Part shown: positions 1 to 64,000 of the stretch, in pieces
Layout of the letters: each line of letters opens with the position of its first letter
Position numbering within the stretch: the stretch's first letter is position 1
Source of the DNA: Actinomycetota bacterium
Lineage (GTDB): Bacteria > Actinomycetota > Acidimicrobiia > Spongiisociales > ZC4RG35
Assembly (NCBI GenBank): GCA_052390035.1
Contig: JBQTHI010000044.1
Coordinates: 6,797-70,796 of the forward strand
Length of the DNA stretch: 64,000 nt
Direction of reading: 5' to 3'
Translations under genes and position numbers: made by a program
Notes under the pieces: model-generated
What the model was told of the DNA's origin: nothing
Database searches by the model: none
The model's input: only the letters and a program-made list of their open reading frames with translations

Positions 1-1492
1 GGCCGGCTTTTTTGCTCTCGGGGTGGCCAAAGCGACTGGCAAAGCTGCCGTCGCCATCACCACTTCCGGCACTGCAACCGCCAACCTGTTCCCGGCGGTG
101 GTCGAGGCGGATCAAGTTAACGTCCCTTTGGTCGTCATCACGGCCGATCGACCTCATGAACTGCGCAACACCGGGGCGAATCAGACGATCGACCAGGTCA
201 AGCTGTATGGCGACAAGGTGCGGCTATTCGCCGACCTGCCGGTTGGGTCCGACCGGGCGGGTGAGCCGGGTTTCTGGCGGTCAACCGTCTGCCAACTGCT
301 CGCTGCCGCCGCCGGAGTTCACGGTCGGGGGGGCCCGGTCCACCTGAACGTTTGTTTCGACGAGCCAGTGGTGCCGGTGAGCGATGACGGACGGGTAGCG
401 GTGACGCCCTACTCCACTGACATCGCCGGAAGGTCCGACGGCGCCCCCTGGACGATGATCGAATCGTCTCCCGATGACACCCCCAAATTCAAGGTGGAGG
501 GCCGAGTGCTGGTGGTGGCGGGTGCCGGCACCAGACCCCAGGTCGTAACCGAAGCACTGGCGGCGGGATGTGTGGTCATCGCCGAGGGGCACAGCGGAAC
601 GCGGGTTCCTGGGACGATCAGCACCGCCCACCACCTCCTGGCCTCGTCTGAAGTGGGCAAACGAATGGCCCCCGAGCGGGCGGTGCTGTTGGGCCGGGTC
701 GGGTTGTCACGTAACCTCTCCGCCTTTCTTGGACAGGTGCCAAGCAGGGTTTCGACGGGGGAAGATTGGACGGACCCCGATCGGTCGGCGACGGGGCTGG
801 CCGGCATTGGCGGTTTTGAAGCGATCCAGCCGGATCAGGAGTGGGCACAAGGTTGGGCGGGACTCGAATCGGCCGCCCGCTCAGTCATAGACCGCACACT
901 CGACAGTGACGAGCGTCCGAGTGAGCCCCGGACCGCCCGCGATGTCTACGCGGCGGTTCCCGGGGGGTGCCTACTGGTGGTCGGTTCCTCGATGCCCGTT
1001 CGTGACGTCGATTGGTTTGCTGCCCCCCGGGAACCGGTGACGGTGGTCTCCAACCGGGGAGCGGCGGGTATCGACGGGATCATCGCCTTGGGCATGGGCG
1101 CCGGGACGGGGGCGACGGGGACGGTGGTCTTGGCCGGAGACCTTTCGATCCTCCACGACCAGAACGCCTTCCTGATCGAACCCCGGCCCGACCTGGTTGT
1201 CGTCAACGTCAACAATCAGGGTGGAGGGATATTTGCGTTCCTGCCCCAGGCTGCCTTCCCGGAACATTTCCAGCGGGTCTTCGCTACGCCTCGACCGGTC
1301 AGCTTCCCCGCTCTGTGCTCTGTTTATGGGTTGACCCACCACGCCCTGGGGTCGGCCCCGGACCTGCCGGGTAAGATCGCCGCGGCCATCGCCGCCGGCG
1401 GGAGCCATATGATCGAGGTGCGAACCGACCAGGTGGCCAACGTTGCCCTTCACCGCGAGCTGACCGCGGCGGTGGTGAGCGCTGTCGAATGA
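1..1492 (+). CDS. menD: 2-succinyl-5-enolpyruvyl-6-hydroxy-3-cyclohexene-1-carboxylate synthase (MenD), 5'-truncated at window edge
   Basis: The ORF at 23..1492 is open to the window start. The sequence is TPP-enzyme-like (AVAITTSGTATANL...VVITADRPHELRNTGANQTIDQ). It sits next to menF. Confidence 0.75.
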   Translation, partial: AGFFALGVAKATGKAAVAITTSGTATANLFPAVVEADQVNVPLVVITADRPHELRNTGANQTIDQVKLYGDKVRLFADLPVGSDRAGEPGFWRSTVCQLLAAAAGVHGRGGPVHLNVCFDEPVVPVSDDGRVAVTPYSTDIAGRSDGAPWTMIESSPDDTPKFKVEGRVLVVAGAGTRPQVVTEALAAGCVVIAEGHSGTRVPGTISTAHHLLASSEVGKRMAPERAVLLGRVGLSRNLSAFLGQVPSRVSTGEDWTDPDRSATGLAGIGGFEAIQPDQEWAQGWAGLESAARSVIDRTLDSDERPSEPRTARDVYAAVPGGCLLVVGSSMPVRDVDWFAAPREPVTVVSNRGAAGIDGIIALGMGAGTGATGTVVLAGDLSILHDQNAFLIEPRPDLVVVNVNNQGGGIFAFLPQAAFPEHFQRVFATPRPVSFPALCSVYGLTHHALGSAPDLPGKIAAAIAAGGSHMIEVRTDQVANVALHRELTAAVVSAVE

Positions 1493-1499
1493 CTCCCCT

Positions 1500-2696
1500 T
1501 CAATCCAGGGCCGAGAGCATGGCCGTCAGCTTGAGGCGGGTCTCCTCCAACTCGTCCTCGGGGACCGAGCCCGCCACCAGCCCATTCCCCGCGAAGAGGC
1601 GCGCCCTCGCCCCCGACAACTCCGCACAGCGCAAGGCGATGGCGAACTCTCCATCCCCGGACGGTTCGACCCAACCCACCGGCCCTGCGTACCTGCCTCG
1701 CTCCATTCCTTCCAGTCGGGTGATCAACACGAGCGCCGCCCGAGTGGGAACTCCACCGACGGCCGGCGTCGGGTGGAGTGCATCCACCAGCTCCAGCAGG
1801 TGACGGGGATGACTCAACGTGCCGGAGAAGGGAGTGGCCAAATGCTGGAGGTTGGCCAGTTTGAGCAACTCGGGTTGGTGGGGATGACTCAAATCCGCAG
1901 CAAATGACGAAAGGATGGTCCCGACCTCCTCGGCCGCCAGTCGATGCTCGAGCAGGGTCTTCTCCGAGGTCAGCAGGTTCTTGGCGATAAGGTGATCTTC
2001 CTCGTCGGTAGCACCCCGGGGGGCCGTACCGGCAAGGGTCACCGCCCGCAGGCGCGAGCCCTGCCGGCTGACGAGCAGCTCCGGGGAGGCTCCGACCAGT
2101 CCTTCGATTAGGAAGGTGTAGCAATTGGGGAACCGGTGGTGGAGACGCTCCAACACGCGGTGCGGTTCGAATGGCTGCTTGGACCAGAGGGCGTAGTCAC
2201 GGGCCAGGACCACCTTTTCGACCTCGCCCGCGGCGATGAGCCTCCCAACCTCGGCGACCGCTTCGAGCCAGAGGTGGTCGGGGAGCGACGACCCGGCAAA
2301 TCGCGCCCGATCACCGCTCGCCGCCACACCGGGCGGGGGATGGTCGAGGAACTCAGTGTTAGCTCCGTCAACGGTAACCGTCCACGCCCGATCGCCCCGG
2401 ATGGCCACGACCACCTCCGGGACTAGAAGCACAGATTCGGGAGATTCGGGGTCGAAGGTGAAGCTTCCAAAGGCAATGGGGGCGAGGCCGGCGTCTCCCT
2501 CGAGCCGGTGGCGGTCCGCCCATTCGGCCAGCGAGGCCTGGGCTCGGCGTATTCGGTCAGGTCCGGTGCCGACACCGAGCCGAAGTTTCGTTCCAAACCC
2601 GGCGAAGGTCACGTCGGGTGAGATCCACACCGTGTGGGGCCGATGTGCCAGGAGGTTTAAAGGCAGGCTCTCGAGCGCCTGGACGCTGATGGTCAT
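1500..2696 (-). CDS. menF: isochorismate synthase (chorismate-binding enzyme)
   Basis: 398 aa. The C-terminal region carries the chorismate-binding fold motifs (GTAPRG...ELLKLANLQHL...PTPAVGG...GRYAGPVGW). It is convergent with menD. Confidence 0.75.
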   Translation of the reverse strand: MTISVQALESLPLNLLAHRPHTVWISPDVTFAGFGTKLRLGVGTGPDRIRRAQASLAEWADRHRLEGDAGLAPIAFGSFTFDPESPESVLLVPEVVVAIRGDRAWTVTVDGANTEFLDHPPPGVAASGDRARFAGSSLPDHLWLEAVAEVGRLIAAGEVEKVVLARDYALWSKQPFEPHRVLERLHHRFPNCYTFLIEGLVGASPELLVSRQGSRLRAVTLAGTAPRGATDEEDHLIAKNLLTSEKTLLEHRLAAEEVGTILSSFAADLSHPHQPELLKLANLQHLATPFSGTLSHPRHLLELVDALHPTPAVGGVPTRAALVLITRLEGMERGRYAGPVGWVEPSGDGEFAIALRCAELSGARARLFAGNGLVAGSVPEDELEETRLKLTAMLSALD

Positions 2697-3193
2697 TGCT
2701 GCAACCTTCTCCGGGCCTTCTCGAGCAACAGCGCCCGAAAGTGGTGGTCGACCAGCCGACCGGTGGCGGGCAACATCGTTGTAAAGGCCTCGACCAATCT
2801 CGCTCCGGCATCAGCGTCGGTGGTACCGCTGGCTCCGACCGAGTCTCGGACGAAGCGGGCGAAGACCTCAACGGCCTTGTCAGCCACCGGCTGCATCGCC
2901 GCATCCATTCTCCTCGCCAGGTCCAGCAACTCGCCGAGGGGAAGCCCGACCTCTACCAACGACAGCCCGGCTTTGACCGGCTCGATGTCGGCTGGGTCGA
3001 AAAGCGGCTGCGGTTCGGTCGTCCGCGGTGTCAGAAAGCCTTCACGGATGATGACCTCGAGAAGGGCGGGGGAGAGGCTGGTGGCAGCCGCCAGCTGCTC
3101 CATGGTCAAAAGATCGGTGCGAGCGGGTTGGTCGAGCGCGGTGAGGAGGGCTTGATCCCACGGGTCGAGCAGGTTTCCGTTGTTAGAGGTCAC
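2693..3193 (-). CDS. hypothetical protein with MerR-like HTH segment
   Basis: 166 aa. The LTMEQLAAATSLSPALLEVIIREGFL segment resembles a MerR-type HTH. Its stop overlaps the menF start (ATGA), which suggests translational coupling. Confidence 0.35.
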   Translation of the reverse strand: MTSNNGNLLDPWDQALLTALDQPARTDLLTMEQLAAATSLSPALLEVIIREGFLTPRTTEPQPLFDPADIEPVKAGLSLVEVGLPLGELLDLARRMDAAMQPVADKAVEVFARFVRDSVGASGTTDADAGARLVEAFTTMLPATGRLVDHHFRALLLEKARRRLQQ

Positions 3194-3211
3194 AACCGGC
3201 CGATCACATCG

Positions 3212-4021
3212 TCAGGTTACGGCGGCAACCGTGCCGTTCCACCCGGCGAGCGCTCTCCCACCGATCAGGGACTTCACGGCTTGGCCGGTCCGGTTGGCCG
3301 ATCCGGTCGCTCGAAGTTGGAGGCGGCCTCCTCTTTTCCTCGAGCCGTAGGCGACCTGGCCCGACATCCGCCGGACCCAAATCCGCTCAACCTGGCGCCC
3401 CACGGCCGGCGACGGGTCGACGACTACAACCTGAGCACCGGCTCGCTCGGCGATGAGCGGCTCGAGGAACGGGTAATGGGTGCAGCCGAGGACAAGCGTG
3501 TCGGCACCGGCAGCCAGCACGGGGTCGAGCCGGTCGGCAATCAGATCGGCGGCTTCGGGCCCGCTCACTCGACCCGTTTCAACCAAATCGGCCCAACCGG
3601 GACATGGCTGGGCGAAAACTTCTACTTCACCTCCGAACCGTCCGACCACCGAACCGAACAGCTCTCCCTGAAAGGTGGCGGTGGTGGCGAGCACCCCGAC
3701 CACCCCGCTTCTCGTCAGAGCCGCCGCCGGCTTCAGGGCCGGCTCCATGCCTACGAAAGGAATCCCAGGATGATCGGCGCGGAGCCGGTGCAGGGCCGCG
3801 GCCGACGCGGTGTTGCAGGCAACGACGATCACTTCGGCTCCGGCAGCGAGCAGCCGGTTCACACAACGTTCGGCGAGTTCGGCTACTTCGGCGAGCGAGC
3901 GAGACCCGTAGGGAGCGTTGGCCGTGTCAGCCAGATAGACCAGGTCGGCGGCAGGAAGCCGCCGCCGAACATGCAGGAGGACCGAGAGGCCTCCTACCCC
4001 GGAGTCAAACATGCCGATCAT
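3212..4021 (-). CDS. murI: glutamate racemase
   Basis: Motifs FDSGVGGLSV, VVACNTAS and GCTHYP are present. The start is trimmed to MIGMFDSG; the track ORF extends to 4060. Confidence 0.85.
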   Translation of the reverse strand: MIGMFDSGVGGLSVLLHVRRRLPAADLVYLADTANAPYGSRSLAEVAELAERCVNRLLAAGAEVIVVACNTASAAALHRLRADHPGIPFVGMEPALKPAAALTRSGVVGVLATTATFQGELFGSVVGRFGGEVEVFAQPCPGWADLVETGRVSGPEAADLIADRLDPVLAAGADTLVLGCTHYPFLEPLIAERAGAQVVVVDPSPAVGRQVERIWVRRMSGQVAYGSRKRGGRLQLRATGSANRTGQAVKSLIGGRALAGWNGTVAAVT

Positions 4022-4074
4022 GGCGAGACGCGCCAGGAGTATCGTCGCCCCCCGTCCCAAAGGAGGCTTTGTTC

Positions 4075-4836
4075 ATGGATCTAAACGGGGTGTCTGCCAT
4101 CGTGACCGGGGGAGCCTCCGGCCTAGGCGCAGCCACCGTCAGGCGCTTGGCCAAGGCAGGCGCGACGGTCGTGATCGCAGATTTGCAGGACGAAAAAGGT
4201 GAGGCTCTCGCCGCCGAAGTGGGCGGTGCCTACGTTCATGCCGATGTGACCAACAACGATGAGGTGCAGGCGGCGGTGGAGAGCGCGATGTCATCGGCGC
4301 CGCTGCGAGCGGTGGTCAACTGCGCCGGGATCGGCCCTCCGGCCCGCACCCTCAACCGGGATGGCAGCCCGCACGACATCGGGCACTTCCGCACGGTGAT
4401 CGAAATCAACCTCCTTGGAACCTTCAATGTGATCCGCCTGGCGGCCTCTGCCATGTCCACTGGCGCTGCGCTGGACAACGGGCAGCGAGGAGCGATCGTC
4501 AACACCGCCTCGGTGGCTGCCTTTGACGGCCAGATCGGACAGGCCGCTTATTCGGCGTCCAAAGGCGGCATCGTCGGGATGACCCTTCCGATCGCACGCG
4601 ACCTCTCGGCGGTGGGTATCCGGGTGAACACCATCGCCCCCGGAATCATCGACACCCCGCTTCTGGCGGGGCTGCCCGAACCGGCGCGAATCTCCCTCGG
4701 TGAGCAGGTGCTCTTCCCCAAGCGTCTAGGCCAACCGGAGGAATACGCCGAGCTCGCCTACTTCCTCCTCACCCACGATTACATGAACGCCGAGTCGGTC
4801 CGTATGGACGGGGGCATCCGGATGGGGCCCAAATGA
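4075..4836 (+). CDS. short-chain dehydrogenase/reductase, 3-hydroxyacyl-CoA dehydrogenase type-2-like
   Basis: ATG at 4075 is preceded by an AAAGGAGG RBS. The sequence has TGGASGLG and Y-x3-K (YSASK) motifs. The upstream Arg-rich extension in the track ORF (3604..) is rejected as non-coding. Confidence 0.75.
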   Translation: MDLNGVSAIVTGGASGLGAATVRRLAKAGATVVIADLQDEKGEALAAEVGGAYVHADVTNNDEVQAAVESAMSSAPLRAVVNCAGIGPPARTLNRDGSPHDIGHFRTVIEINLLGTFNVIRLAASAMSTGAALDNGQRGAIVNTASVAAFDGQIGQAAYSASKGGIVGMTLPIARDLSAVGIRVNTIAPGIIDTPLLAGLPEPARISLGEQVLFPKRLGQPEEYAELAYFLLTHDYMNAESVRMDGGIRMGPK

Positions 4837-4840
4837 ACCG

Positions 4841-5266
4841 TTAGGCGACGAGAGCGGCCACCTGGCCCTTGAGGTGAGCAAGGATCGCCCCCATGCCTCT
4901 CAAGCGCTGGGGGGTGACGATCTCTTCGAGTCCCATCTTCATATAGAAGTCGCTGTCGATTGCGAGGATCGCCTCCCTGGCCTCGCCGTCAAGACCGGCG
5001 GTGAGGATGGCGGCGTAGCCGCGAACCGTGGGCGACTCGGGGGGAGCCTCGAAGAAGAGCCTCACGACTCCATTCTCGAGCCGGGTCGCAAGAAAGAAAG
5101 GGGTCTGGCACTCGTGGACCTGTTCCATGTCGGCCCGACTATCGGCGTACTCGGGAGGTAGCTCCGGGAGACGCTTCGCAAAGTCGAGCATGGCCTCCAG
5201 CCTGAACTGTTTGGGTGAAGAGGCGAAGATCTCGACAATCTGGGCGAGTCGTGGGGGCAGCGGCAC
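4841..5266 (-). CDS. sufE: SufE-like sulfur acceptor protein
   Basis: 141 aa. The fold is SufE-like with a conserved Cys in the HECQTPFF context. Confidence 0.65.
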   Translation of the reverse strand: MPLPPRLAQIVEIFASSPKQFRLEAMLDFAKRLPELPPEYADSRADMEQVHECQTPFFLATRLENGVVRLFFEAPPESPTVRGYAAILTAGLDGEAREAILAIDSDFYMKMGLEEIVTPQRLRGMGAILAHLKGQVAALVA

Positions 5267-5337
5267 CAGGCAATTCTAAAGGGCCTCCTGATCATTAGCA
5301 CTACGGTGATAGTGTTAAGAAACCCGAGCGAGGAGCA

Positions 5338-6219
5338 TTGATGTCAGTTGCGATCGATCCCACCTCCAAGTTCGCCACCTACGCCCACCCGAAACGTCTG
5401 GTGTCAACCGGGTGGGTGGCAGAACATCTCGACGATCCGGAAGTGGTGATCGTCGAATCCGACGAAGACGTTTTGCTGTATCACACCGGTCACGTACCAA
5501 ACGCCATCAAAATCGACTGGGTAGCCGACCTCAACGACCCGCTAATCCGTGACTATCTCGACGCCGCGCAGTTTGCCCAGCTTATGGCGAAACATGGGAT
5601 CTCACCGCAGTCAACGGTGGTCTTTTACGGCGACAACTTCAACTGGTGGGCGGCCTACGCCCTGTGGGTGTTTCAACTCTTCGGCCACGCCGACACCCGC
5701 CTCATGGATGGAGGCCGGGCGAAGTGGGTGGCGGAAGGGCGGCCGCTCCCAATCGACACGCCCTCGAAGGGGGAGGTCGCCTATCCGGTCCCTACCCGTC
5801 ACGATCGGCCGATCCGGGCCTTCCTTGCAGACGTCCTGCCCCATTCGAAGGACCGCAAACCGTTGATAGATGTGCGCTCGCCCGAGGAGTTCCGGGGGGA
5901 GCGGCTCCATATGCCCGAGTATCCCAATGAAGGCGCCCTTCGGGGCGGGCACATTCCTTCGGCGAAGAGCGTTCCTTGGAAGAGGGCGGCCAACGATGAC
6001 GGAACCTTCAAGACCGTCGAGGACCTTCGCAGCCTTTACATGGATGAGCTTGGACTCTCGGTCGATGACGACGTGATTGCCTATTGCCGGATCGGGGAGC
6101 GGTCGTCGCATACGTGGTTCGTCCTGACCCACCTGCTCGGGTTCGAAAAGGTGCGCAACTACGACGGCTCGTGGACCGAATACGGCAACGCGGTCCGGGT
6201 TCCTATCGAGCGCCCTTAG
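5338..6219 (+). CDS. thiosulfate/3-mercaptopyruvate sulfurtransferase (tandem rhodanese domains)
   Basis: 293 aa with two rhodanese domains. The active-site loop is CRIGERSS. Confidence 0.8.
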
Positions 6220-7712
6220 GCGCGGCCCGAGGCGCGCGTAGCAAGGGCTAGCCGCTCGATGGCGTCGGTGGGAAGCAGCGACTTTAGGCGCCATGTCCAA
6301 TTGCCTTCTTCCCGACCAGGGGTGTTCATCCGTCCTTCCGATCCGATCCCGAGCAGGTCCTGGACCGGAATAACCGCCGTCGAAGCCGCCGAAGTCAAGA
6401 CCAGCTCGATCAGGTCCCAGTTGATCTCCGACCCACGACTACCCGCCGCCGCCAGCAGACGCCGGCGTCCGCGATCAAGGCGGCGACGATCGTGTCGATC
6501 GTTGATTCCCCAGAACCACCCGACGGCGGTGTCGTTGTCATGGGTTCCGGTATAGGCCACGACATCGGTCGGGTAGTTCTGCGGATGATGTATCGCCGTG
6601 TCGGGTTCCTCATCGAACCCGAACTGGGCGACCCGCATCCCCGGGAAGTGGAATTGACGGCGTAGACGGGTCACCTCGCGGGTGATGACACCGAGGTCTT
6701 CGGCGATGATCGGCATTCGGCCGTTGCCGGTCGAGATCGTTTCGAAGAGGTCGGCGCCAGGTCCTTCCACCCAGTGGCCGTTCACCGCCGTCACCTCATC
6801 GGAAGGAATCTCCCAGTAGGCGGCGAACCCGCGAAAGTGGTCGATCCGCACCAAGTCAAAACGGGCAAAGGCGGCCTGCAAACGCTCGTGCCACCAGCGG
6901 TACCCGTCAATCCGGTGGTTCTCCCAGCGATACAGGGGATTGCCCCAACGCTGACCGGTGGCCGAGAAATAGTCCGGGGGGACGCCGGCAACCACCGTCG
7001 GGCGGCCTCCGGCGTCGAGGTGGAACAGGTCGGGCATGGCCCACACGTCCGCCGAGTCATGGGCGACAAAGATCGGAAGGTCTCCAATCAGCCGGATGCC
7101 TATCGAAGAGCAGTAACGGTGCAGGCCCGCCCACTGCCGGTGGAAGAAATATTGGATCACCCTCTCGACCTCGATTCGGCCGGCCAACCTCTTGATGGCC
7201 CGGTCGAGGGCATCGGGGATGCGGAGCGCCAGGCCCGGGTGCCAGTCCACCCACGGTCTCCCCGAATACGACTGCTTGAGGGCAGCAAAGGTCGCGTAAT
7301 CCTCCAACCAGGTCGTCCGGAGGAACCGGGAATATTCGGGATCGGCCCCGGCCCGCAGAAATCGCCGCGCAGCCAAAATGAGAAGACGCGTCTTGTCAGG
7401 GATGAGGGCGCCATAGTCGACCCGGTCATCAGGAAGCCCGGTCAATGGTTCGATTTCAGACACCCTGAGCAGGCCCAGGTCGACTAGGTCGTCGAGATCG
7501 ATCATCAGCGGGTTGCCGGCGAAGGTCGAGGGCGACTGATAAGGCGAGTCCTGATAGGCGGTTGGTCCGACAGGGAGCATCTGCCAATAGGTTTGCCCCG
7601 ATGCTGCCAGCGACGTCGCGAACCGGCGTGCCGGTTCTCCGATCGTGCCTATACCGGAACCGGCCGGAAGTGAAGTGACATGGGCGAGAACTCCACTGGT
7701 GCGCCGACTCAT
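6216..7712 (-). CDS. malQ: 4-alpha-glucanotransferase (amylomaltase, GH77)
   Basis: The N-terminus [20 protein letters not shown]...[10 protein letters not shown] is typical of MalQ. Confidence 0.85.
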
Positions 7713-7780
7713 GGGTGATGGCTGGGTCGACCGCTCGTCATGGGGTGCGGGAGGCTAACGGAAGCTACGGTTCAAACCTG

Positions 7781-8929
7781 ATGGGTCCACTGTCCGGGGT
7801 GCGAGTGGTCGAACTAGCGGCGATCGGACCAGTCCCCTGGGCGGGAATGGTCCTTTCGGATCTCGGGGCTGAAGTGATCCGGGTCGACCGCACCCGGCCT
7901 GCACCGCTCGACGGCCTATTCCAACCCGACTACTCCCTGCGCGGACGCCGTTCGATCGGTGTCGACTTGCATTTGCCGGAAGGGGTGGAGGTGGTGCTCC
8001 GGCTGGCATCCACGGCCGACATCTTCCTCGAAGGTTTCCGGCCCGGGGTGGTCGAAAGGCTGGGTGTGGGACCCGAGCCCTGTTTGGCTCGACGCCCCTC
8101 GCTCGTGTATGGAAGGATGACCGGATGGGGGCAGACTGGTCCCCGCTCGGGGACCGCCGGCCACGACATCACTTACCTGGCGGTGTCCGGGATTCTCTCG
8201 GCCCTCGGTCCCCCCGATTATCCCCTGGCCCCGATGAACTTGTTGGCCGATTACGGCGGTGGGGGCATGCTGCTTTTGGTGGGAGTGCTCGCCGGCTACA
8301 TCCATGCCGGCGCCAGCGGTCAAGGTCAGGTAGTCGATGCTGCCATGGTGGATGGTGTCTCCCTCCTGTCGACCGTTGTGCGCAGTGCACTGGCCTCCGG
8401 TACCTGGCGGGAACGGCGCCAATCCAACCTCCTTGACGGGGGGTGCCCCTACTACCGTACATATCGCACCGCTGACGACCGGTTTGTCGCGGTCGGCGCT
8501 CTCGAACCCCGTTTCTACGCGGCTCTTCTCGACGGGCTCGGTCTCGATCCGGCGGTCCTTCCCGATCGGGGGGACGTTTCCCGGTGGCCCGAGCTGGCAG
8601 ACCATCTCGGGACCGCCTTCGGGCGGCGAACCCTGAGCCACTGGGCAGCTGTCTTCGCCGACAGCGACGCTTGCGTGGCCCCGGTGCTGTCATTGGGCGA
8701 GGCGGCGGGGGATCCCCACCTCCGCCATCGGCTGACACTCGTCGAAGCCGAAGGAGGATGGCAGCCTGGCCCGGCCCCTCGCTTTCAGAGAACCGCTCTC
8801 GCCCCGCCGGGTCCACCACGTGTTCCGGGAGCCGACAGCACCTCCATTCTCGAGAACCTGGGATATGACGAGTCTGATATCAGTAGGCTCCTGCAAGCGC
8901 AGGTTGTCATTGGAGCACCAAGGGAGTAG
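7781..8929 (+). CDS. mcr: alpha-methylacyl-CoA racemase (family III CoA-transferase)
   Basis: MGPLSGVRVVELAAIGP...RMTGWGQTGP...DAAMVDG...DACVAPVL is collinear with mycobacterial Mcr. The start is trimmed from 7715 to the ATG at 7781. Confidence 0.75.
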   Translation: MGPLSGVRVVELAAIGPVPWAGMVLSDLGAEVIRVDRTRPAPLDGLFQPDYSLRGRRSIGVDLHLPEGVEVVLRLASTADIFLEGFRPGVVERLGVGPEPCLARRPSLVYGRMTGWGQTGPRSGTAGHDITYLAVSGILSALGPPDYPLAPMNLLADYGGGGMLLLVGVLAGYIHAGASGQGQVVDAAMVDGVSLLSTVVRSALASGTWRERRQSNLLDGGCPYYRTYRTADDRFVAVGALEPRFYAALLDGLGLDPAVLPDRGDVSRWPELADHLGTAFGRRTLSHWAAVFADSDACVAPVLSLGEAAGDPHLRHRLTLVEAEGGWQPGPAPRFQRTALAPPGPPRVPGADSTSILENLGYDESDISRLLQAQVVIGAPRE

Positions 8930-8933
8930 TCAG

Positions 8934-10778
8934 ATGGTACCGAAGAACGTCGCCGCCGAGCAGGCCCTTATCGACGCCGAGGTCGCCGGCAAGACCCTGA
9001 TCCAACTGTTCGATCGCAACGCAGTAGAACACGCCGATAAGCCTGCCATTCACTGGCGGGAGGGCGATGTTTGGCGCCATCTGAGCTGGGCGGAATACCG
9101 AAAAGCCGTTCATGAGGCCGCCGCAGGCTTCTTGTCGCTCGGCATTGCGACGGGCGACTTCGTGGCGATCATGGCGGGCAACCGGCCCGAACACGTGGTA
9201 GCCGACCTCGCCGCCATCCACACGGGAGCGGCCGGGGTAACCATCTATTCCACCCTGGCCCAAGGCCAGATCCAGTACGTGGCAGCCAACTGCGCGGCCA
9301 AGGTGGCGGTACTTGAGGACTTGACGTTCATGAAGCGCTGGGAGGCGGTGAAAGCCAACCTTCCCGACCTTCGATACGTGATCCTGATGGAGGGGGCGGA
9401 GAACTACGACACGATGGATTGGGTGCTCTCGTGGGATGAGTTGCTGCGGAGAGGCCGCCAGGCCCTTGAGTCGGATCCGGGCCTCGTCGACCGAGCCGCT
9501 GCGGAGGCACGGTCCGAAGGTCTGGCGACCCTGATCTATACATCCGGCACGACGGGTGTGCCGAAAGGCGTGATGGTCACCCATCGCAACGTGGTGTGGA
9601 CCGCCGAATGTGTGAGCAGGGGGGCGGGGCTGTCTGCCAACCCGCGGATGGTCTCTTATCTACCCCTCGCTCACATCGCCGAGCGGATGTCAACCCACTA
9701 CCTGGGGGTCTATCTGGGTGGTGAGGTCTGGTACTGCGCCGACATCGGATCGGTGCTCGACTATGTCCAAAAGGCGCGTCCCACGATATTCGTGGCGGTT
9801 CCCCGGGTTTGGGAGAAGTTCCACAGCCGGCTCCAGGCGCGGTTTCGTGAAGATCCCAGGCGGGAGAAGCTGATCAAAACGGCGGTGGATCACGGTCAGG
9901 CGATGATCCGCCAGGCGCAATCGGGAAAAGCGACGGGGTTGGTCGATCGGATCAAGCACGGTCTCTTCGAGCGGCTGATCTATTCGAAAATCAGGCACGG
10001 TCTGGGTATGGACGGTCTGGAAATAGCCATCACCGCCGCCGCACCGATCAGCCCCGACTTGATCGTCTTCTTTCGGGGCCTTGGTGTGCCCCTATTCGAG
10101 CTGTACGGGATGAGCGAAACGACCGGTCCGGCTACGAGCAACATACCCGGGGAGGAGCGAATCGGCAGTGTGGGCAAGCCCTTGCCCGGCGTGGAAGTAA
10201 CGCTCGGAGAGGACGGCGAAATCCTGATGAGAGGTGGAGTCATCACCGCCGGCTACTACAAGATGCCAGAAGACACCGCACAAACCTTCGATGCGGCCGG
10301 CTGGGTTCATTCGGGCGATCTCGGCCGGTTCGACGATGACGGATTCCTTCACATCGTCGGTCGGAAAAAGGACATCATCATCAACGCCGCCGGGAAGAAC
10401 ATCGCCCCGGCCAAGCTGGAAACGACGATGAAGAATCATCCGCTCGTCGCCCAGGCGTGCATGGTCGGTGACGGCCGCCAGTTCATGACGATGATCTTCG
10501 CCCTCGACTCCGAGGAGGCGCCCACTTGGGCACGGGACAAGGGCCTTCGGTATGAAGACATGGCCAGCTTCAGCCAGATGCCCGAGGTGCGCGCCGAGTT
10601 GCAGGGGGTGCTCGACACCGCCAATCAGGAAGTGGCCCGGGTCGAGCAAATCAAGAAGTTCGTGATCGTTCCGGACGTATGGACACCTGATAGCGGTGAG
10701 ATCACTCCGTCGCTCAAGCTCAAGCGAAACGTGGTTCTTGACCGTTACTCGGCCGCCGTCGATTCGATGTATTCCTGA
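8934..10778 (+). CDS. fadD: long-chain fatty-acid--CoA ligase (AMP-dependent synthetase)
   Basis: The AMP-binding motif TSGTTGVPKGV is present. ATG at 8934 follows an AAGGGAG RBS and lies 4 nt after the mcr stop. Confidence 0.8.
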   Translation: MVPKNVAAEQALIDAEVAGKTLIQLFDRNAVEHADKPAIHWREGDVWRHLSWAEYRKAVHEAAAGFLSLGIATGDFVAIMAGNRPEHVVADLAAIHTGAAGVTIYSTLAQGQIQYVAANCAAKVAVLEDLTFMKRWEAVKANLPDLRYVILMEGAENYDTMDWVLSWDELLRRGRQALESDPGLVDRAAAEARSEGLATLIYTSGTTGVPKGVMVTHRNVVWTAECVSRGAGLSANPRMVSYLPLAHIAERMSTHYLGVYLGGEVWYCADIGSVLDYVQKARPTIFVAVPRVWEKFHSRLQARFREDPRREKLIKTAVDHGQAMIRQAQSGKATGLVDRIKHGLFERLIYSKIRHGLGMDGLEIAITAAAPISPDLIVFFRGLGVPLFELYGMSETTGPATSNIPGEERIGSVGKPLPGVEVTLGEDGEILMRGGVITAGYYKMPEDTAQTFDAAGWVHSGDLGRFDDDGFLHIVGRKKDIIINAAGKNIAPAKLETTMKNHPLVAQACMVGDGRQFMTMIFALDSEEAPTWARDKGLRYEDMASFSQMPEVRAELQGVLDTANQEVARVEQIKKFVIVPDVWTPDSGEITPSLKLKRNVVLDRYSAAVDSMYS

Positions 10779-10801
10779 GGCTGGCGCTCATCAGGTTGGA
10801 G

Positions 10802-12535
10802 ATGTCACGGTCCTTTGGAGGCCTTAGGGCCACCAGATGGACGGCGAGCACCACATTGCTCATGTCGATTGGTCTGCTCCTGGTGCTCGGGGTGGCCAAA
10901 CCGGCCGTGGCACAGGAGGTCGATCCCTATCAGACCGACCCGCTCGACCTGATCGCCCTCCGCGACGAAACCCGAACATACTCCACAGGGACCGACATAT
11001 GGGAGGTCTGGATTTGCGACGTTCCGGATGGCTCGGTGGCGGTGACTTCCGGCCAGGCTTCAGCCGTCTTCGCCGGGTCGATCACCCCGTATTTTGAAGC
11101 CATCTCCGGCGGCATCTATTCGCCCCGATTCGTGGCGGGCGGCACGGTGACGGCTACGTCACAATCCGGCTGGCCGGCCAATCCATTTCTCACTCAGCCC
11201 GAATGTGAACAGCTGGTGGCCGCCCGGGCGGGAGGAGCGGGGGTGGATGGGGTGATGATCGTCACCGATGCCGCTTACACCGGCGGCTACGCCACCGCCG
11301 GTTTCGCTTGCTTGATCGGCGAGCAATGTCCGGCGTTTTACCCGGGTAACTACCGCCTGGCCGTGTTGGGGGGTGGAGTGGCGGTCCCGCTCGGTGGCCG
11401 CCCGGCGGCCCTTCGGACCGTCGCCCATGAGATCGGACACGCCCTCTTCTGGCCCCACTCGTTCGGTGGTCTGGTCAACTTCGAGAACGGGATCGTGTAT
11501 GAGTACGACAACCCGATGGACGTGATGAGCGGCGGGGAAGGCGAGGTCCTCGACCTGGGTACGGTGGCTATCAACCGCTATGCCGCCGGCTGGATCGGCT
11601 CGGAGGGAGTCATCTTCCACCGTGGTGGTTCTCTCACCTACCACGTCACCGTGGGCTCCGGCATCCAACTGCTGATTCTGCCCACCGAGCAGGTAGGTGT
11701 GTATGAGACCATCGGTGCCAGGCTGCGCTTCGGCTACGACTCGGGGATCCCGGTGGAGGGAGTCGAGGTTTATCACATCGATCAAAGCCCCTCGGTCTGT
11801 GGCTTTCCCGCCGGCCAATGTTTTGGACCGGACCGAAGGACCATACAGGTACCGGCGCTGGCCGAACCCGCCGGGACCGGTCACGTCCACCAGGCCGGCT
11901 CCACCTTCAGCGTCCGTGGGGTGACCATCACCGTCGGCCCTTCAACCGGCACCGGGTTCACCTTGATCGTTACCGGAGATACAGTCGCGGAGCGTTTCGT
12001 CGACGACGACGGAAACATCCACGAAGCCAGCATCGAGGCGATCGCCGATCGAGGCATCACTCGCGGCTGCAACCCGCCGCTGGTCGACCACTTCTGCCCG
12101 GCACAAGATGTGAGCCGGGCCGAGATGGCCGCCTTTTTGATCACTGCGATCGGGGAAACGCCCGCCCCCACCTTTGAGGGCCTCTTTTCCGACGTGCCGG
12201 CGGGCGCTTGGTATACACCTTACGTCGAGCGGCTCCGCCAGCTAGGCATCACCTCCGGGAACGCCGACGGGACCTATGCCCCAAACCGGCAGGTGACACG
12301 GGCCGAGATGGCGGTTTTCCTTGCTCGCGCCTTCGCCCTCCCGATCTCGGCTCCGGGAACGACATTTAGCGACGTGACTTCATCCGATTGGTACGCCGCG
12401 GCGGTCGAGGCGATCCGGGCGGCAGGTATCACCGCCGGGTGTTCGACGAATCCTCCCCGTTACTGCCCGATTCAACCGGTTAAGCGCGACCAGATGGCGA
12501 CCTTTCTCACTCGGGCCTTGCACCTGATCCCGTAG
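10802..12535 (+). CDS. secreted zinc metalloprotease (HExxHxxxxxH) with three C-terminal SLH domains
   Basis: It has a signal peptide, the TVAHEIGHALFWPHSF motif, and three about 55-aa SLH-type repeats (FSDV...W...AEMA.FL.RA). The start is ambiguous: TTG 10796, ATG 10802 or ATG 10862. Confidence 0.7.
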   Translation: MSRSFGGLRATRWTASTTLLMSIGLLLVLGVAKPAVAQEVDPYQTDPLDLIALRDETRTYSTGTDIWEVWICDVPDGSVAVTSGQASAVFAGSITPYFEAISGGIYSPRFVAGGTVTATSQSGWPANPFLTQPECEQLVAARAGGAGVDGVMIVTDAAYTGGYATAGFACLIGEQCPAFYPGNYRLAVLGGGVAVPLGGRPAALRTVAHEIGHALFWPHSFGGLVNFENGIVYEYDNPMDVMSGGEGEVLDLGTVAINRYAAGWIGSEGVIFHRGGSLTYHVTVGSGIQLLILPTEQVGVYETIGARLRFGYDSGIPVEGVEVYHIDQSPSVCGFPAGQCFGPDRRTIQVPALAEPAGTGHVHQAGSTFSVRGVTITVGPSTGTGFTLIVTGDTVAERFVDDDGNIHEASIEAIADRGITRGCNPPLVDHFCPAQDVSRAEMAAFLITAIGETPAPTFEGLFSDVPAGAWYTPYVERLRQLGITSGNADGTYAPNRQVTRAEMAVFLARAFALPISAPGTTFSDVTSSDWYAAAVEAIRAAGITAGCSTNPPRYCPIQPVKRDQMATFLTRALHLIP

Positions 12536-12553
12536 TCGATTGGCCACCACGGG

Positions 12554-12584
12554 GGGCCGGAAGAGCCCGGTTAGCCTCCGGCCC
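12554..12584 (+). terminator. GC-rich hairpin after metalloprotease gene
   Basis: An 8-bp stem GGGCCGGA/TCCGGCCC lies 20 nt after the stop. There is no clear U-tract. Confidence 0.3.
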
Positions 12585-12604
12585 GGTCCGGACAAGGAGA
12601 ACCG

Positions 12605-13513
12605 ATGAGCGACATCACATTCGATGGACGGGTGGCGATCATCACCGGAGCGGGTGGAGGTCTCGGACGCATCTATGCGCTTTCCCTGGCTCGCCGCGGT
12701 GCCCGAGTGGTGATCAACGATCTAGGCGGGTCGGTCGACGGCAGCGGCGCCGACCGACGGGCAGCCGACCGGGTCGCAGAAGAGATCCGAGAGGCGGGCG
12801 GGGAGGCGGTCGCCAACTACGAGTCGGTGGCGTCTCCCGATGGAGGCGAAGCAATAGTCAGGGCCGCTCTCGAGGCTTTTGGCACGGTTGACATTGTGGT
12901 GAGCAACGCTGGGATCCTGCGTGATCGCAGCTTTGCCAACCTGACGGTGGACGATTTGGACGGGGTGGTGTCCACTCACCTCCTCGGAGGGTTCTACGTG
13001 GCTATGCCAGCCTTCAAGGTGATGAAAGAGAAGGGCTATGGCCGATTCGTCTTCGCCTCGTCCAACGCCGGCATATTCGGCAATTTTGGGCAGACCAACT
13101 ATGGGGCGGCCAAGGCCGGATTGGTCGGGCTATCCAACGTACTCGCCATCGAAGGAGCCAAATACGGCATCGCATCCAACGTGATCGCACCGGTGGCCCG
13201 CACCCGGATGACCGAAGAACTCCTGGGACCAATGGCTGACCTCGTCTCGCCGGAACAGGTGGCACCCATGGTTGTCTACCTGTGCTCGGAGGCCAACCCC
13301 TACACCCATGAAATATTCACGGCAGGCGGGGGACGATTTGCAAGGATCTTCATCGGAACCAACCCTGGTTGGTTCGCCGGTCTCCGGACTGTCCCCTCGG
13401 TGGAGGAGGTCGCCGCCCACATCGACGACATTCGCGACCTGGCCCGCTATGAGATTCCGATGAGTTCCAACGAAGAGATCTCCATCATCGGCCGATCGCT
13501 AAGCACCGCCTGA
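12605..13513 (+). CDS. SDR-family 3-hydroxyacyl-CoA dehydrogenase (MFE-2 N-terminal-type)
   Basis: The RBS AAGGAGA precedes the start. Motifs are GAGGGLG and YGAAK. The stop overlaps the next start (TGATG). Confidence 0.75.
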   Translation: MSDITFDGRVAIITGAGGGLGRIYALSLARRGARVVINDLGGSVDGSGADRRAADRVAEEIREAGGEAVANYESVASPDGGEAIVRAALEAFGTVDIVVSNAGILRDRSFANLTVDDLDGVVSTHLLGGFYVAMPAFKVMKEKGYGRFVFASSNAGIFGNFGQTNYGAAKAGLVGLSNVLAIEGAKYGIASNVIAPVARTRMTEELLGPMADLVSPEQVAPMVVYLCSEANPYTHEIFTAGGGRFARIFIGTNPGWFAGLRTVPSVEEVAAHIDDIRDLARYEIPMSSNEEISIIGRSLSTA

Positions 13514-14382
13514 TGCCGATCGATCTTGCCAAGGTGCTCGGGTCCGAACTGCCCGTAGTGACCACCTCCTGGGATCAAGATCGAATCATCCTGTATCACC
13601 TCGGGTTGGGGGCCGGAAACCCTCCTACGGACCCCGACGAGTTGAACTTTTGCTACGAAGGGGCAGGTCTCAAGGTCCTCCCCACCTTCGCCACCATCCC
13701 TGCCATGGCTTCGGTCCTCAACTTTGTCACGCTTCCCGGTGTGGATGTCAACCCGGCTTTGCTCCTCCACGGTGAGCACCAGGTCGAGCTACACCGCACC
13801 ATCCCATTGCAGGCGACCGTAATAAACCGATCCGTGGTCGAAGCCGTATATGACAAGGGCAGCGGGGCGTTGGCGGTCGTGGCGACCACCACCTCCGACA
13901 GCAGCGGGCCGATCTTCACCAACCGGGCAGGATTGTTCCTTCGAGGAGAAGGCGGATTTGGAGGGGAACCCGGCCCGTCTACGCCTCCCGGGCCGCCGGA
14001 TCGGACCCCGGACATCGTCGTCAATTCGACCACGCTTCCCCAACAAGCCCTTATCTATCGATTGAGCGGAGACAAGAACCCCCTTCACGCCGATCCGGCT
14101 TTTGCCGCCATGGGTGGTTTTGGGAGGCCAATCCTCCACGGGCTCTGCTCGTTTGGCGTGATCTGCAAGGCAGCTGTCGGCCGAGCGGCGGGTGGGTCGG
14201 TGGACTCGGTGGTTGGTTTCCGTGGTCGTTTCACCGGCCCAGTGCTGCCCGGGGAGACCATCACCACCTCGATGTGGATCGACGGCCTCACCGTCCACCT
14301 CACCGCTGCGGTCGAAGACCGAGAATCCGTCGTCCTTTCCAATGGGATCATGCAGCTCGGTGAGCGGCGACCGGGCCGATAG
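13513..14382 (+). CDS. MaoC-like double-hotdog enoyl-CoA hydratase 2
   Basis: The hotdog motif NPLHADPAFA...GFGRPILHG is present. It is coupled to the upstream SDR. Confidence 0.75.
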   Translation: MPIDLAKVLGSELPVVTTSWDQDRIILYHLGLGAGNPPTDPDELNFCYEGAGLKVLPTFATIPAMASVLNFVTLPGVDVNPALLLHGEHQVELHRTIPLQATVINRSVVEAVYDKGSGALAVVATTTSDSSGPIFTNRAGLFLRGEGGFGGEPGPSTPPGPPDRTPDIVVNSTTLPQQALIYRLSGDKNPLHADPAFAAMGGFGRPILHGLCSFGVICKAAVGRAAGGSVDSVVGFRGRFTGPVLPGETITTSMWIDGLTVHLTAAVEDRESVVLSNGIMQLGERRPGR

Positions 14383-14393
14383 GCTGATCCGTC

Positions 14394-15617
14394 ATGGAAG
14401 CAACGGAACGTCGCGGCCCCTCCCACGTCGGGCGGTCGACCCAGGAGAAGCTGGTCGATGATGCCATCGACCGACTCCTCGACCAGCATCCACCGGTGAG
14501 CACCACCGAACGCCATTTCTGGGGCGCTCAATTCGACGCCGGGCTCGCCTGGGTCCATTTTCCGGAAGGACACGGCGGGTTGGGCCTGGCCCCGGGCCAC
14601 CAAAGGCATGTCGATGAGCGACTGACGACCGCCGGGGCGAGCAGAACCAACGTGCTGCGCAATGTCATCGGATATGGGATGGGCGGTCCAACGGTGCTGG
14701 CCCACGGCACCGAAGATCAAAAACGGCGCTGGCTTCGCCCGCTCTTTACCGGCGAAGAGATCTGGTGTCAGGGATTCTCTGAGCCGGGAGCCGGTTCAGA
14801 TGTCGCCGGTCTGGCCACCAGAGCCGTACGCGACGGCGACGAGTGGATCATCAACGGCCAGAAGGTGTGGACCACGCTGGCGCATACGGCTCGCTGGGTG
14901 ATGTTGGTGGCGCGGACCGATCCCGACCTTCCTAAACACCAGGGGCTCACCTATTTCGTCGTCGACATGCATCAACCGGGCGTCGAGGTCCGTCCCCTTC
15001 GCCAGATCACCGGCGAAGCCGAGTTCAACGAGATCTACTTCACCGATGCCAGAGCGTCTGACTCGGTCCGGTTAGGGGCGGTCGGCGAAGGATGGCGAGT
15101 TGCCCTCACCACCCTGATGAATGAGCGGGTGGCGATCGGTCTGACTGCCGTTCCGAGGGGTGGCGGGGTGATCGCAGACTCCGTGGCCGTCTGGAAGGAG
15201 AAGGGCCTCATCGACGCCTACGCGCTGGACGAGTTGATGAAACTGTGGGTGGAGGCCGAAGCGGTGCGGTTGACGTCGATGCGGGCGAGCCAACTCCTCC
15301 AGTCAGGAACTCCCGGACCGGAGGGCTCAACCTCGAAGCTGCATTGGGCGGACCTCAACAAGCGGATCACATCCTTCACTGTCGACCTGATGGGGGCGGA
15401 GGGAATGTTGATTCCCGGCGGGTATCCCAATGTCCGCCCCGATGGCGCCGGATCCTCGCGAATGGCCATGCAACGCGGCTTTCTACGGGCGCGGGCCAAC
15501 TCGATCGAAGGGGGCACCTCGGAGATCATGAAGAACATCCTGGGGGAGAGGGTGTTGGGCCTCCCGGGCGAGCCCCGGGTAGACAAAGACCTTCCTTGGA
15601 ACGAGGTTCGTCGCTAG
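14394..15617 (+). CDS. fadE: acyl-CoA dehydrogenase
   Basis: 407 aa with ACAD N-terminal, middle and C-terminal signatures. Confidence 0.8.
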   Translation: MEATERRGPSHVGRSTQEKLVDDAIDRLLDQHPPVSTTERHFWGAQFDAGLAWVHFPEGHGGLGLAPGHQRHVDERLTTAGASRTNVLRNVIGYGMGGPTVLAHGTEDQKRRWLRPLFTGEEIWCQGFSEPGAGSDVAGLATRAVRDGDEWIINGQKVWTTLAHTARWVMLVARTDPDLPKHQGLTYFVVDMHQPGVEVRPLRQITGEAEFNEIYFTDARASDSVRLGAVGEGWRVALTTLMNERVAIGLTAVPRGGGVIADSVAVWKEKGLIDAYALDELMKLWVEAEAVRLTSMRASQLLQSGTPGPEGSTSKLHWADLNKRITSFTVDLMGAEGMLIPGGYPNVRPDGAGSSRMAMQRGFLRARANSIEGGTSEIMKNILGERVLGLPGEPRVDKDLPWNEVRR

Positions 15618-15634
15618 CTCATGCGGTTATGAGC
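15617..15634. terminator. bidirectional hairpin spanning both stop codons of convergent genes
   Basis: The hairpin is GCTCAT-gcggtt-ATGAGC. It overlaps the fadE TAG and the L,D-transpeptidase TGA. Confidence 0.3.
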
Positions 15635-16428
15635 ACTGGGACACCGAGATCGACCATGTCTGCCAAAAGGGCGATCATCTCGTTGTCGACCCTTACACAG
15701 CCGAGCGACACCGCCTGCCCGAGCTTGTGAGGACGGTTGGTGCCGTGGATGCCGATGATTCCATCCCCGCCATTGAATTCGGTGATGGTTTCAGAGCGGG
15801 CCGACAGTCCCAGGGCGAAGGGGCCCCAGGGGCCATCGGCGTCCTTCAACTCGATGACATCGGTGACGTAAAAGAGGCCGGTCGGGGTGGGGTTCGAAGT
15901 TGAACCGACGGCGACGGGAGTCGTAAGAACCTGGCGGCCATCGGCGGCGAATCGGAGGGTGCGGTCGCTCAGATCGACATGGATCTTTTGGTCGACCACC
16001 CGGAGTTCGAACTGCTCGACCCGCGCCCACCCCGTGGCCTGGTTGGGGCGACCGGGAAGAGCCAGCTTTACCCAGCCGTCGATCGGCCCGGCTGCTACCA
16101 AGAAGACGGTAGGGGTTCCAAGGATGGTGGTGGCCTCCACTGTTCGGCCGGGGAGAGGTGCGCCGGGGGCGGGATAGATGGCGACATCCGCCGCTGCCGA
16201 AGCCACCAGACTCTCGTGATCGGCCTGGGATGGCATGACACCGGTGGTAATCGGGTTGGTGGGGGTGGGTAGGGCCGGCTCCGCCGAGATCGGTTCGGCA
16301 AGCCGTGAGTGGGTGGGCACCGGATCGGATTCGGCCGCCTTCTGATCAGTGACCTGAGGCGGTCCGGCCACGCAGGCGGCTAGTAAGACGCCGGTGACCG
16401 CAATTCTCGCCCGGTACACCCCCTCCAA
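15619..16428 (-). CDS. L,D-transpeptidase lipoprotein (YkuD domain)
   Basis: The lipobox is VLLAAC. The catalytic motif IGIHGTN...SLGCVRV is present. Confidence 0.75.
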   Translation of the reverse strand: MEGVYRARIAVTGVLLAACVAGPPQVTDQKAAESDPVPTHSRLAEPISAEPALPTPTNPITTGVMPSQADHESLVASAAADVAIYPAPGAPLPGRTVEATTILGTPTVFLVAAGPIDGWVKLALPGRPNQATGWARVEQFELRVVDQKIHVDLSDRTLRFAADGRQVLTTPVAVGSTSNPTPTGLFYVTDVIELKDADGPWGPFALGLSARSETITEFNGGDGIIGIHGTNRPHKLGQAVSLGCVRVDNEMIALLADMVDLGVPVLITA

Positions 16429-16476
16429 GCTAGCCGCTCCCGTTCTAGCCTCCCGTCATGTCGCTCTCTCCCTGCC

Positions 16477-17457
16477 ATGGTCGATTACGTTGTAACCGGA
16501 CCCCTGCCTGAGGAGGCGATGGCGGCCCTACCCCCCGGAGGGCGTTGGCAAACGCCGGGGCCGATCCCGATGGAACGGGACGATCTGCTCACCCGGATGG
16601 GAACGGCCCGCGGATTGCTCTGCTTTCTCGTGGACCTGATCGATTTGGAACTTCTCGATGCGGCACCAGCACTTGAGGCGATATCCCAGGTTTCGGTGGG
16701 TGTCGACAACATCGATGTGGCGGCGTGTACGGCGCGGGGCATTCCGGTCGGACACACCCCCGACGTCTTGACCGAGACCACCGCCGACACTGCGCTGGCG
16801 CTCCTGCTGGCGGTGATCCGGCGGCTTCCCGAAGGCCAGGCTCTGGTACGCGAGGGAAGATGGGGACGTTGGAGCCTCGACCTGCTGACCGGAAGCGACC
16901 TTCATCACTCAACCGTGGGGATCGTCGGACTGGGGAGGATCGGTTTGGCGGTCGCCTCACGTCTTAGCGGGTTCAGCTGCCGGCTCCTCTACACCGGGCC
17001 TCGCCGTCGGCCGCACCTGGAAGCCGAGTGGCGCATCGGATTTCGTTCCTTGGAGGAGCTCCTAACCGAATCAGATCACGTCATCCTCGCCGCTCCCCTT
17101 AATGAGGAAACCCGCTCGTTGATCGACCGCAGAGCCCTGGCCCTGATGAAGCCCACAGCCACCCTGATCAACATCGCCCGCGGCGGGCTGGTCGACACCG
17201 CCGCTCTGGCTGAGGCCCTGCAGAGTGGCATCATCGCCCGGGCGGGCCTGGACGTGACCGACCCCGAGCCCCTTCCCGCCGACCATCCGCTGGTGGCTTT
17301 GCCGAACTGTCTCATCATCCCCCATCTGGGGTCTGCCAGCGAGAGCACCCGGGCCCAGATGGCAACGCGGGCGGCGTTCAATCTCGCCGCCGGGCTGGAG
17401 GGTCGAAGGATGAGCTGGTGCGTCAATCCGGAGGTCTATGACCAGGTCGGTGACTGA
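16477..17457 (+). CDS. D-isomer-specific 2-hydroxyacid dehydrogenase (glyoxylate/hydroxypyruvate reductase-like)
   Basis: The NAD-binding motif GIVGLGRIGLAVA and the catalytic R/E/H region are present. Confidence 0.75.
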   Translation: MVDYVVTGPLPEEAMAALPPGGRWQTPGPIPMERDDLLTRMGTARGLLCFLVDLIDLELLDAAPALEAISQVSVGVDNIDVAACTARGIPVGHTPDVLTETTADTALALLLAVIRRLPEGQALVREGRWGRWSLDLLTGSDLHHSTVGIVGLGRIGLAVASRLSGFSCRLLYTGPRRRPHLEAEWRIGFRSLEELLTESDHVILAAPLNEETRSLIDRRALALMKPTATLINIARGGLVDTAALAEALQSGIIARAGLDVTDPEPLPADHPLVALPNCLIIPHLGSASESTRAQMATRAAFNLAAGLEGRRMSWCVNPEVYDQVGD

Positions 17458-17483
17458 CAGCTGTAGTGCCGTTTAACCGGCGG

Positions 17484-17918
17484 TTATTCGGGTTGGTCGG
17501 CCCTGCCGCTTGAACTCTTGGCGCCAACTCGATCGGCGAGCGGGGCGAGGGTATGGAGAATCAGGAGGCCTACGCCGGTCGCGGTAATGGCAAGCGCCAG
17601 CAGGCCCAGACCGCTGGCGACCCCAATCGCCGCCACCGTCCACAAGCCGGCCGCGGTGGTAAGACCGCGTACGTGGTCACCCGACCGGAAGATAGCCCCC
17701 GCGCCCAGAAACCCGATGCCGGACACGACCTGGGCGGCGACGCGGGTGGGATCCGTGCCCAGTGCCTCACCGACCATCGCAAAGAGCGCCGAGCCAAGTC
17801 CGACCAGCATGTGCGTCCGCAAACCGGCGCTGCGGTGACGGGCCTCCCGTTCCAGACCGATCAAAGCCGATAGCCCGGCGGCCAGGACCAACAGTCCTAT
17901 CTGACGAATCAGGCTCAT
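17484..17918 (-). CDS. MgtC/SapB family membrane protein
   Basis: 144 aa with 4 TM segments. The N-terminal LIGLERE motif is MgtC-like. Confidence 0.65.
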   Translation of the reverse strand: MSLIRQIGLLVLAAGLSALIGLEREARHRSAGLRTHMLVGLGSALFAMVGEALGTDPTRVAAQVVSGIGFLGAGAIFRSGDHVRGLTTAAGLWTVAAIGVASGLGLLALAITATGVGLLILHTLAPLADRVGAKSSSGRADQPE

Positions 17919-17947
17919 CTGTCCACGCTAACGCGATTGGAGTCGGA

Positions 17948-18652
17948 TCAACGAGGTTGGGGATGATGAAGGCCGAGCAGAACGCCGGCGGCGACTTCGA
18001 TGACGGCGACGTCGGCCGTGAAGGTATTCGACAGGCCTCTGGAGCTACCGGCCGGCAGGGTTTCGCCATCGAGGGGCCAGCGCACCCCATAGGCATTGAC
18101 TCCGGTGGCTCGACCCCCGTAGGGGAGGAGGGTGAGCAGGTCGCCCGGTCGTCCGACAATTTCCCGCCTACCTCTGATCACGTGAGCTTCGGTGGCTCCG
18201 ACCAGCCAGGTGATGGCGTAACGGGCGAACCGGGGGCTGGCGAGAACGGCGGCATTGACGAGGAGGTGATCGAGACGCCCGCCCCCACCGCCGATGACCA
18301 GCACGATGTCCGGTTCCTTTAGGGAGGCGGCGAGGAGAGCAAGCTCGAGATCGGAGCTGTCCTTGTCAGGCGGATGCCGCTCGATGGCGAGCCCGGGGCG
18401 AGCAGATACCAATTCGGAGGGTATCGAGTCGAGATCTCCAACCAGCAGGTCGACGTTTACGCCCATCCGGTCGGCGTGGACGAGCCCGGAGTCGGCTGCG
18501 ATTACAAACGCCGGCTCTTTTGGGAGTGAAAGGGCCGGCGGAGCGTCGCCTCCGGCAAACACCAGCACCACACGGGAGCCCGCGTCGGGTGGGCCGGTTG
18601 CGGTTGCGCCGCTCTCGGTCATATGACGGGCTGGTCGGGTGCCGAATGACAA
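17948..18652 (-). CDS. thiamine pyrophosphokinase
   Basis: The motifs LVGDLDS and GGGGGRLDH are present. The start may be the internal Met at MTESGATA. Confidence 0.6.
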   Translation of the reverse strand: MSFGTRPARHMTESGATATGPPDAGSRVVLVFAGGDAPPALSLPKEPAFVIAADSGLVHADRMGVNVDLLVGDLDSIPSELVSARPGLAIERHPPDKDSSDLELALLAASLKEPDIVLVIGGGGGRLDHLLVNAAVLASPRFARYAITWLVGATEAHVIRGRREIVGRPGDLLTLLPYGGRATGVNAYGVRWPLDGETLPAGSSRGLSNTFTADVAVIEVAAGVLLGLHHPQPR

Positions 18653-18658
18653 AATCGT

Positions 18659-18682
18659 CTTACCCGCGTCAGCGCGGGTAAG
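18659..18682 (-). terminator. intrinsic terminator-like hairpin downstream of S9 peptidase gene
   Basis: A perfect 10-bp stem CTTACCCGCG-tcag-CGCGGGTAAG lies 5 nt after the stop. A U-rich tract (AUUUUGUCAUU) follows on the minus strand. Confidence 0.45.
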
Positions 18683-18686
18683 GCCT

Positions 18687-20654
18687 TTAGTTCAAGTAGA
18701 GGTTGAGCCATTGGAGGACCTGGTCGTACCAATGGAGCGAAGCCTGCGGACTCAGGATCCAGTGGTTCTCATCCGGGTAATAGACCAGCTTGGCGGGTAC
18801 CCCTTTCGCCTTGAGAACCCCGTAAATCTCCAATCCCTGAGTGGCCGGCACGCGATAGTCGCGCTCGCCATGGATCACCAGGGTGGGGGTGCTGTACCCC
18901 GCCGACTGTGACGAGGGGCTGTAGCGCTCGACGGTGGCCCGGTCCTCGAAGATCTCGGCTCCGTAGGCGAGCGGCCGGCCCGAGGTGAGGTCGGAGGCGT
19001 ACATACCCCCAAAATTGGTTACCCCGGCATGGACGATGGCGCATGTATACCGGCCGGTCTGACTCGTCACGAAAGCAGCCAGGTACCCGCCGTATGAGCC
19101 GCCTGCTACCGCCATTCGAGTCTCATCAACCAGCCCCCGGCCGATGAGAAGATCGGTGGCGGCCTCGATATCTCTATACGGCTTATCGCCCCACGCCCCC
19201 TGGATCGAAGCGGTGAAGGCTTGTCCGAAGGAGGTGGATCCGTGAAAGTTGACCATCGCCACCAAATACCCGGCCGCGGCAAATGTGTGGGCGTGCCAGC
19301 GCCATTGCCAACCGTCGGCAGTAATGCCATGCGGACCGCCGTGGATGAGGTGTACGAGGGGTGCTGGCCCCGACTCAGGATGGGGAGGATGCAGCAAGAA
19401 CATCTGGACTGGGGCCTGATCCGCTCCGGTGAAGACAACGTCCTCCACCTCTCCCCATTCGATTCCCTCAAGCAGGGGACGGGCGAAGGAGGTGTAGGGC
19501 TCGATCGACCCGTCATCACCGAGGGTGGCGATCTCGGGAGCCTCACCAAAGCTGTGGTGAGCAAAAGAGACAATCCCCTCCTCGTCCACCACCGGCGAGC
19601 CCAGGGTTCCACCAGTCGTCAGCAAGCTCGGTTGGATGTCGTCCTCGCCAAGCCGGAACAGGCCGGTGCGTCCTCCGTTCTCGGCCAGAAAGATCAATCT
19701 GCCCCGAGGGTCAAAGGTCCAGGAGTCGGCGGAGTGATCCCAGGTTTCCGTGAGAATTCGCTGCAGCCCGCTTTGCCGGTTGTGGATCACCAGACGGACC
19801 CGGTCGCCGTAGAAACCCGGCACAAGCTGCTGGCCGAAGGCGATCTCGGAGCCATCCGGCGAATAGCGGGGACGCCGCGAGTGGGAGGTGGCGTCGGGAG
19901 TCAGCTCCTTCTCGGCGCCCGTTGCCAGATCGAGTTCGAAGACGGAATGGCGGAGTTGGCGGTGGGGTGGGCTCGACGCGTCGGCCGAATACGCCAATCG
20001 GGTCCCGTCCGGGGAGATGTCGAAGTCATCCCAAGGATCGTCGGTATTCGGCCAGGACCACCATCGAACGGAGGTAGGGGTCAGATCTTCGAGCTGGCCA
20101 GAGGCCGGTTCCAAGCGGAATAGATGGGGCACCTCACCGGTGGTGAGCCACGTGTCCCAATACCGGAAGGTGGCGTCCTCGGAAACATGCACCGTGAACT
20201 TTTCCTCGGCACGACGGGAGAGCTCGGCCGCCGTCGCCTCCAAAGTGAGGTGTCCTTTCAGAACGTAGGCCAGGACGATTAGCGCCGATCCATGGGGGGT
20301 CCACCGCGACCCGAGCACACCAAGCGGCAGCGACGTGAGCAGGTTGGGGGTAGGGCTCTCTTCGGTGACGTCGATGAGATAGACCTGCTTTTTTTTCTCA
20401 TCACCTGCTGAGGCGATGAAGGCGAGCTGGCTTCCTCTCACCGTGGGCTTGGCTGCGTCGAGCTCGGGCGGGGTCAAGGGCCGAGACTTGTGATCGGGCT
20501 GGGCCAACCACAATTGTCCGCTACCCCGGTTGGCGGCCACGTCGAAGGTGGTGACGGTCACCACGACGCCACCTCCTCCGGGCAGGGGCACGGGCGATCC
20601 GACTCTCGGCAAGCGCCACAGGTCGGCCGGGGAGATGGGCCGGGTGGTTGACAC
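18687..20654 (-). CDS. S9 family serine peptidase (prolyl oligopeptidase/acylaminoacyl peptidase) with N-terminal beta-propeller
   Basis: The active-site motif GGSYGGYL (GxSxG) is present. The catalytic domain is C-terminal and the N-terminus has PD40/TolB-like repeats. Confidence 0.8.
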   Translation of the reverse strand: MSTTRPISPADLWRLPRVGSPVPLPGGGGVVVTVTTFDVAANRGSGQLWLAQPDHKSRPLTPPELDAAKPTVRGSQLAFIASAGDEKKKQVYLIDVTEESPTPNLLTSLPLGVLGSRWTPHGSALIVLAYVLKGHLTLEATAAELSRRAEEKFTVHVSEDATFRYWDTWLTTGEVPHLFRLEPASGQLEDLTPTSVRWWSWPNTDDPWDDFDISPDGTRLAYSADASSPPHRQLRHSVFELDLATGAEKELTPDATSHSRRPRYSPDGSEIAFGQQLVPGFYGDRVRLVIHNRQSGLQRILTETWDHSADSWTFDPRGRLIFLAENGGRTGLFRLGEDDIQPSLLTTGGTLGSPVVDEEGIVSFAHHSFGEAPEIATLGDDGSIEPYTSFARPLLEGIEWGEVEDVVFTGADQAPVQMFLLHPPHPESGPAPLVHLIHGGPHGITADGWQWRWHAHTFAAAGYLVAMVNFHGSTSFGQAFTASIQGAWGDKPYRDIEAATDLLIGRGLVDETRMAVAGGSYGGYLAAFVTSQTGRYTCAIVHAGVTNFGGMYASDLTSGRPLAYGAEIFEDRATVERYSPSSQSAGYSTPTLVIHGERDYRVPATQGLEIYGVLKAKGVPAKLVYYPDENHWILSPQASLHWYDQVLQWLNLYLN

Positions 20655-20666
20655 TGGGGTGCGACC

Positions 20667-21806
20667 CTAGCCACCCGTCCGGGGAGCCCAGCTGGCAAAC
20701 TCCCCGGCCACCACCGGCTGGCCCCGCGGGCTTCCGACTGTGTACATGATGATGACGCCCCCGCCATCGCGTTCGGCGGGAACGAGGAAGTTCTCGTCAT
20801 CCGGCGACCAGACGGTCAATACCCGGCTGAATTGATCCCAGAATGGGAGGTAGTTCCGCAGCAGGCTCTCGGTGGGTCGGAAAGGTTCATAGTCGGTTTG
20901 AGCACCTTCGTCCCAGACGTGAGGCACAAACATCTGCGCCTCCCGGTCGATGGTTATGAACAGAAGCCGGCGGCGCGTCGGCGACCACTGGAACCCGACC
21001 ACCGGCCCATCGCTGACGGTGACCGGGTCGCCGCCGTCGGCCGAGACGATGCTCAGCCGGGCCGGCGGCTCGGATACGACATCGGTGTAGGCGATCATGC
21101 TCCCGTCACGGGCGGGCGAGAAGAAGCACGGTCCCAGAACCGGTGCCAGGAATTTCGATGCGCCCGAATCGGAGACGATGGCAAGGCCCGGATCGGCCCC
21201 GCCCTGGAGGATCAGGATTCGGCCGTCGGGGAGGAAGGCTGGTGCCTGAAAGGGTCCCGGCACCACATCAATCGCGGTTCGCGCTCCTTCCAGCCCCATG
21301 TAATAAAGGTCAGTCAGGTTGGAATGGACCACGAGGCGCTCGCCATCCGGAGACCAGTCGAGGTAGTAGGGAGTGCCCGCATCGATCAACGCGGTGCTGC
21401 CCTGGGCGACGTCAATGATGCCGAGCGCCACTCCTTCCCCATCCGGCGCGTTGCCGAGATAGGCGATCCGACTGCCATCGGGGTTCCACGAATAGAAGAA
21501 GGGGGCCGTGCCCCCGTCGAGTCGTCGCTGGCTTTCGGCATTCCCCATGGCGATCCTCGAACCCTCGGCGCCGATCTCGGTCCAAACCGCCAGGTCCCCG
21601 TTAGGGGCCCAGATGGCCTGAGTGGTCAGAGTCGACGGATCGGCGATGGCGAGATCGACCCCGGCTCCGGCCGGGTCGACCGCCTTCACCCCGCGTCCTA
21701 CCACCAGAACCGGGGGAAGGGCGGGAGAGGCTGCACAGGAACCGAGCAAAGCTAGGACCGCGGTCAACCGTGACGCCCGATGGCGGCGATTGCTACTCGC
21801 GGACAC
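20667..21806 (-). CDS. TolB-like beta-propeller lipoprotein
   Basis: WD40-like beta-propeller (PD40) repeats are present. The lipobox is ALLGSC. The start is trimmed to a GTG at 21806; the track ORF reaches 21893 and would overlap pfkA. Confidence 0.55.
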   Translation of the reverse strand: MSASSNRRHRASRLTAVLALLGSCAASPALPPVLVVGRGVKAVDPAGAGVDLAIADPSTLTTQAIWAPNGDLAVWTEIGAEGSRIAMGNAESQRRLDGGTAPFFYSWNPDGSRIAYLGNAPDGEGVALGIIDVAQGSTALIDAGTPYYLDWSPDGERLVVHSNLTDLYYMGLEGARTAIDVVPGPFQAPAFLPDGRILILQGGADPGLAIVSDSGASKFLAPVLGPCFFSPARDGSMIAYTDVVSEPPARLSIVSADGGDPVTVSDGPVVGFQWSPTRRRLLFITIDREAQMFVPHVWDEGAQTDYEPFRPTESLLRNYLPFWDQFSRVLTVWSPDDENFLVPAERDGGGVIIMYTVGSPRGQPVVAGEFASWAPRTGG

Positions 21807-21880
21807 GGACTCATGGTACGTCCCGGCGGTTTGGTAACCCGGCCCGATCACATCCGACCTAGCGGCCATTAGCCTCGCAT

Positions 21881-22963
21881 TTGGTGGCTGCACTCGCTGT
21901 CCTCACCTCGGGAGGGGATGCCCCCGGCATGAACCCTGCCATTCGGGCGGTCGCCAAGGTGGCGGCCTCCCGTGGGATCCCGGTATGGGGGGTGGAGATG
22001 GGGTACGAGGGGTTGATCGACGGTCGGTTCCGACCGCTCACCCGCCAGACCTCACGAGGGGCGCTTACCCCCGTGGCCGAGGTGGAGGCGATGGGCAACC
22101 TGGGTGGGACGGTGCTCGGGTCATCGCGCGGATCGCGTTTTCTGACCCTCGAGGGCAGGGCCGAGGCGGTGTCGAAGCTCGAGAAATATTCGATAATGGG
22201 GCTGATCGTGATCGGCGGAAACGGGTCGATGGCCGGCGCTCACGACCTAGCAGGCGAGTGCTCGATAGCGATCGTGGGCATCCCTTCGTCTATCGACAAT
22301 GACATCGGCCTGTCCCGTGAGGCGCTAGGTGTCGATTCAGCGCTGAACACGATCATCGAGGCCTGCGACCGGATTTCCGACACGGCCCGCAGCCACCGGC
22401 GAGCCTTTGTGATCGAGGTGATGGGCCGTCACTCCGGCTATCTCGCCATGGCTTCGGCCGTGGCGGCAGCCGCCGACGGGGTGTTGCTGCCGGAGCAGCG
22501 ACGCAGCCCCGACGAAGTGGTTGAGGCGGTGACCGACTGCATCACCAAGAGCTTCGACCAGGCACGCGACAAGACCCGGGTGCTGATCATCAAGGCGGAG
22601 GGGGTGGGGATACCGACCCATGAGTTGATCGAGCAGGTATCTGCGCGTATCGGTCCAACTGTCGAGTTACGAGGGACAGTTCTCGGCCATTTGGTGCGGG
22701 GTGGCAGTCCCAGTTTCCGTGATCGTTTGCTGGCCGGGAGGTTTGGGCTGGTGGCCGTGGAGGCGGTGATTGCCGGAGTGACCGACCGGATGGTCGGTTG
22801 GAACTTGACCGATCGGGGTGACCCAACCTCCGATAGCTGGATCCGCCTGTTCCCGCTGGCCGATGTGCTGAATGAGACGAAGGCCCTGGTCGACGGTTCG
22901 AGCGAGGTGACCATGGACCGGGTTCGACGAATGGAGGCCATTCAGGGTGTTCTGGCTCTCTAA
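21881..22963 (+). CDS. pfkA: 6-phosphofructokinase (PfkA family)
   Basis: The N-terminus VAALAVLTSGGDAPGMN and the SSIDNDI and MGR motifs are present. The start is TTG 21881 or GTG 21884. The canonical GGDGS motif reads GGNGS here. Confidence 0.8.
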   Translation: MVAALAVLTSGGDAPGMNPAIRAVAKVAASRGIPVWGVEMGYEGLIDGRFRPLTRQTSRGALTPVAEVEAMGNLGGTVLGSSRGSRFLTLEGRAEAVSKLEKYSIMGLIVIGGNGSMAGAHDLAGECSIAIVGIPSSIDNDIGLSREALGVDSALNTIIEACDRISDTARSHRRAFVIEVMGRHSGYLAMASAVAAAADGVLLPEQRRSPDEVVEAVTDCITKSFDQARDKTRVLIIKAEGVGIPTHELIEQVSARIGPTVELRGTVLGHLVRGGSPSFRDRLLAGRFGLVAVEAVIAGVTDRMVGWNLTDRGDPTSDSWIRLFPLADVLNETKALVDGSSEVTMDRVRRMEAIQGVLAL

Positions 22964-24183
22964 TTGAGAACGACCTCAAGCATGGCCTCAGCGGTGCGCA
23001 GGGAGTCCACCACTGTCGGCGGGGCCTCACCCGAGCCAAAAATGAATCCGAGGTAACGATCGGCGTCGGGGACAGGTCGTAGCTCGCTTCCCGGTGATGC
23101 TGTGATCTCGACCGAGTCGACCCCCGGCACCGCCAGCGCCCGGTCGATCCCCACTACCTCCTTGAGCGTTCCTGCTCTTCGAATCGGGAGCATCATCACT
23201 CCACTGGCTTTGGGACTCCTTCGGATCGGGGCACCGATGGGATGGGAACGCCCGACCGCGTGCCGGAGGATCAGCGACTCCAATGAGGTGCCGAGGAGCC
23301 CGAAGCGAAGCGCCCTTCCGCAGAGACCGCCGATCGATCGGGCCGCCACCTCGACCACCCTCACGCGCCCGTCGGTGATCCGCAGCTCGATGTGGACAGG
23401 ACCTTCGGTGAGGCCCACGGCCGACGTGGCCAGGCCGGCGACCCGCTCGACTTCCTCCAGGATCTCGGGGTGAAGGGATGATGGGGTGACATAGATCGCC
23501 TCTTCGAAGTAGGGGCCGTCGAGTGGGTCGGGCTTATCGAAGACGGCCAGCGTCTCGAGATGCCCTCTTCGCAGCATGCCCTCCAGCGTCACCTCCGGGC
23601 CGGGCATGAACGCTTCGATCAATACCGGCTCGCCCGGGCTGCGACCAGCTACCGCATTGATCCGCCGAACCCGCTCGAGTACCGGTTCGAGCCCTTCGGC
23701 ATTGTCAACCTTGATCACTCCCCGGCTCCCGGAAAGGGAGAGGGGCTTGGCCACCAGCGGGTACCCCACCACCTCAGCCAGCGGTGCTGCATCGTCGGTC
23801 CCTCCGACCAACCGGAAGGTGGGCTGGGGAACCTCGACCGCCTCGAGGGCCCGTCGGAGAGCAACCTTGTTGCGGGTGGCAGCCGCCGCCGACGGGGGGT
23901 TGTGCGCCAACCCCAGGCGCTCGGCGGCGAGGGCGGCCAACACCACTCCGGCGTCATCAACAGGAACGATGGCGTCGATTGGTGTTCGGGCGGCGAAATT
24001 CACAATTGTCTCGGCCGCCGCCTCCGGTCGAGCGCAGTCGATGCGAATGAACTTGCCTGTCTCGGTGAGCGGCAGCTCCTCCTCGGCTGCGACCACCACT
24101 TCAATGCCGAGGCCTGAGGCGGCATCGAGGAAGTCGCTGACCCGATAACTGGAGGTGGGGAGGATTAGGAGCACCCGGGGCAT
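22960..24183 (-). CDS. ATP-grasp domain ligase (function unknown)
   Basis: 407 aa. The fold is ATP-grasp (GYPLVAKP...EAFMPG...IELR). It overlaps the pfkA stop by 4 nt. Confidence 0.55.
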   Translation of the reverse strand: MPRVLLILPTSSYRVSDFLDAASGLGIEVVVAAEEELPLTETGKFIRIDCARPEAAAETIVNFAARTPIDAIVPVDDAGVVLAALAAERLGLAHNPPSAAAATRNKVALRRALEAVEVPQPTFRLVGGTDDAAPLAEVVGYPLVAKPLSLSGSRGVIKVDNAEGLEPVLERVRRINAVAGRSPGEPVLIEAFMPGPEVTLEGMLRRGHLETLAVFDKPDPLDGPYFEEAIYVTPSSLHPEILEEVERVAGLATSAVGLTEGPVHIELRITDGRVRVVEVAARSIGGLCGRALRFGLLGTSLESLILRHAVGRSHPIGAPIRRSPKASGVMMLPIRRAGTLKEVVGIDRALAVPGVDSVEITASPGSELRPVPDADRYLGFIFGSGEAPPTVVDSLRTAEAMLEVVLN

Positions 24184-24242
24184 GAATCGAATCGCCAGAA
24201 GTCATCGGCCAGTAAAACAGGTTTAGTCACTAGGCTTGGAGG

Positions 24243-24854
24243 GTGACCGAAAGCGTGCTCACCGTCGGCACAGAGGCCCTGGAGATGATCATCGGCCTCC
24301 GCGATCAGGAACCCTCGGACGAGGGGGAGATCGGGCTGCTGGTTGAAATAACCGGCCTCCACCACGGCCAATTCAGCTATGACCTGGCTTTTGTACCTGT
24401 TCAGGACGCCGGCCGCGATCACCACATTGAGCGCCACGGAGAGTTGACGGTGATCATTCCGAATGAGAGCGTCGGAAACCTCACCGGTGCCAGCGTCAAA
24501 CTCAACGACGAAGGCCTGACGATCGACAACCCCAACTCGCCGAGCCCCGCCATGGCTGCCCACAAGGGCAGCCTGGAGGGTCCCCTGGCCGACCAGATCA
24601 CCCAGGTTCTCCATGAAGATGTGAACCCCAAGATCGCCATGCACGGCGGTCGGGCGGAGTTGGTTTCGGTGGATGGCACCGTCGCCTATCTGAAGATGGG
24701 CGGTGGCTGCCAGGGATGTGGCATGGCACAGGTAACGCTCAAACAAGGCATCGAGCGGATCCTGATGGAGTCGATTCCCGAAATCACCGAGGTCATCGAT
24801 GTCACCGACCACGCCTCGGGTACAGATCCTTATTACCAGCGATCGAAGAAGTAG
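24243..24854 (+). CDS. nfuA: Fe-S cluster carrier NfuA-like (degenerate A-type carrier domain fused to Nfu domain)
   Basis: The C-terminal Nfu domain has the GGGCQGCGMA CxxC motif. The start is GTG 24243 or, better spaced from the GGAGGG RBS, GTG 24255. Confidence 0.65.
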   Translation: MTESVLTVGTEALEMIIGLRDQEPSDEGEIGLLVEITGLHHGQFSYDLAFVPVQDAGRDHHIERHGELTVIIPNESVGNLTGASVKLNDEGLTIDNPNSPSPAMAAHKGSLEGPLADQITQVLHEDVNPKIAMHGGRAELVSVDGTVAYLKMGGGCQGCGMAQVTLKQGIERILMESIPEITEVIDVTDHASGTDPYYQRSKK

Positions 24855-24897
24855 CGCCGAACGGAGTCCCCGGGGACAGGCGGATAGCCTGATCAGG

Positions 24898-27030
24898 ATG
24901 GAACCTGTCCGCCGATGGCGGCGTCTGAGTCGTATGCGTCGCATGGTGTTGTTGGCCGCCGTCTCTCTCCTGACCCTGGCGGCTATTCCGTTGGCACAGG
25001 CCCAGGTAGCGCAGGCCCAACCTCCGGTTCGGATGGAGGCCAAGGTCGGGTTGGCCGGTTATGTGCAGATACAGCGGCCGGTGGAAGTGGCGGTAACCAT
25101 CGAAGCCGACGTTCTCTTTGCCGGATGGCTCGAGGCCAGGACCGGCGACACGGTGGTCAGGGTGGCGGTCGAAGTTCCCGCCGGGGGAGCGAAGACTTAC
25201 GACCTCCGCCTTCCGCCGCCGGTCGGTTCGGTATCGACCCGACTGCGCCTCTTTGATAGGAACGGCTCGGGTCGAGATGGTTCAGGCCCCCTGGCAACCA
25301 CCAACCTTCAGCTCAGAACCGTCGACGGTGAGACCCTGGTGGCAGTGGTGGGGCGGGACGAGCTCGTCAAGACCATCGACAGCGCCGAGGTGGCAGTCAC
25401 TGGTGACCCAGTCGTGGCCGCCGCCATCGACTTGGCTCGCCTCGAGACTGGAGTGGAGCCCGCCAACTATCTGGTGTTAGATCAGCCAGGTGAACTCCCC
25501 GAACCGGTGGTGTTGTGGCTCGACCGAGGAGGACGACTGGTCATCGATCGCCAAGACTCGGGTTCTTTGGGGCTGGCGTTCGGTCGGGTAATTCCTGATG
25601 GCGAGAGGTCCCTCTTGTCATACGGACAAGGCTGGGTGATTGCCGTCCCCGACATCGGCGCACTTGATGTGGTCGGGTGGTCCCAGGTGCTGGTGCCGAC
25701 TCCGATCCAGCTGGCACCCCGCGATGTCTGGCAAAGCCCTGAGCTCCAATTGATGCAGTCGGCAACGAGCGGCGGCGACCAGCGGGTCCCCTCGTTGCCG
25801 TGGTTGCTCGGTGCTCTGGTTGGCTACGCCATCCTGGTCGGCCCCGTCAACTTCCTGATCTTGCGGCGCCTCGGTCGTCGAGAGCTGGCCTGGGTCACGG
25901 TCCCGGCTCTGTCGCTCTTGGCTGTGGTCGGGTTTTGGCTGGCGGGACGTCAGCGGCTCGAGGAGACGATCATCAATCATGCGAGCCTCGTCATATCCGC
26001 CCCGGACCGGAGCGAAGGTCGGACCGCCCTGGTATTAGCGACCGGCTCCGGGGGCGAACGAACGGTGGCCGTACCCGCTGACTGGGAGGCCTACCCGGCG
26101 TCGGTGACGATCGATGGAGGCATGCCGGTGGCATCGGCGTTGGCTGAGTCCGTTGCTCCGGGCGAATTCCGATTCACGCTTGAACAACTCGGATCGGCCG
26201 GCGTGCAGAGTTGGTGGCAGAGCGCAGCGTTTGACCTTCCTCAAGTCCTGCCCTCCGCCTCGGACAATCGGCTAAAGATCGACGTCAACAACCAAACGCC
26301 CCATGAATTTTGGGCATGGGGACTGGTGGGCCGGGGACGGGTCACGGTCGCCCCCCAGGCCCTGGCGCCCGGTGAGGCGGGTGGCGTGTCGGTGTTACCC
26401 GGTCAAAGTGGCGCCAACGAGTTCGGGTCGGTCGGCGACGCCGTCATCAATAGCCGCAATTTGTGGAACGACCCGTTCATTTGGAACAAACTTGGTGCTC
26501 TCTCCTACGCGGCTTCCTCGCTCCTAGCCCAATACGACAGCTACTTCTTCGGTTACACCGACCAGATGTCGGTTTCCGTGATTGTCGATGGGCGCGAGGT
26601 AAAGGCGCCCGGGTCGACTCTCGTGCTGATACCGGTCGACGCCGGCGCCATCTTCGGCTCCCAGGCAGGCAGCGTCACCGCCCACTTAATCAGCACCGGT
26701 GACGCCAGTTGGGTCGACATCGGACCCGGTTATCTGTCGGTTTCAACCCAGCAGATGACTATCGGTTGGGAGGTGCCCCAGGACATTGCGACCGACCCCA
26801 CCCTGGCCGTGTCAAACATGTTCGGCGAGATCCCGCGAGTGCTCGAGGCTTACAATTGGGACGCCGACGCTTATGAGGAGGTCCTCGGGGGCCAGTCCCT
26901 CGACCTCGGCTTGTACCGAAGCCCAGTCGGCCAGGTGCTGGTACGGGCCAGCGCCGGCGACGGCGACGTTGAGGGCCAGTTCATCGAGCAGGCTATGTCA
27001 CCCTACGGCTTCAGTCTGGTCTGGCCGTGA
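24898..27030 (+). CDS. large exported/membrane protein of unknown function (first gene of ABC-2/MoxR operon)
   Basis: ATG 24898 gives a signal peptide (MEPVRRWRRLSRMRRMVLLAAVSLLTLAAIPLAQA). There are two predicted internal TM helices. The stop overlaps the next start (GTGA). Confidence 0.5.
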   Translation: MEPVRRWRRLSRMRRMVLLAAVSLLTLAAIPLAQAQVAQAQPPVRMEAKVGLAGYVQIQRPVEVAVTIEADVLFAGWLEARTGDTVVRVAVEVPAGGAKTYDLRLPPPVGSVSTRLRLFDRNGSGRDGSGPLATTNLQLRTVDGETLVAVVGRDELVKTIDSAEVAVTGDPVVAAAIDLARLETGVEPANYLVLDQPGELPEPVVLWLDRGGRLVIDRQDSGSLGLAFGRVIPDGERSLLSYGQGWVIAVPDIGALDVVGWSQVLVPTPIQLAPRDVWQSPELQLMQSATSGGDQRVPSLPWLLGALVGYAILVGPVNFLILRRLGRRELAWVTVPALSLLAVVGFWLAGRQRLEETIINHASLVISAPDRSEGRTALVLATGSGGERTVAVPADWEAYPASVTIDGGMPVASALAESVAPGEFRFTLEQLGSAGVQSWWQSAAFDLPQVLPSASDNRLKIDVNNQTPHEFWAWGLVGRGRVTVAPQALAPGEAGGVSVLPGQSGANEFGSVGDAVINSRNLWNDPFIWNKLGALSYAASSLLAQYDSYFFGYTDQMSVSVIVDGREVKAPGSTLVLIPVDAGAIFGSQAGSVTAHLISTGDASWVDIGPGYLSVSTQQMTIGWEVPQDIATDPTLAVSNMFGEIPRVLEAYNWDADAYEEVLGGQSLDLGLYRSPVGQVLVRASAGDGDVEGQFIEQAMSPYGFSLVWP

Positions 27031-27968
27031 GCATCGCCACTCTGCAGGGGGTCGAGAAACGTTATGGGCCGGTCCATGCACTGGCTGGGGTCGATCTGGA
27101 GGTGCCCGAAGGATCGGTCTTTGGGTTGATCGGACCCAATGGAGCAGGCAAGACCACCTCGATGTTGCTGATCAGCACCCTCCTATCTCGGGATGCAGGA
27201 GACATGCAGGTATTGGGGGTCGACCCGCAGATTGACCCCCGCGGAGTGCGCCGCCAACTCGGTTACATGCCCGACTTCTTCGGTTTCTACGACCATCTGA
27301 CGGTGGTCGAATATCTCGACTTCTTCGGCGCGGCCTCCGGGGTGCCGGCCGCCAAACGCCCGGCGGTCATAGCCGACTTGCTCAGTCTTGTCGATCTCGA
27401 CGACCGGGCCGGTGCCGACGTCAACAGTTTGTCCCGAGGAATGAAACAACGCCTGTCACTCGCCCGAGCACTGGTCCACGACCCAGCACTGTTGGTTCTC
27501 GATGAGCCCGCTTCGGGCCTCGATCCCCGCGCCAGGGTCCACCTGCGGGAGTTGATCGCCGAGCTCTCCCGGATAGGAAAAACGGTGGTCATCTCCTCAC
27601 ATATCCTCTCCGAGCTGGAAGGCATCTGCACTCACATGGCGGTGGTCGACCAGGGCAAAGTCAAAGCGCAGGGAAACATCGACGAAATCCGTCGCACGAT
27701 GACAGCCAGCCGTCGGATCTCGGCACGGGTTCCCGACGAGCAGGTCGACGGGACCGCCGAGCTGATCGGGGGTCAGCCGTCAGTGAGCGAGGTCGAGGTG
27801 GAGCGGGGTTTGGTGCGCTTCGTCTTGTCCGGCGACGAGTCCGACTCGGCTCGCCTGCTGGCCGTGGTGGTCGCCGGCGGATGGAGGGTCGCCGATTGGC
27901 GCATGGAGGTAGCCGGTCTCGAGGAGCTCTTTTTGCAAATCACCTCCGAAGAGAGTCCCTCCTCATGA
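27027..27968 (+). CDS. ABC transporter ATP-binding protein
   Basis: Walker A GPNGAGKTT, the signature LSRGMKQRLSLARAL and Walker B LLVLDEP are present. Confidence 0.85.
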   Translation: MSIATLQGVEKRYGPVHALAGVDLEVPEGSVFGLIGPNGAGKTTSMLLISTLLSRDAGDMQVLGVDPQIDPRGVRRQLGYMPDFFGFYDHLTVVEYLDFFGAASGVPAAKRPAVIADLLSLVDLDDRAGADVNSLSRGMKQRLSLARALVHDPALLVLDEPASGLDPRARVHLRELIAELSRIGKTVVISSHILSELEGICTHMAVVDQGKVKAQGNIDEIRRTMTASRRISARVPDEQVDGTAELIGGQPSVSEVEVERGLVRFVLSGDESDSARLLAVVVAGGWRVADWRMEVAGLEELFLQITSEESPSS

Positions 27969-28981
27969 TGAATCCGGTCTTGAGGCGGGAACTACTCGAA
28001 CGATTCCGGACCCGCCGGGCCGCCTGGTTCATGTTCGCTTGGACCCTTGGCATCGGTCTGGTGGGGTACGTCACCTACCTGGTCAGCCAACAGTTTGCCA
28101 ACGGCAACTTTGGGATGGGCCGTCTGATCGCCACCGGGTTCATGGGCCGTTTCTTGTTCCAGGGGATGATGATGCTGATGATGAGCGCCGTGATCATGGT
28201 GGTCCCTGGAGTCACGGCCCTGGCCATCGTTTCGGAAAGAGAAAGACAGACCCTTCCGCTGCTCCAGGTCACTCAGCTCTCCAATTACCAGCTGGTGCTG
28301 GGCAAGCTGAGCTCGTCGATGTCCTATTTCCTGCTGTTGCTTTTGGCGGTCGCCCCGGTGATGGCACTGCCGCTGTTGTTTGGGGGGATGAGCTTGCTTG
28401 ATGTGTTGGCGGCCCTGGCCATCATGGTGGCGACGGCGGTCATGCTCGGGAGCGTGGCCTTGGCGATCTCCTCGCGGGCAAAGTCAAGTCGTGGAGCCGT
28501 AGCCGGGAGTTATGGCTTCGCTTTCATCATCGCCTTCTTCACGATCGCCGTGCTGCTCGCCGAGTTTCTGATCGTGCGGCCGGCTGGCGGGGCGCTGGTG
28601 CCACCCCGAGGCCGCGAGGTGTACAGCTCGTGGCTGAACCCCTACGTCGCCATGGTTGATGCCGTCGAGGCGCCCCTGGCGGTGAGCACTGCGTTTCTTC
28701 CCACCCCTTTTGCCCCGATCGACGCCCTGCTCTATGCCCGCCAGGGAGTATCCGGGGGGTTCGGGTTCGGAGGGTTCTTCGGAGGTGAGATCGGCGGCAA
28801 TTTGATAGTCGATGACTCGGGCCGGCAATTGATCCGCATGCGGCGAGGGCCAGTTTGGCTGCGCACTCTGATCATCTACGCGGCCATCAGTGCGTTGGCA
28901 TTGATGCGCGCCGCTCGGGTGTTGCGGGCGCCGGCTACGGCCGCGTTCCGTCTGCGGAGGAGCCGAAGTGTGGCGGCCTGA
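27965..28981 (+). CDS. ABC-2 family permease (NosY/COG1277-like)
   Basis: The start overlaps the upstream stop (ATGATG). It has 6 TM segments and the SERERQTLPLL motif typical of ABC-2 'multi-copper enzyme maturation' permeases. Confidence 0.7.
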   Translation: MMNPVLRRELLERFRTRRAAWFMFAWTLGIGLVGYVTYLVSQQFANGNFGMGRLIATGFMGRFLFQGMMMLMMSAVIMVVPGVTALAIVSERERQTLPLLQVTQLSNYQLVLGKLSSSMSYFLLLLLAVAPVMALPLLFGGMSLLDVLAALAIMVATAVMLGSVALAISSRAKSSRGAVAGSYGFAFIIAFFTIAVLLAEFLIVRPAGGALVPPRGREVYSSWLNPYVAMVDAVEAPLAVSTAFLPTPFAPIDALLYARQGVSGGFGFGGFFGGEIGGNLIVDDSGRQLIRMRRGPVWLRTLIIYAAISALALMRAARVLRAPATAAFRLRRSRSVAA

Positions 28982-30566
28982 ACCGGGCCTTCCGCCGACC
29001 GTGGCGGATCTGATCCGCGCCGCTCGGGCGCGCATGACCTGGTCTGGCTTGGCTCTTCGAGCCGTCACGTTGGTTGGGGTGGCGGCGGCCCTGGCTGCCG
29101 TCCTGGTAGCGGTTGGCCGTTTGGTGGCCCTGCCGTGGACCGAACCGGTTGCAGCCGGGCTCATTGGGGCCGGGGCGATGGCGGCGGTGCTAACGGGTCT
29201 TTTCCGGCCGGTTTCCCCCCAGGCGGCGGCGCTGGCCGTAGATCGTCGCCTGGGCGGATTTGACCGGATTTCGACGGCGCTCGAGCTGTCGAGCGGCGGT
29301 CCGAGCGGAGATCCCGAGGCTCGCCAGGTGGAGGCCGCCCGGGTGTGGGCGCAGAACCGAAGCGTGGCCTCCCTCGGTCGCCTATTTCCCCGCGGGTGGT
29401 TGCCGCGTCTGTCGGTGGGTGCGGTGGCTGCAACCCTCTTGCTGGCCCTGGTGCCTGCGGCCACCGACGTCTTGCTGGCCCGACATCGCGCCGAGCAACA
29501 GCTGATCGAGGAGGAGATCGAGCGGCTTACCGAGCACGCAGAAGAGGCTCCTCCCGAGGTCGCCGAGATGCTCGAACGACTGATCGAGGAGCTGGCCCGG
29601 GCAGAGAGCCTCGACCAGGCCATCTCCTCGCTGGGCGAGGCACGACAACAACTGGCCGAGCTGGCCGACCCGGCCGAGCTGGCTGCCCGCACCGCCTTGG
29701 CCGGCCTGGAACAGCGCCTCGAACAGAACCCGATCGCCGAGGGCGGCTCGGCCTCCGAACAACTGCGAGAACTCGCCCGACAGCTGAACGCGACCTCCCC
29801 GGAGGCAATGGCGGCCGCCGCCGCCGAATTGGCGGCTCGCGCCGGTGACCTGGCTGGTGTGGACCAGGAGCTATCCGATGCCCTGGCTGTAGCCGCTGCC
29901 GCTCTCGAACAGGCCGCTCTCGATCCTGGCGCGCTTGGAACCGCCGCTGTGGCTTTGGGTGAGGCGGCGTCTCAGCTTGATCGAGCGAACGCCGAGGCGG
30001 CCGAGGCAGCGGCCAGGGCTGACGTGCAGGCTCAGGTGAGAGACGCTCAGGCTCGCCTGGCCCAAGCGCGCGACGCCGGGACGGGACAAGCAACCGGAGA
30101 AGGTCAGGGTCAAGGGCAAGGCCAGGGTCAAGGGCAAGGTCAGGGCCAGGGGCAGGGCCAGGGGCAAGGCCAGGGGCAAGGGACTGGTGCAGGGGGCGGT
30201 GGAGGTGGGCAGGGCGCCGGTGGATCGAGCGGAAGCGGCGGCACCCAGGGTGGGACCGGTTCGGGAAGCGTCGGTCACGGCACCGGTGATCACGATCCGG
30301 TGCTCGATCCAGCTCGCAGTCAGATCTTCGACCCAGTTGAACATGGCCTCGGCGACGAGGTCAGGGTTGACCTCGGCCCGGGCAACACTCCCGGCGAGCC
30401 GACCGGCAGCACCAGCGGGCAGGGGGTCGAAAACTTGCCTCTCACCGGCTACGCCGACCGATTCACCCAATACCGCCAGGCGGCGTTGGATTCGCTCGAT
30501 CGTCTGGTTATCCCCACCGACCTCCAGGATCTTGTCCGCCGATATTTCACCGAGTTGGAGCCCTAG
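28968..30566 (+). CDS. membrane-anchored coiled-coil protein with (GQ)13 / Gly-rich low-complexity region
   Basis: GTG 28968 follows a GGAGG RBS. The protein has N-terminal TM helices, a long Ala/Glu/Leu-rich coiled coil, (GQ)13, a Gly-rich segment and a conserved-looking C-terminal 60 aa. Confidence 0.55.
   Translation: MWRPEPGLPPTVADLIRAARARMTWSGLALRAVTLVGVAAALAAVLVAVGRLVALPWTEPVAAGLIGAGAMAAVLTGLFRPVSPQAAALAVDRRLGGFDRISTALELSSGGPSGDPEARQVEAARVWAQNRSVASLGRLFPRGWLPRLSVGAVAATLLLALVPAATDVLLARHRAEQQLIEEEIERLTEHAEEAPPEVAEMLERLIEELARAESLDQAISSLGEARQQLAELADPAELAARTALAGLEQRLEQNPIAEGGSASEQLRELARQLNATSPEAMAAAAAELAARAGDLAGVDQELSDALAVAAAALEQAALDPGALGTAAVALGEAASQLDRANAEAAEAAARADVQAQVRDAQARLAQARDAGTGQATGEGQGQGQGQGQGQGQGQGQGQGQGQGQGTGAGGGGGGQGAGGSSGSGGTQGGTGSGSVGHGTGDHDPVLDPARSQIFDPVEHGLGDEVRVDLGPGNTPGEPTGSTSGQGVENLPLTGYADRFTQYRQAALDSLDRLVIPTDLQDLVRRYFTELEP
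30102..30179 (+). repeat. in-frame hexanucleotide repeat (GGNCAR)x13 encoding (Gly-Gln)13
   Basis: Read directly: ggtcagggtcaagggcaaggccagggtcaagggcaagg... Confidence 0.85.
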
Positions 30567-30622
30567 ACCCAGATGAGTAGACCCAGATGAGTAGACCCGA
30601 ATGAGTACACCCAGATGAATTC
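30567..30622 (+). repeat. four tandem copies of a 14-bp repeat (ACCCAGATGAGTAG) bridging the upstream stop codon and the moxR start codon
   Basis: Copies sit at 30567, 30581, 30595 (ACCCGAATGAGTAC) and 30609 (ACCCAGATGAATTC). The moxR ATG (30615) lies inside copy 4. Each copy carries an ATG. Confidence 0.8.
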
Positions 30623-31583
30623 ACCAGAGGAGTTCGCCCGTTCTCTCAACGCCGCTCGGGCCGAGATCGGCAAAGTCATCGTCGGCCAGAAGGATCTCGT
30701 CGACACCGTTCTCACCGCCGCGTTGTGCGAAGGCCATGTCCTACTGGAAGGTGTGCCTGGCCTCGGGAAGACCAAACTCCTGGCGACGCTGGGCCGAGTT
30801 TTGGACGTCGAGTTCGGGCGGGTTCAATTCACCCCTGATCTCATGCCTGCCGACATCCTCGGCACCAAGGTTTTGACCGGAAACGACTTCAAGTTCCACG
30901 AAGGTCCGATCTTTGCCAACCTGGTGTTGGCCGACGAAATCAATCGGGCAACTCCCAAGACCCAGTCGGCCCTGCTCGAAGCAATGCAGGAGCGGAGAGT
31001 GACCCTGGGAGGGGAGACCCACGCTCTCCCCCGACCCTTCCTGGTGATGGCGACTCAGAATCCGATCGAGCAGGAAGGCACCTACCCACTCCCCGAGGCT
31101 CAACTCGACCGGTTCCTTTTCAAGGCGCTCGTGAGCTTCCCGCCAGCCGACGACGTGGTTGAGATTCTCCGCCGCACCACCGCCGGCCACGAAGCCCAAC
31201 CCGATCCGGTGATCGATGGGGCAGCGATCATCGCCATGTCGGAGTTCGTGAGGAGCCTCCCCGCCGGGACCCACCTACTTGCCTACGCCGCCACCCTGGT
31301 CGAGGCAACCCACCCGGAAAGTGCCAAGGCTCCGGAAATGGTGCGGCGTTATGTCAGGTTCGGCGCCAGCCCCCGCGGCGCCCAGGCATTGGTCATGGGC
31401 GGGAAGGCCTTCGCCTTGATCGACGGCCGGCCCAACCTCGCCGCCGAAGACATATGGCGGGTGGCCCCGATGGCGCTCCGGCATCGACTGGTGCTCGGCT
31501 ACGAGGCGCTCGCCGACGGGATCAAAGCCGACGAGATCGTCACCGAGGTCCTCGGCGCTTATCCCGCTCCGATTGCCCGTTAG
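30615..31583 (+). CDS. MoxR-family AAA+ ATPase
   Basis: Walker A GVPGLGKT, Walker B LADEINRA and the MoxR N-terminal EIGKVIVGQ motif are present. Confidence 0.85.
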   Translation: MNSPEEFARSLNAARAEIGKVIVGQKDLVDTVLTAALCEGHVLLEGVPGLGKTKLLATLGRVLDVEFGRVQFTPDLMPADILGTKVLTGNDFKFHEGPIFANLVLADEINRATPKTQSALLEAMQERRVTLGGETHALPRPFLVMATQNPIEQEGTYPLPEAQLDRFLFKALVSFPPADDVVEILRRTTAGHEAQPDPVIDGAAIIAMSEFVRSLPAGTHLLAYAATLVEATHPESAKAPEMVRRYVRFGASPRGAQALVMGGKAFALIDGRPNLAAEDIWRVAPMALRHRLVLGYEALADGIKADEIVTEVLGAYPAPIAR

Positions 31584-32453
31584 ATGCTGCTCTCGGCGGA
31601 GTTACGGGGCCGTCTGGAGCGCCTCTCGATCACCACCCGCCGACGGGTCATAGCCCAGTGGGCCGGTCGGCACTCCTCCCGGCACAAAGGCGAGAGCCTT
31701 GACTTCGCCGACTCTCGGGCATATGTGCCCGGTGATGACTTCCGGAGGATCGACCACAACCTCTGGGCCAGGCTCGGCGTTCTTCTGGTTCGTCAATACC
31801 AGGCCGAGGAGGAGCTACCGCTTCGTCTGGTGATCGACACCTCGACCTCAATGGCGTTCTATCGCAAGCTCGAAACAGCCCGCACCCTGTCCGCCATGAT
31901 CGTGTACCTGGGTCTGGCCGGGGGGGACAGGGTCCAGTTGTTCGCCGTGCCAGGGCCCGACGATCTCGCCATGGAGGCGGGCCCGAGTGGCCGCCACCTT
32001 TCCCGCTGGCCGCAACTGGAAGCATGGATCGAGGGCCGCTCACCAACCGGGTCCGGCCCGATGGCGCCGTCTTTGCGACGGCTTGCGGGTGAAGGTCCCA
32101 ACCGCGGCTCGATAGTGCTCGTCTCCGATCTCCTGACCGCCGATTGGCAGCCGGCGCTCGACGGTCTGGGCCTTGGCACCGGAGGAGTGGTGCTCCATGT
32201 CCTCGGCGAAGAGGAAATCGACCCTTCGATTGCAGGCGATGTCCGTCTGGCCGATTCGGAGACCGGATCCGAGTTGGCGGTGTCCACCTCCGAAGAGGCG
32301 ATGCGACGTTATAGAACAGCGTTGGAGCAGTTCGCCTCCGAGGCTGGCCAACGCGCCAAGCGAGCCGGGCTTGATTACGTGTTGGTGCCGGCCCGAGATG
32401 ACGCTCCCGAGCAGGTGCTGGCCGCGCTCGCCCGAAGCGAGGCGGTGGCATGA
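31584..32453 (+). CDS. DUF58 domain protein (MoxR partner)
   Basis: The ATG abuts the moxR TAG. The motif DFADSRAYVPGDDFRRIDHN is typical of DUF58. Confidence 0.75.
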   Translation: MLLSAELRGRLERLSITTRRRVIAQWAGRHSSRHKGESLDFADSRAYVPGDDFRRIDHNLWARLGVLLVRQYQAEEELPLRLVIDTSTSMAFYRKLETARTLSAMIVYLGLAGGDRVQLFAVPGPDDLAMEAGPSGRHLSRWPQLEAWIEGRSPTGSGPMAPSLRRLAGEGPNRGSIVLVSDLLTADWQPALDGLGLGTGGVVLHVLGEEEIDPSIAGDVRLADSETGSELAVSTSEEAMRRYRTALEQFASEAGQRAKRAGLDYVLVPARDDAPEQVLAALARSEAVA

Positions 32454-32469
32454 CTCGGCGGCTCGGGCT

Positions 32470-34278
32470 GTGAGCTTCCTCATACCCACCGCCTTGGGTC
32501 TGGCGGCTCTGGCCGGGCCCCTCATCGTCCTATACATGCTCCGATCCCGACGACCACGCATCGAAGTGGCAAGCACCATGTTGTGGGAGAAGGTCGAGGT
32601 CCCGGTGTCCTCGGCCGTCCCGTGGCAAAAGCTGAAAATGACACCGCTTCTCATTCTCCAGCTGTTGGTGCTCGCCGGTTTCGTGCTCACCCTGGCCCGG
32701 CCGTTCTACACCCAGGCGACATTGCTCGGCCCCCACACCGTGTTTGTGTTCGACACCTCGGGCTCGATGGCGATGGCCGATCGCCTGGAAAAAGCTGTAT
32801 CCAACTCCCGCCGGCTGCTCACCGACCTCTCTTCTGACAACCAGGTATCGATCATCAACGCCGGGCCGGTGCCGAGAGTGTTGGTCGCTTTCGCCCGTGA
32901 CCCCGAACTGGTCGAAACCGGCCTCGACTCCCTCGTGCCAACCGGCGGGCGTGCTGACCTGTCGGGTGCCATCCGCCTCGCCCGCGGTCTGGCCACCCCC
33001 GACCACCCCACCAACATCCTCATCTTCTCCGATGGGGGCGACGCCGTGCTTCCCGAAGAGCCCGTGGTGGGGGCCGAGCTGATCCTCTTTGACGACTTCG
33101 GCCCAAATCTGGCGATCACCTCCTGGTCGCTGGAACCGTCGACCGAAGGTACCACCAGGGCCTTTCTGCAAGTCGCCAATTTCTCGACCGAAGAGCGCAC
33201 CGTCAGGGCGGAGGTAGCCGTCAACGGCCTGGCCGCCGGTCTGCTTGATCTGGACGTACCCGCTCAGGGGAACGCTCGGCGGACCACCCCGATCGACGCC
33301 GGTGCCGGGGACGTGGTTTCGGTCTCGCTGGTCGGCAACGAGGATTCCCTTCCGCTTGATGATCGGGCCGATCTGTTGGTGGGTGGCGGACCGGATCGGG
33401 AGGTGACATTGAGCGGTGAGGGATCACCGTTCCTCGAAGCATTGATCGATGCAGTTCCCGGATTCTCGACGAATACCGCCAACGACGGTGGCGACCTTCA
33501 GGTCATCGATCGCGGGGATCAATATGACATCGACCGGCCAACCTGGCTCATTGCCCCGACCACCCCCCCTGAGGGGGTCACCTTGATTGAATTCGTTCGG
33601 AACACGGCGGTGACCTATCAGCGGCCCGGTGAGCCGATTCTCGATTCGGTCGACCTATCACAGATGGCTGTGGCAGAGGCTCAGGTGGTGGATGCCCCCC
33701 GCTGGCTGACTCTGGTCAGGGCGGGCGAAGTGCCCCTGATCCTGCTGGGGGAGGTGAGCGGACACCGCGTGGCGTATTTCACTTTTGATCTGACTCATTC
33801 CAACCTGCCCATCCAAATCGGGTTTCCGATTTTGGGCGCTCGTCTGCTCGATTGGCTGGCAGGCGGTAGTGCAGGAGCCGTCCTAACCGAACCTGCCGGC
33901 AGCCCGATCCAGTTGACCGCCGCCCCCGGCTCCACCATTTTCGTAACCACGCCCAACGGGGAGCGCAGACAACTCGCCGAGGGCGCTACGTCATTTGTGG
34001 ATACGGGAGCACCCGGCGTCTATCGAGTGGCATCAGTTGACGCCGACGGCGCCGTAAGTGAAGGTCCCTCCGCGGTGCGCACCTTCGTCGCTGAAGAATC
34101 GGCGGGAAGCTCCCGGCTGATCACCACCACCGGAGCCGCCACCGAGACCGAAGAGCCATCGGTGCTGATCAGGGAGTGGGCTCCTTGGGTCATTTCCGTG
34201 GTGGTGGTGTTGATGGCCATCGAGTGGTGGGTTGGCCACCAGCGGCCCTTCTTACCTCGCCGGCGGGTCACCGCATGA
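32470..34278 (+). CDS. BatA-like membrane protein with vWA domain
   Basis: GTG 32470 gives MSFLIPTALGLAALAGPLIVLYMLRSRRP (aerotolerance-regulator N-terminal TM). The vWA MIDAS-like motif is VFDTSGSM. A C-terminal TM is present. Confidence 0.65.
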   Translation: MSFLIPTALGLAALAGPLIVLYMLRSRRPRIEVASTMLWEKVEVPVSSAVPWQKLKMTPLLILQLLVLAGFVLTLARPFYTQATLLGPHTVFVFDTSGSMAMADRLEKAVSNSRRLLTDLSSDNQVSIINAGPVPRVLVAFARDPELVETGLDSLVPTGGRADLSGAIRLARGLATPDHPTNILIFSDGGDAVLPEEPVVGAELILFDDFGPNLAITSWSLEPSTEGTTRAFLQVANFSTEERTVRAEVAVNGLAAGLLDLDVPAQGNARRTTPIDAGAGDVVSVSLVGNEDSLPLDDRADLLVGGGPDREVTLSGEGSPFLEALIDAVPGFSTNTANDGGDLQVIDRGDQYDIDRPTWLIAPTTPPEGVTLIEFVRNTAVTYQRPGEPILDSVDLSQMAVAEAQVVDAPRWLTLVRAGEVPLILLGEVSGHRVAYFTFDLTHSNLPIQIGFPILGARLLDWLAGGSAGAVLTEPAGSPIQLTAAPGSTIFVTTPNGERRQLAEGATSFVDTGAPGVYRVASVDADGAVSEGPSAVRTFVAEESAGSSRLITTTGAATETEEPSVLIREWAPWVISVVVVLMAIEWWVGHQRPFLPRRRVTA

Positions 34279-36974
34279 GGTTCGCCCATCCCTGGTGGTT
34301 GGTGGCCATACCCCCCGTTCTGGGGCTGACCTGGCTAGTCGCCCGGCGCGGGGGACGAGCGGTTTCACGGCGTCAACATCGGTGGGCGCTCGGGATTCGC
34401 CTTGGCGGGTTGCTGCTCTTGGTCACTGCCGCCGCCCAACCGATCGTCACCAGATCGGTGGACGATCGTGCGGTCCTGTTTCTGCTTGATCGGTCTGCTT
34501 CGGTATCGGATTCGGCCCGCGCCGCGCAGGAGGCTTTCCTGAGTGCGGCGCTGGCCGAAGGCAGAGCCGATGGGCGGACCGCGGTGGCGGTGTTTGGCCG
34601 CGACAGTCGACTCGACTCGGCGTTCACCGTTGACAGGTCCGGAGGCCCGATCAGGACGATCCCTGACGACTCGGCGACCGACATCGCTTCGGCCCTGCAA
34701 GCCGCCGCTTCGTTGATGCCCTCGGAGGGTTCACGGCGCATCGTCCTCCTCACCGATCTGGTCCCCACTACGGGCGACGTCGGCCCGGCGATCCGTCAGC
34801 TGGCAGAACAAGGCGTGGCGGTGGATGTCGTCGAGCTGGCGTCCGCTCGAACCCCCGATGCCCTGGTCGAATCGGTGATCCTGCCTCCAGCAGTGCGCGA
34901 GGGTGACACCGTGCCGGTTACGGCGGTGATTCGCTCCAATCAGGCAGGGTCGGCCGTGGTGGCGGTGAGATCCGGCGATGGTGACGAGCAGCGGATTCCC
35001 GTCCAGGTGGTGGCTGGGCGCAACGAGGTATCGCTCGAAGTCAACGCGGTGGGAGTCGGGTTCCTCCCGGTTTCGATCCAGGTCGAAACGGAGTTCGATA
35101 CGAGACCGGAGAACAATCGGGCGGAGGGGATCACCCGAATTCTCGGCCCTGCCCGAGTGGCGGTGGTGGAGGGAGTCGCCGGAGAGGCCGAGGCGCTGGG
35201 TGAGGCGCTCGTCGCCGGAGGAATCGAGGCCGACCTTCGGCGTTCGATCCCCACGGAGGGGGAGCTGCTCAGCTATGACGCGGTCGTCCTGGTGAATGTC
35301 GATCAGCCGGGACTGGTGGAATCGGAGAACCTCTCGGCGTTTGTTGAAGATCTCGGGCGTGGACTGGTGGTTGTTGGTGGCGACCGGGCTTTTGGGCTTG
35401 GTGACTACCACGAGACGCCGCTTGAGGCGGTGCTTCCCGTGAGTTCGAATCCGGACGACCTGGTGAGGCGTCAGCCGGTGGCGGAGGTGCTGGTCATCGA
35501 CTCCTCCGGGTCGATGGGTGCCTGTCACTGCAACATGGGCCAGGCCGCCGAAGGTGGGGTGGTGAAAACCGATATCGCCAAGGCCGGAGCGGAGCTCGCC
35601 ATCAACGCCCTCACCGACGATGATCGGGTTGGTGTGCTGGCGTTCTCATCAGGCACGGACTGGGTGATTCCCCTGGCGCCCCGCTCAACCATCACCGACC
35701 CGGCGGGGGCTCTCGGGGTGATCACTCCCAATGGTGACACCGAGATCTCCAACGCCCTTGAGGTGGCGCTTGACGAGCTGGCCGGCGCTCCCGAGCAGCT
35801 CCGCCACATCGTCCTCTTTACCGACGGGTGGGATCCGAGCGATGCTGCCCTATTGCCAATGGCGCGGGAAATCGCCGATGCCGGAGTGACTCTTTCGGTG
35901 TTGGGCACCGGGGAGGGTCCGGGCACGACTCTGAGCCGGATGGCCGAGCTGGGCGGCGGACGTTTTTACGCCGGCACGGACCTGGAGGCGGTTCCGGAGG
36001 TCTTCGTCGAGGAGACTTTGATCGTTGCCCGCAATCTGGCCGTCGAGGGGACCTTCTTTCCGATCCTCGCTGCCCCATCTCCCGTCACCCAGGATCTGAC
36101 CGCCTCCCCACCCCTGCTCGGTTATGTGCTGACCAAGGCCAAAGGAAGTGCTTCGCTCCTGATGGAGATCGGGCAGGCCGACCCGCTTCTTGCCACCTGG
36201 CAGCGCGGGCTGGGGCGGGCCACCGTCTGGACGTCGGATGCCACCGTCCGGTGGTCGAGCCAGTGGGTGGACTGGGAGGAGTATGCGGACTTCTGGGGTC
36301 GTTTGGTAAGAGACGTGTTGCCAGCGGGGCGGGAGAATCCGCCAGCCGTTCACGTCGAAGACGGCCGGCTGGTCATTTCCTACCAACAGCAGGGCACCGA
36401 CCTCGACGCCTCCGCCTCGGCCCGGGTTCGCCGGCCCGACGGCGAGGTAATCGAAGTCCCCATGGACCGGGTGAGCGGCTCCGATTTCTCCGCCCGGGTA
36501 GCCCTGGGCCCGGCCGGCGCCTATTGGGTCGCCGTCACCGTTGACAATCCCGATGGCTCGCAGATTGTTTCCGGAGCAGGGGCAGTTTCCGCCTATGAAG
36601 AGGAGTTCGCCTTCCGCGAGCCGGATCCGGCGTTGGGGGCCGCCATCACGACGATCACCGGCGGGAGGCTCAACCCCGGACCAGCAACCGTGTTCGATCC
36701 GGCCCCCGTGCGGGGACGGGCCGAAGTTTCCTTCTGGCCGTGGTTGGCCGCCGCCGCTCTGGCTCTCTTCCTCCTCGACGTGGCCTTGAGCCGGCTGCTG
36801 CTCGGGGAGGGTGACGCCCAGGCCTGGCGGGAAGGGCTGACTTCAACCGGCCGTGGCAGGGAGAGGCGGCGGGTGGCGCGGGCAGTTGAAGAGGCCACGA
36901 CCAGTCGGGAGGCACCGCCGGTTCTCTCCGACTCGGAGACCCTCGAACGCCTGATGCGCCGTAAACGACGATGA
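34275..36974 (+). CDS. large membrane protein with two vWA domains and a class-I glutamine-amidotransferase-like domain
   Basis: The ATG overlaps the upstream stop (ATGA). There are two DxSxS-type vWA motifs (LLDRSASVSD; VIDSSGSMG), a GATase1-like segment, and a C-terminal TM plus Arg-rich tail. Confidence 0.6.
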   Translation: MRFAHPWWLVAIPPVLGLTWLVARRGGRAVSRRQHRWALGIRLGGLLLLVTAAAQPIVTRSVDDRAVLFLLDRSASVSDSARAAQEAFLSAALAEGRADGRTAVAVFGRDSRLDSAFTVDRSGGPIRTIPDDSATDIASALQAAASLMPSEGSRRIVLLTDLVPTTGDVGPAIRQLAEQGVAVDVVELASARTPDALVESVILPPAVREGDTVPVTAVIRSNQAGSAVVAVRSGDGDEQRIPVQVVAGRNEVSLEVNAVGVGFLPVSIQVETEFDTRPENNRAEGITRILGPARVAVVEGVAGEAEALGEALVAGGIEADLRRSIPTEGELLSYDAVVLVNVDQPGLVESENLSAFVEDLGRGLVVVGGDRAFGLGDYHETPLEAVLPVSSNPDDLVRRQPVAEVLVIDSSGSMGACHCNMGQAAEGGVVKTDIAKAGAELAINALTDDDRVGVLAFSSGTDWVIPLAPRSTITDPAGALGVITPNGDTEISNALEVALDELAGAPEQLRHIVLFTDGWDPSDAALLPMAREIADAGVTLSVLGTGEGPGTTLSRMAELGGGRFYAGTDLEAVPEVFVEETLIVARNLAVEGTFFPILAAPSPVTQDLTASPPLLGYVLTKAKGSASLLMEIGQADPLLATWQRGLGRATVWTSDATVRWSSQWVDWEEYADFWGRLVRDVLPAGRENPPAVHVEDGRLVISYQQQGTDLDASASARVRRPDGEVIEVPMDRVSGSDFSARVALGPAGAYWVAVTVDNPDGSQIVSGAGAVSAYEEEFAFREPDPALGAAITTITGGRLNPGPATVFDPAPVRGRAEVSFWPWLAAAALALFLLDVALSRLLLGEGDAQAWREGLTSTGRGRERRRVARAVEEATTSREAPPVLSDSETLERLMRRKRR

Positions 36975-37011
36975 CCGTGTCCGAGCGAGAGGGCGGTTAC
37001 CTACCATCCGC

Positions 37012-38112
37012 ATGGTGACCGCAAAGCGACGTCAGGCTGAGAAGCCCCCCGCGTGGCTCTCCCGGGCTGTGATAATCGTCGTCGGGATCCTGGCACTGGC
37101 GGCGGCGGCGGGCTTGGTCCTTTATCGCATCCGCGGGCTGTTCTATATGCTTTTCCTCGCCACCTTCGTGGCAATTGCTCTTGAACCGGCCGTGCAGCGA
37201 CTCGTCAGGCGTGGGTGGAAGCGTTCCCGGGCAACCCAGCTCGTCTTTTTTGTCGCCGCCCTGCTTTTCGCCGGGTTCCTGGTTGCCCTCATCCCGGTGT
37301 TCGTTGCCCAGGCGGCCCGTCTCATCGAGACCGTGCCGCTTTATCTCGAAGACCTACAGCAGCTTGCCTCCACCTACTTTCAAATCGAGCTGGTCGATCC
37401 GGACATCACCGGACAATTCGAGGACCTGGGAGGCCTTTTGCGCCAATATGCCTCGGAGGTGGCGGGAGGAATCTTCGCCATCGGCAACACCGTCTTCGGT
37501 GCCGTCTTCCAATTGGTCACCGTGACCCTGTTCGCCTACTACCTGGTCGCTGTAGGTCCGACCTGGAGACGGGCGCTCTTGTCAACCCTGCCGCCCGAGC
37601 GTCAGCGCGAGGCGCTCAACATCTGGGAGGTATCGGTCGCCAAGACCGGGGGATACGTCTATTCGCGCCTGGTGCTGGCCGTCGTTGCCGGGATATTCAC
37701 CTTCCTGGTGCTGATCATCCTGCGGGTCCCGTCGGCCGCCGCCCTGGCCGTATGGATGGGGGTGCTCTCCCAGTTCGTTCCGGTCATCGGTACCTACGTC
37801 GGGCTCGTATTGCCGGGTCTGGCTGCCCTGGCCTTAAGTCCTCTCACGGCGCTGTGGGTCATTGTTGCCTTGGTCGGCTACCAGCAGATAGAAAACTATC
37901 TGATCGCCCCCAGGGTTACCGCCCGTACGATGGCGATGCACCCGGCGGTCACCATCGGAGCTCTGATCGCTGGAGCGAGCCTCCTCGGGGCGATGGGAGC
38001 GGTGCTGGCCCTCCCCGTGGCGGCGACCATCCAGGCATTGATCTCGACAACACTCCAGCGCCATACCCTGGTGGACTCGCCCTACCTCGAGGATCTGGTT
38101 GAGCGGGTTTGA
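37012..38112 (+). CDS. AI-2E family transporter (PerM/UPF0118)
   Basis: 8 TM segments. The YQQIENYLIAPRV motif is present. Confidence 0.8.
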   Translation: MVTAKRRQAEKPPAWLSRAVIIVVGILALAAAAGLVLYRIRGLFYMLFLATFVAIALEPAVQRLVRRGWKRSRATQLVFFVAALLFAGFLVALIPVFVAQAARLIETVPLYLEDLQQLASTYFQIELVDPDITGQFEDLGGLLRQYASEVAGGIFAIGNTVFGAVFQLVTVTLFAYYLVAVGPTWRRALLSTLPPERQREALNIWEVSVAKTGGYVYSRLVLAVVAGIFTFLVLIILRVPSAAALAVWMGVLSQFVPVIGTYVGLVLPGLAALALSPLTALWVIVALVGYQQIENYLIAPRVTARTMAMHPAVTIGALIAGASLLGAMGAVLALPVAATIQALISTTLQRHTLVDSPYLEDLVERV

Positions 38113-38181
38113 AGTTCCACTAACTGTTGGACCTGCAAGAAGCGGTAGCTCGTCGGGGGCCCGGTTTAGCATGATCAGCCG

Positions 38182-39018
38182 ATGTCGACCCACGTCGAAG
38201 AAAGACGCCGTCTCAGCGCCTGGCCTTTGATCGTCAACTCGATCTTCGCCTCCACGTTTGGCATCTTCATGGCGATGTTGATCGACTCACTGGGCCGGGC
38301 CATCCTCGCTCTCGTGCTCGAGCAGGGTCCGGTCGTCTTTCACGACCGGGTGGAGCTCGCCGGTGACAACCCCGTGACCCTGGCGGGTGGCGCCATAGCT
38401 GCCCTCGTTGCCGGAGGCCTTTTCCTCGCCGTATATCCGGGCAGTACCCGCCACGACGCCTCTCGTCTGGCGGTGCTTTGGCTGATCCTGCATTGCCTGC
38501 GGCAGGGATTTGTCCCCCTGGCCCTCGCGGCGGTTGACGCCGATTCCGATGTTGCAGTTGCCCTCGCCACCTTCGAGCTCCCCTCGGGAATCAATACCGT
38601 GGTGGGGGCGGCCGGAGCGATCGGCCTGCTGCTGGTCTCGCTGGCTGCCGCCCCGGCATTTCTTGCTTTTTCCACCACCCGGCGGGAGATCAGCACCCCA
38701 ACCCGGCGGGTTGCCTACGTCGCCAGGATCGGCCTCCTCCCCGGCCTGGTCAGCGGATTGCTGGCCGCGGTTGGATTCTTCGTCTTGAATTCGGACAGCG
38801 GCCTGGTCACAACTTTGCCCTTCTTTGGCGCTTTCACCATCGCCACCCTCCTCGCCGCTCCGGGAACGCGTACCGTCCAAGCGGATCAGAGCGCCACCAC
38901 CCAGAAGTTCTCGTGGGGACTCTTGCTCGCGGTGGCAGTCATCTTCTCGCTCTTCTATTACGCCCTGGCGCGAGGCATCCCGATCCCCCCCGACCCGGAC
39001 GGCTTCTTCGCGACATGA
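38182..39018 (+). CDS. hypothetical polytopic membrane protein
   Basis: 278 aa with about 7 hydrophobic helices and no recognisable motif. It is the first gene of a tightly spaced six-gene plus-strand run. Confidence 0.45.
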   Translation: MSTHVEERRRLSAWPLIVNSIFASTFGIFMAMLIDSLGRAILALVLEQGPVVFHDRVELAGDNPVTLAGGAIAALVAGGLFLAVYPGSTRHDASRLAVLWLILHCLRQGFVPLALAAVDADSDVAVALATFELPSGINTVVGAAGAIGLLLVSLAAAPAFLAFSTTRREISTPTRRVAYVARIGLLPGLVSGLLAAVGFFVLNSDSGLVTTLPFFGAFTIATLLAAPGTRTVQADQSATTQKFSWGLLLAVAVIFSLFYYALARGIPIPPDPDGFFAT

Positions 39019-39043
39019 CCGCTTCCTGTTGATCCAGCCGCGG

Positions 39044-39553
39044 ATGATTGGGGCCGCCGTCCTCACCATCTCCGATGGCGTCGCCGCCGGTGAGCGACAG
39101 GACATCTCGGGAGACTTGCTGGCGGGTCTGCTCCAAGCCGATGGTTTTGAAGTCGTCCAACGGAGGATCGTTGCCGACGACCGCCGCCTGATAGCTGCCG
39201 GCTTGACGGAGCTTTGTGGTCAAGCTCGCCTCGTGGTGACCACCGGTGGCACCGGCCTCGGCCCCCGCGACGTCACGCCCGAAGCAACCCGTGACGTGAT
39301 TGATCGGGAGGCTCCCGGGATCGCCCAGCTAATGATGGCGGCGGGACTGGCCGCCACTCCCTTGGCTTCGCTCTCCCGGGCGGTGGTGGGCACCCTGGGC
39401 GAGGCTCTGGTCGTGAACCTCCCCGGTAACCCACGAGCCGTGGAAGAAGCGCTGGCGGCGATCGCCCCGGTCCTCCGTCACGCCCTCGACCTGATCGCCG
39501 GTGATACGGCGCACGGACCGCAAACCCAGGGTTCCAGCCAACGATATCGTTAG
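39044..39553 (+). CDS. mog: molybdopterin adenylyltransferase / molybdenum cofactor biosynthesis protein MogA/MoaB
   Basis: The motifs TGGTGLGPRDVTPEA and GNP are present. The start is trimmed to ATG 39044. Confidence 0.7.
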   Translation: MIGAAVLTISDGVAAGERQDISGDLLAGLLQADGFEVVQRRIVADDRRLIAAGLTELCGQARLVVTTGGTGLGPRDVTPEATRDVIDREAPGIAQLMMAAGLAATPLASLSRAVVGTLGEALVVNLPGNPRAVEEALAAIAPVLRHALDLIAGDTAHGPQTQGSSQRYR

Positions 39554-39597
39554 TTGCAGCCCCGAGAATGGGACGGCCATACAGCTAGCCTGCCGTC

Positions 39598-40650
39598 GTG
39601 GCCGCCGACGATCCGCAGATCTTTGCTGCCATCTCTGACTGGACCGATCGGGGGGTGGCCTTTGCCCTGGCTACGGTGATCGGGGTGCGCGGCTCCACGT
39701 ACCGAGGCCTGGCCGCTCGCCAGCTGATGGCAGCCGACGGCACCTCGGTAGGTACCGTTTCGGGTGGCTGCCTTGATCAGGATCTGACCCTCGTTGTTGG
39801 GAAGGTGTTGGCGACCGGCCAGCCGACCAAGATCGAGTTCGACCTCACCGCCGACGACGAAGCAGTGTGGGGGTGGGGCATCGGTTGCAACGGCGCCACC
39901 GAACTGCTGGTCGAACCGGCCGACGGTGCCCGTCGGCTCGTCGAGGCCGTGGAGTCTCATCCCGCCGCCGTCCTCCACGTCTTAAGCGGGGAACACCTTG
40001 GTGAACATTGGTCGCTACCGGCCGCCGATCCCGCCTGGGGTGAGCTGGTGGCGGCGGCCCACGCCGACGGACGGAACCGACGGGTCACCATCGACGAGGT
40101 CGACTACCTCCTAGAGATCGTCGCCCGCAAGCCCCGACTGGTCGTCTGCGGCGCTGGTCATGACGCCGTGCCGCTGGTGAGCCTCGGCTCCGAGCTTGGA
40201 TTCGAGGTGACGGTGGTCGACGACCGTCGCGCCTTCCTGACGCGGGAGCGATTTCCACACGCCGCCGCGCTGGTCCATTGCGCTCCCTCCGAGCTGGCCG
40301 CCCACGTCCCCATCGACCCGGCTACCTCGGTGGTGGTCATGTCCCACAACTATGTGCGGGATGTCGACTTCATCGGTTCGCTGCTTGGACGGCGGGCGGG
40401 ATACATAGGCTGCCTGGGCCCTGGAGAGAGACTCGAGCGGATATTGAAGGACCTCGAAGCATCGGCTCGGGTGATATCCCCCGAAGATCGCCAACACCTC
40501 CATGGTCCCGCCGGGCTCGACCTCGGCGCCGACGGCCCGGTGGAGATCGCCTGGTCGGTGCTCTCCGAGATCCTCGCGGTTCGCCGGCACAGGCAAGGCG
40601 GTTTTCTGGTCGACAAGAAAGGGCCTGCCGGCCTGAGGCGGATACCGTAA
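39598..40650 (+). CDS. xdhC: XdhC/CoxI family molybdoenzyme maturation factor
   Basis: The architecture is XdhC N-terminal domain plus Rossmann domain (LVVCGAGHDAVPL). Confidence 0.7.
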   Translation: MAADDPQIFAAISDWTDRGVAFALATVIGVRGSTYRGLAARQLMAADGTSVGTVSGGCLDQDLTLVVGKVLATGQPTKIEFDLTADDEAVWGWGIGCNGATELLVEPADGARRLVEAVESHPAAVLHVLSGEHLGEHWSLPAADPAWGELVAAAHADGRNRRVTIDEVDYLLEIVARKPRLVVCGAGHDAVPLVSLGSELGFEVTVVDDRRAFLTRERFPHAAALVHCAPSELAAHVPIDPATSVVVMSHNYVRDVDFIGSLLGRRAGYIGCLGPGERLERILKDLEASARVISPEDRQHLHGPAGLDLGADGPVEIAWSVLSEILAVRRHRQGGFLVDKKGPAGLRRIP

Positions 40651-40664
40651 CCAGAGGAGGCACG

Positions 40665-41216
40665 GTGGAAATTTCAGAGGAGTTCGAGGTGGCTCGGACC
40701 GTCGCGGCGGTATGGGACATCTTTCAGGACGTACCGGCGGTCGCTCAATGCCTCCCCGGTGCAACCCTCACCGAGGACAAAGGTGGCAATGTCTACGCCG
40801 GCAATGTTTCGGTCAAACTCGGGCCGATAGCCACCACCTTCGAAGGAGAGGCGGTCATCACGCCCGATGAGGCCAGCCGCCGGGCTTTGATAGATGGCAA
40901 GGGGGTTGATCGGCGCGGCGGTAGCCGAGGGCAGGTGAAGGTCACCTATGTGTTGACCCCCACCGACGGCGGAGGGACGAAGGTGGCGATCCGCGCGGAC
41001 GTCACCATCGCCGGGCCGGCGGCACAGTTCGGACGCACCGGTCTCATACAGGAGATGAGCCGGCGGCTAATCGCCGACTTTGTGAGCTGTCTGGAGGCCA
41101 AACTGGCGGCACCGACTGAGGACGCGGCCGCGGCCATCAAAGCCGAACTCAGGCCTCTGCGGCTCTTTTGGGCAAGTCTGCTGGCCTGGTTGAAGAGGCT
41201 CTTCGCCCGCAGATGA
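40665..41216 (+). CDS. coxG: CoxG-like SRPBCC protein (carbon monoxide dehydrogenase subunit G family)
   Basis: GTG 40665 follows a GGAGG RBS. The fold is SRPBCC/CoxG. The stop overlaps the next start (ATGA). Confidence 0.65.
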   Translation: MEISEEFEVARTVAAVWDIFQDVPAVAQCLPGATLTEDKGGNVYAGNVSVKLGPIATTFEGEAVITPDEASRRALIDGKGVDRRGGSRGQVKVTYVLTPTDGGGTKVAIRADVTIAGPAAQFGRTGLIQEMSRRLIADFVSCLEAKLAAPTEDAAAAIKAELRPLRLFWASLLAWLKRLFARR

Positions 41217-43186
41217 GGTCGCTCTTCGGCTGGCTGAGCGGCCATTGGCCGCCCCGCAGTTCGGTGTTGACTCTGCTCTTGTTGATGGCGGCCTGCGCCG
41301 GCGTGGGTGAACCGCCGCCCGAGTCGGCGGGCAATCGAACGGTCGTCGAGATGTTCGACAACACGTTCTCCTCATCAGAGATCCATATAAAGGTTGGGTC
41401 CGAACTGAGCTTCGTGGGTGCCGGGCGCAACCCACACAACGCGGTGGCGTCAGACGGCTCGTGGACGACCGAGTCGGTGTTTGGCTCCCTTGAGCAGCTG
41501 GCCGGGGAGGAGGCGGTCCTTTCCTTTGAGCGCCCTGGCGAATACGTGTTCTTTTGCACCTTTCATGGGACGGCCGAAGGGGTCGGGATGGCGGCCCGGC
41601 TGGTGGTCGGAGATGCCGGCGCTTCGCCCGCCGCCCAAGGGGTGTCTGATACCAAGGCTCCCGCCCAATGGTCGGGCAACACGCTTCGGGTGCCGGAAGA
41701 CCAGCCGACGATCCAGCAAGCCGTTGACATGGCACTACCAGGCGACCTGGTCCTCATCGGGGCCGGGCTATATCAAGAGGCGATCGAAGTGAACACGCCC
41801 GGTCTGGTCATCCGGGGAGTCGACCGCAATCGGGTAGTGATCGACGCCGGTAATCGAGCCGAGAACGTGATCGATGTCTACAGCGACGGAGTAGCCGTTG
41901 AGAACCTCACCGTCAAAAACGGCATCGCCAACGGCGTCTACTGGGGAGCGGTGAGAGGATACCGGGCTTCGTATGTCACCGCCATCGACAACGGCGACTA
42001 CGGAATTTACGCGTTCGACTCGTCGGATGGGCTCTTCGAATATTCCTACGCCTCGGGTTCACCCGACTCGGGTTTCTATATCGGCCAGTGCGATCCTTGC
42101 CAAGCGGTGATTGATCACGTCGTCTCCGAATGGAATGGGTTGGGCTACTCGGGCACCAATGCCTCCGGTGAGCTTTACATCATCAACAGCGTCTGGCGCT
42201 ACAACGCCGCCGGCATCGTCCCCAACACCCTCGACTCCGAGCTCCTCCCCCCGTTTCACGACGTCACCATCGCCGGGAATGTCATCCACGACAACAGCAA
42301 CCGGAAGGCTCCCGTCAAGTCTGCTCCGTGGTCGGGTTTGGGCAACGGGATCATTCTCGCCGGAGGAAACAGCTCGACCGTGATTCGCAATCTGGTCTTC
42401 AACCATGAGGTCAACGGGATCGCCGTCACTCCCAACCTCGATCGCAACTTCTGGCGGAGCGCCCACAACCGGATCGAAGGCAACGTCGTCGAGGGTTCGG
42501 GCCGCGCCGACCTGGCCCTCGCCGGGCCGGCCGGGCCAGGCAACTGCTTCACCGGGAATCGGGCGACATCTTCCTTCCCGGTAGGTCTTCAGGCTTTCGC
42601 CACCTGCGACGGGGTGCGGCTGCCCGTCCTCTATGAACTGGCCGGGTCGACCGAACAGCTTGGCCGCGTCATGGAGAACGGTCTCGGGCTTCGACCGGAT
42701 AATCCGGTTGGATCCGCCCCCAAGCCCGGACCTCAGGAGAACATGCCGGGCGGGGCCGATGCGCCGGTGAACCCGGCAGTAGACGTTTTCGAAAGCCATC
42801 CGGTAGATCTGGGGGGGATTGTGGTCCCGGAGATGCCCGAAAGACTCACCATCGACCAACCGAAAGGAATCACGGTGTTCGGGATGTTGCTTGGCTCGGT
42901 GACGTCGGTGTTCTTCGGCCTCTATGCCTACTTCTTGCCGTTTGTCCTCTGTGCGGCGTGGGTCACCATCGCCCTCTGGGACCTAGCAAGAAGTGGCCGC
43001 CGGCCAGCCGCCGCCATCGCATGGTCGGCGGCGATCCTTCTGATCCCCTTCGTCGGGGTGATCCTCTATTACATCCTGGGCCGCTCCGCCATCCCTCGAT
43101 GGCAGCGGACGGTGCTGCTCGCCGGCGGTATCGGGGCGTACTTGGTGATCCTCGCCGTTGGAGCTCTCATCGGTGGCGTCGTCTAG
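41213..43186 (+). CDS. lipoprotein with N-terminal cupredoxin domain, NosD-like right-handed parallel beta-helix (CASH) repeats and C-terminal double-TM anchor
   Basis: The lipobox is LLMAAC. Type-1 Cu ligand spacing is H...C-x2-H-x7-M (NPHNAV...FFCTFHGTAEGVGM). Repeated NGI/NxV beta-helix units resemble NosD. Two C-terminal TM helices are present. Confidence 0.65.
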   Translation: MRSLFGWLSGHWPPRSSVLTLLLLMAACAGVGEPPPESAGNRTVVEMFDNTFSSSEIHIKVGSELSFVGAGRNPHNAVASDGSWTTESVFGSLEQLAGEEAVLSFERPGEYVFFCTFHGTAEGVGMAARLVVGDAGASPAAQGVSDTKAPAQWSGNTLRVPEDQPTIQQAVDMALPGDLVLIGAGLYQEAIEVNTPGLVIRGVDRNRVVIDAGNRAENVIDVYSDGVAVENLTVKNGIANGVYWGAVRGYRASYVTAIDNGDYGIYAFDSSDGLFEYSYASGSPDSGFYIGQCDPCQAVIDHVVSEWNGLGYSGTNASGELYIINSVWRYNAAGIVPNTLDSELLPPFHDVTIAGNVIHDNSNRKAPVKSAPWSGLGNGIILAGGNSSTVIRNLVFNHEVNGIAVTPNLDRNFWRSAHNRIEGNVVEGSGRADLALAGPAGPGNCFTGNRATSSFPVGLQAFATCDGVRLPVLYELAGSTEQLGRVMENGLGLRPDNPVGSAPKPGPQENMPGGADAPVNPAVDVFESHPVDLGGIVVPEMPERLTIDQPKGITVFGMLLGSVTSVFFGLYAYFLPFVLCAAWVTIALWDLARSGRRPAAAIAWSAAILLIPFVGVILYYILGRSAIPRWQRTVLLAGGIGAYLVILAVGALIGGVV

Positions 43187-43210
43187 GGATAGGATTCGCC
43201 ACGGAGGTAG

Positions 43211-44425
43211 GTGTTGGCGAAGACCCAAATCAAGGCCCAGGCGAAGCTGGCAATAGAACCGGCGGAAGCCTTTCGCATGTTCACGAACTCGACCGCGGTG
43301 AGGGAGTGGCTGGCTGATGCCGCCATAATCGCCCCCAAACCGGGGGGGAGGGTGTTTCTCGGCTGGAACGACGGTTATCAGACGGCCGGGAACTTCAACC
43401 GATGGAATCCCCCGACGGCGCTCGGTTTCAGCTGGCGTGGGCCGGATGAGAAGCAGACCATCGTCAAAGTTGGCTTCGAAGCTGCCCCCGATGGCGGCAC
43501 TCTGGTTCGGGTCCGTCACACTGGCTTCGCCACCGGCAAGAGAGGAAGGTCGACCCGGCGGGCGCTGCAGTCGGCGTGGGAACGATCGCTCGAGAACCTG
43601 GCGTCCGTCGTGGGGAGCGGAGAAGATCTCCGGTTTACTCGCCGGCCGATGCTCGGGGTATTCGTCGATGACGTCGTGCGGGGAGACGGTGGCCGATCCA
43701 TTGGAGTCCGCCTGGGTGGGGTGGTCGAGGGAATGGGTGCAGCCGGTGCCGGTCTTCGCGGGGGCGATGTTGTCACCGCTCTGGGCGGAACGAAGATCGG
43801 TTCGTTCTCCGATCTGACGGCGGCCCTCACCCCTCATCGGGCCGGTGACACGGTCGAGGTGGCCTTGCTCCGCGACGGTCAGGACCAGCGGGTCGCCATG
43901 ACGCTTTCGGGTCGTCCAATTGGCGATCTCAAGACAACCGCTTCCGACTTGACTGCCCAGGTGGCGGATATGTCTCGACATTTCGGCGACTCCCTCGATG
44001 AAGTGCTGGCGGGGGTCACCAACGAAGAAGCCGAGTTTCGGCCCGGTGCGGGGGAGTGGTCGGTCAAAGAGGTGATGGCTCATCTGATCGACGGCGAGGG
44101 AGATCAGCACTCCTACCTGGCTGAGGCCTTCGAAGGTGGCGAGCGATATCACGACCTGGTTCTCGGCAACTCGCACTGGCGGACGGCGGTCACCGCGGCG
44201 TCTTACCCGGACCCGGCGACGATGCTGGCAAGCTACCGACGGTTGATGGCGCAGACCGTTGAGCTGCTGCGGGCAATGCCGGAGGATCTGGAGCACCGGC
44301 GAGGGACCTTTTGGCGCTTCGCCTTCGGCTTCGCCGACGGCGAATCGCATCACAACCAGCATGTCGATCAGATTCGAGCCGCGCTCGAGGCCGCCCGCAG
44401 GGGATCTAACCCTGAACAGGGGTAG
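43211..44425 (+). CDS. three-domain fusion: SRPBCC (AHSA1-like) - PDZ - DinB/YfiT-like
   Basis: The N-terminus is an Aha1-like SRPBCC fold. The mid-section is PDZ-like (GVRLGGVVEGMGAAGAGLRGGDVVTALGG). The C-terminal DinB_2-like His motifs are HLIDGE...HHNQH. Confidence 0.55.
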   Translation: MLAKTQIKAQAKLAIEPAEAFRMFTNSTAVREWLADAAIIAPKPGGRVFLGWNDGYQTAGNFNRWNPPTALGFSWRGPDEKQTIVKVGFEAAPDGGTLVRVRHTGFATGKRGRSTRRALQSAWERSLENLASVVGSGEDLRFTRRPMLGVFVDDVVRGDGGRSIGVRLGGVVEGMGAAGAGLRGGDVVTALGGTKIGSFSDLTAALTPHRAGDTVEVALLRDGQDQRVAMTLSGRPIGDLKTTASDLTAQVADMSRHFGDSLDEVLAGVTNEEAEFRPGAGEWSVKEVMAHLIDGEGDQHSYLAEAFEGGERYHDLVLGNSHWRTAVTAASYPDPATMLASYRRLMAQTVELLRAMPEDLEHRRGTFWRFAFGFADGESHHNQHVDQIRAALEAARRGSNPEQG

Positions 44426-45209
44426 TGGGGCGAGGATCCGGGAGGGGGGCCGGTTTGCGCCTCATCGCCGGATGAGGCAGCGGTCTGGGTCGCTCGAGCT
44501 GGGTGACGAGGAGCTTGTACACTTTTGGCCCGATCATCTCGGTCAGCTCCTCTCGCAGCGCCCGGTAAACCGGCTCACCCCCGACAAAGGCGAGCGGGCT
44601 GTCGGTGCACCACCAGGAGAACTCGTCGCCACCATCCCCCCAGTCGCGGCGTTTCCATTCGCGGACGGTGGCCGTCGTATGACCGGCGCCGTCGCTCTCC
44701 TCCTCGAGGCGTAGCGGCAGCTGCCAGCAAACGTTGGGTTTCCAATCCAGGGGTCGCTCACCAGCCTGGAGGGCACCGAGGTGGAGAGCGCAGCCGGCTC
44801 CGGCGGCAAAACCCGGCCGGTTGAGGAATATGCAAGCGTCGTCGACCAGGCGGCTCGTCGTTTCTTCTCCTCGCTTGCGCCACACCCGCTCACCGGCCTT
44901 TTTGCGGAACTGCCAGTTGGTGTCGTCCAGACGTTGTGCATGTGCTTCAACCCGGGCAACATCTTGCTCGTCGGTGAACCATGCCCCCATCGAACAGCAG
45001 CCCTGCTGGAGCTCGGGTGTCGGCGTTGTGTAGATCCCCAGACACCCCCGGCCGAATATGCACATCCAAGATGAACGGAGGAATGTGGCGTCGAACATCC
45101 ATGTTTTGTTCCGATCGGGATCACTGAATGAGATGAAGTCATGAACGTCGGCGGGGGACCGCATGCGAGGAAGATCGTAGGCCCGACGCGCCACGCAACT
45201 GGTGGCCAA
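44406..45209 (-). CDS. hypothetical Cys-rich protein
   Basis: 267 aa with 9 Cys in short-spaced groups (CIFGRGC, GCCSMG, DDACIF, GCALH), which suggests a metal or Fe-S site. It lies immediately downstream of the HD-GYP gene on the same strand. Confidence 0.4.
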   Translation of the reverse strand: MATSCVARRAYDLPRMRSPADVHDFISFSDPDRNKTWMFDATFLRSSWMCIFGRGCLGIYTTPTPELQQGCCSMGAWFTDEQDVARVEAHAQRLDDTNWQFRKKAGERVWRKRGEETTSRLVDDACIFLNRPGFAAGAGCALHLGALQAGERPLDWKPNVCWQLPLRLEEESDGAGHTTATVREWKRRDWGDGGDEFSWWCTDSPLAFVGGEPVYRALREELTEMIGPKVYKLLVTQLERPRPLPHPAMRRKPAPLPDPRPTTPVQG

Positions 45210-45220
45210 TGAGCATGGGC

Positions 45221-46870
45221 CTAGTTGACGGTGACCGACACCACCGCCGTGTCACATGCCCCGTCGACGTCACAAACCTGATATGTGAAATTGACCATTC
45301 CGGAGAAGTTGGGAGGGGCGGAATAACGGATTCGGCCGTTACCGAAGACGACCGCCGATCCGACCGAGGGGGCATCCACAATTGACAGCGAGCTAGCGAC
45401 GATTGGCCCCGAGTCGTTTGCCAATACGCCGATGTTGACCTTCTCGTTCGGTCGGGTGAAGGCTGAGTCGTCCAAGGCCGCCAGTGTGCCGGGGATGGTG
45501 GTGGTCGTGGTGGTGGTGGTGGTGGGCAGGGTCGTGGTGGTGGTGGTGGTGGTCGTTGAGGTGAGGGGTCCGCTGGTGGTCGTGGTGGGCCCCGCCGGGA
45601 GCGTCGTGCTTGCGCTGGTAGTGGTGGATGAGGTCGGCGTTGGCGTCGCCGGTCCCGAGCCGGTCGGTACTTCCGAGAGCCCCGTTCCTCCCGGCCTCCC
45701 GCCCGCACTCGCCGTGGGTTGTCCCTCGGCGAGTTGTTCGATTCGGGCGCGGACCGGTTGGTGGACGAGGTCAATTGCCGGGAGGAGGTTGGCGGAGCCG
45801 GCGGTGGCGGTGATGAGGCCGGCGGCGATCACCGTCGCCACATCGCGACCGAGGACCTCCAATGGACGGAGCAGAGGAAGATCGGCGAGGGCGGCCAGCG
45901 GTCCGGTCGACCACCGCAACCGCCCGAGGGCGATGTTCATGAGGGCGCGGACGACTCGTGGGTCGAATTGTGCGCCGGCGTGGCGGGCCACTTCGGCGCG
46001 AGCATCGGCGTGACTCATCTTGGTTTTGTACGAACGGCCGGTGACCATCACGTCATAGGCATCGGCCACCGCAACGATGCGGGCTCCAAGGGCAATGTCT
46101 TCGCCGGCAAGGCCGTGGGGGTAGCCGGAGCCGTCCCACCTTTCGTGGTGATGTTCGATGGTGGTCGCCCACGGTCCGAGCCAGCCCACGATCGGAGCGA
46201 TGAGGCGCATCCCCTCGAGGGGATGGCGATGAATCTGCTTCCACTCCTCGGCGTCGAGGGAGGATGGCTTGTTGAGGATCTCGGCCGGCACCTCCAGCTT
46301 GCCGATGTCGTGAAGTAAAGCTGCCCAGCGCAGTCGATCGCGAGCCTCGTCTCCGAGTCTCATCTCCTCCGCCAGCAGATCGGTGTAGGCGCGGGTTCTC
46401 TCCGAGTGTCCCCGGGTCCGACGGTCGTGCTGGGAGAGGGAGGCGGCGAGAGTGAGGATCAGCTCGGCGGCTTCGGCGATGTCCTGCTTACCAGCGGCGG
46501 TGGCCGCCTCCAGTCGAGCCCGAAGCTGGTTGACGCCGCCGGCGCGATGGGCGACACGGTAGCGGGGGGGAGCCTTGTCGGGAAACGCCAAGGTCAGCTT
46601 CAAAAGGGCGGACAGCGGTATGAGGCGCCTGGTGAACGTTTCGGTGATGTGGGCGGCGAGGCCGGCCGTGGCGATGACCACCGTCCACCACAGCACGATG
46701 GCCATCGGCTCCTGGGGCGATTCCATGAGGCTCGCCGCGACACCACCGGCGAAATACCCGGCGACGATCGGGATGGCAAACGCCGCCAGCCGCACCACCG
46801 TGGCGATTCCCCGACGAGAGCGCCATTGGTGGGCGGATCGCTCCTTTGACCGCGGCCTACGACCCTTCAC
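45221..46870 (-). CDS. membrane HD-GYP phosphodiesterase with C-terminal Thr/Pro-rich linker and Ig-like (VCBS/cadherin-like) domain
   Basis: The start is GTG. Two N-terminal TM helices precede the HD (HDIGK) and GYP (HHERWDGSGYPHGL) motifs. A third hydrophobic helix follows, then a poly-Thr linker and the C-terminal NFTYQVCDVDGACDTAVVSVTV motif. Confidence 0.7.
   Translation of the reverse strand: MKGRRPRSKERSAHQWRSRRGIATVVRLAAFAIPIVAGYFAGGVAASLMESPQEPMAIVLWWTVVIATAGLAAHITETFTRRLIPLSALLKLTLAFPDKAPPRYRVAHRAGGVNQLRARLEAATAAGKQDIAEAAELILTLAASLSQHDRRTRGHSERTRAYTDLLAEEMRLGDEARDRLRWAALLHDIGKLEVPAEILNKPSSLDAEEWKQIHRHPLEGMRLIAPIVGWLGPWATTIEHHHERWDGSGYPHGLAGEDIALGARIVAVADAYDVMVTGRSYKTKMSHADARAEVARHAGAQFDPRVVRALMNIALGRLRWSTGPLAALADLPLLRPLEVLGRDVATVIAAGLITATAGSANLLPAIDLVHQPVRARIEQLAEGQPTASAGGRPGGTGLSEVPTGSGPATPTPTSSTTTSASTTLPAGPTTTTSGPLTSTTTTTTTTTLPTTTTTTTTTIPGTLAALDDSAFTRPNEKVNIGVLANDSGPIVASSLSIVDAPSVGSAVVFGNGRIRYSAPPNFSGMVNFTYQVCDVDGACDTAVVSVTVN
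45495..45640. repeat. (GGT/ACC)n-rich trinucleotide repeat tract encoding the poly-Thr linker
   Basis: The plus strand reads ggtggtggtcgtggtggtggtggtgg... Confidence 0.7.
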
Positions 46871-46896
46871 CTCAGGGGAGTTATCGGGCGTTTGCT

Positions 46897-46916
46897 GGTA
46901 GCTGTTGAGCGCTACC
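46897..46916 (-). terminator. hairpin downstream of aceE
   Basis: GGTAGC-tgttgagc-GCTACC lies about 30 nt past the aceE stop. There is no U-tract. Confidence 0.25.
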
Positions 46917-46948
46917 CCGTCGGCCAGTCGAGTCGTCAGGCCGAGTCG

Positions 46949-49681
46949 TTAGGGCCCGGTAAGTGGGTTCATGGCCTCCGGGTCGACGTCGTAGCGGGCG
47001 ATGGCGTCGTCAACTGCTTCGTGCCCAATCCGCCCTTCGCGGACCAGCGCCGCCAATGTCGCCACGATCACATGGCCGGAGTCGGTTTCGAAGAACCGTC
47101 TTAGCCTGGTCCGGCTGTCCGAGCGGCCAAACCCGTCGGTGCCGAGGATGGTAAACGAGCGGGGAATGAATCTTCCGACCTGGTCGGGGACCGCCTTCAT
47201 GAAATCGCTCACTGCGACGATGGGCCCCTCCGTTCCGGCGAGGGCCGAAGTCACGAAAGGGGTGCGGGTCGGCTCGCCGGGATGAAGCCGGTTCCATCGC
47301 TCCACTTCAAGTGCCTCGTTCCTCAGTTTTTGGTAAGAGGTAACCGACCACAGCTCGGCGCCCACCCGGTAATGGTCGGCCAGGTCGACTTGCGCCTTGC
47401 GGGCCGCCAGATTGGCCGTGCCTGAGAAGAGGATGGTGGCCCGTGCAGCGACGCCCGCCGGAGCCGGGCTCCACCGGTAAAGGCCACCGATGATTCCCTC
47501 TGGGGAACCGTCGGGTCGCGCCGGTTGTGGATAGGTCTCGTTGTAGAGGGTGATGTAAAAGAAGCGGTCTTCCGGTTCTGACCCGTACATCCGATAGATG
47601 CCGTGTTCGATGATCGTCCCCACCTCATAAGCGAACGCCGGGTCATAGCTCTCGCAGGCCGGGTTGGTGCTTGCCAGCAGCAAGCTGTGCCCGTCCTGGT
47701 GCTGAAGACCCTCGCCGGCGAGGGTCGTGCGGCCGGCGGTAGCGCCCAACAAGAATCCGCGTGCTCGGGCGTCCCCAGCTCCCCACAGGAGGTCGCCGAT
47801 CCGTTGAAACCCGAACATGGAATAGAGAATGAAGAACGGCACCATCGGGACGCCGCGTGTGGCGTATGAGGTAGCCGCCGCGATCCAGCTTGCCATCGAG
47901 CCGGCCTCGGTTATTCCCTCCTCCAGGATCTGTCCGTCTTGCGCCTCGACATAAGAAAGAAGCAGCTTCGCATCGACCGGCTCGTAAAGTTGGCCCTCGG
48001 AGGCATAGATCTTCAGCTCGCGGAACAGTGCATCCATGCCGAAGGTGCGTGCCTCGTCGGGCACAATTGGGACTACCCGTGGTCCAAAACCCTCGGTGCG
48101 GGCCAGGTTCCGAAGCAGACGAGTGAAGGCGGTGGTGGTAGACGCCTCAGCTTTGCCGGATCCGGCATATATCTCGGCGAATGCTTCCGGCCCAGGCAGG
48201 GTCAACGTCGAACGCACCGTCGTTACTCGGGCGGGAAGGTACCCGTTGAGCACCTTGCGTCGTTCATGCAGATATTGGTGCTCCGGGGAACCTTCCATGG
48301 GACGGAGATATGGGGGGTCGGCGTCGCCTTCCAGCGCCTCGTCGGGGATGTCCTCTTGAAGACTCAGACGATCACGGAGCACCTTGAGTTGGGCATTGGT
48401 GAGTTCTTTGATTTGATGGGTGGCGTTACGTCCCTCGACATCAGGGCCCAGTGTCCATCCCTTTATCGTCTTGGCCAGGATGACGACGGGGGCGCCGGTC
48501 AGTTCTGTTGCGAGTTGGTAAGAGCTGAAGATCTTCTTGTAGTCCAGCCCTCCTCGGCGTAGGGCCCATATCTCGTCATCGGACATGCCCGTCACGAGAG
48601 CAAGGGCCCTCGGGTCCTTGCCAAAAAAACGTTCGCGGACAAAGGCACCGTTCTCGGCCTTGTATCTCTGATATTCACCGTCAAGCGTCTCGTTCATCAC
48701 CTGGACTAGGGCGCCTTCATGATCGGCGGCGAGCAGCGGATCCCAGCCGCTCCCCCAGATGGTCTTGATGACGTGCCATCCGGCTCCCCTGAACACCGAC
48801 TCCAACTCCTGGATGATCTTCCCGTTTCCTCGTACCGGCCCGTCGAGGCGTTGGAGGTTGCAGTTGATCACCCAGATGAGGTTGTCGAGCTTCTCCCTGC
48901 TGGCAAGATGGATCGAGCCAAGGGTCTCCGGCTCGTCCACCTCCCCATCGCCGACAAAACACCAAATCTTTGACTCGGAGGTGTCATCGAGCCCGCGATG
49001 GTGGAGGTAACGGTTGAAACGGGCGTGATAGATCGAGTTGATGGGCCCGAGCCCCATCGAAACGGTCGGGAATTCCCAGAACTCCGGCATGAGCCGCGGG
49101 TGGGGATATGACGAGAGGCCGTGTCCTCCGATCTCGAATCGAAAGTGATCGAGGTGTTCTTCATCCAGCCTGCCTTCGAGAAACGCCCTCGCATAAATCC
49201 CCGGAGCGGCGTGGCCCTGGAAATATATGTGGTCACCGGGACTCCCATTGGCCTTGCCCCGGAAGAAATGGTTGAAACCGACCTCGTACAGGGTTGCCGT
49301 CGAGGCGAAGGTGGACAGGTGTCCGCCGATTCCCTTCTCCCGGTGATTGGCCTTGATCACCATGACCGCCGCGTTCCATCGAATGAAGCGGCGGATTCTC
49401 CGCTCCAGATGCTCGTCTCCGGGGAAAGGGGGCTCGTCTTCCGGCGGGATGGTGTTGACGTACGGGGTGGTGGTGGTAGGCGGTACGCCGATGTTGGCGA
49501 GATGGGCGCGTTCTAGTAGGCGGGCGAGCAGAAAACGCGCCCGGACCGGTCCGTGCAAGGAAACGACCTGATCGAGGGAGTCGAGCCATTCCTGGGTCTC
49601 GGTCGGGTCGGCGTCGTAGAGCTGGTCGATGAAGTCGTCGCCGAGCGTTCTGGCGACCTGACCCGGATCAGCTTCTCTCAC
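46949..49681 (-). CDS. aceE: pyruvate dehydrogenase E1 component (homodimeric AceE type)
   Basis: 910 aa. The AceE N-terminus LDSLDQVV...ARFLLARLLERA, the TPP-binding region and the transketolase-like domains are present. Confidence 0.9.
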   Translation of the reverse strand: MREADPGQVARTLGDDFIDQLYDADPTETQEWLDSLDQVVSLHGPVRARFLLARLLERAHLANIGVPPTTTTPYVNTIPPEDEPPFPGDEHLERRIRRFIRWNAAVMVIKANHREKGIGGHLSTFASTATLYEVGFNHFFRGKANGSPGDHIYFQGHAAPGIYARAFLEGRLDEEHLDHFRFEIGGHGLSSYPHPRLMPEFWEFPTVSMGLGPINSIYHARFNRYLHHRGLDDTSESKIWCFVGDGEVDEPETLGSIHLASREKLDNLIWVINCNLQRLDGPVRGNGKIIQELESVFRGAGWHVIKTIWGSGWDPLLAADHEGALVQVMNETLDGEYQRYKAENGAFVRERFFGKDPRALALVTGMSDDEIWALRRGGLDYKKIFSSYQLATELTGAPVVILAKTIKGWTLGPDVEGRNATHQIKELTNAQLKVLRDRLSLQEDIPDEALEGDADPPYLRPMEGSPEHQYLHERRKVLNGYLPARVTTVRSTLTLPGPEAFAEIYAGSGKAEASTTTAFTRLLRNLARTEGFGPRVVPIVPDEARTFGMDALFRELKIYASEGQLYEPVDAKLLLSYVEAQDGQILEEGITEAGSMASWIAAATSYATRGVPMVPFFILYSMFGFQRIGDLLWGAGDARARGFLLGATAGRTTLAGEGLQHQDGHSLLLASTNPACESYDPAFAYEVGTIIEHGIYRMYGSEPEDRFFYITLYNETYPQPARPDGSPEGIIGGLYRWSPAPAGVAARATILFSGTANLAARKAQVDLADHYRVGAELWSVTSYQKLRNEALEVERWNRLHPGEPTRTPFVTSALAGTEGPIVAVSDFMKAVPDQVGRFIPRSFTILGTDGFGRSDSRTRLRRFFETDSGHVIVATLAALVREGRIGHEAVDDAIARYDVDPEAMNPLTGP

Positions 49682-49780
49682 ATTCCCAAACCTACTGCAC
49701 CAAAGGGGCTATCCGACCGGTGGACAGGATCGGTTCTCGGCACCTGCCGATTGTGCCGGTGCCGAGCTAGCTTCCTCCTG

Positions 49781-50269
49781 GTGACCTCGGCCTACGAGTT
49801 CTCCGCCATTGACATCGATGGGAAAGAGCGTCAACTCTCCGAATTCGAGGGACGTCCGCTCCTGATCGTCAACGTCGCCTCACACTGCGGCTTCACCCCC
49901 CAGTACCGGGGGCTCGAAGAGATGTGGCGCCACTTCGGACCCGACCGCCTGGTGGTCCTGGGATTTCCATCGGACCAGTTCAACCAGGAGCCCGGTGACG
50001 AGGAGGAGATTAAGAACTTCTGCTCGTTGAAATACGACGTCACCTTTCCGCTGTTCGCCAAGATCGATGTGAACGGGGATGCCGCTCACCCGCTCTGGGA
50101 ATGGCTCCGGTCGGAACGCCCCGGGATCTTCAGCGGCAACATCAGGTGGAACTTCACCAAGTTCCTCATCGACCAAGACGGTCAAGTGGTGCATCGTTAC
50201 CGGCCGACCGACACCCCTGAGAGGATCAGCCGAGATGTGGCGGTGATGATCGAGTCAAACGGCGGCTGA
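49781..50269 (+). CDS. glutathione peroxidase (Cys-type)
   Basis: The start is GTG 49781. The motifs NVASHCGFTPQY, FPSDQF and WNFTKFL are present. There is no in-frame TGA. Confidence 0.8.
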   Translation: MTSAYEFSAIDIDGKERQLSEFEGRPLLIVNVASHCGFTPQYRGLEEMWRHFGPDRLVVLGFPSDQFNQEPGDEEEIKNFCSLKYDVTFPLFAKIDVNGDAAHPLWEWLRSERPGIFSGNIRWNFTKFLIDQDGQVVHRYRPTDTPERISRDVAVMIESNGG

Positions 50270-51139
50270 GCCTGTTGGGGGGGCCGACAACCACCTGCTG
50301 TAGGCGGCCTCCACATCGGCCGGGGCCTCGAGCTGTGGACAGTGTCCGACTCCCGGCATTATCACCAACTCCCAGTCGGGACGAAGAGATGAGAGCCACT
50401 CCACTCCCGAGCCGGCGATAACCCGGTCCTCGCTCCCCTGAATTATCAGGGTCGGAGCCTTGATCTTGCCAACCATTGCTTCATAACGGGATCGATGGAC
50501 CAACCACGAACCGCTGGAGCGGCCCGACTTGACCATGGCGTCGATCGCCCAAGGTTGGTGGCGCCGAGTCGTGGTGAGGTCCAATGAAGGCCCGAAGACC
50601 TCCCGCGGCACCCGATCTGGTCGATGGCACACGACGGCGAGGGTGTCGAGAAGCTGCCGTTGGGGGGTGGTGCTCCGCCAGTATTTCCTGACGAACGCCG
50701 GCCCGAGGACCGGTAGGCCTTGGATCATCAAACGTCTTGCGGTCATCCGATCGATCCGGGGATCGTCAATTCGAGGTGGGCTGGCCGGGCCGAGCAGCAC
50801 CAGGCGCTCGACCAGATGGGGCTGATCGGCAGCAATCAACATCGCCACAAGCGCTCCGAGGGAGTTTCCGAATAGGACCGCCGGTGCTCCCAGAGCTTCG
50901 ATCAGCTCCGACATGACCCGGGCGTGGGAAGCGACGGTAAAAGAGCCGTGCGGGGGGGTGTATCCAAATCCGGGCAGGTCAGGGGCGTACAGATGTCCAT
51001 GGTGGGCAAGTCCCGAAACCGGCATCCAGTTGAGATGAGCCCCCCCCAAGCCGTGGAGGGCGATGATGGGCTCGCCGGTTCCCCCATAGTCGTGGACGTA
51101 AACGGGTCCGGTGGGCACCGAGACGAACCTGCCTGGCAT
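50255..51139 (-). CDS. alpha/beta hydrolase
   Basis: The nucleophile elbow is GNSLG and the oxyanion region is HGLGG. The start is trimmed to MPGRFVSV. Confidence 0.65.
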   Translation of the reverse strand: MPGRFVSVPTGPVYVHDYGGTGEPIIALHGLGGAHLNWMPVSGLAHHGHLYAPDLPGFGYTPPHGSFTVASHARVMSELIEALGAPAVLFGNSLGALVAMLIAADQPHLVERLVLLGPASPPRIDDPRIDRMTARRLMIQGLPVLGPAFVRKYWRSTTPQRQLLDTLAVVCHRPDRVPREVFGPSLDLTTTRRHQPWAIDAMVKSGRSSGSWLVHRSRYEAMVGKIKAPTLIIQGSEDRVIAGSGVEWLSSLRPDWELVIMPGVGHCPQLEAPADVEAAYSRWLSAPPTGSAAV

Positions 51140-51187
51140 ACTCACCAAGTTAGCCCCTACAGAGGTATTCGCCCTTAGGATCACCTT

Positions 51188-52546
51188 GTGCGAGTTCTCC
51201 TGGCTTCGACCTACGAGCTTGGCCATCAGCCGCTACATGTGGCTTCGCCGGCGGCTCGGCTGCTGGCCGAGGGACACGAGGTGCGCTGTGTCGATCTGGC
51301 AGTCGAACCCTGGCCGGATGACCAGCTCAATTGGGCCGAAGGGGTCGCTTTCTCGGTGCCGATGCACACCGCCATGCGCCTGGCCGTCCTTTCCGCCCGA
51401 CGGATCCGAGATGCCCACTCCGAGCTGCCGATTGCCTTCTACGGGCTGTACGCCGCGGTGGGGGCAGACCGTTCCGTCGCGGAGTTGGCCGACCAGCGGA
51501 TCGTCGGTGAATACGAAGACGAACTGGCGCGCTGGTGCCTCGATGGAAATGGCACCACCAGGATCAAGGTCGACCTCGGTCGCAAACAATTCGCCCCGCC
51601 CGCCCGCCACCTCCTGCCACCACTGAACAGATACGCCAAGCTCCGCTACCTCGGGGAGGAGCGCCTCGCCGGTTACGTCGAAGCCAGCCATGGCTGCCGC
51701 CACCGCTGCCGGCACTGTCCAATTCCGGCGGTCTACGACGGCCGGTTTCGAGTTACCGGGCTCGACACGGTACTCGCCGACATCGGTCAACTGGTGGGGA
51801 TGGGAGCCCGGCATATCAGCTTCGGGGATCCCGACTTTCTCAACGCACCCCGCTACGCCCTCGATGTGTTGACCGCGTCCAATCGGTCATACCCCGATCT
51901 GACCTTCGATCTAACGGTCAAGGTCGAACACCTCCTCGAACATGCCGATCTGCTCGACACGATTGCGGGCTGCAACGTGGTTTTCCTCGTCTCGGCGTTC
52001 GAGACGACCAACGACCACGTACTGGGCTTGCTCGACAAGGGCCACACGGCTTCGGACATGTCGAATGCGGCCAGGCTCGTCCGCGCCCATGGCTTGGGCC
52101 TACGTCCCTCGTGGCTGCCGTTCACCCCTTGGACCCGTTCCGGCGATCTGGCCGAGATCTTTGCCTTTCTCCGCGACCACGACCTGTTGAAGACCGTCGA
52201 CCCGGTTCAGCTGAGCATCAGGTTGCTGGTGCCCGACGGTTCGCTCCTGCTCGACCTTCCTGACATGGGGGCCTATCTGAAAGAGTACGACCCCGAAGGC
52301 CTGACCTACCGGTGGCGGGCCGCCGATCCGGCCGTCGACCTGCTCCAGAGGAAACTGGCGAAACTTGCCGAGGACGGTGCCAGTGGCGCCTCGGTGCTGC
52401 AGGCAATGTGGGATCTGGTGATGGGGGCGGAGTCGATGCCCGTGTGGGTGGATGGAGACGGTCCAGGCCTCACCGAATCCTGGTTTTGTTGCGCCGAACC
52501 AACCGGTCGCCAGCTCAGCGCCGTAGGAGACCGCCGGAGCGCCTGA
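51188..52546 (+). CDS. CCAEP-tail radical SAM protein with N-terminal B12-binding-like domain
   Basis: The start is GTG. The N-terminus is Rossmann/B12-binding-like. The radical SAM motif CRHRCRHC (CxxxCxxC) is present. The C-terminus ends ...ESWFCCAEPTGRQ. Confidence 0.75.
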   Translation: MRVLLASTYELGHQPLHVASPAARLLAEGHEVRCVDLAVEPWPDDQLNWAEGVAFSVPMHTAMRLAVLSARRIRDAHSELPIAFYGLYAAVGADRSVAELADQRIVGEYEDELARWCLDGNGTTRIKVDLGRKQFAPPARHLLPPLNRYAKLRYLGEERLAGYVEASHGCRHRCRHCPIPAVYDGRFRVTGLDTVLADIGQLVGMGARHISFGDPDFLNAPRYALDVLTASNRSYPDLTFDLTVKVEHLLEHADLLDTIAGCNVVFLVSAFETTNDHVLGLLDKGHTASDMSNAARLVRAHGLGLRPSWLPFTPWTRSGDLAEIFAFLRDHDLLKTVDPVQLSIRLLVPDGSLLLDLPDMGAYLKEYDPEGLTYRWRAADPAVDLLQRKLAKLAEDGASGASVLQAMWDLVMGAESMPVWVDGDGPGLTESWFCCAEPTGRQLSAVGDRRSA

Positions 52547-52611
52547 CAGAGCACGGAGTGCCCATCGGCGGGGTGGCCTATTAAGTCATCGAAAACGAAC
52601 AAGGAGAAATC

Positions 52612-53550
52612 GTGAACGTTCTCGAAGCCCGAGGTCTCGAGAAGCGCTTCGGGAAGATCAAGGCGGTCAACGGGGTCAGCTTCTCGATCGCCCCAGGCGA
52701 AACCTACGGCTTGTTGGGCCCGAACGGAGCCGGCAAGACCACGTCGATCTCGATCGTCGCCGGACTACTCGAAGCCGACGCCGGCGAGGTGCTGGTTCAG
52801 GGTGAGGTGATGACCCCCCGGGCCGTGGCGCCCAAGGCCAAGCTGGGCCTGGTACCCCAAGACCTGGCTATCTACCCCGATCTAACCGCCCGGGAGAACC
52901 TGTTGTTCTTTGGGCGGCTCTACGGAATGCCGAGTCAGCGCCTGAAGGCGCGGGTAGGGGAGGTCCTTCAAGTGGTCGGTCTTGGCGAAAGGGCCGACGA
53001 TCCCACCAAAGAGTTCTCCGGGGGGATGAAGCGGCGGCTGAACATCGGGATAGGGCTTCTTCACTCACCCGATCTGCTGATTCTCGACGAGCCCACCGTC
53101 GGAGTCGACCCACAATCCCGCAACACCATCCTCGAATCCGTCGAGCAGCTCTCCTCGGCAGGTCTGGCGGTTCTCTACACCACTCACTACATGGAAGAGG
53201 CCGAACGCCTCTGCGATCGGGTGGGAATCATCGATCAGGGGGAGATCAAGGCCGAAGGCACCCGCCGAGACCTCATCCAACTCGTCGGCGAGAAGGACCG
53301 GGTAAAGATCACAGGCAGCGGATCCCTGCATGAAATCGCCGGGAAACTGGCCGGCCTGACCGGCGTAGAGGAGGCAGTTGTAAATGACGCCGGAATCGAC
53401 CTGCTGGTCGAGGATGCCGGGGTGCTCCTGGCCAGCCTGCTCGAGGCAGCCTCCGCCGGTGGCATGAGGGTTGCCGGGGTCGAGGTAGTGCAGCCCAACC
53501 TGGAAGCGGTCTTCCTCCATCTCACCGGGAAGGCGTTGAGAGACGTATGA
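52612..53550 (+). CDS. ABC transporter ATP-binding protein (ABC-2/DrrA-like)
   Basis: The RBS AAGGAGA precedes the start. Motifs are GPNGAGKTT, FSGGMKRRLNIGIGL and LLILDEPTVG. Confidence 0.85.
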   Translation: MNVLEARGLEKRFGKIKAVNGVSFSIAPGETYGLLGPNGAGKTTSISIVAGLLEADAGEVLVQGEVMTPRAVAPKAKLGLVPQDLAIYPDLTARENLLFFGRLYGMPSQRLKARVGEVLQVVGLGERADDPTKEFSGGMKRRLNIGIGLLHSPDLLILDEPTVGVDPQSRNTILESVEQLSSAGLAVLYTTHYMEEAERLCDRVGIIDQGEIKAEGTRRDLIQLVGEKDRVKITGSGSLHEIAGKLAGLTGVEEAVVNDAGIDLLVEDAGVLLASLLEAASAGGMRVAGVEVVQPNLEAVFLHLTGKALRDV

Positions 53551-54710
53551 GGAACCTGTTCGCCATCGCCGGCAAAGATCTCAAGTTGAGGATCCGGGAT
53601 CGCTCCCTGTTGATTGTTGCAGTATTGGCTCCGCTGGTCCTGGCGTTCATATTCAACGCCGTCTTTGGGTCGGCGCTACAAGGTGGCGTCAGCTTTGAGC
53701 CCAAGTTCGGGATCGTCCAAAACGCCTCGCCTCGGACCTCCGCCATCCTCCAACAGATCTCCACAGGGATTGGCGGGGCATGGGAGGTGTTCGGTTCACG
53801 CCAAGAGGCCGAAGAGGCAATCGACGCAGGCCAAATCGACGCCGTCTTTGTCGTGGGCGAAGGCCTCGATGGAGCGATCGACCAGGGTCGGGGAGGAACG
53901 CTCGAAGTGATCGGCAACGTGGATTCGGAAACCGCCACCGAGGTGGCGACCTCGATCGCCAAAGGTTACGGGCAAAGCGTTGGGGAGATTCAACTGTCGA
54001 TTGCCGCCGCCCTGACCGCGGGCGGCCATCCGGCGCAGGTCATCCCCGCCGCCACCGATGAAGGAGTCACGTCGACCGCTTTGGTTGGAGAGGTGAAAGC
54101 CGAGGTCCGCCAGCTCGACGCCACCACATCGACGGTGGCGGCGATGGCTGTTTTCTTCCTCATGTTCACCTCCCAAGTCGGATTCCTGAGCCTGCTCGAG
54201 GAACGCCGCGACGGCACCCTCGCCCGAATCCTGTCTTCCCCAACGCGACCTTGGCAGGTTGTGGCGGCCAAGAGCCTGGTGTCGGTCCTGCTGGGCCTGG
54301 CTTCGCTCTTCGTAGTGATGGTGGTCGGGCGGTTCTTGATGGGTGCGCAGTGGGGCAACCCGGCGGGCGTCGCCCTGCTGGTGGTGGCTGCGGTGGCGGC
54401 AGCCTCGGGTATCTCTGCACTGACCACGGGATTGGCCTCGACTCCGGAAGCAGCCGGAAACATCCAGGGCATCGTTGGCACCGTCCTTGGACTTCTGGGC
54501 GGGGTCTTCTTTCCGATAGGTGAAGAGGGCGGGCTTCTGTCCAGAATCAGCGGCCTTACCCCTCATCACTGGTTCATGAGAGGGCTGGCCGACCTTGCCG
54601 ATGGTCAGGGAGCCTCGGCGGCGGCTCCGGCCGCTTTGCCCCTTTTGGTCATCGCGGCAATAACCGCATTGGCGGCGGCCCTGTTTATCAGAAGGCAGGT
54701 CGCTCGATGA
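53547..54710 (+). CDS. ABC-2 family permease
   Basis: It has an N-terminal TM, a large extracytoplasmic loop and a C-terminal 5-TM bundle. The 4-nt overlaps on both sides suggest coupling. Confidence 0.7.
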   Translation: MRNLFAIAGKDLKLRIRDRSLLIVAVLAPLVLAFIFNAVFGSALQGGVSFEPKFGIVQNASPRTSAILQQISTGIGGAWEVFGSRQEAEEAIDAGQIDAVFVVGEGLDGAIDQGRGGTLEVIGNVDSETATEVATSIAKGYGQSVGEIQLSIAAALTAGGHPAQVIPAATDEGVTSTALVGEVKAEVRQLDATTSTVAAMAVFFLMFTSQVGFLSLLEERRDGTLARILSSPTRPWQVVAAKSLVSVLLGLASLFVVMVVGRFLMGAQWGNPAGVALLVVAAVAAASGISALTTGLASTPEAAGNIQGIVGTVLGLLGGVFFPIGEEGGLLSRISGLTPHHWFMRGLADLADGQGASAAAPAALPLLVIAAITALAAALFIRRQVAR

Positions 54711-55870
54711 AGGTGCTCGTCATCGCCGGGACCAATCTCAAACGCCTGTTTCGGGACCGGTCGTCGATCTTCTTCATCTTCGTGTTTCCGCTCGCCCTGG
54801 TCTTGCTCATCGGGCTTCAGTTCGGAGGTGGCTTCCGGCCTCAGATAGGCGTGTTGGAGGCGGCTCCCGGTAGCGGGTCGGCCCGGGTGGTCGACTCGTT
54901 AAGAGCGGAGGACGGCCTCGAAGTCGTCACCTTCCCCGACGAGGAAGCCCAGATCTCGGCGGTCGAGACCGGTACGATCGAGGCGGCGGTCATCCTCCCG
55001 TCCGGCTTCGACCAGGCGATCGCCTCCGGTGAGAAGGTTCAGGTGGGTTTTGTCGCCCACCAGAGCGGTGTTGGGCCAAGCCTTCGACCGGTTGTTGCCG
55101 AGGCGGTCCGGACGGGCCTTCTACCCGTCACCGCCGCCCGTTTCGTTGCCGACCAGGGCCTCGCTGGGTTCGACGCCGCTCTGGCCACCGCCAGCCGGAT
55201 CGAGCCGAGCCTCGAGCGGATCGAAGTGACCACCCGCACAATCGGCGAATCGGTGTTTCCTCCCACCCTGGGACGCTATGACTTGGGCGCCTCCAGTCAA
55301 CTGATCCTGTTCATGTTCGTCACCGCCCTTTCAGGCGGGGCGGTCCTGATTCAGACTCGCCAACTTGGGTTGTCGAGGCGAATGTTGTCGACCCCGACGC
55401 CGGTCGGGACGGTGCTGGGTGGAGAAGCTTTGGGCCGTTTCGCCGTAGTGGTGGTGCAAGGTTTGTACATCATGATCGGAACCTGGCTGCTCTTCGGGGT
55501 TAACTGGGGAAGCCTCCCCGGGGCGCTTGGGTTGATCTCGGTCTTCGCAGTGGTCGGAGCGGGGGCGGCGATGCTGATCGGGACGCTATTTCGTAACGCC
55601 GAGCAGGCGGGAGGGGTAGCGGTGATGGTAGGTCTCGGTCTTGCCGCCCTCGGCGGATGCATGTTCCCCCTCCAGCTGTTCCCGCCGGCGATGAAGCGCA
55701 TCGCCCATTTCACTCCCCACGCGTGGGCCCTTGACGGGTTCACCGAGCTGGTTCAGCGAGGTGGCGGGCTGTTCGACATTCTCCCCCAATTGGGCGTGCT
55801 GGCAGGGTTTGCCATGACACTTCTCGCCCTCGCTTCGTGGCGGCTGCGGGTGGCGATCACGACATCGTGA
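54707..55870 (+). CDS. ABC-2 family permease (second subunit)
   Basis: It is paralogous in layout to the preceding permease. Confidence 0.7.
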   Translation: MKVLVIAGTNLKRLFRDRSSIFFIFVFPLALVLLIGLQFGGGFRPQIGVLEAAPGSGSARVVDSLRAEDGLEVVTFPDEEAQISAVETGTIEAAVILPSGFDQAIASGEKVQVGFVAHQSGVGPSLRPVVAEAVRTGLLPVTAARFVADQGLAGFDAALATASRIEPSLERIEVTTRTIGESVFPPTLGRYDLGASSQLILFMFVTALSGGAVLIQTRQLGLSRRMLSTPTPVGTVLGGEALGRFAVVVVQGLYIMIGTWLLFGVNWGSLPGALGLISVFAVVGAGAAMLIGTLFRNAEQAGGVAVMVGLGLAALGGCMFPLQLFPPAMKRIAHFTPHAWALDGFTELVQRGGGLFDILPQLGVLAGFAMTLLALASWRLRVAITTS

Positions 55871-55936
55871 CGTAACGCCCACTGTCATTGAGCGACCTTC
55901 CCTATAGGGAATCAGTCAAGGTAAGGGAGGTACGGG

Positions 55937-56362
55937 ATGCGGAGGATCGTGTTGTTCTTGTTGGCGGCCTCATTGGTGATGGCGGCAAACCCGGCGCTGG
56001 CCGGCGGGAGGCCGCTTTCGACCAGTCTGACCGGAGCGACCGAAGTGCCCGGGCCGGGGGACGCAGACGGATCGGGTGAAGCCGACCTTTGGCTGAACCA
56101 GGGTCTGGAGGAGATCTGCTTCAACGTTCAGGTCAGAAACATCGCCGCCGCTACCGCCGCCCACATTCACCGGGGCGGAGTCGGAGTGGCCGGTCCGGTT
56201 GTGGTGGGATTGACCATGATCGATGGCGACACCTTCGGCGGCTGTGTAACCGTCGACCCGGTGCTGATCAAGGAGATCCGCCAACATCCGGATCGTTTCT
56301 ACGTCAACGTCCACAATGCCGCCTTCCCGGGAGGAGCTGTTAGAGGCCAACTCTCCAAGTAG
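55937..56362 (+). CDS. secreted CHRD-domain protein
   Basis: The RBS AAGGGAGG and a signal peptide are present. CHRD motifs are TGATEVPGPGD, AAHIHRGG, FYVNVHN and FPGGAVRGQL. Confidence 0.65.
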   Translation: MRRIVLFLLAASLVMAANPALAGGRPLSTSLTGATEVPGPGDADGSGEADLWLNQGLEEICFNVQVRNIAAATAAHIHRGGVGVAGPVVVGLTMIDGDTFGGCVTVDPVLIKEIRQHPDRFYVNVHNAAFPGGAVRGQLSK

Positions 56363-56385
56363 GCGGCTGCCCACCAAGCAACTGC

Positions 56386-56736
56386 CTACTCGACGTAAAC
56401 GGTGCCCCGCTTGGTCGTTACCTTTCCCCGGCCAAGCGGGAACACCCGGGTTAGCGCCTTATACGAGAAGCCAAGACCAGGGATCTTGGCGAAGATCCCT
56501 TGCGGCCCGCGAACCATGCGACCGGTGCTGACGTCGTACTTCGATTGATGCCACGGACAGACGAGACAACCGTCTGCGTCGATCGTACCGGCCGCCAAGT
56601 CGGCGTATAGGTGGCGGCATCGTCTGGTCACGGCAAACAGCTCACCTCGGGAGTTGCCTACCGCGTACCGATCGGCACCGGTCACAGTCCCCGGCGGCAA
56701 TTCGGAAACCGGACACACCTTGATCGCCTCTGTCAT
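56386..56736 (-). CDS. Rieske [2Fe-2S] domain protein
   Basis: The motifs CRHLYADL...CPWH (CxH...CxxH) are present. Confidence 0.7.
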   Translation of the reverse strand: MTEAIKVCPVSELPPGTVTGADRYAVGNSRGELFAVTRRCRHLYADLAAGTIDADGCLVCPWHQSKYDVSTGRMVRGPQGIFAKIPGLGFSYKALTRVFPLGRGKVTTKRGTVYVE

Positions 56737-56868
56737 GGCCCGACACTACACCCCGCTCTTTCAGAACCGGAGCCACGGGCTACCGTGCAAACGAGAGCGT
56801 GATATCGGTTGGGCACCGGCCGTCGGGCGATGCCACAATTCGCCAGATGATGAACTCTCGGAGCCGTG

Positions 56869-57261
56869 ATGACCGTTGACGCCGCGAGCCTGCAGGTGGT
56901 GCCCGTGCTCGCCGGGTTGGACGATGACACGACCAGTTATCTGGTTGGGCACATGCAGGAGGTGACCGTTCCGGTCGGTGGTCACCTCGTCAAGGCCGGT
57001 GATTTTGCCTATCGGTTTTTTGCCATTCTCGAGGGAAGCGCGGTGGTCGAGCGCGATGGCTCGTCAGTGGCGACGCTCGAAACGGGCGACGTCTTTGGGG
57101 AGATGGCCCTGCTCGACGACATTCGTCGCAACGCCGACGTGGTCGCCAGCTCGTGGATGCGGGTAGCCGCTTTGATGTCGTGGGACTTTCGCGACGCTAT
57201 GGACCGGTTTGCAGAGTTCCGTCGGCGAATCGACGCCCTGGTGGCTGAGCGGACCCGTTAA
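56869..57261 (+). CDS. stand-alone cyclic-nucleotide-binding (cNMP) domain protein
   Basis: The motifs GDVFGEMALLD...RNADVVA are present. ATG 56869 follows GGAG. Confidence 0.6.
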   Translation: MTVDAASLQVVPVLAGLDDDTTSYLVGHMQEVTVPVGGHLVKAGDFAYRFFAILEGSAVVERDGSSVATLETGDVFGEMALLDDIRRNADVVASSWMRVAALMSWDFRDAMDRFAEFRRRIDALVAERTR

Positions 57262-59546
57262 ACGTAGCGGAGAGCCGATCGGTCGACCCGGCCCGACTCG
57301 AGAGCGCTCCGGATTTCGTCGGCGAAAGCTGTGCGGGCGTGCTGGGTTTCGGCTTGCGAGTCGAGCACGCCGCGGTTGGCGGCGAGCGCCAAACAATGCC
57401 GAAACACCACCGCCGAGACACTGTCGGCCGACACCAGACCTTTGAGCCGGTACTCCTCGCCCCTCTTCATGCACTCGGCCACCACTGCCTTCTCTTCGAC
57501 CGGGTCACCGGGTCGCAGAGCGGCAAGATGATCGGCGACAACCAGGTACGACTCGAGCAACGGAACCACAGCCCATTGGGCGACGCGGTAGCCCAGGTGG
57601 GAGAGCACCGCCGCCGCTGTCATCTGCTCCCAGCCGGGGACGGTCCGATCGAGGTCGGCTCGCACCACTTCCCTCCATGCTTCCTTTTCCGGGAAGAAGA
57701 ACTCGAATTTCATGAGGTCACGCACGGCGGCCACCCGTTCGAAGAGTTCCGCCTCGTAATCCCCCGCTAATCCGGGTCCCAGCCCGGTCAAGGCCAGCTC
57801 GGCCACGGCGCGGGGGACGAAATGGTGGACAACCACATTCCTGTAGTAGGAGGCTCTTAGCGCCTGCTCTGGGTTTAGGTAGAACACTTCTTCCGTCCCC
57901 TGGAAGACAGACACGTTGCCATGTTCCCCCAATAGGGTCAGGACCCGTCGCACTTCGCCAGGCTTGGACAGCGACAATGGCTCGGTGGTTGGAAGCCGGT
58001 GAGCCTCAATGAACGAGTCGAGTTCCGTACAGACTTCTACCAATTCGCCGAGAGTGCGCGCTCGGCCCCCCGCGTCCAGCAAGGCGATCGAGACAACCGA
58101 CGCCGGCGTTATCTGGGTAACGGCCGAAGTCCGGTACATGACCTCGAAGGCCAGTTTGGCCAGATCCATCGAACCTTCGCCGAAGTCGGTGCCCGCCATC
58201 GTCTTGGCCACCGACACCGGCTCTGCAAAGCGGATATGGATCTTGCCGTAACGACGCCGCAACGACCTGATGAAGGACAGCGCCCACCCGAGGGACTCGC
58301 TTTGCTTTCCGCCTCCGCGGGCTTCGGTGGCGTAGGAGGTGAGGTCCTGGATTTGGTCGTAGACGATCGAGGTGGGGATGAGCATCAGGTCGTCAGCCTT
58401 GCCCCGGCGCCAGGAGTCGACGGCATATGCGAGCAGTCCGAGTCGGGGGGGGAGAAGCTTTCCGGTACGAGATCGACCACCCTCCAGGTACCACTCCAGC
58501 GGGAAACGATTCTCGACCAGATAGTCGAGGTAGCCCCGGAGCACGAACCTATAGAGTTCGTTTCCTTTGAAGGTCCGTCGGATGAAAAAGACGCCGGTGC
58601 CACGCACCAGCGGGCCCACCGGGAAAAAGTTCATGTTGATACCGCCCGCGGTGTGGTTGGGAGGCAGGTCGTTTTCCCATTTCAGGAACTGGAGGGCGAG
58701 ACGGTCGAGGTTTGAGCGGTGGGAGGGAAGGAACACCAGCGGTACTTCGAGGCCCAGGGCGCTTAGCTCGGCCGCCTGCTGCCTGTCGTATTCGATTCCT
58801 CCATAACCTTGACGGATGATCCAGTGAATCAAGTTGGCTATCAGGTCGATCACAAACGGGCTGTGATTGGCCGCCATCTCCCGGAGGTAATGACGGGCGC
58901 GGGCCAAAGCGACCTTTTCATCCAATCCCCGCAGGGCGCCGAACCGGGTCGCTCCCTCGCCGAAGCTCGCCCGCGACCAGATCTCCTGATGGACAAAACG
59001 GGGAACCTTGTAACGGTTGCCGCGCAGCACCCGCTCGGCTTTCTCCAAAGCGAGCCACGCTCGACGGGTGGCGAACTCGGCAAGCGAGCTCACCTCGACG
59101 GCGGCGTGGTGATCGTCGACCAGGCGTGAGGCCTCCGCCCCCGGACCGGTGATGATGGTCACCCGATCGGGCCATCTCGCCAATATCACCCTTTGGCGCA
59201 GAGCGTCCGGATCGCGGGGGTCACCCAGCTTGAGGACGTCCCACCAGGAAACCGCCCGGCCGCCACCGCGGGCATGGGGGGACCACGCCACACGGATGGG
59301 AAATACAAACGGATTGTCGCCGGCCTTGAGGCGCCGCTCCAACCCGGGATCGGTCCAAACGGGTTTGCGTCGTCGGGAGGGGGCAAGGCGGAACGTAACA
59401 ACTTCGACTGCGGTCGGCAGGTGCCGCTCCACCCAAGCGCCCAACATCTCGGCCTCAATTCGGCTCGAGGCGTCAAGCAGAACCACGACCGGCCCGGATC
59501 GGGGGGCGTCGGCCGGCCAGCCCGCTTCCTCTACCTTGGTGGTCAC
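57258..59546 (-). CDS. plsB: glycerol-3-phosphate acyltransferase PlsB
   Basis: About 760 aa. The H(x4)D acyltransferase motif LPSHRSNLD is present. The start is trimmed to GTG 59546; the track ATG at 59624 would overlap dtd. Confidence 0.7.
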   Translation of the reverse strand: MTTKVEEAGWPADAPRSGPVVVLLDASSRIEAEMLGAWVERHLPTAVEVVTFRLAPSRRRKPVWTDPGLERRLKAGDNPFVFPIRVAWSPHARGGGRAVSWWDVLKLGDPRDPDALRQRVILARWPDRVTIITGPGAEASRLVDDHHAAVEVSSLAEFATRRAWLALEKAERVLRGNRYKVPRFVHQEIWSRASFGEGATRFGALRGLDEKVALARARHYLREMAANHSPFVIDLIANLIHWIIRQGYGGIEYDRQQAAELSALGLEVPLVFLPSHRSNLDRLALQFLKWENDLPPNHTAGGINMNFFPVGPLVRGTGVFFIRRTFKGNELYRFVLRGYLDYLVENRFPLEWYLEGGRSRTGKLLPPRLGLLAYAVDSWRRGKADDLMLIPTSIVYDQIQDLTSYATEARGGGKQSESLGWALSFIRSLRRRYGKIHIRFAEPVSVAKTMAGTDFGEGSMDLAKLAFEVMYRTSAVTQITPASVVSIALLDAGGRARTLGELVEVCTELDSFIEAHRLPTTEPLSLSKPGEVRRVLTLLGEHGNVSVFQGTEEVFYLNPEQALRASYYRNVVVHHFVPRAVAELALTGLGPGLAGDYEAELFERVAAVRDLMKFEFFFPEKEAWREVVRADLDRTVPGWEQMTAAAVLSHLGYRVAQWAVVPLLESYLVVADHLAALRPGDPVEEKAVVAECMKRGEEYRLKGLVSADSVSAVVFRHCLALAANRGVLDSQAETQHARTAFADEIRSALESGRVDRSALRYV

Positions 59547-59590
59547 TTGCCGATCATACGGACACAACCGCCCGATGCTTAGATCGCCCG

Positions 59591-60046
59591 GTGAGAGCAG
59601 TCGTGCAGCGGGTGAGCCGGGCATCGGTAACGGTCGACGGCGAGGTCGTCGGTACGATCGGAAACGGTCTCCTGGTCCTCGTCGGTGTGACCCACCAAGA
59701 CACCGACGCTGATGCTGTCACCCTCGCCGACAAGCTGGTCGCTTTGCGGATCTTTCGAGACGATGACGACCGCATGAATCGGTCGGTGACTGAGGAAAAA
59801 GGTGGAGTGCTGATCATCAGCCAGTTCACGTTGTATGGGACGGTTCGCGGCGGACGGCGCCCCTCTTTCGTCGAGGCTGCCCCACCCCCGCAGGCCGAGC
59901 CGCTGGTCGGGCTGGTGGCGGCCCGGATCGCCCAGGCCAACATCGAAGTCGCCACCGGGCGGTTTGGAGCGATGATGATGGTTGAGCTGATCAACGACGG
60001 CCCGGTGACGCTGGTCATCGAAACGAGCGGCGGCTCGGTGGTCTGA
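59591..60046 (+). CDS. dtd: D-aminoacyl-tRNA deacylase
   Basis: MRAVVQRVSRASVTV...GLLVLVGV...SQFTL is collinear with Dtd. The start is GTG. Confidence 0.8.
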   Translation: MRAVVQRVSRASVTVDGEVVGTIGNGLLVLVGVTHQDTDADAVTLADKLVALRIFRDDDDRMNRSVTEEKGGVLIISQFTLYGTVRGGRRPSFVEAAPPPQAEPLVGLVAARIAQANIEVATGRFGAMMMVELINDGPVTLVIETSGGSVV

Positions 60047-60644
60047 GGACGTGCTCGACGGTCATCGGATTTTGGGCATCTCGCCATGCCTTGGGGATCA
60101 GGAGCACCGCCACTCCTAACCCCAACCAGAGGAGACCCGGCCCGGCAGTAAGACCCCAACCGGTCGGCCATCCCTGGTCGGCCCACATCCACCCGGCCGC
60201 CAAATAGAAAGTAATCGTGACGATCGTGGCGATGCCGCTTCGGCGGGTGATGATCAGCGTCCCCGCCAGTACCAACAGGACGGGGACGATGACCGTTGGC
60301 CAAGCGGCGAGTGTGACCCCGGCGGTGATCCCCAGGCCTTTGCCACCACGACGCCGGAGGAACGGGTTGTAGATGTTGCCTGCAATCGCCCCGATGCCCG
60401 CCGCCACCATCGCCGGGTCCCCGCCAGCCAGGCCGCCCAGCCAAGCAGCGATCGCCCCTTTATTCATCTCCACCGCCAACACTGCCGCCGCCAGGCGCGG
60501 GCCCCCCAGGCGCAGAGCGTTATTCGCTCCGGGGTTTCGGCTTCCTTCTGCGCGAAGATCGACTCCCCGCCTTCGTGCCAAGAAATCGGCGGTCGGAATG
60601 CCGCCCCAAAGATACCCGACGAGGGCGGCGAGCAGCGAAGTCAT
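60015..60644 (-). CDS. plsY: glycerol-3-phosphate acyltransferase PlsY
   Basis: The motif GSRNPGANN and 5 TM helices are present. The start overlaps the helicase stop (ATGA). Confidence 0.8.
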   Translation of the reverse strand: MTSLLAALVGYLWGGIPTADFLARRRGVDLRAEGSRNPGANNALRLGGPRLAAAVLAVEMNKGAIAAWLGGLAGGDPAMVAAGIGAIAGNIYNPFLRRRGGKGLGITAGVTLAAWPTVIVPVLLVLAGTLIITRRSGIATIVTITFYLAAGWMWADQGWPTGWGLTAGPGLLWLGLGVAVLLIPKAWRDAQNPMTVEHVLRPPSRRSFR

Positions 60645-63600
60645 CGGAGAGAAGCCTGGCCTTCCGGGCAGAACGTTAGGAAGTCACAGCCTGCGCACAG
60701 GGGGGATGGTCGGGGGTGATAGTCCTCATCGGCGATCGCGTCGGCCAAAGCGGATAGCCGCGACCGGGCCCTTCGCAGCCACTCCCCGTCGACAACTTCG
60801 CTTACCTCTTCCAAACCTGATGAGAGGTACGCGAAGGTGGCCGTCATCGAGGTGGGGATGGAGGGTGCCAGGGCACCCGTGTCGGCTGCGACTGCATAGG
60901 CCTCGAGCTGAACCTTGCTCGACGGGTCGTCGGGACGCCGTCCCGACTTGAAGTCGACGATCTCCCAGTGGCCAGGCTTCGGCTCATAGACCGCATCGAC
61001 CCTCCCCTTGATCCGAAGCGAGCCGAGGCCCAACTCGAAGGGTTGCTCGACCAAGAGTGGATGGGCTCCGGCAAAACGGCTGCTCTTGAATGCTCCTAAC
61101 GGATCCGTCTTCGACCAACCGGCGCCGCCGTCGGCCAGCGATGCCTCGTCTACCGCCACAGGCGCGTCGTAGAGGCCATCGATGAGATCGGTAATGGGAA
61201 GCTGGCGGCGATTGTGCAGTTCGATCAGGCGGTGGATCTCGGTCCCTCGCCGGGCGGCAGGGTTGGGACGCCGGGGCAGCCGCTCGACCTCAGACCAGAA
61301 GAATCGTTTCGGGCATTGGGCATATGTGACCATTCCGGTAACCGAAGTTTGGATGCCGGTCGGAGAGACGGTGGCGGCCGGTTCAGGCAGGTCGAAGAGC
61401 ATCCCTTGGAAGCGTTGGAGGTGTTGTTGGTATGGTCGGTCGATGTCAAGTTCGGCGGCCTGCCCCGCCGCCCATCCGTGGTGGTCCATTTCGTGGCGGA
61501 CTGCACCCGTCCAGCCCTGGGGGAAGTGGGGATCGGGGGCTTGGGGATCGGGCTCAAAGCGGAGTAACAGGGGAGCGGGAGGAGGCTCTTTGGCTGGTCT
61601 CGATTCGACCCTGGTCTGCGGTTGCTGGCTCACTATCTCCCAGAGCCGGCTTGGGCCGACCGGTCTTTTCCTGGGGATCGGGTGTCCGTACCACGAAGCA
61701 CCGCTGACGAAAAGGCGCTGTTTGGCGCGCGTCACGGCGACGTAGGCGATCCTCCATTCTTGCCGCTCCTGAACCGCCGAAAGCAGCCGGTCGGCGGTAG
61801 CCGGATCGATCCCCTGGTGGAGTGGAGGCAGCCACTCACGGTCGACTCGGTATTCGTACGGGAGATACTTGGCCACTTTGTAGGGGTTCTCTTTGGGCAT
61901 GCCGCCGCTTGGAAAATTGTGGTGGTAGCAAGCGGGGAGAAAGACGACTTCCCACTCGAGGCCTTTGGCCCGGTGGACAGTCACCAGCGTCACCGCGTTC
62001 TCTCCCGAGAGTCTGGCGGTGTCCAGCTCCTCGGTTTGGTCGCGCTCCATTAGATCCAAATACGACACGAAGGCCCCGAGCGACGGCCGGCCTTCGAGCG
62101 GACTCCACTCTTCGGTAAGGTCGAGAAACCGATAAAGATTTAGCCGGGCGGTGAGCTGGCCACTATCGGGCAACGCGGCGAGGTCGTTCCAAGCTCCGGT
62201 CCGATCGAGAATTTGGCGGCATAGCTCGACCAAGGAGACCCCCTGTGCCGCGGCCAGCAAGTGGCGGTAGTGCTCGCCAAAACGCCTCATCGCTCCCTCG
62301 GCCTCCGCCCGAAGTCCGTTGAGCTCGTCGATGTGCTCAATGGCTTCAACCAGACTAAAAACCCGTACAGGGTCATGCTCGAGTGGCTCGGACGCGGAGT
62401 TGTCGGCAGCCCTGACCCAGTCGGCGAGTTTGACCACATCACCTATGCCGAGGCGGAATCGACTTCCCATGAGAAGGCGGTAAAGGGCAGGCCCGTCGCT
62501 CGGGTTATGGAGAATGCGGAGCCAGCAACGCAGGTCGGCGACCTCGGGCACCGCCAGCAGGCCACCGAGGTTGGCCACTTCGACGGGGATATCGGCCGCC
62601 CGGAGGGCGTCGTGGACGAGGATCATGTCCTTGTTCTTGCGAAACAGGATCGCCATCTCACGCCATTGATGTTGATCAGACAGGATGGAGATCTGGCGTG
62701 CTATCCACTCGGCCTCGACGACGGCGTCGGGGTGCCAGGCAGCCACCACCTCCCCGCCGATCCGGTGGTCGAGCGGCTTCAGCCTCCACTCCACTGACCC
62801 AGCTTCGCCTTTGATCCGGTTGGCCAGATCGATGATGTTCGGGAGTGAACGCCGATTTTGGCTGAGGGGAAGGGTGGGCGCCTCCCGGCCGTCGGCGGCG
62901 GGAAACTGATCGGGGAAACGTTCGAAGTTGGACGGTGAGGCCCCCCGCCATTCGTAGATGGTCTGGTCGGCATCCCCCACTGCGGTCACGGGAAATCCCG
63001 CCCCGAAGAGCGCTTGGATCAGTCGGCGCTGGGCGGGGTTGGTGTCCTGATATTCGTCGAGCATCACCGCCCGATAGCGGGACCTGATCTCCCGGGCGAC
63101 GTCTGGATGAGATGTCACCAATCTATGAGCGAAGACGATCAGGTCGCTGTAGTCGACCACTCCCAGCCTGCGCTTTTCGGCGTCGTAGTGCGCCAACGCC
63201 ACCAGGAGATCCGCTCTCGCCACCCACGGATCGTCCGGGGCGTGGACCGGTATGGTCACCTGTTCGGGACTGAGCAGATGGTCCCCCAGCGCCGACCCGA
63301 GCCGGCGTATGTCCTCGACGATAAAAGGGTTGGCGACATTGAGGTGGGGGAGCGGTACCGCTGCGACCACCTCGAACAGGAGCTGGCGGGAGTATGTCGG
63401 GGTGATGAGCAGGGCGTCCCTCTCTATCCCGACGAGGGCGCCGAACTCGCGCAATATTTGTGCGGCGAACCCGTGATAGGTATGGACTTCAACCTCCCGG
63501 CCCGGGTCGGTGGCCAGCTCTTTCCCCATTAGACGTGCCAGCTCCTGTCGGATCCGGTCGGCTAACTCAGCCGCCGCCTTGTTGGTGAAGGTGATTCCGA

Positions 63601-63811
63601 GAACCTGTTCGGGCGCGATGTCATGGTTGGCAATCAGGTGGGCGACACGTAAGGCCACGGTGGTCGTCTTCCCGGTTCCGGCGCCGGCCGACACTCGTAA
63701 CGGCATGAGACCGGCGGTGATGATCTCCTCTTGCTCGGCGGTAGGGACGATCACGAGACGAAAGCTTCCCTTCCCTCGGGCCATGCCGGACAGCAAAGAC
63801 GCACCGGACAA
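60641..63811 (-). CDS. UvrD-family ATP-dependent helicase fused to C-terminal RecB-like nuclease (AdnB/AddA-like)
   Basis: Walker A is AGAGTGKTT. UvrD helicase motifs run throughout. The C-terminal PD-(D/E)XK nuclease region ends with CAGCDFLTFC (CxxCx5C). The start is TTG 63811 or ATG 63784. Confidence 0.75.
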   Translation of the reverse strand: MSGASLLSGMARGKGSFRLVIVPTAEQEEIITAGLMPLRVSAGAGTGKTTTVALRVAHLIANHDIAPEQVLGITFTNKAAAELADRIRQELARLMGKELATDPGREVEVHTYHGFAAQILREFGALVGIERDALLITPTYSRQLLFEVVAAVPLPHLNVANPFIVEDIRRLGSALGDHLLSPEQVTIPVHAPDDPWVARADLLVALAHYDAEKRRLGVVDYSDLIVFAHRLVTSHPDVAREIRSRYRAVMLDEYQDTNPAQRRLIQALFGAGFPVTAVGDADQTIYEWRGASPSNFERFPDQFPAADGREAPTLPLSQNRRSLPNIIDLANRIKGEAGSVEWRLKPLDHRIGGEVVAAWHPDAVVEAEWIARQISILSDQHQWREMAILFRKNKDMILVHDALRAADIPVEVANLGGLLAVPEVADLRCWLRILHNPSDGPALYRLLMGSRFRLGIGDVVKLADWVRAADNSASEPLEHDPVRVFSLVEAIEHIDELNGLRAEAEGAMRRFGEHYRHLLAAAQGVSLVELCRQILDRTGAWNDLAALPDSGQLTARLNLYRFLDLTEEWSPLEGRPSLGAFVSYLDLMERDQTEELDTARLSGENAVTLVTVHRAKGLEWEVVFLPACYHHNFPSGGMPKENPYKVAKYLPYEYRVDREWLPPLHQGIDPATADRLLSAVQERQEWRIAYVAVTRAKQRLFVSGASWYGHPIPRKRPVGPSRLWEIVSQQPQTRVESRPAKEPPPAPLLLRFEPDPQAPDPHFPQGWTGAVRHEMDHHGWAAGQAAELDIDRPYQQHLQRFQGMLFDLPEPAATVSPTGIQTSVTGMVTYAQCPKRFFWSEVERLPRRPNPAARRGTEIHRLIELHNRRQLPITDLIDGLYDAPVAVDEASLADGGAGWSKTDPLGAFKSSRFAGAHPLLVEQPFELGLGSLRIKGRVDAVYEPKPGHWEIVDFKSGRRPDDPSSKVQLEAYAVAADTGALAPSIPTSMTATFAYLSSGLEEVSEVVDGEWLRRARSRLSALADAIADEDYHPRPSPLCAGCDFLTFCPEGQASLR

Positions 63812-64000
63812 CGGTCACAGTGGGGTCCGGGAGTAGCGTCCCACCTCTCGGCCGTGATTCGACGCCCCACTACGACCATTCGCCGCTCGACGTCGGCGAC
63901 CTGGTCCATGTCGAACTGCGAGACCGTCCTTCTGGCCAGCGGGTACCACAGCTCGGCGGCGCTTACCCAGCCCCACGAGCTGACCTCATGATCGTGGCGA
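63751..64000 (-). CDS. 3' end of upstream helicase-nuclease partner (AdnA-like), gene start outside window
   Basis: An open minus-strand frame runs from the window edge. A hand translation ends ...GPHCDRCPVRLCCPAW..., a CxxCx5C cluster like the one at the C-terminus of the neighbouring helicase-nuclease. The exact stop is uncertain by about 1 nt (see noticed_but_rejected). Confidence 0.3.
   Translation of the reverse strand, partial: RHDHEVSSWGWVSAAELWYPLARRTVSQFDMDQVADVERRMVVVGRRITAERWDATPGPHCDRCPVRLCCPAWPEGREAFVS

Follow-up and report, generated by a model that had tools for sequence, protein, structure and literature searches.

A cupredoxin–β-helix lipoprotein encoded beside molybdenum-cofactor genes in an Actinomycetota genome belongs to a family usually encoded next to a two-domain multicopper oxidase

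Between positions 38182 and 44425 of the DNA analysed here (the window, a 64,000-nucleotide stretch of an Actinomycetota genome) lie six closely packed genes, the starts of which were checked against the N-termini of homologues:

38182-39018, plus strand: g1, a polytopic membrane protein of 278 amino acids
39044-39553, plus strand: g2, a MogA/MoaB-family protein of 169 amino acids
39598-40650, plus strand: g3, an XdhC/CoxI-family molybdenum-cofactor insertion chaperone of 350 amino acids
40665-41216, plus strand: g4, a CoxG-family SRPBCC protein of 183 amino acids with a GTG start
41213-43186, plus strand: g5, a cupredoxin/β-helix/PLDc_N lipoprotein
43211-44425, plus strand: g6, an SRPBCC(AHSA1)-PDZ-DinB_2 fusion of 404 amino acids

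The intergenic gaps measure 25 nt (g1/g2), 44 nt (g2/g3), 14 nt (g3/g4) and 24 nt (g5/g6), the GTG start of g4 is preceded by GGAGG, and the stop of g4 shares a 4-nt ATGA overlap with the start of g5 (41213-41216). The tight plus-strand spacing reported in the first-pass annotation, with an ATGA junction between coxG and the lipoprotein gene, is thus borne out by the gene calls, and its domain assignments were all right, each exceeding the Pfam gathering score in an HMM check. Its description of a six-gene unit holds only in part: the six packed genes exist, but a tblastn search (E ≤ 1e-5) found a homologue of g6 at none of 84 related loci, and the conserved unit comprises five genes at most, with g6 excluded. 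The g6 product (Pfam AHSA1, 58.3 bits; PDZ_2, 43.6 bits; DinB_2, 39.1 bits) is a cytoplasmic, lineage-specific addition outside the conserved block; its position is taken by a multicopper oxidase in most other genomes and by a DUF2277 or Rv0495c-like gene in the close relatives of the window. Because a string of co-directional genes begins far upstream of g1, where 30615-38112 encodes a MoxR-DUF58-BatA-VWA cluster as well as an AI-2E transporter, and because consensus scans revealed neither a sigma-70-like promoter in 36900-45300 nor a terminator-like site in any g1-g6 intergenic gap, the operon boundaries are not established; g5 is probably co-transcribed with g1, mogA, xdhC and coxG.

The first four genes combine a membrane protein of no recognised family with three proteins related to molybdenum-cofactor (Moco) biology. 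No Pfam or NCBIfam model matches g1, only 76 relatives were found, the names given at source being either 'hypothetical protein' or a JGI label that is evidently wrong, and the source organisms, where named, are Acidimicrobiia/Actinomycetota MAGs or soil metagenomes. In the alignment of these relatives no His, Cys or Met is invariant, so nothing there hints at a bound cofactor. For g2, MoCF_biosynth (Pfam, 112.9 bits) and TIGR00177 (114 bits against a cut-off of 85) place the protein in its family, and since neither equivalog model, MogA or MoaB, reaches its cut-off, it is not assignable to one rather than the other. The g3 product matches XdhC_CoxI (64.2 bits) and XdhC_C (114.4 bits) in Pfam. 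The g4 product matches COXG (71.3 bits), has a hydrophobic, basic C-terminal tail and is 63–75% identical to its homologues among the 120 matches listed, of which those with an organism name come from Acidimicrobiia or Actinomycetota MAGs. None of the three proteins encoded by g2-g4 (MogA, XdhC and CoxG) has a signal peptide, and all three are cytoplasmic.

The architecture of g5 is of a different kind. Pfam recognises all three of its major parts, the cupredoxin, the β-helix and PLDc_N, and the protein can be divided as follows:

41213-41296, plus strand: lipoprotein signal peptide, residues 1-28, with the lipobox L-M-A-A-C28
41330-41611, plus strand: cupredoxin, approximately residues 40-133, Pfam Copper-bind with type-1 ligands
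41660-42712, plus strand: core of the right-handed parallel β-helix, approximately residues 150-500, with a polar stretch and a CxxC loop
42872-43186, plus strand: C-terminal membrane anchor, Pfam PLDc_N, with three predicted long helices at residues 555-656

The lipobox cysteine, Cys28, is kept in at least 90% of 23 homologues, and the signal segment has low pLDDT in the structure model, as expected of a cleaved signal. At the other end, PLDc_N scores 38.0 bits, the helices at residues 555-656 being taken from the same model. These features predict that g5 is exported and outward-facing, anchored both by an N-terminal lipid and by the C-terminal PLDc_N helices. In Leptospira the corresponding large protein has a weak PLDc_N match (22.5 bits, just under the 23.3-bit cut-off) and a small extra PLDc_N protein is encoded beside it; a small ORF similar to the latter (cluster 10) is also present in Nitriliruptoria and at locus L033.

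The cupredoxin domain scores 30.8 bits against the Copper-bind cut-off of 21.2, and its profile matches amicyanin (1SFD, E 4.6e-10) and plastocyanin (1BXU, E 1.4e-9), with the Cys-x2-His-x7-Met loop aligning with the plastocyanin ligand loop. Cupredoxins tethered to other proteins are matched as well, namely those of the copper nitrite reductase 6HBE (E 1.6e-9) and of Nmar_1354 (9CCK, E 1.3e-7). The assignment made from the sequence at first sight stands, as the ligands His75, Cys115, His118 and Met126 are conserved in all 66 domain-bearing homologues. Such a strict His-Cys-His-Met site marks a protein as an electron carrier, with a redox centre, rather than as a copper chaperone with a copper-transfer site. 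Furthermore, the cupredoxin is a separate gene adjoining the β-helix gene at 18 loci, and such separability is typical behaviour of electron-carrier modules. The g5 cupredoxin is thus predicted to carry a type-1 (T1) copper centre for one-electron transfer.

The β-helix is less readily interpreted. Its core includes a polar stretch that is densely conserved and a loop, Q-C293-D-P-C296, that is invariant, and all 85 sequences share R205, D211, Y263, D285, Y289, C293, C296, E306 and D341. The domain had been called NosD-like, and one part of this description is sound: g5 shares a right-handed parallel β-helix located outside the cytoplasm with NosD of the periplasmic NosDFY system of nitrous oxide reductase maturation (PDB 7O0Y). 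Membership of the NosD family, however, fails, with a TIGR04247 score of 36.6 bits against a cut-off of 300 that covers residues 167-237 only. The Pfam NosD match (25.9 bits, cut-off 23.6) is marginal and lies under a stronger Beta_helix match (52.8 bits), a β-helix-only profile of g5 retrieved no NosD chain from the PDB at E ≤ 10, and no nos genes adjoin g5, with no conserved cluster of ABC-type or NosZ/NosL-like neighbours (nosF, nosY, nosL, nosZ) at the 85 loci of the census described below. Identification of the domain as NosD was rejected, since it resembles alginate epimerases at least as closely; 7O0Y is not the best structural match, and g5 adds to the shared fold a fused T1 cupredoxin and a membrane anchor of its own. 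The structures that match the domain best are those of polysaccharide epimerases and lyases, represented by the mannuronan C5-epimerases AlgE4 and AlgG and the PL6 alginate lyases (2PYG, 8JA4), and because of these matches it can be suggested that the β-helix binds glycan rather than performing redox chemistry. The resemblance amounts to only 19% sequence identity, the g5 β-helix profile finds no sequence-level match among these enzymes, and they have nothing equivalent to the invariant CxxC loop or to the fused cupredoxin. The best NCBIfam match, TIGR03805 ('parallel beta-helix domain-containing protein'), reaches 76.9 bits, under its cut-off of 141.5 bits, at an identity of 26–29%.

It is informative to examine g5 in light of its neighbours elsewhere. 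Our census covered 85 loci, each from a different species, 80 of which had enough flanking sequence for the downstream gene to be assessed. The most frequent neighbour of these family members is a two-domain multicopper oxidase (MCO), directly downstream in 55 of the 80 loci, which are spread over five groups of phylum or class rank: 10/10 in Leptospira, 10/11 in Nitriliruptoria, 2/4 in Gemmatimonadota, 1/1 in Chloroflexota and 32/54 in the remaining group, Acidimicrobiia/other. The neighbours in the other 25 loci are varied. The copper motifs H..H.HG, FH.H and H[PA]H occur in all 55 of the oxidases and HCH in 54, and 42 have a loose Tat-like twin-arginine pattern within their first 250 residues. 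Among solved structures, the multicopper oxidase 3GDC matches them best (E 2e-63), and the core of Nmar_1354 also matches (E 4e-42). In Leptospira the gene order is cupredoxin-β-helix, small PLDc_N protein, oxidase and SCO1-SenC. Ten alternative architectures of the family contain no fusion of β-helix and oxidase, having instead tandem β-helices, PD40 propellers or a cupredoxin. No multicopper oxidase is encoded anywhere in the 64-kb window (tblastn), nor is one adjacent to g5 in the closest relatives of the window (L001 and L005-L008); the lineage of the window has lost or moved the adjacent oxidase gene.

The linkage to the Moco genes has a narrower distribution. The block g1-mogA-(xdhC)-coxG-g5 occurs in about 20 species-level genomes including that of the window, so that synteny of the lipoprotein gene with coxG, mogA and g1 does extend to about 19 others; g1 adjoins mogA on its upstream side in 21 of 48 Acidimicrobiia/other loci, and the overlap of coxG with the downstream cupredoxin/g5 gene recurs at L001 and L004. 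XdhC is present in only 12 of the approximately 20 Moco-linked loci. MogA, XdhC and CoxG lie beside g5 only where g5 is at least 51% identical to the copy in the window, and none of the 22 g5 loci of Leptospira, Nitriliruptoria, Gemmatimonadota and Chloroflexota has a Moco gene. CoxG, g5 and the oxidase share one block in 11 loci, and 14 Acidimicrobiia/other loci have g5 and the oxidase without any Moco gene. AceE is retained downstream in the same Moco-linked loci, which makes the Moco linkage not clearly stronger than background synteny.

Taken together, these observations describe a large, modular, uncharacterised family that is as a rule encoded with a 3GDC-type two-domain oxidase, and with moderate confidence we read g5 as a membrane-anchored, outward-facing blue-copper electron-transfer protein of an uncharacterised copper module. 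In such a module the tethered cupredoxin would pass electrons between a substrate bound or oxidised at the β-helix and the T1 site of the oxidase, and the oxidase would then reduce O2. The domains, the conserved ligands, the export signal and the neighbour counts are observed; the direction of electron flow and its partner, together with any catalytic role of the β-helix, are inferred. What supports the electron-transfer reading is the frequency of MCO neighbours, the unbroken ligand set (66/66), the precedents for tethered cupredoxins, the modularity of the domain, the conserved export signal, the Leptospira cluster with its oxidase and SCO1/SenC, and the lack of Moco genes in the 22 loci outside Acidimicrobiia/other. 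It is weakened by the missing oxidase partner in the window and in L001 and L005-L008, by the 25 of 80 loci with no adjacent oxidase, by the lack of any β-helix-oxidase fusion, by the epimerase/lyase-like character of the β-helix and by the recurrence of the coxG/g5 overlap in related loci.

The closest precedent is Nmar_1354 of Nitrosopumilus maritimus (MCO4 lineage, 9CCK), a two-domain multicopper oxidase that carries a type-1 cupredoxin tethered at its C-terminus and in which the dangling T1 copper lies 13.5 Å from the T1 copper of the oxidase (PMC11761707). An extra T1 copper carrier and a two-domain oxidase of the trimeric type are common to that protein and to the module of g5 and its oxidase, and the cupredoxin donors of copper nitrite reductases (for example 6HBE, where the donor is fused) are in the same kind of arrangement as that proposed for g5. 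The g5 cupredoxin differs from both in being fused to a β-helix and a membrane anchor and not to the oxidase, which is a separate gene and missing from the window.

A possible, though distinctly less likely, explanation is that g5 serves cuproenzyme maturation or copper homeostasis, either as a NosD- or CutF-like protein that loads the MCO or another exported cuproenzyme through Cu(I) bound by the β-helix, perhaps at the CxxC loop, or as half of a cuprous-oxidase pair that confers copper tolerance. The copper-requiring oxidase beside the gene in 55 of 80 loci, the SCO1/SenC copper chaperone that follows the oxidase in Leptospira and the invariance of C293-x-x-C296 (85/85) all accord with it. 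There is also precedent in the dedicated oxidase maturation factors that the Rhodobacter cutFOG system is reported to include (PMC8456105), and on a Rhodococcus plasmid copper-resistance genes are closely followed by an oxidase with 57% identity to 3GDC (PMC8556283). Nonetheless, the strictly conserved His-Cys-His-Met site points to a redox centre and not to copper transfer, g5 falls outside the NosD sequence family, none of the groups has a NosF/NosY-type ABC partner beside it (in the window, 12 kb separate g5 from the ABC-2 pair at 27027-28981), and g5 remains intact in the clade of the window despite having no adjacent oxidase there.

It is also worth considering a more ambitious proposal, which we think unlikely, that g5 and the oxidase form a new outward-facing oxidase system with a catalytic or substrate-binding β-helix, to which a Moco branch docks a molybdenum hydroxylase. 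Here the substrate, for instance a glycan of the envelope, a thiol or Cu(I), would be acted on by the CxxC loop together with conserved aromatic and acidic side chains, its electrons would reach the oxidase and finally O2 by way of the T1 copper, and in the Moco-linked, Acidimicrobiia-type loci the g1-MogA-(XdhC)-CoxG block would dock the hydroxylase at the same membrane site. If true, the oxidation of a trace gas or aldehyde would be coupled to a copper-only terminal oxidase at those loci.

A related idea, which we judge improbable, is that the g5 cupredoxin accepts electrons from a Tat-exported enzyme of the xanthine-oxidase family matured by XdhC (compare E. coli PaoABC/PaoD) and passes them on to O2 where an oxidase is present. 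This would resolve the topological problem raised below, as client and cupredoxin would both be outside the membrane, and it would suit the 11 loci that unite CoxG, g5 and oxidase. The top NCBIfam model of g3 is 'XdhC family aldehyde oxidoreductase maturation factor', but its 149 bits are far under the cut-off of 350, no such enzyme was found in the window or in the flanks of L001-L004, XdhC is missing from 8 of 20 CoxG-linked loci, and the pair of g5 and oxidase is widespread without any Moco gene.

The first-pass annotation had proposed that g5 delivers copper to a Mo-Cu (CODH-like) or other Mo/Cu enzyme encoded elsewhere, in concert with MogA, XdhC and CoxG. The tight packing, the ATGA overlap and the recurrence of the block in about 20 genomes speak for this, g3 and g4 belong to the XdhC/CoxI and CoxG families, which are represented in the cox accessory set of aerobic CO dehydrogenase (coxD, E, F, G, I) and among XdhC-type Moco chaperones, g2 belongs to the MogA/MoaB family, and the upstream MoxR AAA+ ATPase and VWA genes loosely recall CoxD and CoxE. 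However, the upstream MoxR (AAA_3) and VWA genes have the architecture of a Bat operon (DUF58, BatA, GATase1_like), the VWA proteins have no VWA_CoxE match at E ≤ 1e-4, and no CoxF candidate was identified. As the annotation had noted, no catalytic CoxLMS/XdhABC subunit lies in the window, none of the CoxL/XdhA type being among its ten largest other ORFs, and none of coxLMS or xdhABC lies within 10 kb of g5 in L001-L004, the four relatives with precomputed Pfam annotation. Copper insertion into CODH is a cytoplasmic process of CoxD/E/F. The topology is wrong for Mo-Cu delivery, since g5 is predicted to be exported and lipid-anchored, holding its copper outside the membrane, whereas MogA, XdhC and CoxG have no signal peptides. 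With this topology, a secreted two-domain MCO as the usual neighbour across phyla, and a Moco linkage that is local, absent from 14 oxidase-bearing Acidimicrobiia/other loci and part of a neighbourhood conserved as a whole through AceE, g5 is probably not a copper-delivery factor for a Mo enzyme, and we rank this proposal as the least probable. A functional tie between g5 and CoxG may exist all the same, as the overlap recurs in related loci. For the window this means that a role in Mo-Cu maturation should not be predicted merely from operon-like, close packing with Moco genes.

The family itself is widespread. A profile search at E ≤ 1e-30 returned 689 cluster representatives at the 50% identity level, and a scan of GTDB species-representative genomes gave at least 589 matching stretches, with members in Actinomycetota, Leptospira (including the pathogen L. 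interrogans), Gemmatimonadota and Chloroflexota and β-helix-only relatives in haloarchaea; a full-text literature search found no paper describing it. The physiological substrates of two-domain multicopper oxidases are poorly known, and this family, usually beside such an oxidase, joins a classical electron-carrier domain to a fold more familiar from glycan enzymes and from NosD. Knowing its function would clarify the role of these small oxidases in the cell envelope and could give access, in Leptospira, to a copper system amenable to genetics. As one instance of a β-helix protein with redox carriers for neighbours, a TIGR03805 member on the megaplasmid of Ruegeria pomeroyi, the one neighbourhood inspected, lies downstream of c-type cytochrome and cytochrome c peroxidase genes.

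The gene block at positions 38182-44425 of the window (G+C approximately 64%) holds six closely packed plus-strand genes, as the first-pass annotation had described, with gaps of 14-44 nt and one ATGA overlap. Each of the domains named in that annotation is backed by a Pfam match:

38182-39018, plus strand, g1, membrane protein
39044-39553, plus strand, g2, Pfam MoCF_biosynth (MogA/MoaB)
39598-40650, plus strand, g3, Pfam XdhC_CoxI with XdhC_C
40665-41216, plus strand, g4, Pfam COXG
41213-43186, plus strand, g5, lipoprotein signal, Pfam Copper-bind, Beta_helix/NosD and PLDc_N
43211-44425, plus strand, g6, Pfam AHSA1, PDZ_2 and DinB_2

In order, the spacings are 25, 44 and 14 nt, the 4-nt overlap of g4 with g5, and 24 nt. 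NCBIfam assigns g2 only to the level of the MogA/MoaB domain and g3 only to that of the XdhC family. The same-strand gene run begins farther 5′ than g1, with an arrangement that is also found in close relatives of the window:

30615-38112, plus strand, directly upstream, a Bat-like operon (MoxR (AAA_3), DUF58, BatA/VWA, VWA/GATase1_like) and an AI-2E family transporter

Simple scans revealed no promoter-like site and no terminator between the genes, and the ends of the operon are not defined by them. The g1 family is small: only 76 relatives could be detected, each of them either unnamed or spuriously named, and they come from Acidimicrobiia/Actinomycetota-type sources; in 21 loci g1 lies directly 5′ of mogA. 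Given this narrow distribution, the lack of a Pfam match and the absence of any conserved pattern of His, Cys or Met ligands, the idea that g1 is a membrane subunit with a redox or metal-binding role was rejected.

The lipoprotein signal of g5 ends at Cys28 (g5 numbering throughout), which is kept in at least 90% of homologues. An AlphaFold2 model (pLDDT 88.8) divides the protein into a signal helix, a cupredoxin, a long β-helix of right-handed type and, at the C-terminus, three helices corresponding to the PLDc_N domain. The cupredoxin aligns with amicyanin and plastocyanin (E ~1e-9). The first-pass annotation had made this assignment depend on conservation of the type-1 copper ligands, and because His75, Cys115, His118 and Met126 are kept in all homologues that have the domain (66/66), the assignment stands. 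The description of the β-helix as NosD-like holds for the fold and fails for family membership, since g5 scores 36.6 bits against TIGR04247 (NosD; cut-off 300) and a PDB search with a profile restricted to the β-helix retrieves no NosD chain at E <= 10. The β-helix core is very strongly conserved: across 85 sequences drawn from five groups of phylum or class rank it is invariant at R205, D211, Y263, D285, Y289, E306, D341 and the loop Q-C293-D-P-C296, and nearly so at C445 and C465. Its conserved polar residues reappear at intervals of ~21-23 residues, close to the length of one helical rung, and from this spacing we infer that they line a single face of the β-helix.

Proteins related to g5 are widespread. 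A protein search returns more than 4,000 relatives, a full profile scan yields 689 cluster representatives at E <= 1e-30, and the GTDB species-representative genomes contain at least 589 confirmed matching stretches. Among the cluster representatives the β-helix occurs alone, in tandem, or combined with a cupredoxin, PLDc_N or PD40 propellers. For the neighbour census, 80 of the GTDB stretches and four metagenome loci with precomputed Pfam annotation were compared, both by tblastn searches using the proteins of the window and, independently, by clustering the neighbouring ORFs de novo. In 18 loci (L004, for example) the cupredoxin has its own gene directly 5′ of the β-helix gene. An architecture in which β-helix and oxidase share one polypeptide was rejected, as none of ten alternative architectures contained an oxidase; what they showed was a cupredoxin, PD40 propellers or β-helices in tandem.

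The census reveals which neighbour accompanies g5 across phyla. Specifically, a two-domain multicopper oxidase is encoded immediately downstream in 55 of the 80 loci with enough flank: all ten in Leptospira, 10/11 in Nitriliruptoria, 2/4 in Gemmatimonadota, 1/1 in Chloroflexota and 32/54 in the Acidimicrobiia/other group. CoxG, MogA and g1 lie upstream of g5 in 20-21 of 48 Acidimicrobiia/other loci (the window counted) and XdhC in only 12 of the 48; none of the four was found in the 22 loci of the remaining groups. In all Moco-linked loci, five of which carry the depositors' title 'uncultured Acidobacteriota', the g5 copy is at least 51% identical to that of the window, and AceE is kept downstream in most of them; hence the whole neighbourhood is syntenic at that evolutionary distance. 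Fourteen Acidimicrobiia/other loci have g5 and the oxidase without Moco genes, and the window's own clade (L001 and L005-L008) has the Moco genes and no oxidase. Loci lacking the oxidase have varied neighbours, including an MFS transporter, a glycosyltransferase, DUF2330, a peptidase and a flavoprotein disulfide reductase.

The first-pass annotation had noted that no catalytic CoxLMS/XdhABC subunit lies in the window; the ten largest other ORFs and tblastn disclosed neither a concealed Mo enzyme nor a multicopper oxidase. At the position occupied by the oxidase in other genomes, the window encodes g6, a cytoplasmic SRPBCC(AHSA1)-PDZ-DinB_2 fusion with no homologue in the 84 other loci (tblastn with window proteins).

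In the partner oxidase, the motifs H..H.HG, FH.H and H[PA]H are present in 55/55 copies and HCH in 54/55, and between them they supply four copper sites of HxH type; 42/55 copies have a loose twin-arginine pattern within the first 250 residues. The oxidase is not a NirK equivalog (83 bits, cut-off 296), and among solved structures it is closest to the multicopper oxidase 3GDC (E 2e-63) and to 7RAB. It also matches the core of 9CCK (E 4e-42), the structure of Nmar_1354. Nmar_1354 is a two-domain oxidase that carries a 'dangling' T1 cupredoxin at its C-terminus, and the copper of this cupredoxin lies 13.5 Å from the T1 copper of the oxidase (PMC11761707). The PDB matches of the g5 cupredoxin include this dangling domain and the cupredoxin fused to nitrite reductase 6HBE (ranked third). 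There is therefore a precedent for such a two-domain oxidase being served by a cupredoxin that is tethered to it.

Taking these observations together, we lean somewhat toward the view that g5 transfers electrons as a blue-copper protein anchored in the membrane and facing outward, and that it belongs to an uncharacterised copper module. Its cupredoxin would normally exchange electrons with the adjacent oxidase and its β-helix may provide a surface for binding or catalysis; in the window's lineage the oxidase appears to have been lost from the locus, with the lineage-specific g6 in its place. The main rival, in which g5 acts in maturation of the oxidase or in copper homeostasis, seems to us unlikely; in its favour are the CxxC loop of g5, the likeness to NosD and the neighbouring SCO1 gene in Leptospira. 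It is very improbable that the cupredoxin is the electron acceptor for a Tat-exported xanthine-oxidase-family enzyme matured by the g3 XdhC.

The first-pass annotation had instead proposed that g5 delivers copper to a Mo-Cu (CODH-like) enzyme, and the tight packing of the genes and the recurrent coxG/g5 overlap speak for it. Copper insertion into CODH is cytoplasmic and needs CoxD, CoxE and CoxF. However, g5 is an exported protein, whereas no signal peptide is present on MogA, XdhC or CoxG, and the MoxR/VWA genes upstream, considered as CoxD/CoxE on a loose resemblance, have Bat-operon architecture and no VWA_CoxE match. Furthermore, the window contains neither coxLMS nor xdhABC, the annotated relatives have none of these genes within 10 kb, and the cross-phylum partner is the oxidase. 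A strict type-1 copper site is a mark of electron transfer and not of copper hand-over, and that of g5 is strictly type-1. On these grounds we regard copper delivery to a Mo-Cu enzyme as very improbable.

In the cultured pathogen Leptospira interrogans (ATCC 43642, L084:9926-14259) the order is cupredoxin-β-helix (with a weak PLDc_N match), a small PLDc_N membrane protein, the oxidase and SCO1-SenC, so that the context is purely copper-related; the layout is identical in the other nine Leptospira loci having downstream flank. The searchable literature holds no description of this four-gene cluster, and full-text searches returned nothing relevant on Leptospira copper genes, on a NosD-like or β-helix protein with a multicopper oxidase, or on the g5 family and its pairing with the two-domain oxidase. 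Every domain of the module belongs to a known kind, and cases of tethered cupredoxins that feed copper oxidases are already known; the interest lies less in the Moco linkage than in a conserved, unstudied copper module shared by five groups of phylum or class rank, pathogenic Leptospira among them.

Annotated plasmids carry further relatives. Two haloarchaeal megaplasmids, of Haladaptatus (L085:5902-7107) and Natrinema (L086:5968-6849), encode β-helix-only homologues that share 43-51% identity with the core of g5 and are without cupredoxin, PLDc_N or adjacent oxidase; the core module therefore crosses the boundary between bacteria and archaea. The neighbours of the haloarchaeal, Streptomyces and Hymenobacter plasmid copies are uninformative and include no oxidase. 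On the Ruegeria pomeroyi DSS-3 megaplasmid (L088:1055-5281), a c-type cytochrome, a cytochrome c peroxidase and a TPR protein form a run with a distant TIGR03805-type β-helix relative. This is the only annotated plasmid relative with cytochrome neighbours, and it hints that the TIGR03805-type branch is often paired with redox carriers.

Elsewhere in the window, two long ORFs without a Pfam match (24799-27030, 743 aa; 28968-30566, 532 aa) flank an ABC-2 type exporter pair (27027-28981). On the minus strand, 45221-46870 encodes an HD-GYP-type (HD_5) protein with a Thr/Pro-rich linker and a C-terminal bacterial Ig/cadherin-like domain, and several of the related loci keep a similar gene on the downstream side of g5.

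Follow-up and report, generated by a model that had tools for sequence, protein, structure and literature searches.

A predicted 657-residue lipoprotein encoded in the window (the whole 64-kb stretch of DNA analysed here) belongs to a conserved and uncharacterised family of Actinomycetota, in which a plastocyanin-type cupredoxin, either fused or encoded by a separate adjacent gene, is combined with a right-handed parallel beta-helix and a C-terminal membrane domain, and whose genes are in most assessable loci followed directly by a gene for a two-domain multicopper oxidase. We tentatively read the protein as a membrane-anchored, exoplasmic electron-transfer and docking partner of such an oxidase, and would give this reading a little less than an even chance. 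Two-domain multicopper oxidases are widespread but, to our knowledge, little has been established about what their physiological electron donors are or how they come by their four copper atoms once exported by the Tat route. What is new here is that one large subfamily of these oxidases has a near-obligate genetic partner, made up of a blue-copper carrier and a membrane-anchored NosD-like beta-helix; this provides a testable hypothesis for the supply of electrons or copper to such oxidases in monoderm Actinomycetota, and a context for hundreds of database entries that so far carry no more than the name 'right-handed parallel beta-helix repeat-containing protein' or 'plastocyanin'. The former label is carried by the identical NCBI protein, from an Actinomycetota MAG (P0001). 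Literature searches revealed no publication on the family, nor was a beta-helix and cupredoxin partner of a multicopper oxidase found described in the searchable literature.

The reading frame extends on the plus strand from an ATG at 41213 to a TAG at 43184-43186. An alternative TTG start at 41168 was discarded, because it is the ATG at 41213 with which homologue N-termini line up, and this ATG also shares bases with the stop codon of the gene upstream. The features of the gene are as follows:

41213..43186, plus strand: the whole gene, for a 657-aa lipoprotein with cupredoxin, beta-helix and membrane domain (open reading frame list, Pfam)
41213..41296, plus strand: lipoprotein signal peptide, residues 1-28, with lipobox LLLLMAAC and predicted lipidated Cys28 (read from the sequence)
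41333..41611, plus strand: predicted type-1 copper cupredoxin domain, residues 41-133 (Copper-bind PF00127, fold, ligands)
41435-41437, 41555-41557, 41564-41566 and 41588-41590, plus strand: putative copper ligands H75, C115, H118 and M126, respectively (sequence)
41681..42622, plus strand: right-handed parallel beta-helix of about 10 rungs, residues 157-470 (fold model)
42089..42100, plus strand: C293-D-P-C296 (CxPC) in a turn of the beta-helix (conservation)
42545-42607, plus strand: second conserved Cys pair, C445/C465 (conservation)
42623..42865, plus strand: Pro-rich extended segment with helix 477-490, residues 471-551, joining the beta-helix to the membrane domain
42866..43183, plus strand: membrane domain, residues 552-657, with helices 555-593, 598-622 and 629-656 (hydropathy, AlphaFold2)
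42962-43084, plus strand: PLDc_N match, residues 584-624 (Pfam PF13396)

The four parts of the protein (lipoprotein signal, cupredoxin, right-handed beta-helix and C-terminal membrane domain) had all been named in the original prediction, and domain matches, structural model and fold matches agree that each of them is real. The motifs quoted there were likewise all found in place: LLLLMAAC at residues 21-28, NPHNAV at 73-78, FFCTFH...GVGM at 113-126, the beta-helix strings, and both hydrophobic stretches. The domain matches are much stronger than chance would give: four Pfam models score above their gathering thresholds, namely Copper-bind (E 3.8e-7), Beta_helix (3.7e-11), NosD (6.9e-6) and PLDc_N (1.6e-9). 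The AlphaFold2 model (mean pLDDT 89.1, pTM 0.79) contains both the cupredoxin beta-sandwich, at residues 42-132, and the beta-helix, whose approximately 30 strands at 157-447 make up about 10 rungs, in keeping with the earlier estimate of more than eight. The architecture was originally called unusual; it is indeed unstudied, but it is recurrent: at least 561 species-level genomes encode relatives, the majority of them MAGs of Acidimicrobiia and Nitriliruptoria.

The signal sequence reads RSS-VLTLLLLMAA-C28, a lipobox with the invariant Cys of bacterial lipoproteins, and this Cys is present in all of the aligned homologues that have an N-terminus (54/54), so that the lipobox originally proposed is upheld; in the model a helix (14-28) is followed by a disordered linker (29-39). 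The cupredoxin domain scores 30.9 bits against the Pfam Copper-bind cutoff of 21.2. The family profile retrieved amicyanin and plastocyanin among PDB chains with E values of 7e-10 to 2e-9 (amicyanin 6.7e-10), and Foldseek aligned the domain with plastocyanins 1pcs and 1bxu at TM 0.72-0.77 and 26-28% identity. The plastocyanin-like ligands that had been picked out from the sequence, H75, C115, H118 and M126, are all kept in each of the 57 aligned homologues carrying the domain, and the domain is accordingly predicted to bind copper. A type-1 site with such ligands is the electron-transfer site of plastocyanin and amicyanin, and the target domain shares with these proteins the beta-sandwich and the canonical order of His, Cys, His and Met. 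It differs from them in other respects: they are soluble carriers of approximately 100 aa, whereas here the cupredoxin is one domain within a lipoprotein of 657 aa, and the loop from Cys and His to Met (C-x2-H-x7-M) is longer than the corresponding spacing in the aligned plastocyanin 1bxu. Among cupredoxins of PF00127, membrane-tethered and enzyme-fused forms are also known. The scores also fall short of the NCBIfam equivalog cutoffs for plastocyanin (26.9 versus 87.85), amicyanin (22.3 versus 110.2) and pseudoazurin (15.6 versus 109.85).

At the other end of the protein, hydropathy analysis gives three to four hydrophobic segments. Both stretches of the originally proposed two-helix anchor are present, but the limit of two does not hold, since the model has three helices and possibly four transmembrane spans; the last helix (629-656), absent from the earlier list, is conserved and glycine-rich. 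Confidence is low (pLDDT only 56) across residues 551-570. The PLDc_N match (38.0 bits, cutoff 23.3) covers the last part of helix 555-593 together with helix 598-622, and shares the W-D..R and P..G...Y features of the PLDc_N domains found in cardiolipin synthases and in small proteins of actinobacteria. Here, in contrast, it lies in the C-terminal region of a protein that is exported, and is followed by the third, conserved helix; no PLDc match to a PLD catalytic domain was found on the target, and cardiolipin synthase models cover the hairpin only. Residues D590, W604, P612, G615, Y619 and R632 of the membrane domain are invariant, and it contains no recognisable redox cofactor site. Lipobox Cys, alignment and model together make anchoring at both ends, as had been proposed, the conserved state of the family. 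The linker that leads to the membrane domain (471-551) is modelled with pLDDT 88-98 despite its mostly non-regular structure, and its prolines P503, P505, P512, P521 and P539 are invariant or nearly so. Beta-helix-only paralogues end in a motif related to this Pro-rich linker.

In about one third of cases (roughly 27-28 of the best 80 genome loci) the cupredoxin is encoded by a separate ORF of 94-173 aa, mostly with its own lipobox, whose stop codon in most cases touches or overlaps the start of the gene for a beta-helix and membrane-domain lipoprotein of approximately 549 aa. Both products of the split form keep the lipobox Cys (25/27 for the cupredoxin, 29/30 for the beta-helix protein). The window protein, which served as the reference sequence of the family alignment (A1), has the full domain order and carries every invariant family residue, including CxPC and the membrane-domain residues listed above, together with C445/C465.

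The evidence that carries the proposed role comes from the genes next door. Of 69 genome loci that could be assessed, 50 have a Tat-signalled, type-C two-domain multicopper oxidase encoded directly downstream of the family gene, the two genes being a median of about 27 nt apart; seven further loci are truncated by the end of their contig. When the test was reversed, with the oxidase genes of an independent metagenome collection as the starting point, the beta-helix gene was found upstream in 56/58 cases and the cupredoxin in 35/36. The linkage is therefore asymmetric, the oxidase almost never occurring without the beta-helix gene while the gene is also found where the oxidase is missing. The oxidase has the complete set of eight histidines for the trinuclear cluster, and a type-1 site with Cys243 and His251, the axial position being Leu in 49/52 sequences. 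An RR (Tat-like) motif is present in 49/52 sequences, from which the oxidase is predicted to be exported into the compartment where the target protein lies. This linkage, and the presence of a cupredoxin fused or adjacent, lend independent support to the earlier suggestion of an electron-transfer or copper-handling role at the membrane surface.

For the protein in the window itself such a partner is hypothetical, because a tblastn search of the whole window at E values up to 1e-3 revealed no oxidase gene anywhere, and none adjoins the genes of its closest relatives (loci L003, L005-L013 and L018). No remnant oxidase pseudogene was found downstream of the target, where the next gene encodes an AHSA1-PDZ-DinB protein. 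That all the conserved residues are kept in spite of this implies either that the partner is encoded elsewhere or that the protein has a role independent of the oxidase.

The mechanism that we tentatively put forward would have the exported protein held at the exoplasmic surface of the cytoplasmic membrane by its N-terminal lipid and its C-terminal three-helix domain, with the type-1 copper domain and the beta-helix lying between these two anchors. The cupredoxin would act as a one-electron carrier exchanging electrons with the type-1 copper of the oxidase, the transfer probably being directed towards the oxidase, which would then reduce O2; the beta-helix and membrane domain would form a platform positioning the cupredoxin/oxidase pair at the membrane. 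It counts against the partner reading that the evidence points to no reductant of the cupredoxin and that the membrane domain, as noted above, offers no redox cofactor site. Gene clusters in which an exported multicopper oxidase is accompanied by small proteins for redox transfer or maturation are also found in ncgABC-nirK of Nitrosomonas. The same likeness is seen in cutF-cutO-cutG of Rhodobacter, where cutF provides a precedent for an operon-encoded maturation factor of a multicopper oxidase, CutO (PMC8456105); the cut and ncg accessory proteins are, however, unrelated to the target family in sequence and fold.

A pure platform may not be all that the beta-helix provides. Many of its polar residues are invariant, as is CxPC in the family alignment (63/63 members), and among 146 distant representatives the cysteines are kept in 138 and 141; these conserved positions suggest an activity of the beta-helix itself. 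One form that such an activity might take is that of a NosD-like metallochaperone or assembly platform, in which the beta-helix, perhaps through CxPC, would take up Cu(I) at the surface of the membrane and load the Tat-exported apo-oxidase, and possibly other cuproenzymes. The accepted model for nitrous oxide reductase has copper passed from NosL to NosD to NosZ (bioRxiv 10.64898/2025.12.16.694761), and the proposed route would parallel it, without an ABC transporter. The asymmetric linkage is what would be expected of an accessory factor required by the oxidase, and the invariance of CxPC and the precedent of cutF fit as well. We nevertheless consider this alternative rather unlikely. The complete type-1 copper site points instead to electron transfer, and CxPC is equally conserved in beta-helix-only paralogues that have no copper context, so it may be a structural disulfide.

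The likeness to NosD, on which the metallochaperone proposal draws, is also one of fold only. The right-handed parallel beta-helix is similar to that of solved NosD, and the relatives of the target, like NosD, keep genetic company with an exported multi-copper enzyme. The Pfam NosD model (PF05048) is passed marginally, with 26.1 bits against 23.6, while the score against the NCBIfam NosD model (TIGR04247) is 36.6 bits where the cutoff is 300, only residues 167-237 being aligned; no NosD chain was retrieved from the PDB with a profile of the beta-helix alone, and identity to NosD (PDB 7o0y) is 17%. NosD is anchored through NosY, whereas the target brings a lipid and membrane helices of its own; it is also, unlike NosD, fused to a type-1 copper domain, and the enzyme partnering its relatives is the two-domain multicopper oxidase. 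The NosD system includes an ABC ATPase and permease, NosL and NosZ. None of these adjoins the target: nosF, nosY, nosL and nosZ are absent from its neighbours, no nos genes are seen in related loci, and the nearest ABC pair in the window lies about 12 kb upstream (27027-28981) and is not seen in related loci. The closest solved folds are alginate epimerases, and the NosD label originally attached to the beta-helix is not supported beyond a resemblance in fold. The best NCBIfam match of the beta-helix is instead to TIGR03805 'beta_helix_1' (E 1.4e-21, residues 167-407), at 76.9 bits, below the membership cutoff of 141.5. In Proteobacteria the TIGR03805 family goes together with a CxxCH protein, TIGR03806; if that pairing is correct, it would be an echo of the link between beta-helix and redox partner.

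The electron-transfer and assembly roles might also be combined, in that the family could be the membrane platform of an unrecognised three-part exoplasmic copper oxidase system of Actinomycetota, consisting of the cupredoxin, the NosD-like beta-helix with its membrane domain, and the Tat-exported type-C two-domain oxidase. The beta-helix would be needed for assembly or metallation of the oxidase, and the fused cupredoxin would feed it electrons. This is doubtful; if true, the beta-helix would be the first assembly device of the NosD type to serve an enzyme other than N2O reductase, working without an ABC transporter, and would extend the NosD-type beta-helix beyond denitrification.

The strong fold match to AlgE4 (PDB 2pyg, the A-module of mannuronan C5-epimerase), which is closer than that to NosD, raises the question of a carbohydrate-active enzyme, a membrane-tethered epimerase, lyase or hydrolase acting on an envelope polysaccharide, with the copper domain as an accessory. 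In its favour, consecutive rungs (263-343) carry Asp, Glu, Tyr and Arg residues that are invariant, and the window holds a gene for an SLH-domain protein, which indicates a polymer-bearing envelope. The beta-helix profile, however, found no epimerase or polysaccharide lyase chain in the PDB at E values up to 10, its sole match being a generic pectinesterase N-terminal cap motif (E 1.6e-4), so that there is no detectable sequence relation to AlgE4 or to polysaccharide lyases; glycosyltransferase and polysaccharide export genes are absent from the conserved neighbourhood; and the near-obligate pairing with a cupredoxin and a multicopper oxidase would be left unexplained. We regard this alternative as improbable.

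The genes upstream of the target in the window are the following:

40662..41216, plus strand: CoxG-like (SRPBCC) gene, directly upstream (Pfam COXG, E 2e-20)
39598-40650, plus strand: XdhC, syntenic upstream gene (Pfam)
39080-39553, plus strand: MogA/MoaB-like, syntenic upstream gene (Pfam)
38182-39018, plus strand: unannotated 278-aa protein with hydrophobic stretches, syntenic upstream gene

The TGA stop of the CoxG-like gene overlaps the ATG of the target as ATGA, which suggests that the two genes are co-transcribed. The 278-aa gene, MogA and XdhC (38182..40650) provide syntenic context, a functional link to the target being unproven. Of the 65 genome loci that could be assessed, 36 have the 278-aa protein, MogA and CoxG encoded upstream, and 13 have XdhC. 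On the strength of the ATGA overlap and this synteny, the target might be part of a maturation and membrane-recruitment module for a molybdenum enzyme or an enzyme of the CO-dehydrogenase type, acting with CoxG, XdhC and MogA. These three families act in the cytoplasm, and CoxG has no signal peptide at the start used here, whereas the target is exported. The genes scanned around the target and in related loci include no CoxL, CoxM or CoxS, XdhC is infrequent, and the synteny is missing in many lineages, for example Nitriliruptoria and Caldilineaceae, in which the pairing with the oxidase persists. Such a module thus seems very improbable, and the oxidase-partner reading is retained.

That reading does not extend to every protein with this beta-helix. 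Beta-helix-only paralogues show no linkage to oxidase or cupredoxin, which counts against the oxidase-partner reading, and the idea that the beta-helix family is generally redox-linked was discarded for paralogues of approximately 420 aa, whose neighbours are not copper proteins; those in Demequina aurantiaca and two MAGs adjoin an unannotated lipoprotein of approximately 250 aa. All-against-all clustering of ORFs from 85 loci showed the other neighbours to reflect lineage-specific synteny only; these are JAB, ThiF-rhodanese, AceE, pirin and GNAT proteins and an unannotated 284-aa gene, which in 16 loci follows the oxidase.

The target gene is a single open reading frame, 657 codons long with a TAG stop, placed by the ORF list and translation at window positions 41213-43186 (+), and its ATG shares an ATGA overlap with the TGA of the CoxG-like gene upstream. 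TTG at 41168 was ruled out as an alternative start, as homologue N-termini do not fit it. The original prediction had proposed a lipobox, a cupredoxin, a beta-helix and a two-helix membrane anchor, and all the strings quoted in its support were found in the translation, each at the expected residue. Pfam identifies four domains, all over their gathering scores:

residues 51-132, Copper-bind (E 3.8e-7)
residues 194-423, NosD (E 6.9e-6)
Beta_helix (E 3.7e-11)
residues 584-624, PLDc_N (E 1.6e-9)

The top NCBIfam match is TIGR03805 'beta_helix_1' (E 1.4e-21; 76.9 bits, below the cutoff of 141.5), and the target scores far under the cutoffs of the NCBIfam plastocyanin and amicyanin equivalogs. An AlphaFold2 model from an input alignment of 63 homologues is confident (mean pLDDT 89.1, pTM 0.79), and predicts:

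residues 14-28, signal helix
residues 29-39, disordered linker
residues 42-132, beta-sandwich
residues 157-447, about 30 short strands (about 10 rungs)
residues 477-490, helix
as far as about residue 550, an extended, well-ordered Pro-rich segment
residues 555-593, 598-622 and 629-656, three C-terminal helices

The model predicts a cupredoxin sandwich as well as a beta-helix, so neither of the two structural objections foreseen in the original prediction arises. The C-terminal helical anchor is also borne out, but with three helices rather than two. The first of these has 39 residues, its N-terminal half being of low confidence (pLDDT 56); hydropathy permits three or four spans, and every candidate topology leaves one three-arginine loop outside. 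The best fold matches would make the target a carbohydrate-active enzyme, an improbable assignment that neither sequence nor context supports.

All parts of the target are under strong purifying selection. Among family members, 54/54 sequences with an N-terminus keep the lipobox Cys, 57/57 with a cupredoxin domain keep the four copper ligands, and 63/63 keep C293-x-P-C296 and C445/C465; in a more distant set of 146 representatives, about 95% retain CxPC. Because its polar residues D590, W604, P612, G615, Y619 and R632 are invariant, the membrane domain is more than a greasy anchor. The target is an exported type-1-copper and beta-helix protein anchored at both ends. In Nitriliruptoraceae loci (L072-L079, L081 and L083; for example L075:6001-8372) the beta-helix match lies several hundred nt further from the membrane-domain match than in the window, which suggests an insert of about 100-200 residues.

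More than 4000 database proteins match the target, and at least 561 genomes proved to hold a relative when one genome per species was scanned. The best 80 of these are all MAGs; they belong to Acidimicrobiia and Nitriliruptoria, apart from a few that bear the labels Caldilineaceae, Acidobacteriota or Gemmatimonadaceae. An identical protein from an Actinomycetota MAG is named in NCBI only as a 'right-handed parallel beta-helix repeat-containing protein', and JGI calls relatives 'plastocyanin'. A literature search found no description of this architecture or its oxidase pairing; the parts all belong to known domain types, so the protein is not categorically new.

About 27-28 of the best 80 genome loci encode the cupredoxin on its own, in an ORF of 94-173 aa. 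In most cases the stop of this ORF overlaps or directly adjoins the start of a beta-helix-membrane gene of about 549 aa. Both products bear their own lipobox (25/27 and 29/30, respectively). This Rosetta-stone pattern of fusion in some loci and separation in others shows that the cupredoxin and the beta-helix-membrane part act jointly.

In L001, L002 and L004, loci of relatives in other genomes, the next gene encodes a protein of 311-373 aa that has Cu-oxidase_3 and Cu-oxidase_2 domains. Its top NCBIfam match is NirK, but a score of about 84 is far under the cutoff of 296. When 52 copies were aligned, H203, H206, H208, H242-C243-H244, H251, H331, H333, H378 and H380 proved invariant, with an axial Leu and an RR (Tat-like) motif each in 49/52. 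These residues supply eight histidines for a trinuclear cluster and a type-1 site in domain 1, so that nitrite reductase was rejected and the partner is a type-C two-domain multicopper oxidase. It lies directly 3' of the family gene in 50 of the 69 genome loci whose sequence extends far enough for a call (median gap about 27 nt), a further seven being ended by the contig before its position. The converse test took the oxidase in metagenome contigs as its starting point: among 58 loci that extend at least 700 nt upstream, 56 have the beta-helix gene there, and among 36 that extend at least 2200 nt, both beta-helix and cupredoxin are present in 35. The association is asymmetric, in that an oxidase without the family gene is very rare, while the family gene without an oxidase does occur. 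Genetically, the family's coupling to this Tat-signalled two-domain multicopper oxidase is near-obligate. A 284-aa protein that has no Pfam match, and neither an evident signal peptide nor an evident membrane segment, is encoded just 3' of the oxidase in 16 related loci (L040:9090-9944 and 15 others).

It is tempting, though somewhat short of an even chance, to suggest electron exchange between the cupredoxin and the oxidase, with the beta-helix and membrane domain as a platform. Electrons would probably flow to the oxidase, a direction that an axial-Leu type-1 site would make thermodynamically natural by what is established for multicopper oxidases. A NosD-like role in copper insertion would accord with the asymmetric linkage, the beta-helix fold, the CxPC motif and, by analogy, the precedents NosL-NosD-NosZ and cutF-cutO; it is rather unlikely, given that the target fails the NosD model TIGR04247 (36.6 against a cutoff of 300) and that CxPC is shared by paralogues unrelated to copper. 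A HMMER search of 1.8 billion representatives with the beta-helix and membrane part gave 324 clusters at E ≤ 1e-30, many of them exported proteins of about 400-470 aa with the beta-helix only; some relatives are fused to PD40 propellers. Loci of paralogues of about 420 aa, beta-helix only and retaining CxPC, were studied in cultured Demequina aurantiaca and two MAGs:

L086:6001-7997
L087:6001-8090
L088:6001-8071

An unannotated lipoprotein gene of about 250 aa directly follows the paralogue in all three, overlapping its stop in two, and a giant SdrD_B/CLIPPER-repeat surface protein adjoins it in two. No copper genes were found near these paralogues, so the copper association is a trait of the target's subfamily and not of the whole beta-helix family.

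The window belongs, with L003, L005-L013 and L018, to a subclade without an adjacent oxidase, and tblastn found none anywhere in the 64 kb; its gene is a typical family member that happens to lack this neighbour. At the exact position of the relatives' oxidase lies an unusual fusion gene, while upstream the order is 278-aa protein, MogA, XdhC, CoxG, target:

38182-39018 (+), unannotated 278-aa protein with hydrophobic stretches, no match in Pfam or NCBIfam
40662-41216 (+), CoxG-like SRPBCC protein with amphipathic, hydrophobic tail LRLFWASLLAWLKRLF
43211-44425 (+), AHSA1/SRPBCC + PDZ + DinB/mycothiol-transferase-like fusion (domain matches)

The upstream block is probably co-transcribed with the target. 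CoxG, XdhC and MogA might link the target to Mo-enzyme maturation, which is very improbable: XdhC is upstream in only 13/65 related loci, the scanned window genes included no CoxL, CoxM or CoxS, and the oxidase pairing is retained in lineages without the CoxG/MogA synteny. The 278-aa protein, MogA and CoxG are upstream in 36/65 related loci. The block is lineage-specific synteny, not the core of the system.

Other features of the window are:

10796-12535 (+), S-layer homology (SLH) domain protein (E 4e-22)
24799-28981 (+), 743-aa ORF, Pfam-blank even at E 0.01, then, overlapping, the ABC genes
27027-27968 (+), ABC ATPase
27881-28981 (+), ABC-2 family permease of ABC2_membrane_2 type
30615-36974 (+), Bat/MoxR-type cluster of MoxR AAA ATPase, BatA/VWA proteins and a 932-aa VWA + GATase1-like protein
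45221-46870 (-), HD_5 (HD-GYP-like) domain, long Thr/Pro-rich low-complexity linker and C-terminal Big_9/cadherin-like domain

The SLH protein is a hint that the cell envelope of this MAG bears polymers. The 743-aa ORF, ATPase and permease form an uncharacterised transporter-like unit of three genes. Several relatives share the synteny of the Bat/MoxR-type cluster with the target region, and the HD_5 and Big_9/cadherin-like parts are separate genes in L002.

Follow-up and report, generated by a model that had tools for sequence, protein, structure and literature searches.

A membrane HD-GYP protein with a stalked, very probably extracytoplasmic Ig-like domain at its C-terminus in an Acidimicrobiia genome

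Described HD-GYP systems and the layout of the window protein

In c-di-GMP enzymes, sensor domains are normally located at the N-terminus, as the original prediction assumed and in agreement with the HD-GYP census of Galperin & Chou. PA4781 from Pseudomonas aeruginosa, PmGH from Persephonella marina and V-cGAP3 from Vibrio cholerae either are soluble or have further domains, such as REC or GAF, at the N-terminus. They contain neither a transmembrane helix after the catalytic domain nor a C-terminal module outside the cell. The dCache-, CHASE2- and PBPb-HD-GYP receptors of the census connect an outside module to a cytoplasmic HD-GYP domain, with the N-terminal sensor placed between two transmembrane helices and joined by continuous helices. 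DvhD from Desulfovibrio vulgaris, a functional analogue of LapD, has the order dCache (periplasm)-TM-PAS-HD-GYP and serves as a nucleotide receptor with inside-out signalling to a protease. The actinobacterial membrane proteins HdgA and HdgB from Streptomyces (MASE9-HD-GYP, '6TM-HD-GYP') have a multi-pass N-terminal MASE9 sensor and lack a C-terminal transmembrane helix or ectodomain.

The window, which is the whole stretch of 64,000 nucleotides analysed here, encodes a 549-aa HD-GYP protein that resembles each of these systems in part. With PA4781, PmGH and V-cGAP3 it shares catalytic sequence and fold, including the HD and HHExxDGxGYP motifs, the His/Asp metal ligands and the RxYK motif, whereas it is predicted to have both features that these enzymes lack, a transmembrane segment after the catalytic domain and an outside C-terminal module. 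Like the dCache-, CHASE2- and PBPb-HD-GYP receptors, it would join an HD-GYP domain in the cytoplasm to a module on the outside, and the expected logic is alike in that outside events control messenger hydrolysis. In contrast to these receptors, the outside module is C-terminal, is reached through a third transmembrane segment and sits on a disordered stalk, and its fold is of the Ig-like, adhesin type instead of a small-molecule-binding fold. DvhD is similar as a membrane HD-GYP protein that links c-di-GMP to the cell surface and in the fold of its HD-GYP domain, but here the catalytic residues are intact, and an operon with such a protease or adhesin is absent. Compared to HdgA and HdgB, the N-terminus contains only a hairpin of two transmembrane helices. 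In the literature searched, we found no description of this back-to-front HD-GYP layout.

The protein is identical (100% identity over 100% length) to an NCBI MAG protein annotated as 'HD domain-containing phosphohydrolase'. Both predicted open reading frames are present on the minus strand, at 45221..46870 (549 aa) and 44406..45209 (267 aa). From N- to C-terminus, the 549-aa protein consists of a basic N-terminus, two transmembrane helices, HD-GYP domain, third apolar helix, disordered stalk and Big_9 domain:

45221..46870, minus strand: whole gene of the 549-aa membrane HD-GYP protein, GTG start, TAG stop (open reading frame list)
46808..46870, minus strand: basic N-terminal segment, aa 1-21 (9 K/R), cytoplasmic by the positive-inside rule
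46727..46807, minus strand: transmembrane helix 1 (TM1), aa 22-48, from hydropathy and AF2
46646..46708, minus strand: transmembrane helix 2 (TM2), aa 55-75, from hydropathy and AF2
46544..46630, minus strand: family-specific juxtamembrane motif, aa 81-109 (RRLIPLSALLKLTLAFPDKAPPRYRVAH), from conservation
45953..46441, minus strand: HD-GYP catalytic domain, aa 144-306, Pfam HD_5 (E 1.2e-37, above cut-off)
45773..45841, minus strand: predicted third transmembrane segment, aa 344-366, with a conserved GRD before it; from KD, AF2 and relatives
45479..45772, minus strand: disordered stalk, aa 367-464 (~100 aa), AF2 pLDDT below 50 almost throughout
45494..45673, minus strand: Thr/Ser/Pro-rich stalk core, aa 400-459, from composition
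45230..45478, minus strand: Big_9 Ig-like beta-sandwich, aa 465-547, from Pfam and AF2
45254..45274, minus strand: Cys533 and Cys539, the sole cysteines of the protein, from sequence

Catalytic domain and substrate

The assignment as a canonical HD-GYP enzyme holds, and the Pfam match is accompanied by the complete set of core catalytic residues: H155, H187-D188, K201-P-S, H216, H241-H242-E243, G249-Y-P251, D270 and R279-S-Y-K282. Of these, H155, H187, D188, H216, H241, H242, E243, D270, Y250 and R279-x-Y-K282 align in sequence with V-cGAP3, PA4781 and PmGH (5z7c, 4r8z, 4mcw) and agree with the defining residues given in the census. Since all core residues are present, the protein is likely an active cyclic-dinucleotide phosphodiesterase. 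The metal site is probably binuclear, and neither the GYP tyrosine nor any of the core metal ligands is missing. The top fold match of the domain is the bimetallic PA4781 (Foldseek, TM 0.77), and the third-metal glutamate of PmGH (E185) aligns to Arg151.

Given the RSYK motif, c-di-GMP is the most likely substrate. We infer activity and substrate from sequence. Against c-di-GMP, and for 3'3'-cGAMP, stand the RxYQ motif found in 114 of the 120 closest relatives and the top PDB sequence match, V-cGAP3, a cGAMP-specific enzyme. The RxYQ variant has been reported to shift HD-GYP specificity towards 3'3'-cGAMP. In addition, the KPG motif reads KPS or KD[GS] in the clade of the window protein, and no GGDEF or EAL gene is found within the 64-kb window. 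These observations would fit a protein of the same layout and topology whose physiological substrate is 3'3'-cGAMP or another cyclic or linear dinucleotide. We consider this unlikely, as the protein itself carries the c-di-GMP-type RSYK, most of the wider family has lysine at this position (71 of 96 representatives) and the census regards such specificity determinants as not absolute. Furthermore, GGDEF and EAL genes adjoin family members: 6 of 80 GTDB loci have a GGDEF or GGDEF-EAL gene no more than 6 kb away, a modest excess over our own rough expectation of ~3, and one of the six is a possible GGDEF-HD-GYP fusion reading frame.

Membrane topology and the C-terminal module

Hydropathy, AF2 and Pfam confirm two N-terminal transmembrane helices followed by the HD-GYP domain and a third hydrophobic segment. 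TM1 reaches a KD of 1.89, forms an AF2 helix from residue 20 to 48 with pLDDT above 90 and contains P34, which is invariant among relatives. TM2 (KD 1.89, AF2 helix 55-81) contains the invariant W61 and W62. The loop between both helices has six residues, is acidic (ESPQEP) and is placed outside. In the juxtamembrane motif, R81, P85, F96, P97, P101 and R103 are invariant, and AF2 confidence for aa 94-108 is low despite this conservation.

The third apolar segment, VATVIAAGLITATAGSANLL at aa 344-363, is marginal when considered alone, with a KD of 1.51 and a crude summed Hessa-scale value of ~ +3.4. AF2 predicts a helix from 334 to 359 at a moderate pLDDT of 54-61, and one comparable apolar run is also found in three apparently soluble reading frames of the window, in line with the Ala/Gly/Thr-rich apolar runs of some apparently soluble high-GC proteins. 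The topology therefore rests on family-level evidence. Taken by itself, the single-protein evidence would allow a segment that does not cross the membrane, with the Thr-rich region and the Ig-like domain in the cytoplasm. The relatives make this highly improbable. In 114 of them a charge-free run with a median length of 24 aa lies at a conserved position ~97-99 aa past GYP, with a mean of 2.0 flanking K+R before it (inside) and 0.64 after it (outside). Of 97 full-length proteins representing clusters at 50% identity, 85 keep the segment, as do nearly all GTDB loci. Tail modules in 61 family members are exclusively of extracellular type: Big_9 (17), Cadherin_5 (13), Cadherin_4 (11) and fn3 (4), further FG-GAP, Kelch, CBM_2 and CshA adhesin repeats. 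The number of tail cysteines is even in all 115 close tails and in 60 of the 64 diverse tails that have any, counts that come from related and hence not independent sequences, while the cytoplasmic parts are nearly free of cysteine or show no parity bias. In composition, tails contain little Lys and much Thr, Pro and Asp. All topology indicators place the tail outside, and relatives keep it. The predicted stalk and Ig-like domain are thus very probably extracytoplasmic, and the family data argue strongly for a three-pass topology.

The predicted Thr/Ser/Pro stretch of ~60 aa is found at aa 400-459, where these residues make up 78% of the sequence with 32 Thr, and a codon array of period 3 lies inside the stalk at 45496..45588. 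We estimate that the stalk would measure roughly 35 nm along its contour, and it is a likely target of O-glycosylation, perhaps by the O-mannosylation proposed earlier. For the C-terminal domain, the HMM search returned Big_9 well above cut-off (E 1.5e-14, 55 bits versus 23.6) and Cadherin_5 below its Pfam cut-off, which supports the proposed Ig-like domain. AF2 shows seven strands with pLDDT above 93, and the fold matches are adhesin domains of Ig-like type, from FrhA, Rib and SraP. Cys533 and Cys539, each at least 90% conserved among relatives, form a probable hairpin disulfide.

Genomic neighbours and proposed role

Two genes flank the HD-GYP gene on the same strand:

46949..49681, minus strand: upstream neighbour, pyruvate dehydrogenase E1 (AceE-type), ending 78 nt before the HD-GYP gene (open reading frame)
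44406..45164, minus strand: downstream neighbour, 252-aa protein with 8 invariant Cys (NCBI annotation, homologs)

The order E1-then-HD-GYP is found in 8 distinct Acidimicrobiia loci. For the downstream gene, a gap of 11 nt and a product of 267 aa with 9 clustered cysteines had been predicted. This corresponds to the mechanical reading frame, which extends to a TTG at 45209. An internal ATG at 45164, 45 nt further in, is the start in the NCBI form and in homologs (236-291 aa, most 240-260), and it is probably the true start. The gap then becomes 56 nt and the protein 252 aa with 8 Cys, which are spread across aa 35-186 instead of being clustered. Across 120 homologs, these 8 Cys do not vary, nor does H128. 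The DUF3109 match of the protein itself (20 bits) falls short of the cut-off at 33.5, and among its relatives 35 of 47 match DUF3109; by sequence, the protein is a distant member of the DUF3109/Rv0495c family. It probably binds a metal or cluster, is redox-linked and is unrelated to the HD-GYP protein. Co-transcription, as proposed earlier, is possible, given that both genes lie on one strand and that the search for terminator-like sites returned none. A conserved operon is not supported: among 83 related loci, the Cys-rich gene comes after the HD-GYP gene only once and is thus not a conserved partner. One homolog with 77% identity stands immediately after fragments of an E1 gene, without an intervening HD-GYP gene, and a more distant one stands alone between alaS and typA. 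Among the recurrent neighbours of related loci, no conserved partner gene of the HD-GYP family was found.

We favour, at slightly better than even confidence, a three-pass membrane phosphodiesterase whose outside Ig-like ectodomain tethers or clusters the enzyme. The N-terminus would lie in the cytoplasm, TM1 and TM2 would form a hairpin with the short loop outside, and the HD-GYP domain would be strung between TM2 and the third helix, which would return the chain to the outside. There, the disordered stalk would bear the disulfide-stapled Big_9 domain at or near the cell surface. As the disordered stalk of ~100 aa offers no rigid conformational relay, the model points away from classical rigid signalling and towards clustering, tethering or force. 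Binding of a ligand on wall, matrix or neighbouring cell may localise or dimerise the protein, and this would either alter how active the dimer-dependent HD-GYP domain is or set up a local messenger sink.

Signalling in the opposite direction, with HD-GYP as a cyclic-di-GMP receptor that alters presentation or binding of the Ig domain, has a precedent in the inside-out switch of LapD/DvhD, and DvhD's HD-GYP domain is among the best fold matches. We regard it as very doubtful here. All catalytic residues are intact and conserved, DvhD connects its N-terminal dCache domain by continuous helices instead of a 100-aa disordered stalk, and neither a LapG/DvhG-type protease nor a giant adhesin gene is seen among annotated or recurrent neighbours.

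The disordered stalk would also suit a tail that is purely adhesin or anchor and does not sense, leaving a constitutive phosphodiesterase pinned to wall or matrix, or a surface protein with an independent enzyme. The tails vary extremely, reach up to ~1,680 aa and resemble adhesins in their cadherin-like, CshA-repeat and fn3 modules, the fold matches are adhesin Ig domains, and Cache, CHASE, PBP or other ligand-binding sensor folds occur in no tail of the 61 family members. On the other hand, conservation of the transmembrane hairpin, of the juxtamembrane motif and of the GRD-TM3 junction exceeds by far what a passive anchor would require, and the membrane holds the catalytic domain at both ends, which suggests helix control of its geometry. 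An anchor without sensing is therefore a possible, though less probable, explanation.

For tethering or clustering by the ectodomain, a parallel is found in the actinobacterial receptor Ser/Thr kinases PknB, with PASTA domains, and PknD, with a beta-propeller, which carry C-terminal ectodomains. In these kinases, a ligand is presumed to trigger signalling by localising or dimerising the receptor across flexible linkers. The window protein appears to follow the same order of cytoplasmic catalytic domain, transmembrane helix and variable C-terminal ectodomain, and the ectodomain repertoire of its family, with beta-propellers and Ig-like repeats, is as diverse as that of these kinases. It differs in having HD-GYP output instead of a kinase, and an additional N-terminal hairpin that would tether it at both ends. 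The likeness would be one of mechanism, by analogy, and not of membership.

Domain content, conservation and the layout across the family are established by the present analysis. Used by itself as a query, the N-terminal juxtamembrane module finds 1,343 clusters (50% identity), the majority from Actinomycetota and Dormibacterota. We hypothesize that the ectodomain is coupled from outside to inside to the HD-GYP domain. A sensing role of the Ig-like tail, such as the suggested sensing of surface contact or polysaccharide, is plausible, in a layout common to more than a thousand uncharacterised relatives from Gram-positive soil and water bacteria.

Domain layout and family breadth

The layout described by the original prediction, a reading from sequence without database searches, is real in the window protein. 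Both of its reading frames are present on the minus strand, at 45221..46870 and 44406..45209.

Genes at the HD-GYP locus (window coordinates)
46949..49681, minus strand: pyruvate dehydrogenase E1 gene (E1), directly upstream of the HD-GYP gene; intergenic region 46871..46948
45221..46870, minus strand: HD-GYP gene, 549 aa, GTG start, from the ORF list
44406..45164, minus strand: Cys-rich gene, ATG at 45164 according to NCBI and homologs; the mechanical ORF 44406..45209 has a TTG start and 267 aa

The 549-aa product is identical from end to end to an NCBI protein from a metagenome-assembled genome, 'HD domain-containing phosphohydrolase [Actinomycetota bacterium]', encoded on a 114-kb contig. 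Hydropathy places strong apolar helices at approximately aa 22–48 and 55–75, the only two transmembrane (TM) helices N-terminal of the HD-GYP domain, which Pfam recognises as HD_5 at aa 144–306 with an E value of 1.2e-37. A third apolar helix at aa 344–366 is weaker (KD 1.51). In the stalk, Thr, Ser and Pro account for 78% of aa 400–459, with 32 Thr residues, and the codons form a period-3 array of about 30 copies at window 45496..45588 (TGG on the plus strand, in-frame ACC for Thr on the minus strand). The length of this poly-Thr array could change through slippage. For the C-terminal domain, predicted to be Ig-like, Pfam finds Big_9 (PF17963) at aa 465–547 with an E value of 1.5e-14 and 55.1 bits against a cut-off of 23.6, while Cadherin_5 and the NCBIfam tandem-95 repeat stay below theirs. 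An AlphaFold2 (AF2) model built from a 57-sequence alignment contains confident helices at aa 20–48 and 55–81, a confident HD-GYP core and a helix at aa 334–359 of only moderate confidence (pLDDT 54–61). The linker has pLDDT values below 50 over almost all of aa 360–459, and the tail is modelled as a seven-strand beta-sandwich at aa 465–548 with pLDDT above 93.

The window protein is one member of a large family, in which two TM helices, the HD-GYP domain and a further probable TM helix are fixed and are followed by a variable ectodomain. Relatives keep the tail: with the exception of a handful, the 120 best database matches combine HD_5 with Big_9, often with cadherin-like domains besides. 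These proteins have 418–869 aa and come from Acidimicrobiia wherever the source names an organism. An N-terminal query of 135 residues, comprising the TM hairpin and the juxtamembrane motif without the HD-GYP core, was searched against 1.84 billion cluster representatives and matched at least 1,343 clusters (50% identity) at E ≤ 1e-3 and 458 at E ≤ 1e-10. Family proteins reach 2,051 aa, and the tail past the third segment spans 51 to 1,679 aa. A scan of GTDB genomes with a single protein as query gave no confirmed relative. With an alignment of the family-specific juxtamembrane region as query, matches were obtained in Acidimicrobiia, in other Actinomycetota (Acidothermaceae, Aquipuribacter, Gaiellales, Frankiaceae) and in Dormibacterota. 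The Big_9 tail is the Acidimicrobiia version of the family.

The juxtamembrane motif RRLxPL...FPDxAPxR is invariant across the family. Its second part (window 46562..46585, aa 96–103, FPDKAPPR) is modelled by AF2 with very low confidence, pLDDT about 47, despite this invariance. It may serve for docking or as a latch.

Position of the tail relative to the membrane

The original prediction had placed the Thr-rich linker and the Ig-like domain outside the cell, and several lines of sequence evidence agree with it. Nine of the first 21 residues are Lys or Arg, the loop between TM1 and TM2 (ESPQEP) is acidic and RR directly follows TM2; by the positive-inside rule, this pattern suggests a cytoplasmic N-terminus and a cytoplasmic HD-GYP domain. 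TM1 was also considered as a cleaved signal peptide with the HD-GYP domain outside. This was rejected because a second conserved TM helix follows after a 6-residue loop and because the enzyme, a metal-dependent nucleotide hydrolase, needs a cytoplasmic substrate.

A tail in the cytoplasm is the rival placement. In a control on the long ORFs of the window, 22 of 33 have no apolar charge-free run comparable to the third segment, but such a run does occur in three ORFs whose products seem soluble. This leaves the query's own, marginal segment indecisive, and the argument is carried by the family. In 114 full-length relatives, GYP is followed after a constant interval of about 97 aa by a charge-free run with a median of 24 aa. 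A conserved 'GRD' precedes this run, with 2.0 Lys and Arg in the 15-residue flank before it compared to 0.64 in the flank after it. The segment is also found in nearly all 80 loci taken from GTDB species genomes and in 85 of 97 full-length representatives of the 50%-identity clusters.

The content of the tails points in the same direction. In 61 family members the tails contain only module types known from extracellular proteins: Big_9 (17), Cadherin_5 (13), Cadherin_4 (11), fn3 (4), also Big_13, and single cases of FG-GAP, Kelch, CBM_2 and CshA repeats. Tail composition is poor in Lys, with abundant Thr, Pro and Asp. The window protein has just two cysteines, C533 and C539, one on either side of a hairpin in the Ig domain, and both are conserved to at least 90%. 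An even number of cysteines is a signature of disulfide-bonded exported proteins in Actinobacteria. The tail cysteine count is even (2, 4, 6 or 8) in all 115 close relatives, whose cytoplasmic part is almost free of cysteine. Among diverse representatives it is even in 60 of 64 cysteine-containing tails, and the cytoplasmic parts are without such bias; by our own arithmetic the binomial probability is about 4e-14, which is indicative only, as the sequences are related. From these family-wide patterns, the tail very probably lies outside the membrane.

Catalytic site, probable substrate and neighbouring genes

The HD-GYP domain appears canonical from its sequence, as originally claimed. The HD motif H187-D188 and the motif H241-H242-E243-R-W-D246-G-S-G249-Y250-P251 are present and both are invariant in relatives. 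H155, H216 and D270, likewise invariant in the family, align to the core-metal ligands H189, H250 and D305 of PmGH (4mcw), so that HD, HHExxDGxGYP and all core-metal ligands are present; the correspondence was obtained by alignment and a 6-residue tag offset (own arithmetic). Key residues including the GYP tyrosine and KP(G/S) are conserved in comparison to PmGH, PA4781 (4r8z) and V-cGAP3 (5z7c), do not vary within the family, and are those defining HD-GYP in the census of Galperin & Chou. The substrate-binding KPG motif reads K201-P-S in the window protein, with main-chain contacts kept.

The position of the acidic third-metal residue, E185 in PmGH, is occupied by R151. This position separates trinuclear from binuclear subfamilies and is not needed for HD-GYP membership. 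As the best fold match of the domain is the bimetallic PA4781 (TM 0.77), a binuclear site is likely. The nearly invariant D149, two residues upstream of R151, is close enough that a third metal is possible. In many, but not all, HD-GYP enzymes with a binuclear site the reaction stops at pGpG.

The specificity motif of the window protein is R279-S-Y-K282 (codons at window 46025..46036), the c-di-GMP type. In contrast, RxYQ is found in 114 of the 120 closest relatives, which are from Acidimicrobiia (proteins P0002–P0120). The exchange of RxYK for RxYQ has been linked to a shift towards 3'3'-cGAMP (Galperin & Chou census). Lys prevails at this position in the wider family, with 71 of 96 representatives and 49 of 67 GTDB loci. 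We regard c-di-GMP as the probable substrate of the window protein and 3'3'-cGAMP as a serious alternative, above all in relatives of the Q type.

In the 64-kb window, a motif scan for GGDEF, EAL and PilZ returned only a chance 'GGDEF' string within the Cys-rich protein, and Pfam found neither a c-di-GMP gene nor a protein O-mannosyltransferase among ten other large ORFs. Across the family, confirmed GGDEF or GGDEF-EAL genes lie at most 6 kb away in 6 of 80 GTDB loci. In two of these loci, one from Actinomycetota and one from Dormibacterota, such a gene is immediately 3' of the family member: a CHASE3-PAS-GGDEF gene (L027:7565-9394, plus strand) and a GAF-GGDEF-EAL gene (L029:7780-9789, minus strand). 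A further locus carries a stop-free ORF (L041:2649-4913, plus strand) with GGDEF at aa 156–287, followed by the family N-terminal module and HD_5 at aa 464–622, on a contig that stops short of the tail. This ORF encodes a single fused protein or else comprises two genes that share a frame.

The original prediction also linked the HD-GYP gene to the Cys-rich gene downstream, described as 267 aa with 9 cysteines after a gap of 11 nt. The ORF stands. Homologs have 236–291 aa, most of them 240–260, and start at the internal ATG, which shortens the protein to 252 aa with 8 cysteines and widens the gap to 56 nt. These 8 cysteines and H128 are invariant in 120 homologs. Against DUF3109/Rv0495c (PF11307), the protein scores 20.2 bits with a cut-off of 33.5, 35 of 47 close homologs match the family (best E 7.6e-07), and precomputed domain tables assign PF11307 to this exact protein. 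By these sequence matches it is a distant DUF3109 member or a sister family. PF11307 is now named in Pfam after M. tuberculosis Rv0495c, whose deletion leads to an oxidised cytosol. The AF2 model of the Cys-rich protein (pLDDT 75) dips in confidence on the cysteine-bearing loops, as expected in a model of a protein with an unmodelled metal or Fe-S site, and a Foldseek search of this model against the PDB gave no fold match (best E 0.75).

The Cys-rich gene is a gene of the neighbourhood and not a partner. It lies 3' of the HD-GYP gene in 1 of 83 loci, that of the nearest GTDB relative only, and homologs are placed elsewhere without an HD-GYP gene: a 77%-identical one directly after fragments of an E1 gene, where no HD-GYP gene intervenes, and a more distant one between alaS and typA. 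The candidate operon partnership was rejected on these grounds. Scanning 44200..47100 for promoters and terminators gave no hit on either strand, which bears neither way on co-transcription of E1, HD-GYP and Cys-rich genes.

In 8 distinct loci of Acidimicrobiia (L003/L004, L005, L006, L008, L009, L012, L014, L018), E1 is the directly upstream neighbour of the HD-GYP-Big_9 gene, with both on one strand, and in L003 two tandem HD-GYP-Ig paralogs lie behind it. Clustering of neighbour ORFs over the 80 GTDB loci gave no family-wide partner, only antisense shadows and clade-level housekeeping synteny with E1, LigD/Ku, PIG-L and DUF5319. LigD and Ku, the genes of non-homologous end joining, flank the HD-GYP gene in one clade of the wider family (L021:1531-4314, L052:5763-7091 and about 8 others), which is probably clade-level synteny and not a functional link.

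The annotated neighbours of the HD-GYP gene are E1, the DUF3109-like gene, an AHSA1-PDZ-DinB fusion and the gene of a cupredoxin/NosD protein. The AHSA1-PDZ-DinB gene (43211..44425, plus strand) converges on the Cys-rich gene, and their 3' ends overlap by 20 nt (44406..44425). The gene at 41168..43186 (plus strand) encodes 672 aa, in which a cupredoxin domain and a NosD-like beta-helix come with a PLDc_N membrane module at the C-terminus. This gene recurs in a relative at L087:6026-7951, near the Cys-rich gene and together with XdhC/CoxI, COXG and MoCF. In that locus E1 is called as two adjacent pieces (L087:2993-4995), one of 342 aa without a Pfam match and one of 298 aa with PDH_E1_M and Transketolase_C_1, and the gene may be frameshifted or a pseudogene, or the split may come from faulty assembly. 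For the 754-aa product of window 24766..27027 (plus strand), which contains three long apolar charge-free runs, Pfam gave no match at E ≤ 1e-5.

Possible coupling across the membrane and comparison with known systems

In cyclic-di-GMP enzymes, an N-terminal sensor driving a C-terminal output is the textbook pattern. In the proposed arrangement of the window protein, the catalytic domain would be tethered to the membrane at both ends. The stalk, with a contour length that we estimate at about 35 nm, would be long enough to cross a Gram-positive wall. It would be unable to pass on a rigid conformational change but could pass on clustering, tethering or tension. Actinobacterial precedent would lead one to expect O-mannosylation of the Thr-rich stalk, and none of the window ORFs examined was recognised as a Pmt gene. 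HD-GYP domains act as dimers. As a hypothesis for the coupling step from outside to inside, the ectodomain would bind a ligand or make a contact, the protein would be localised or dimerised, and messenger hydrolysis would be tuned. This would be the most economical mechanism, since HD-GYP domains are dimeric and the stalk would not transmit a rigid change. PknB/PknD-type receptor kinases are the proposed analogue.

A tail that serves purely as an anchor or adhesin is one rival explanation. It is opposed by the conservation of the TM hairpin, the juxtamembrane motif and the junction between GRD and TM3, which by sequence is much better than a passive anchor would need; P34 in the hairpin and W61-W62 are invariant in relatives. 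Inside-out signalling of the LapD/DvhD type is a second rival. There, the outside output domain lies between N-terminal TM helices and is connected by continuous helices, with an operon for the LapG/DvhG protease and the adhesin. In the window protein, the predicted ectodomain is C-terminal behind a stalk that is disordered in the AF2 model, and no protease or adhesin is among the annotated or recurrent neighbours. DvhD itself is dCache-TM-PAS-HD-GYP. The Streptomyces proteins HdgA and HdgB are MASE9 (6TM)-HD-GYP; this type carries an N-terminal MASE9 with 6–8 TM helices, whereas the window protein has only two. The text of the Galperin & Chou census names dCache, PBPb and CHASE2 as extracytoplasmic partners of HD-GYP, and it states that experimental characterisation is lacking for every HD-GYP protein with such a sensor. 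In the literature searched, we came across no account of HD-GYP proteins that end in a TM helix and an ectodomain. Public databases already contain the family proteins with generic names, and HD_5 is given together with Big_9 in automated domain tables. Each part is thus known, and the architecture as a class appears undescribed.

A joint reading, which we regard as possible though doubtful, is that these proteins are a large, undescribed 'receptor-type' class of cyclic-dinucleotide phosphodiesterases in monoderms (Actinomycetota, Dormibacterota). The HD-GYP domain would be clamped between the TM hairpin and the C-terminal TM helix, and a wall-spanning glycosylated stalk would carry a rapidly diversifying adhesin-like ectodomain. 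On contact of the ectodomain with a surface, a matrix polymer or a neighbouring cell, the protein would be clustered or pulled, and messenger hydrolysis would thereby be switched. If this reading is true, c-di-GMP signalling would receive a direct mechanical or contact input, built back-to-front when set against all c-di-GMP enzymes described so far.

Taken singly, the domains are ordinary, and we infer the significance of the architecture from sequence. The K/Q split at the specificity motif inside one clade offers a natural test of the proposed determinant for c-di-GMP versus cGAMP. The known wiring of c-di-GMP signalling would be extended by a widespread family whose outside module is C-terminal, with adhesin-type domains on a wall-spanning stalk. 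Such a family would offer a concrete candidate for coupling surface or cell-cell contact to a second messenger in Gram-positive environmental bacteria. The significance would be greatest for the Acidimicrobiia, a barely studied group with high abundance in soil and water.
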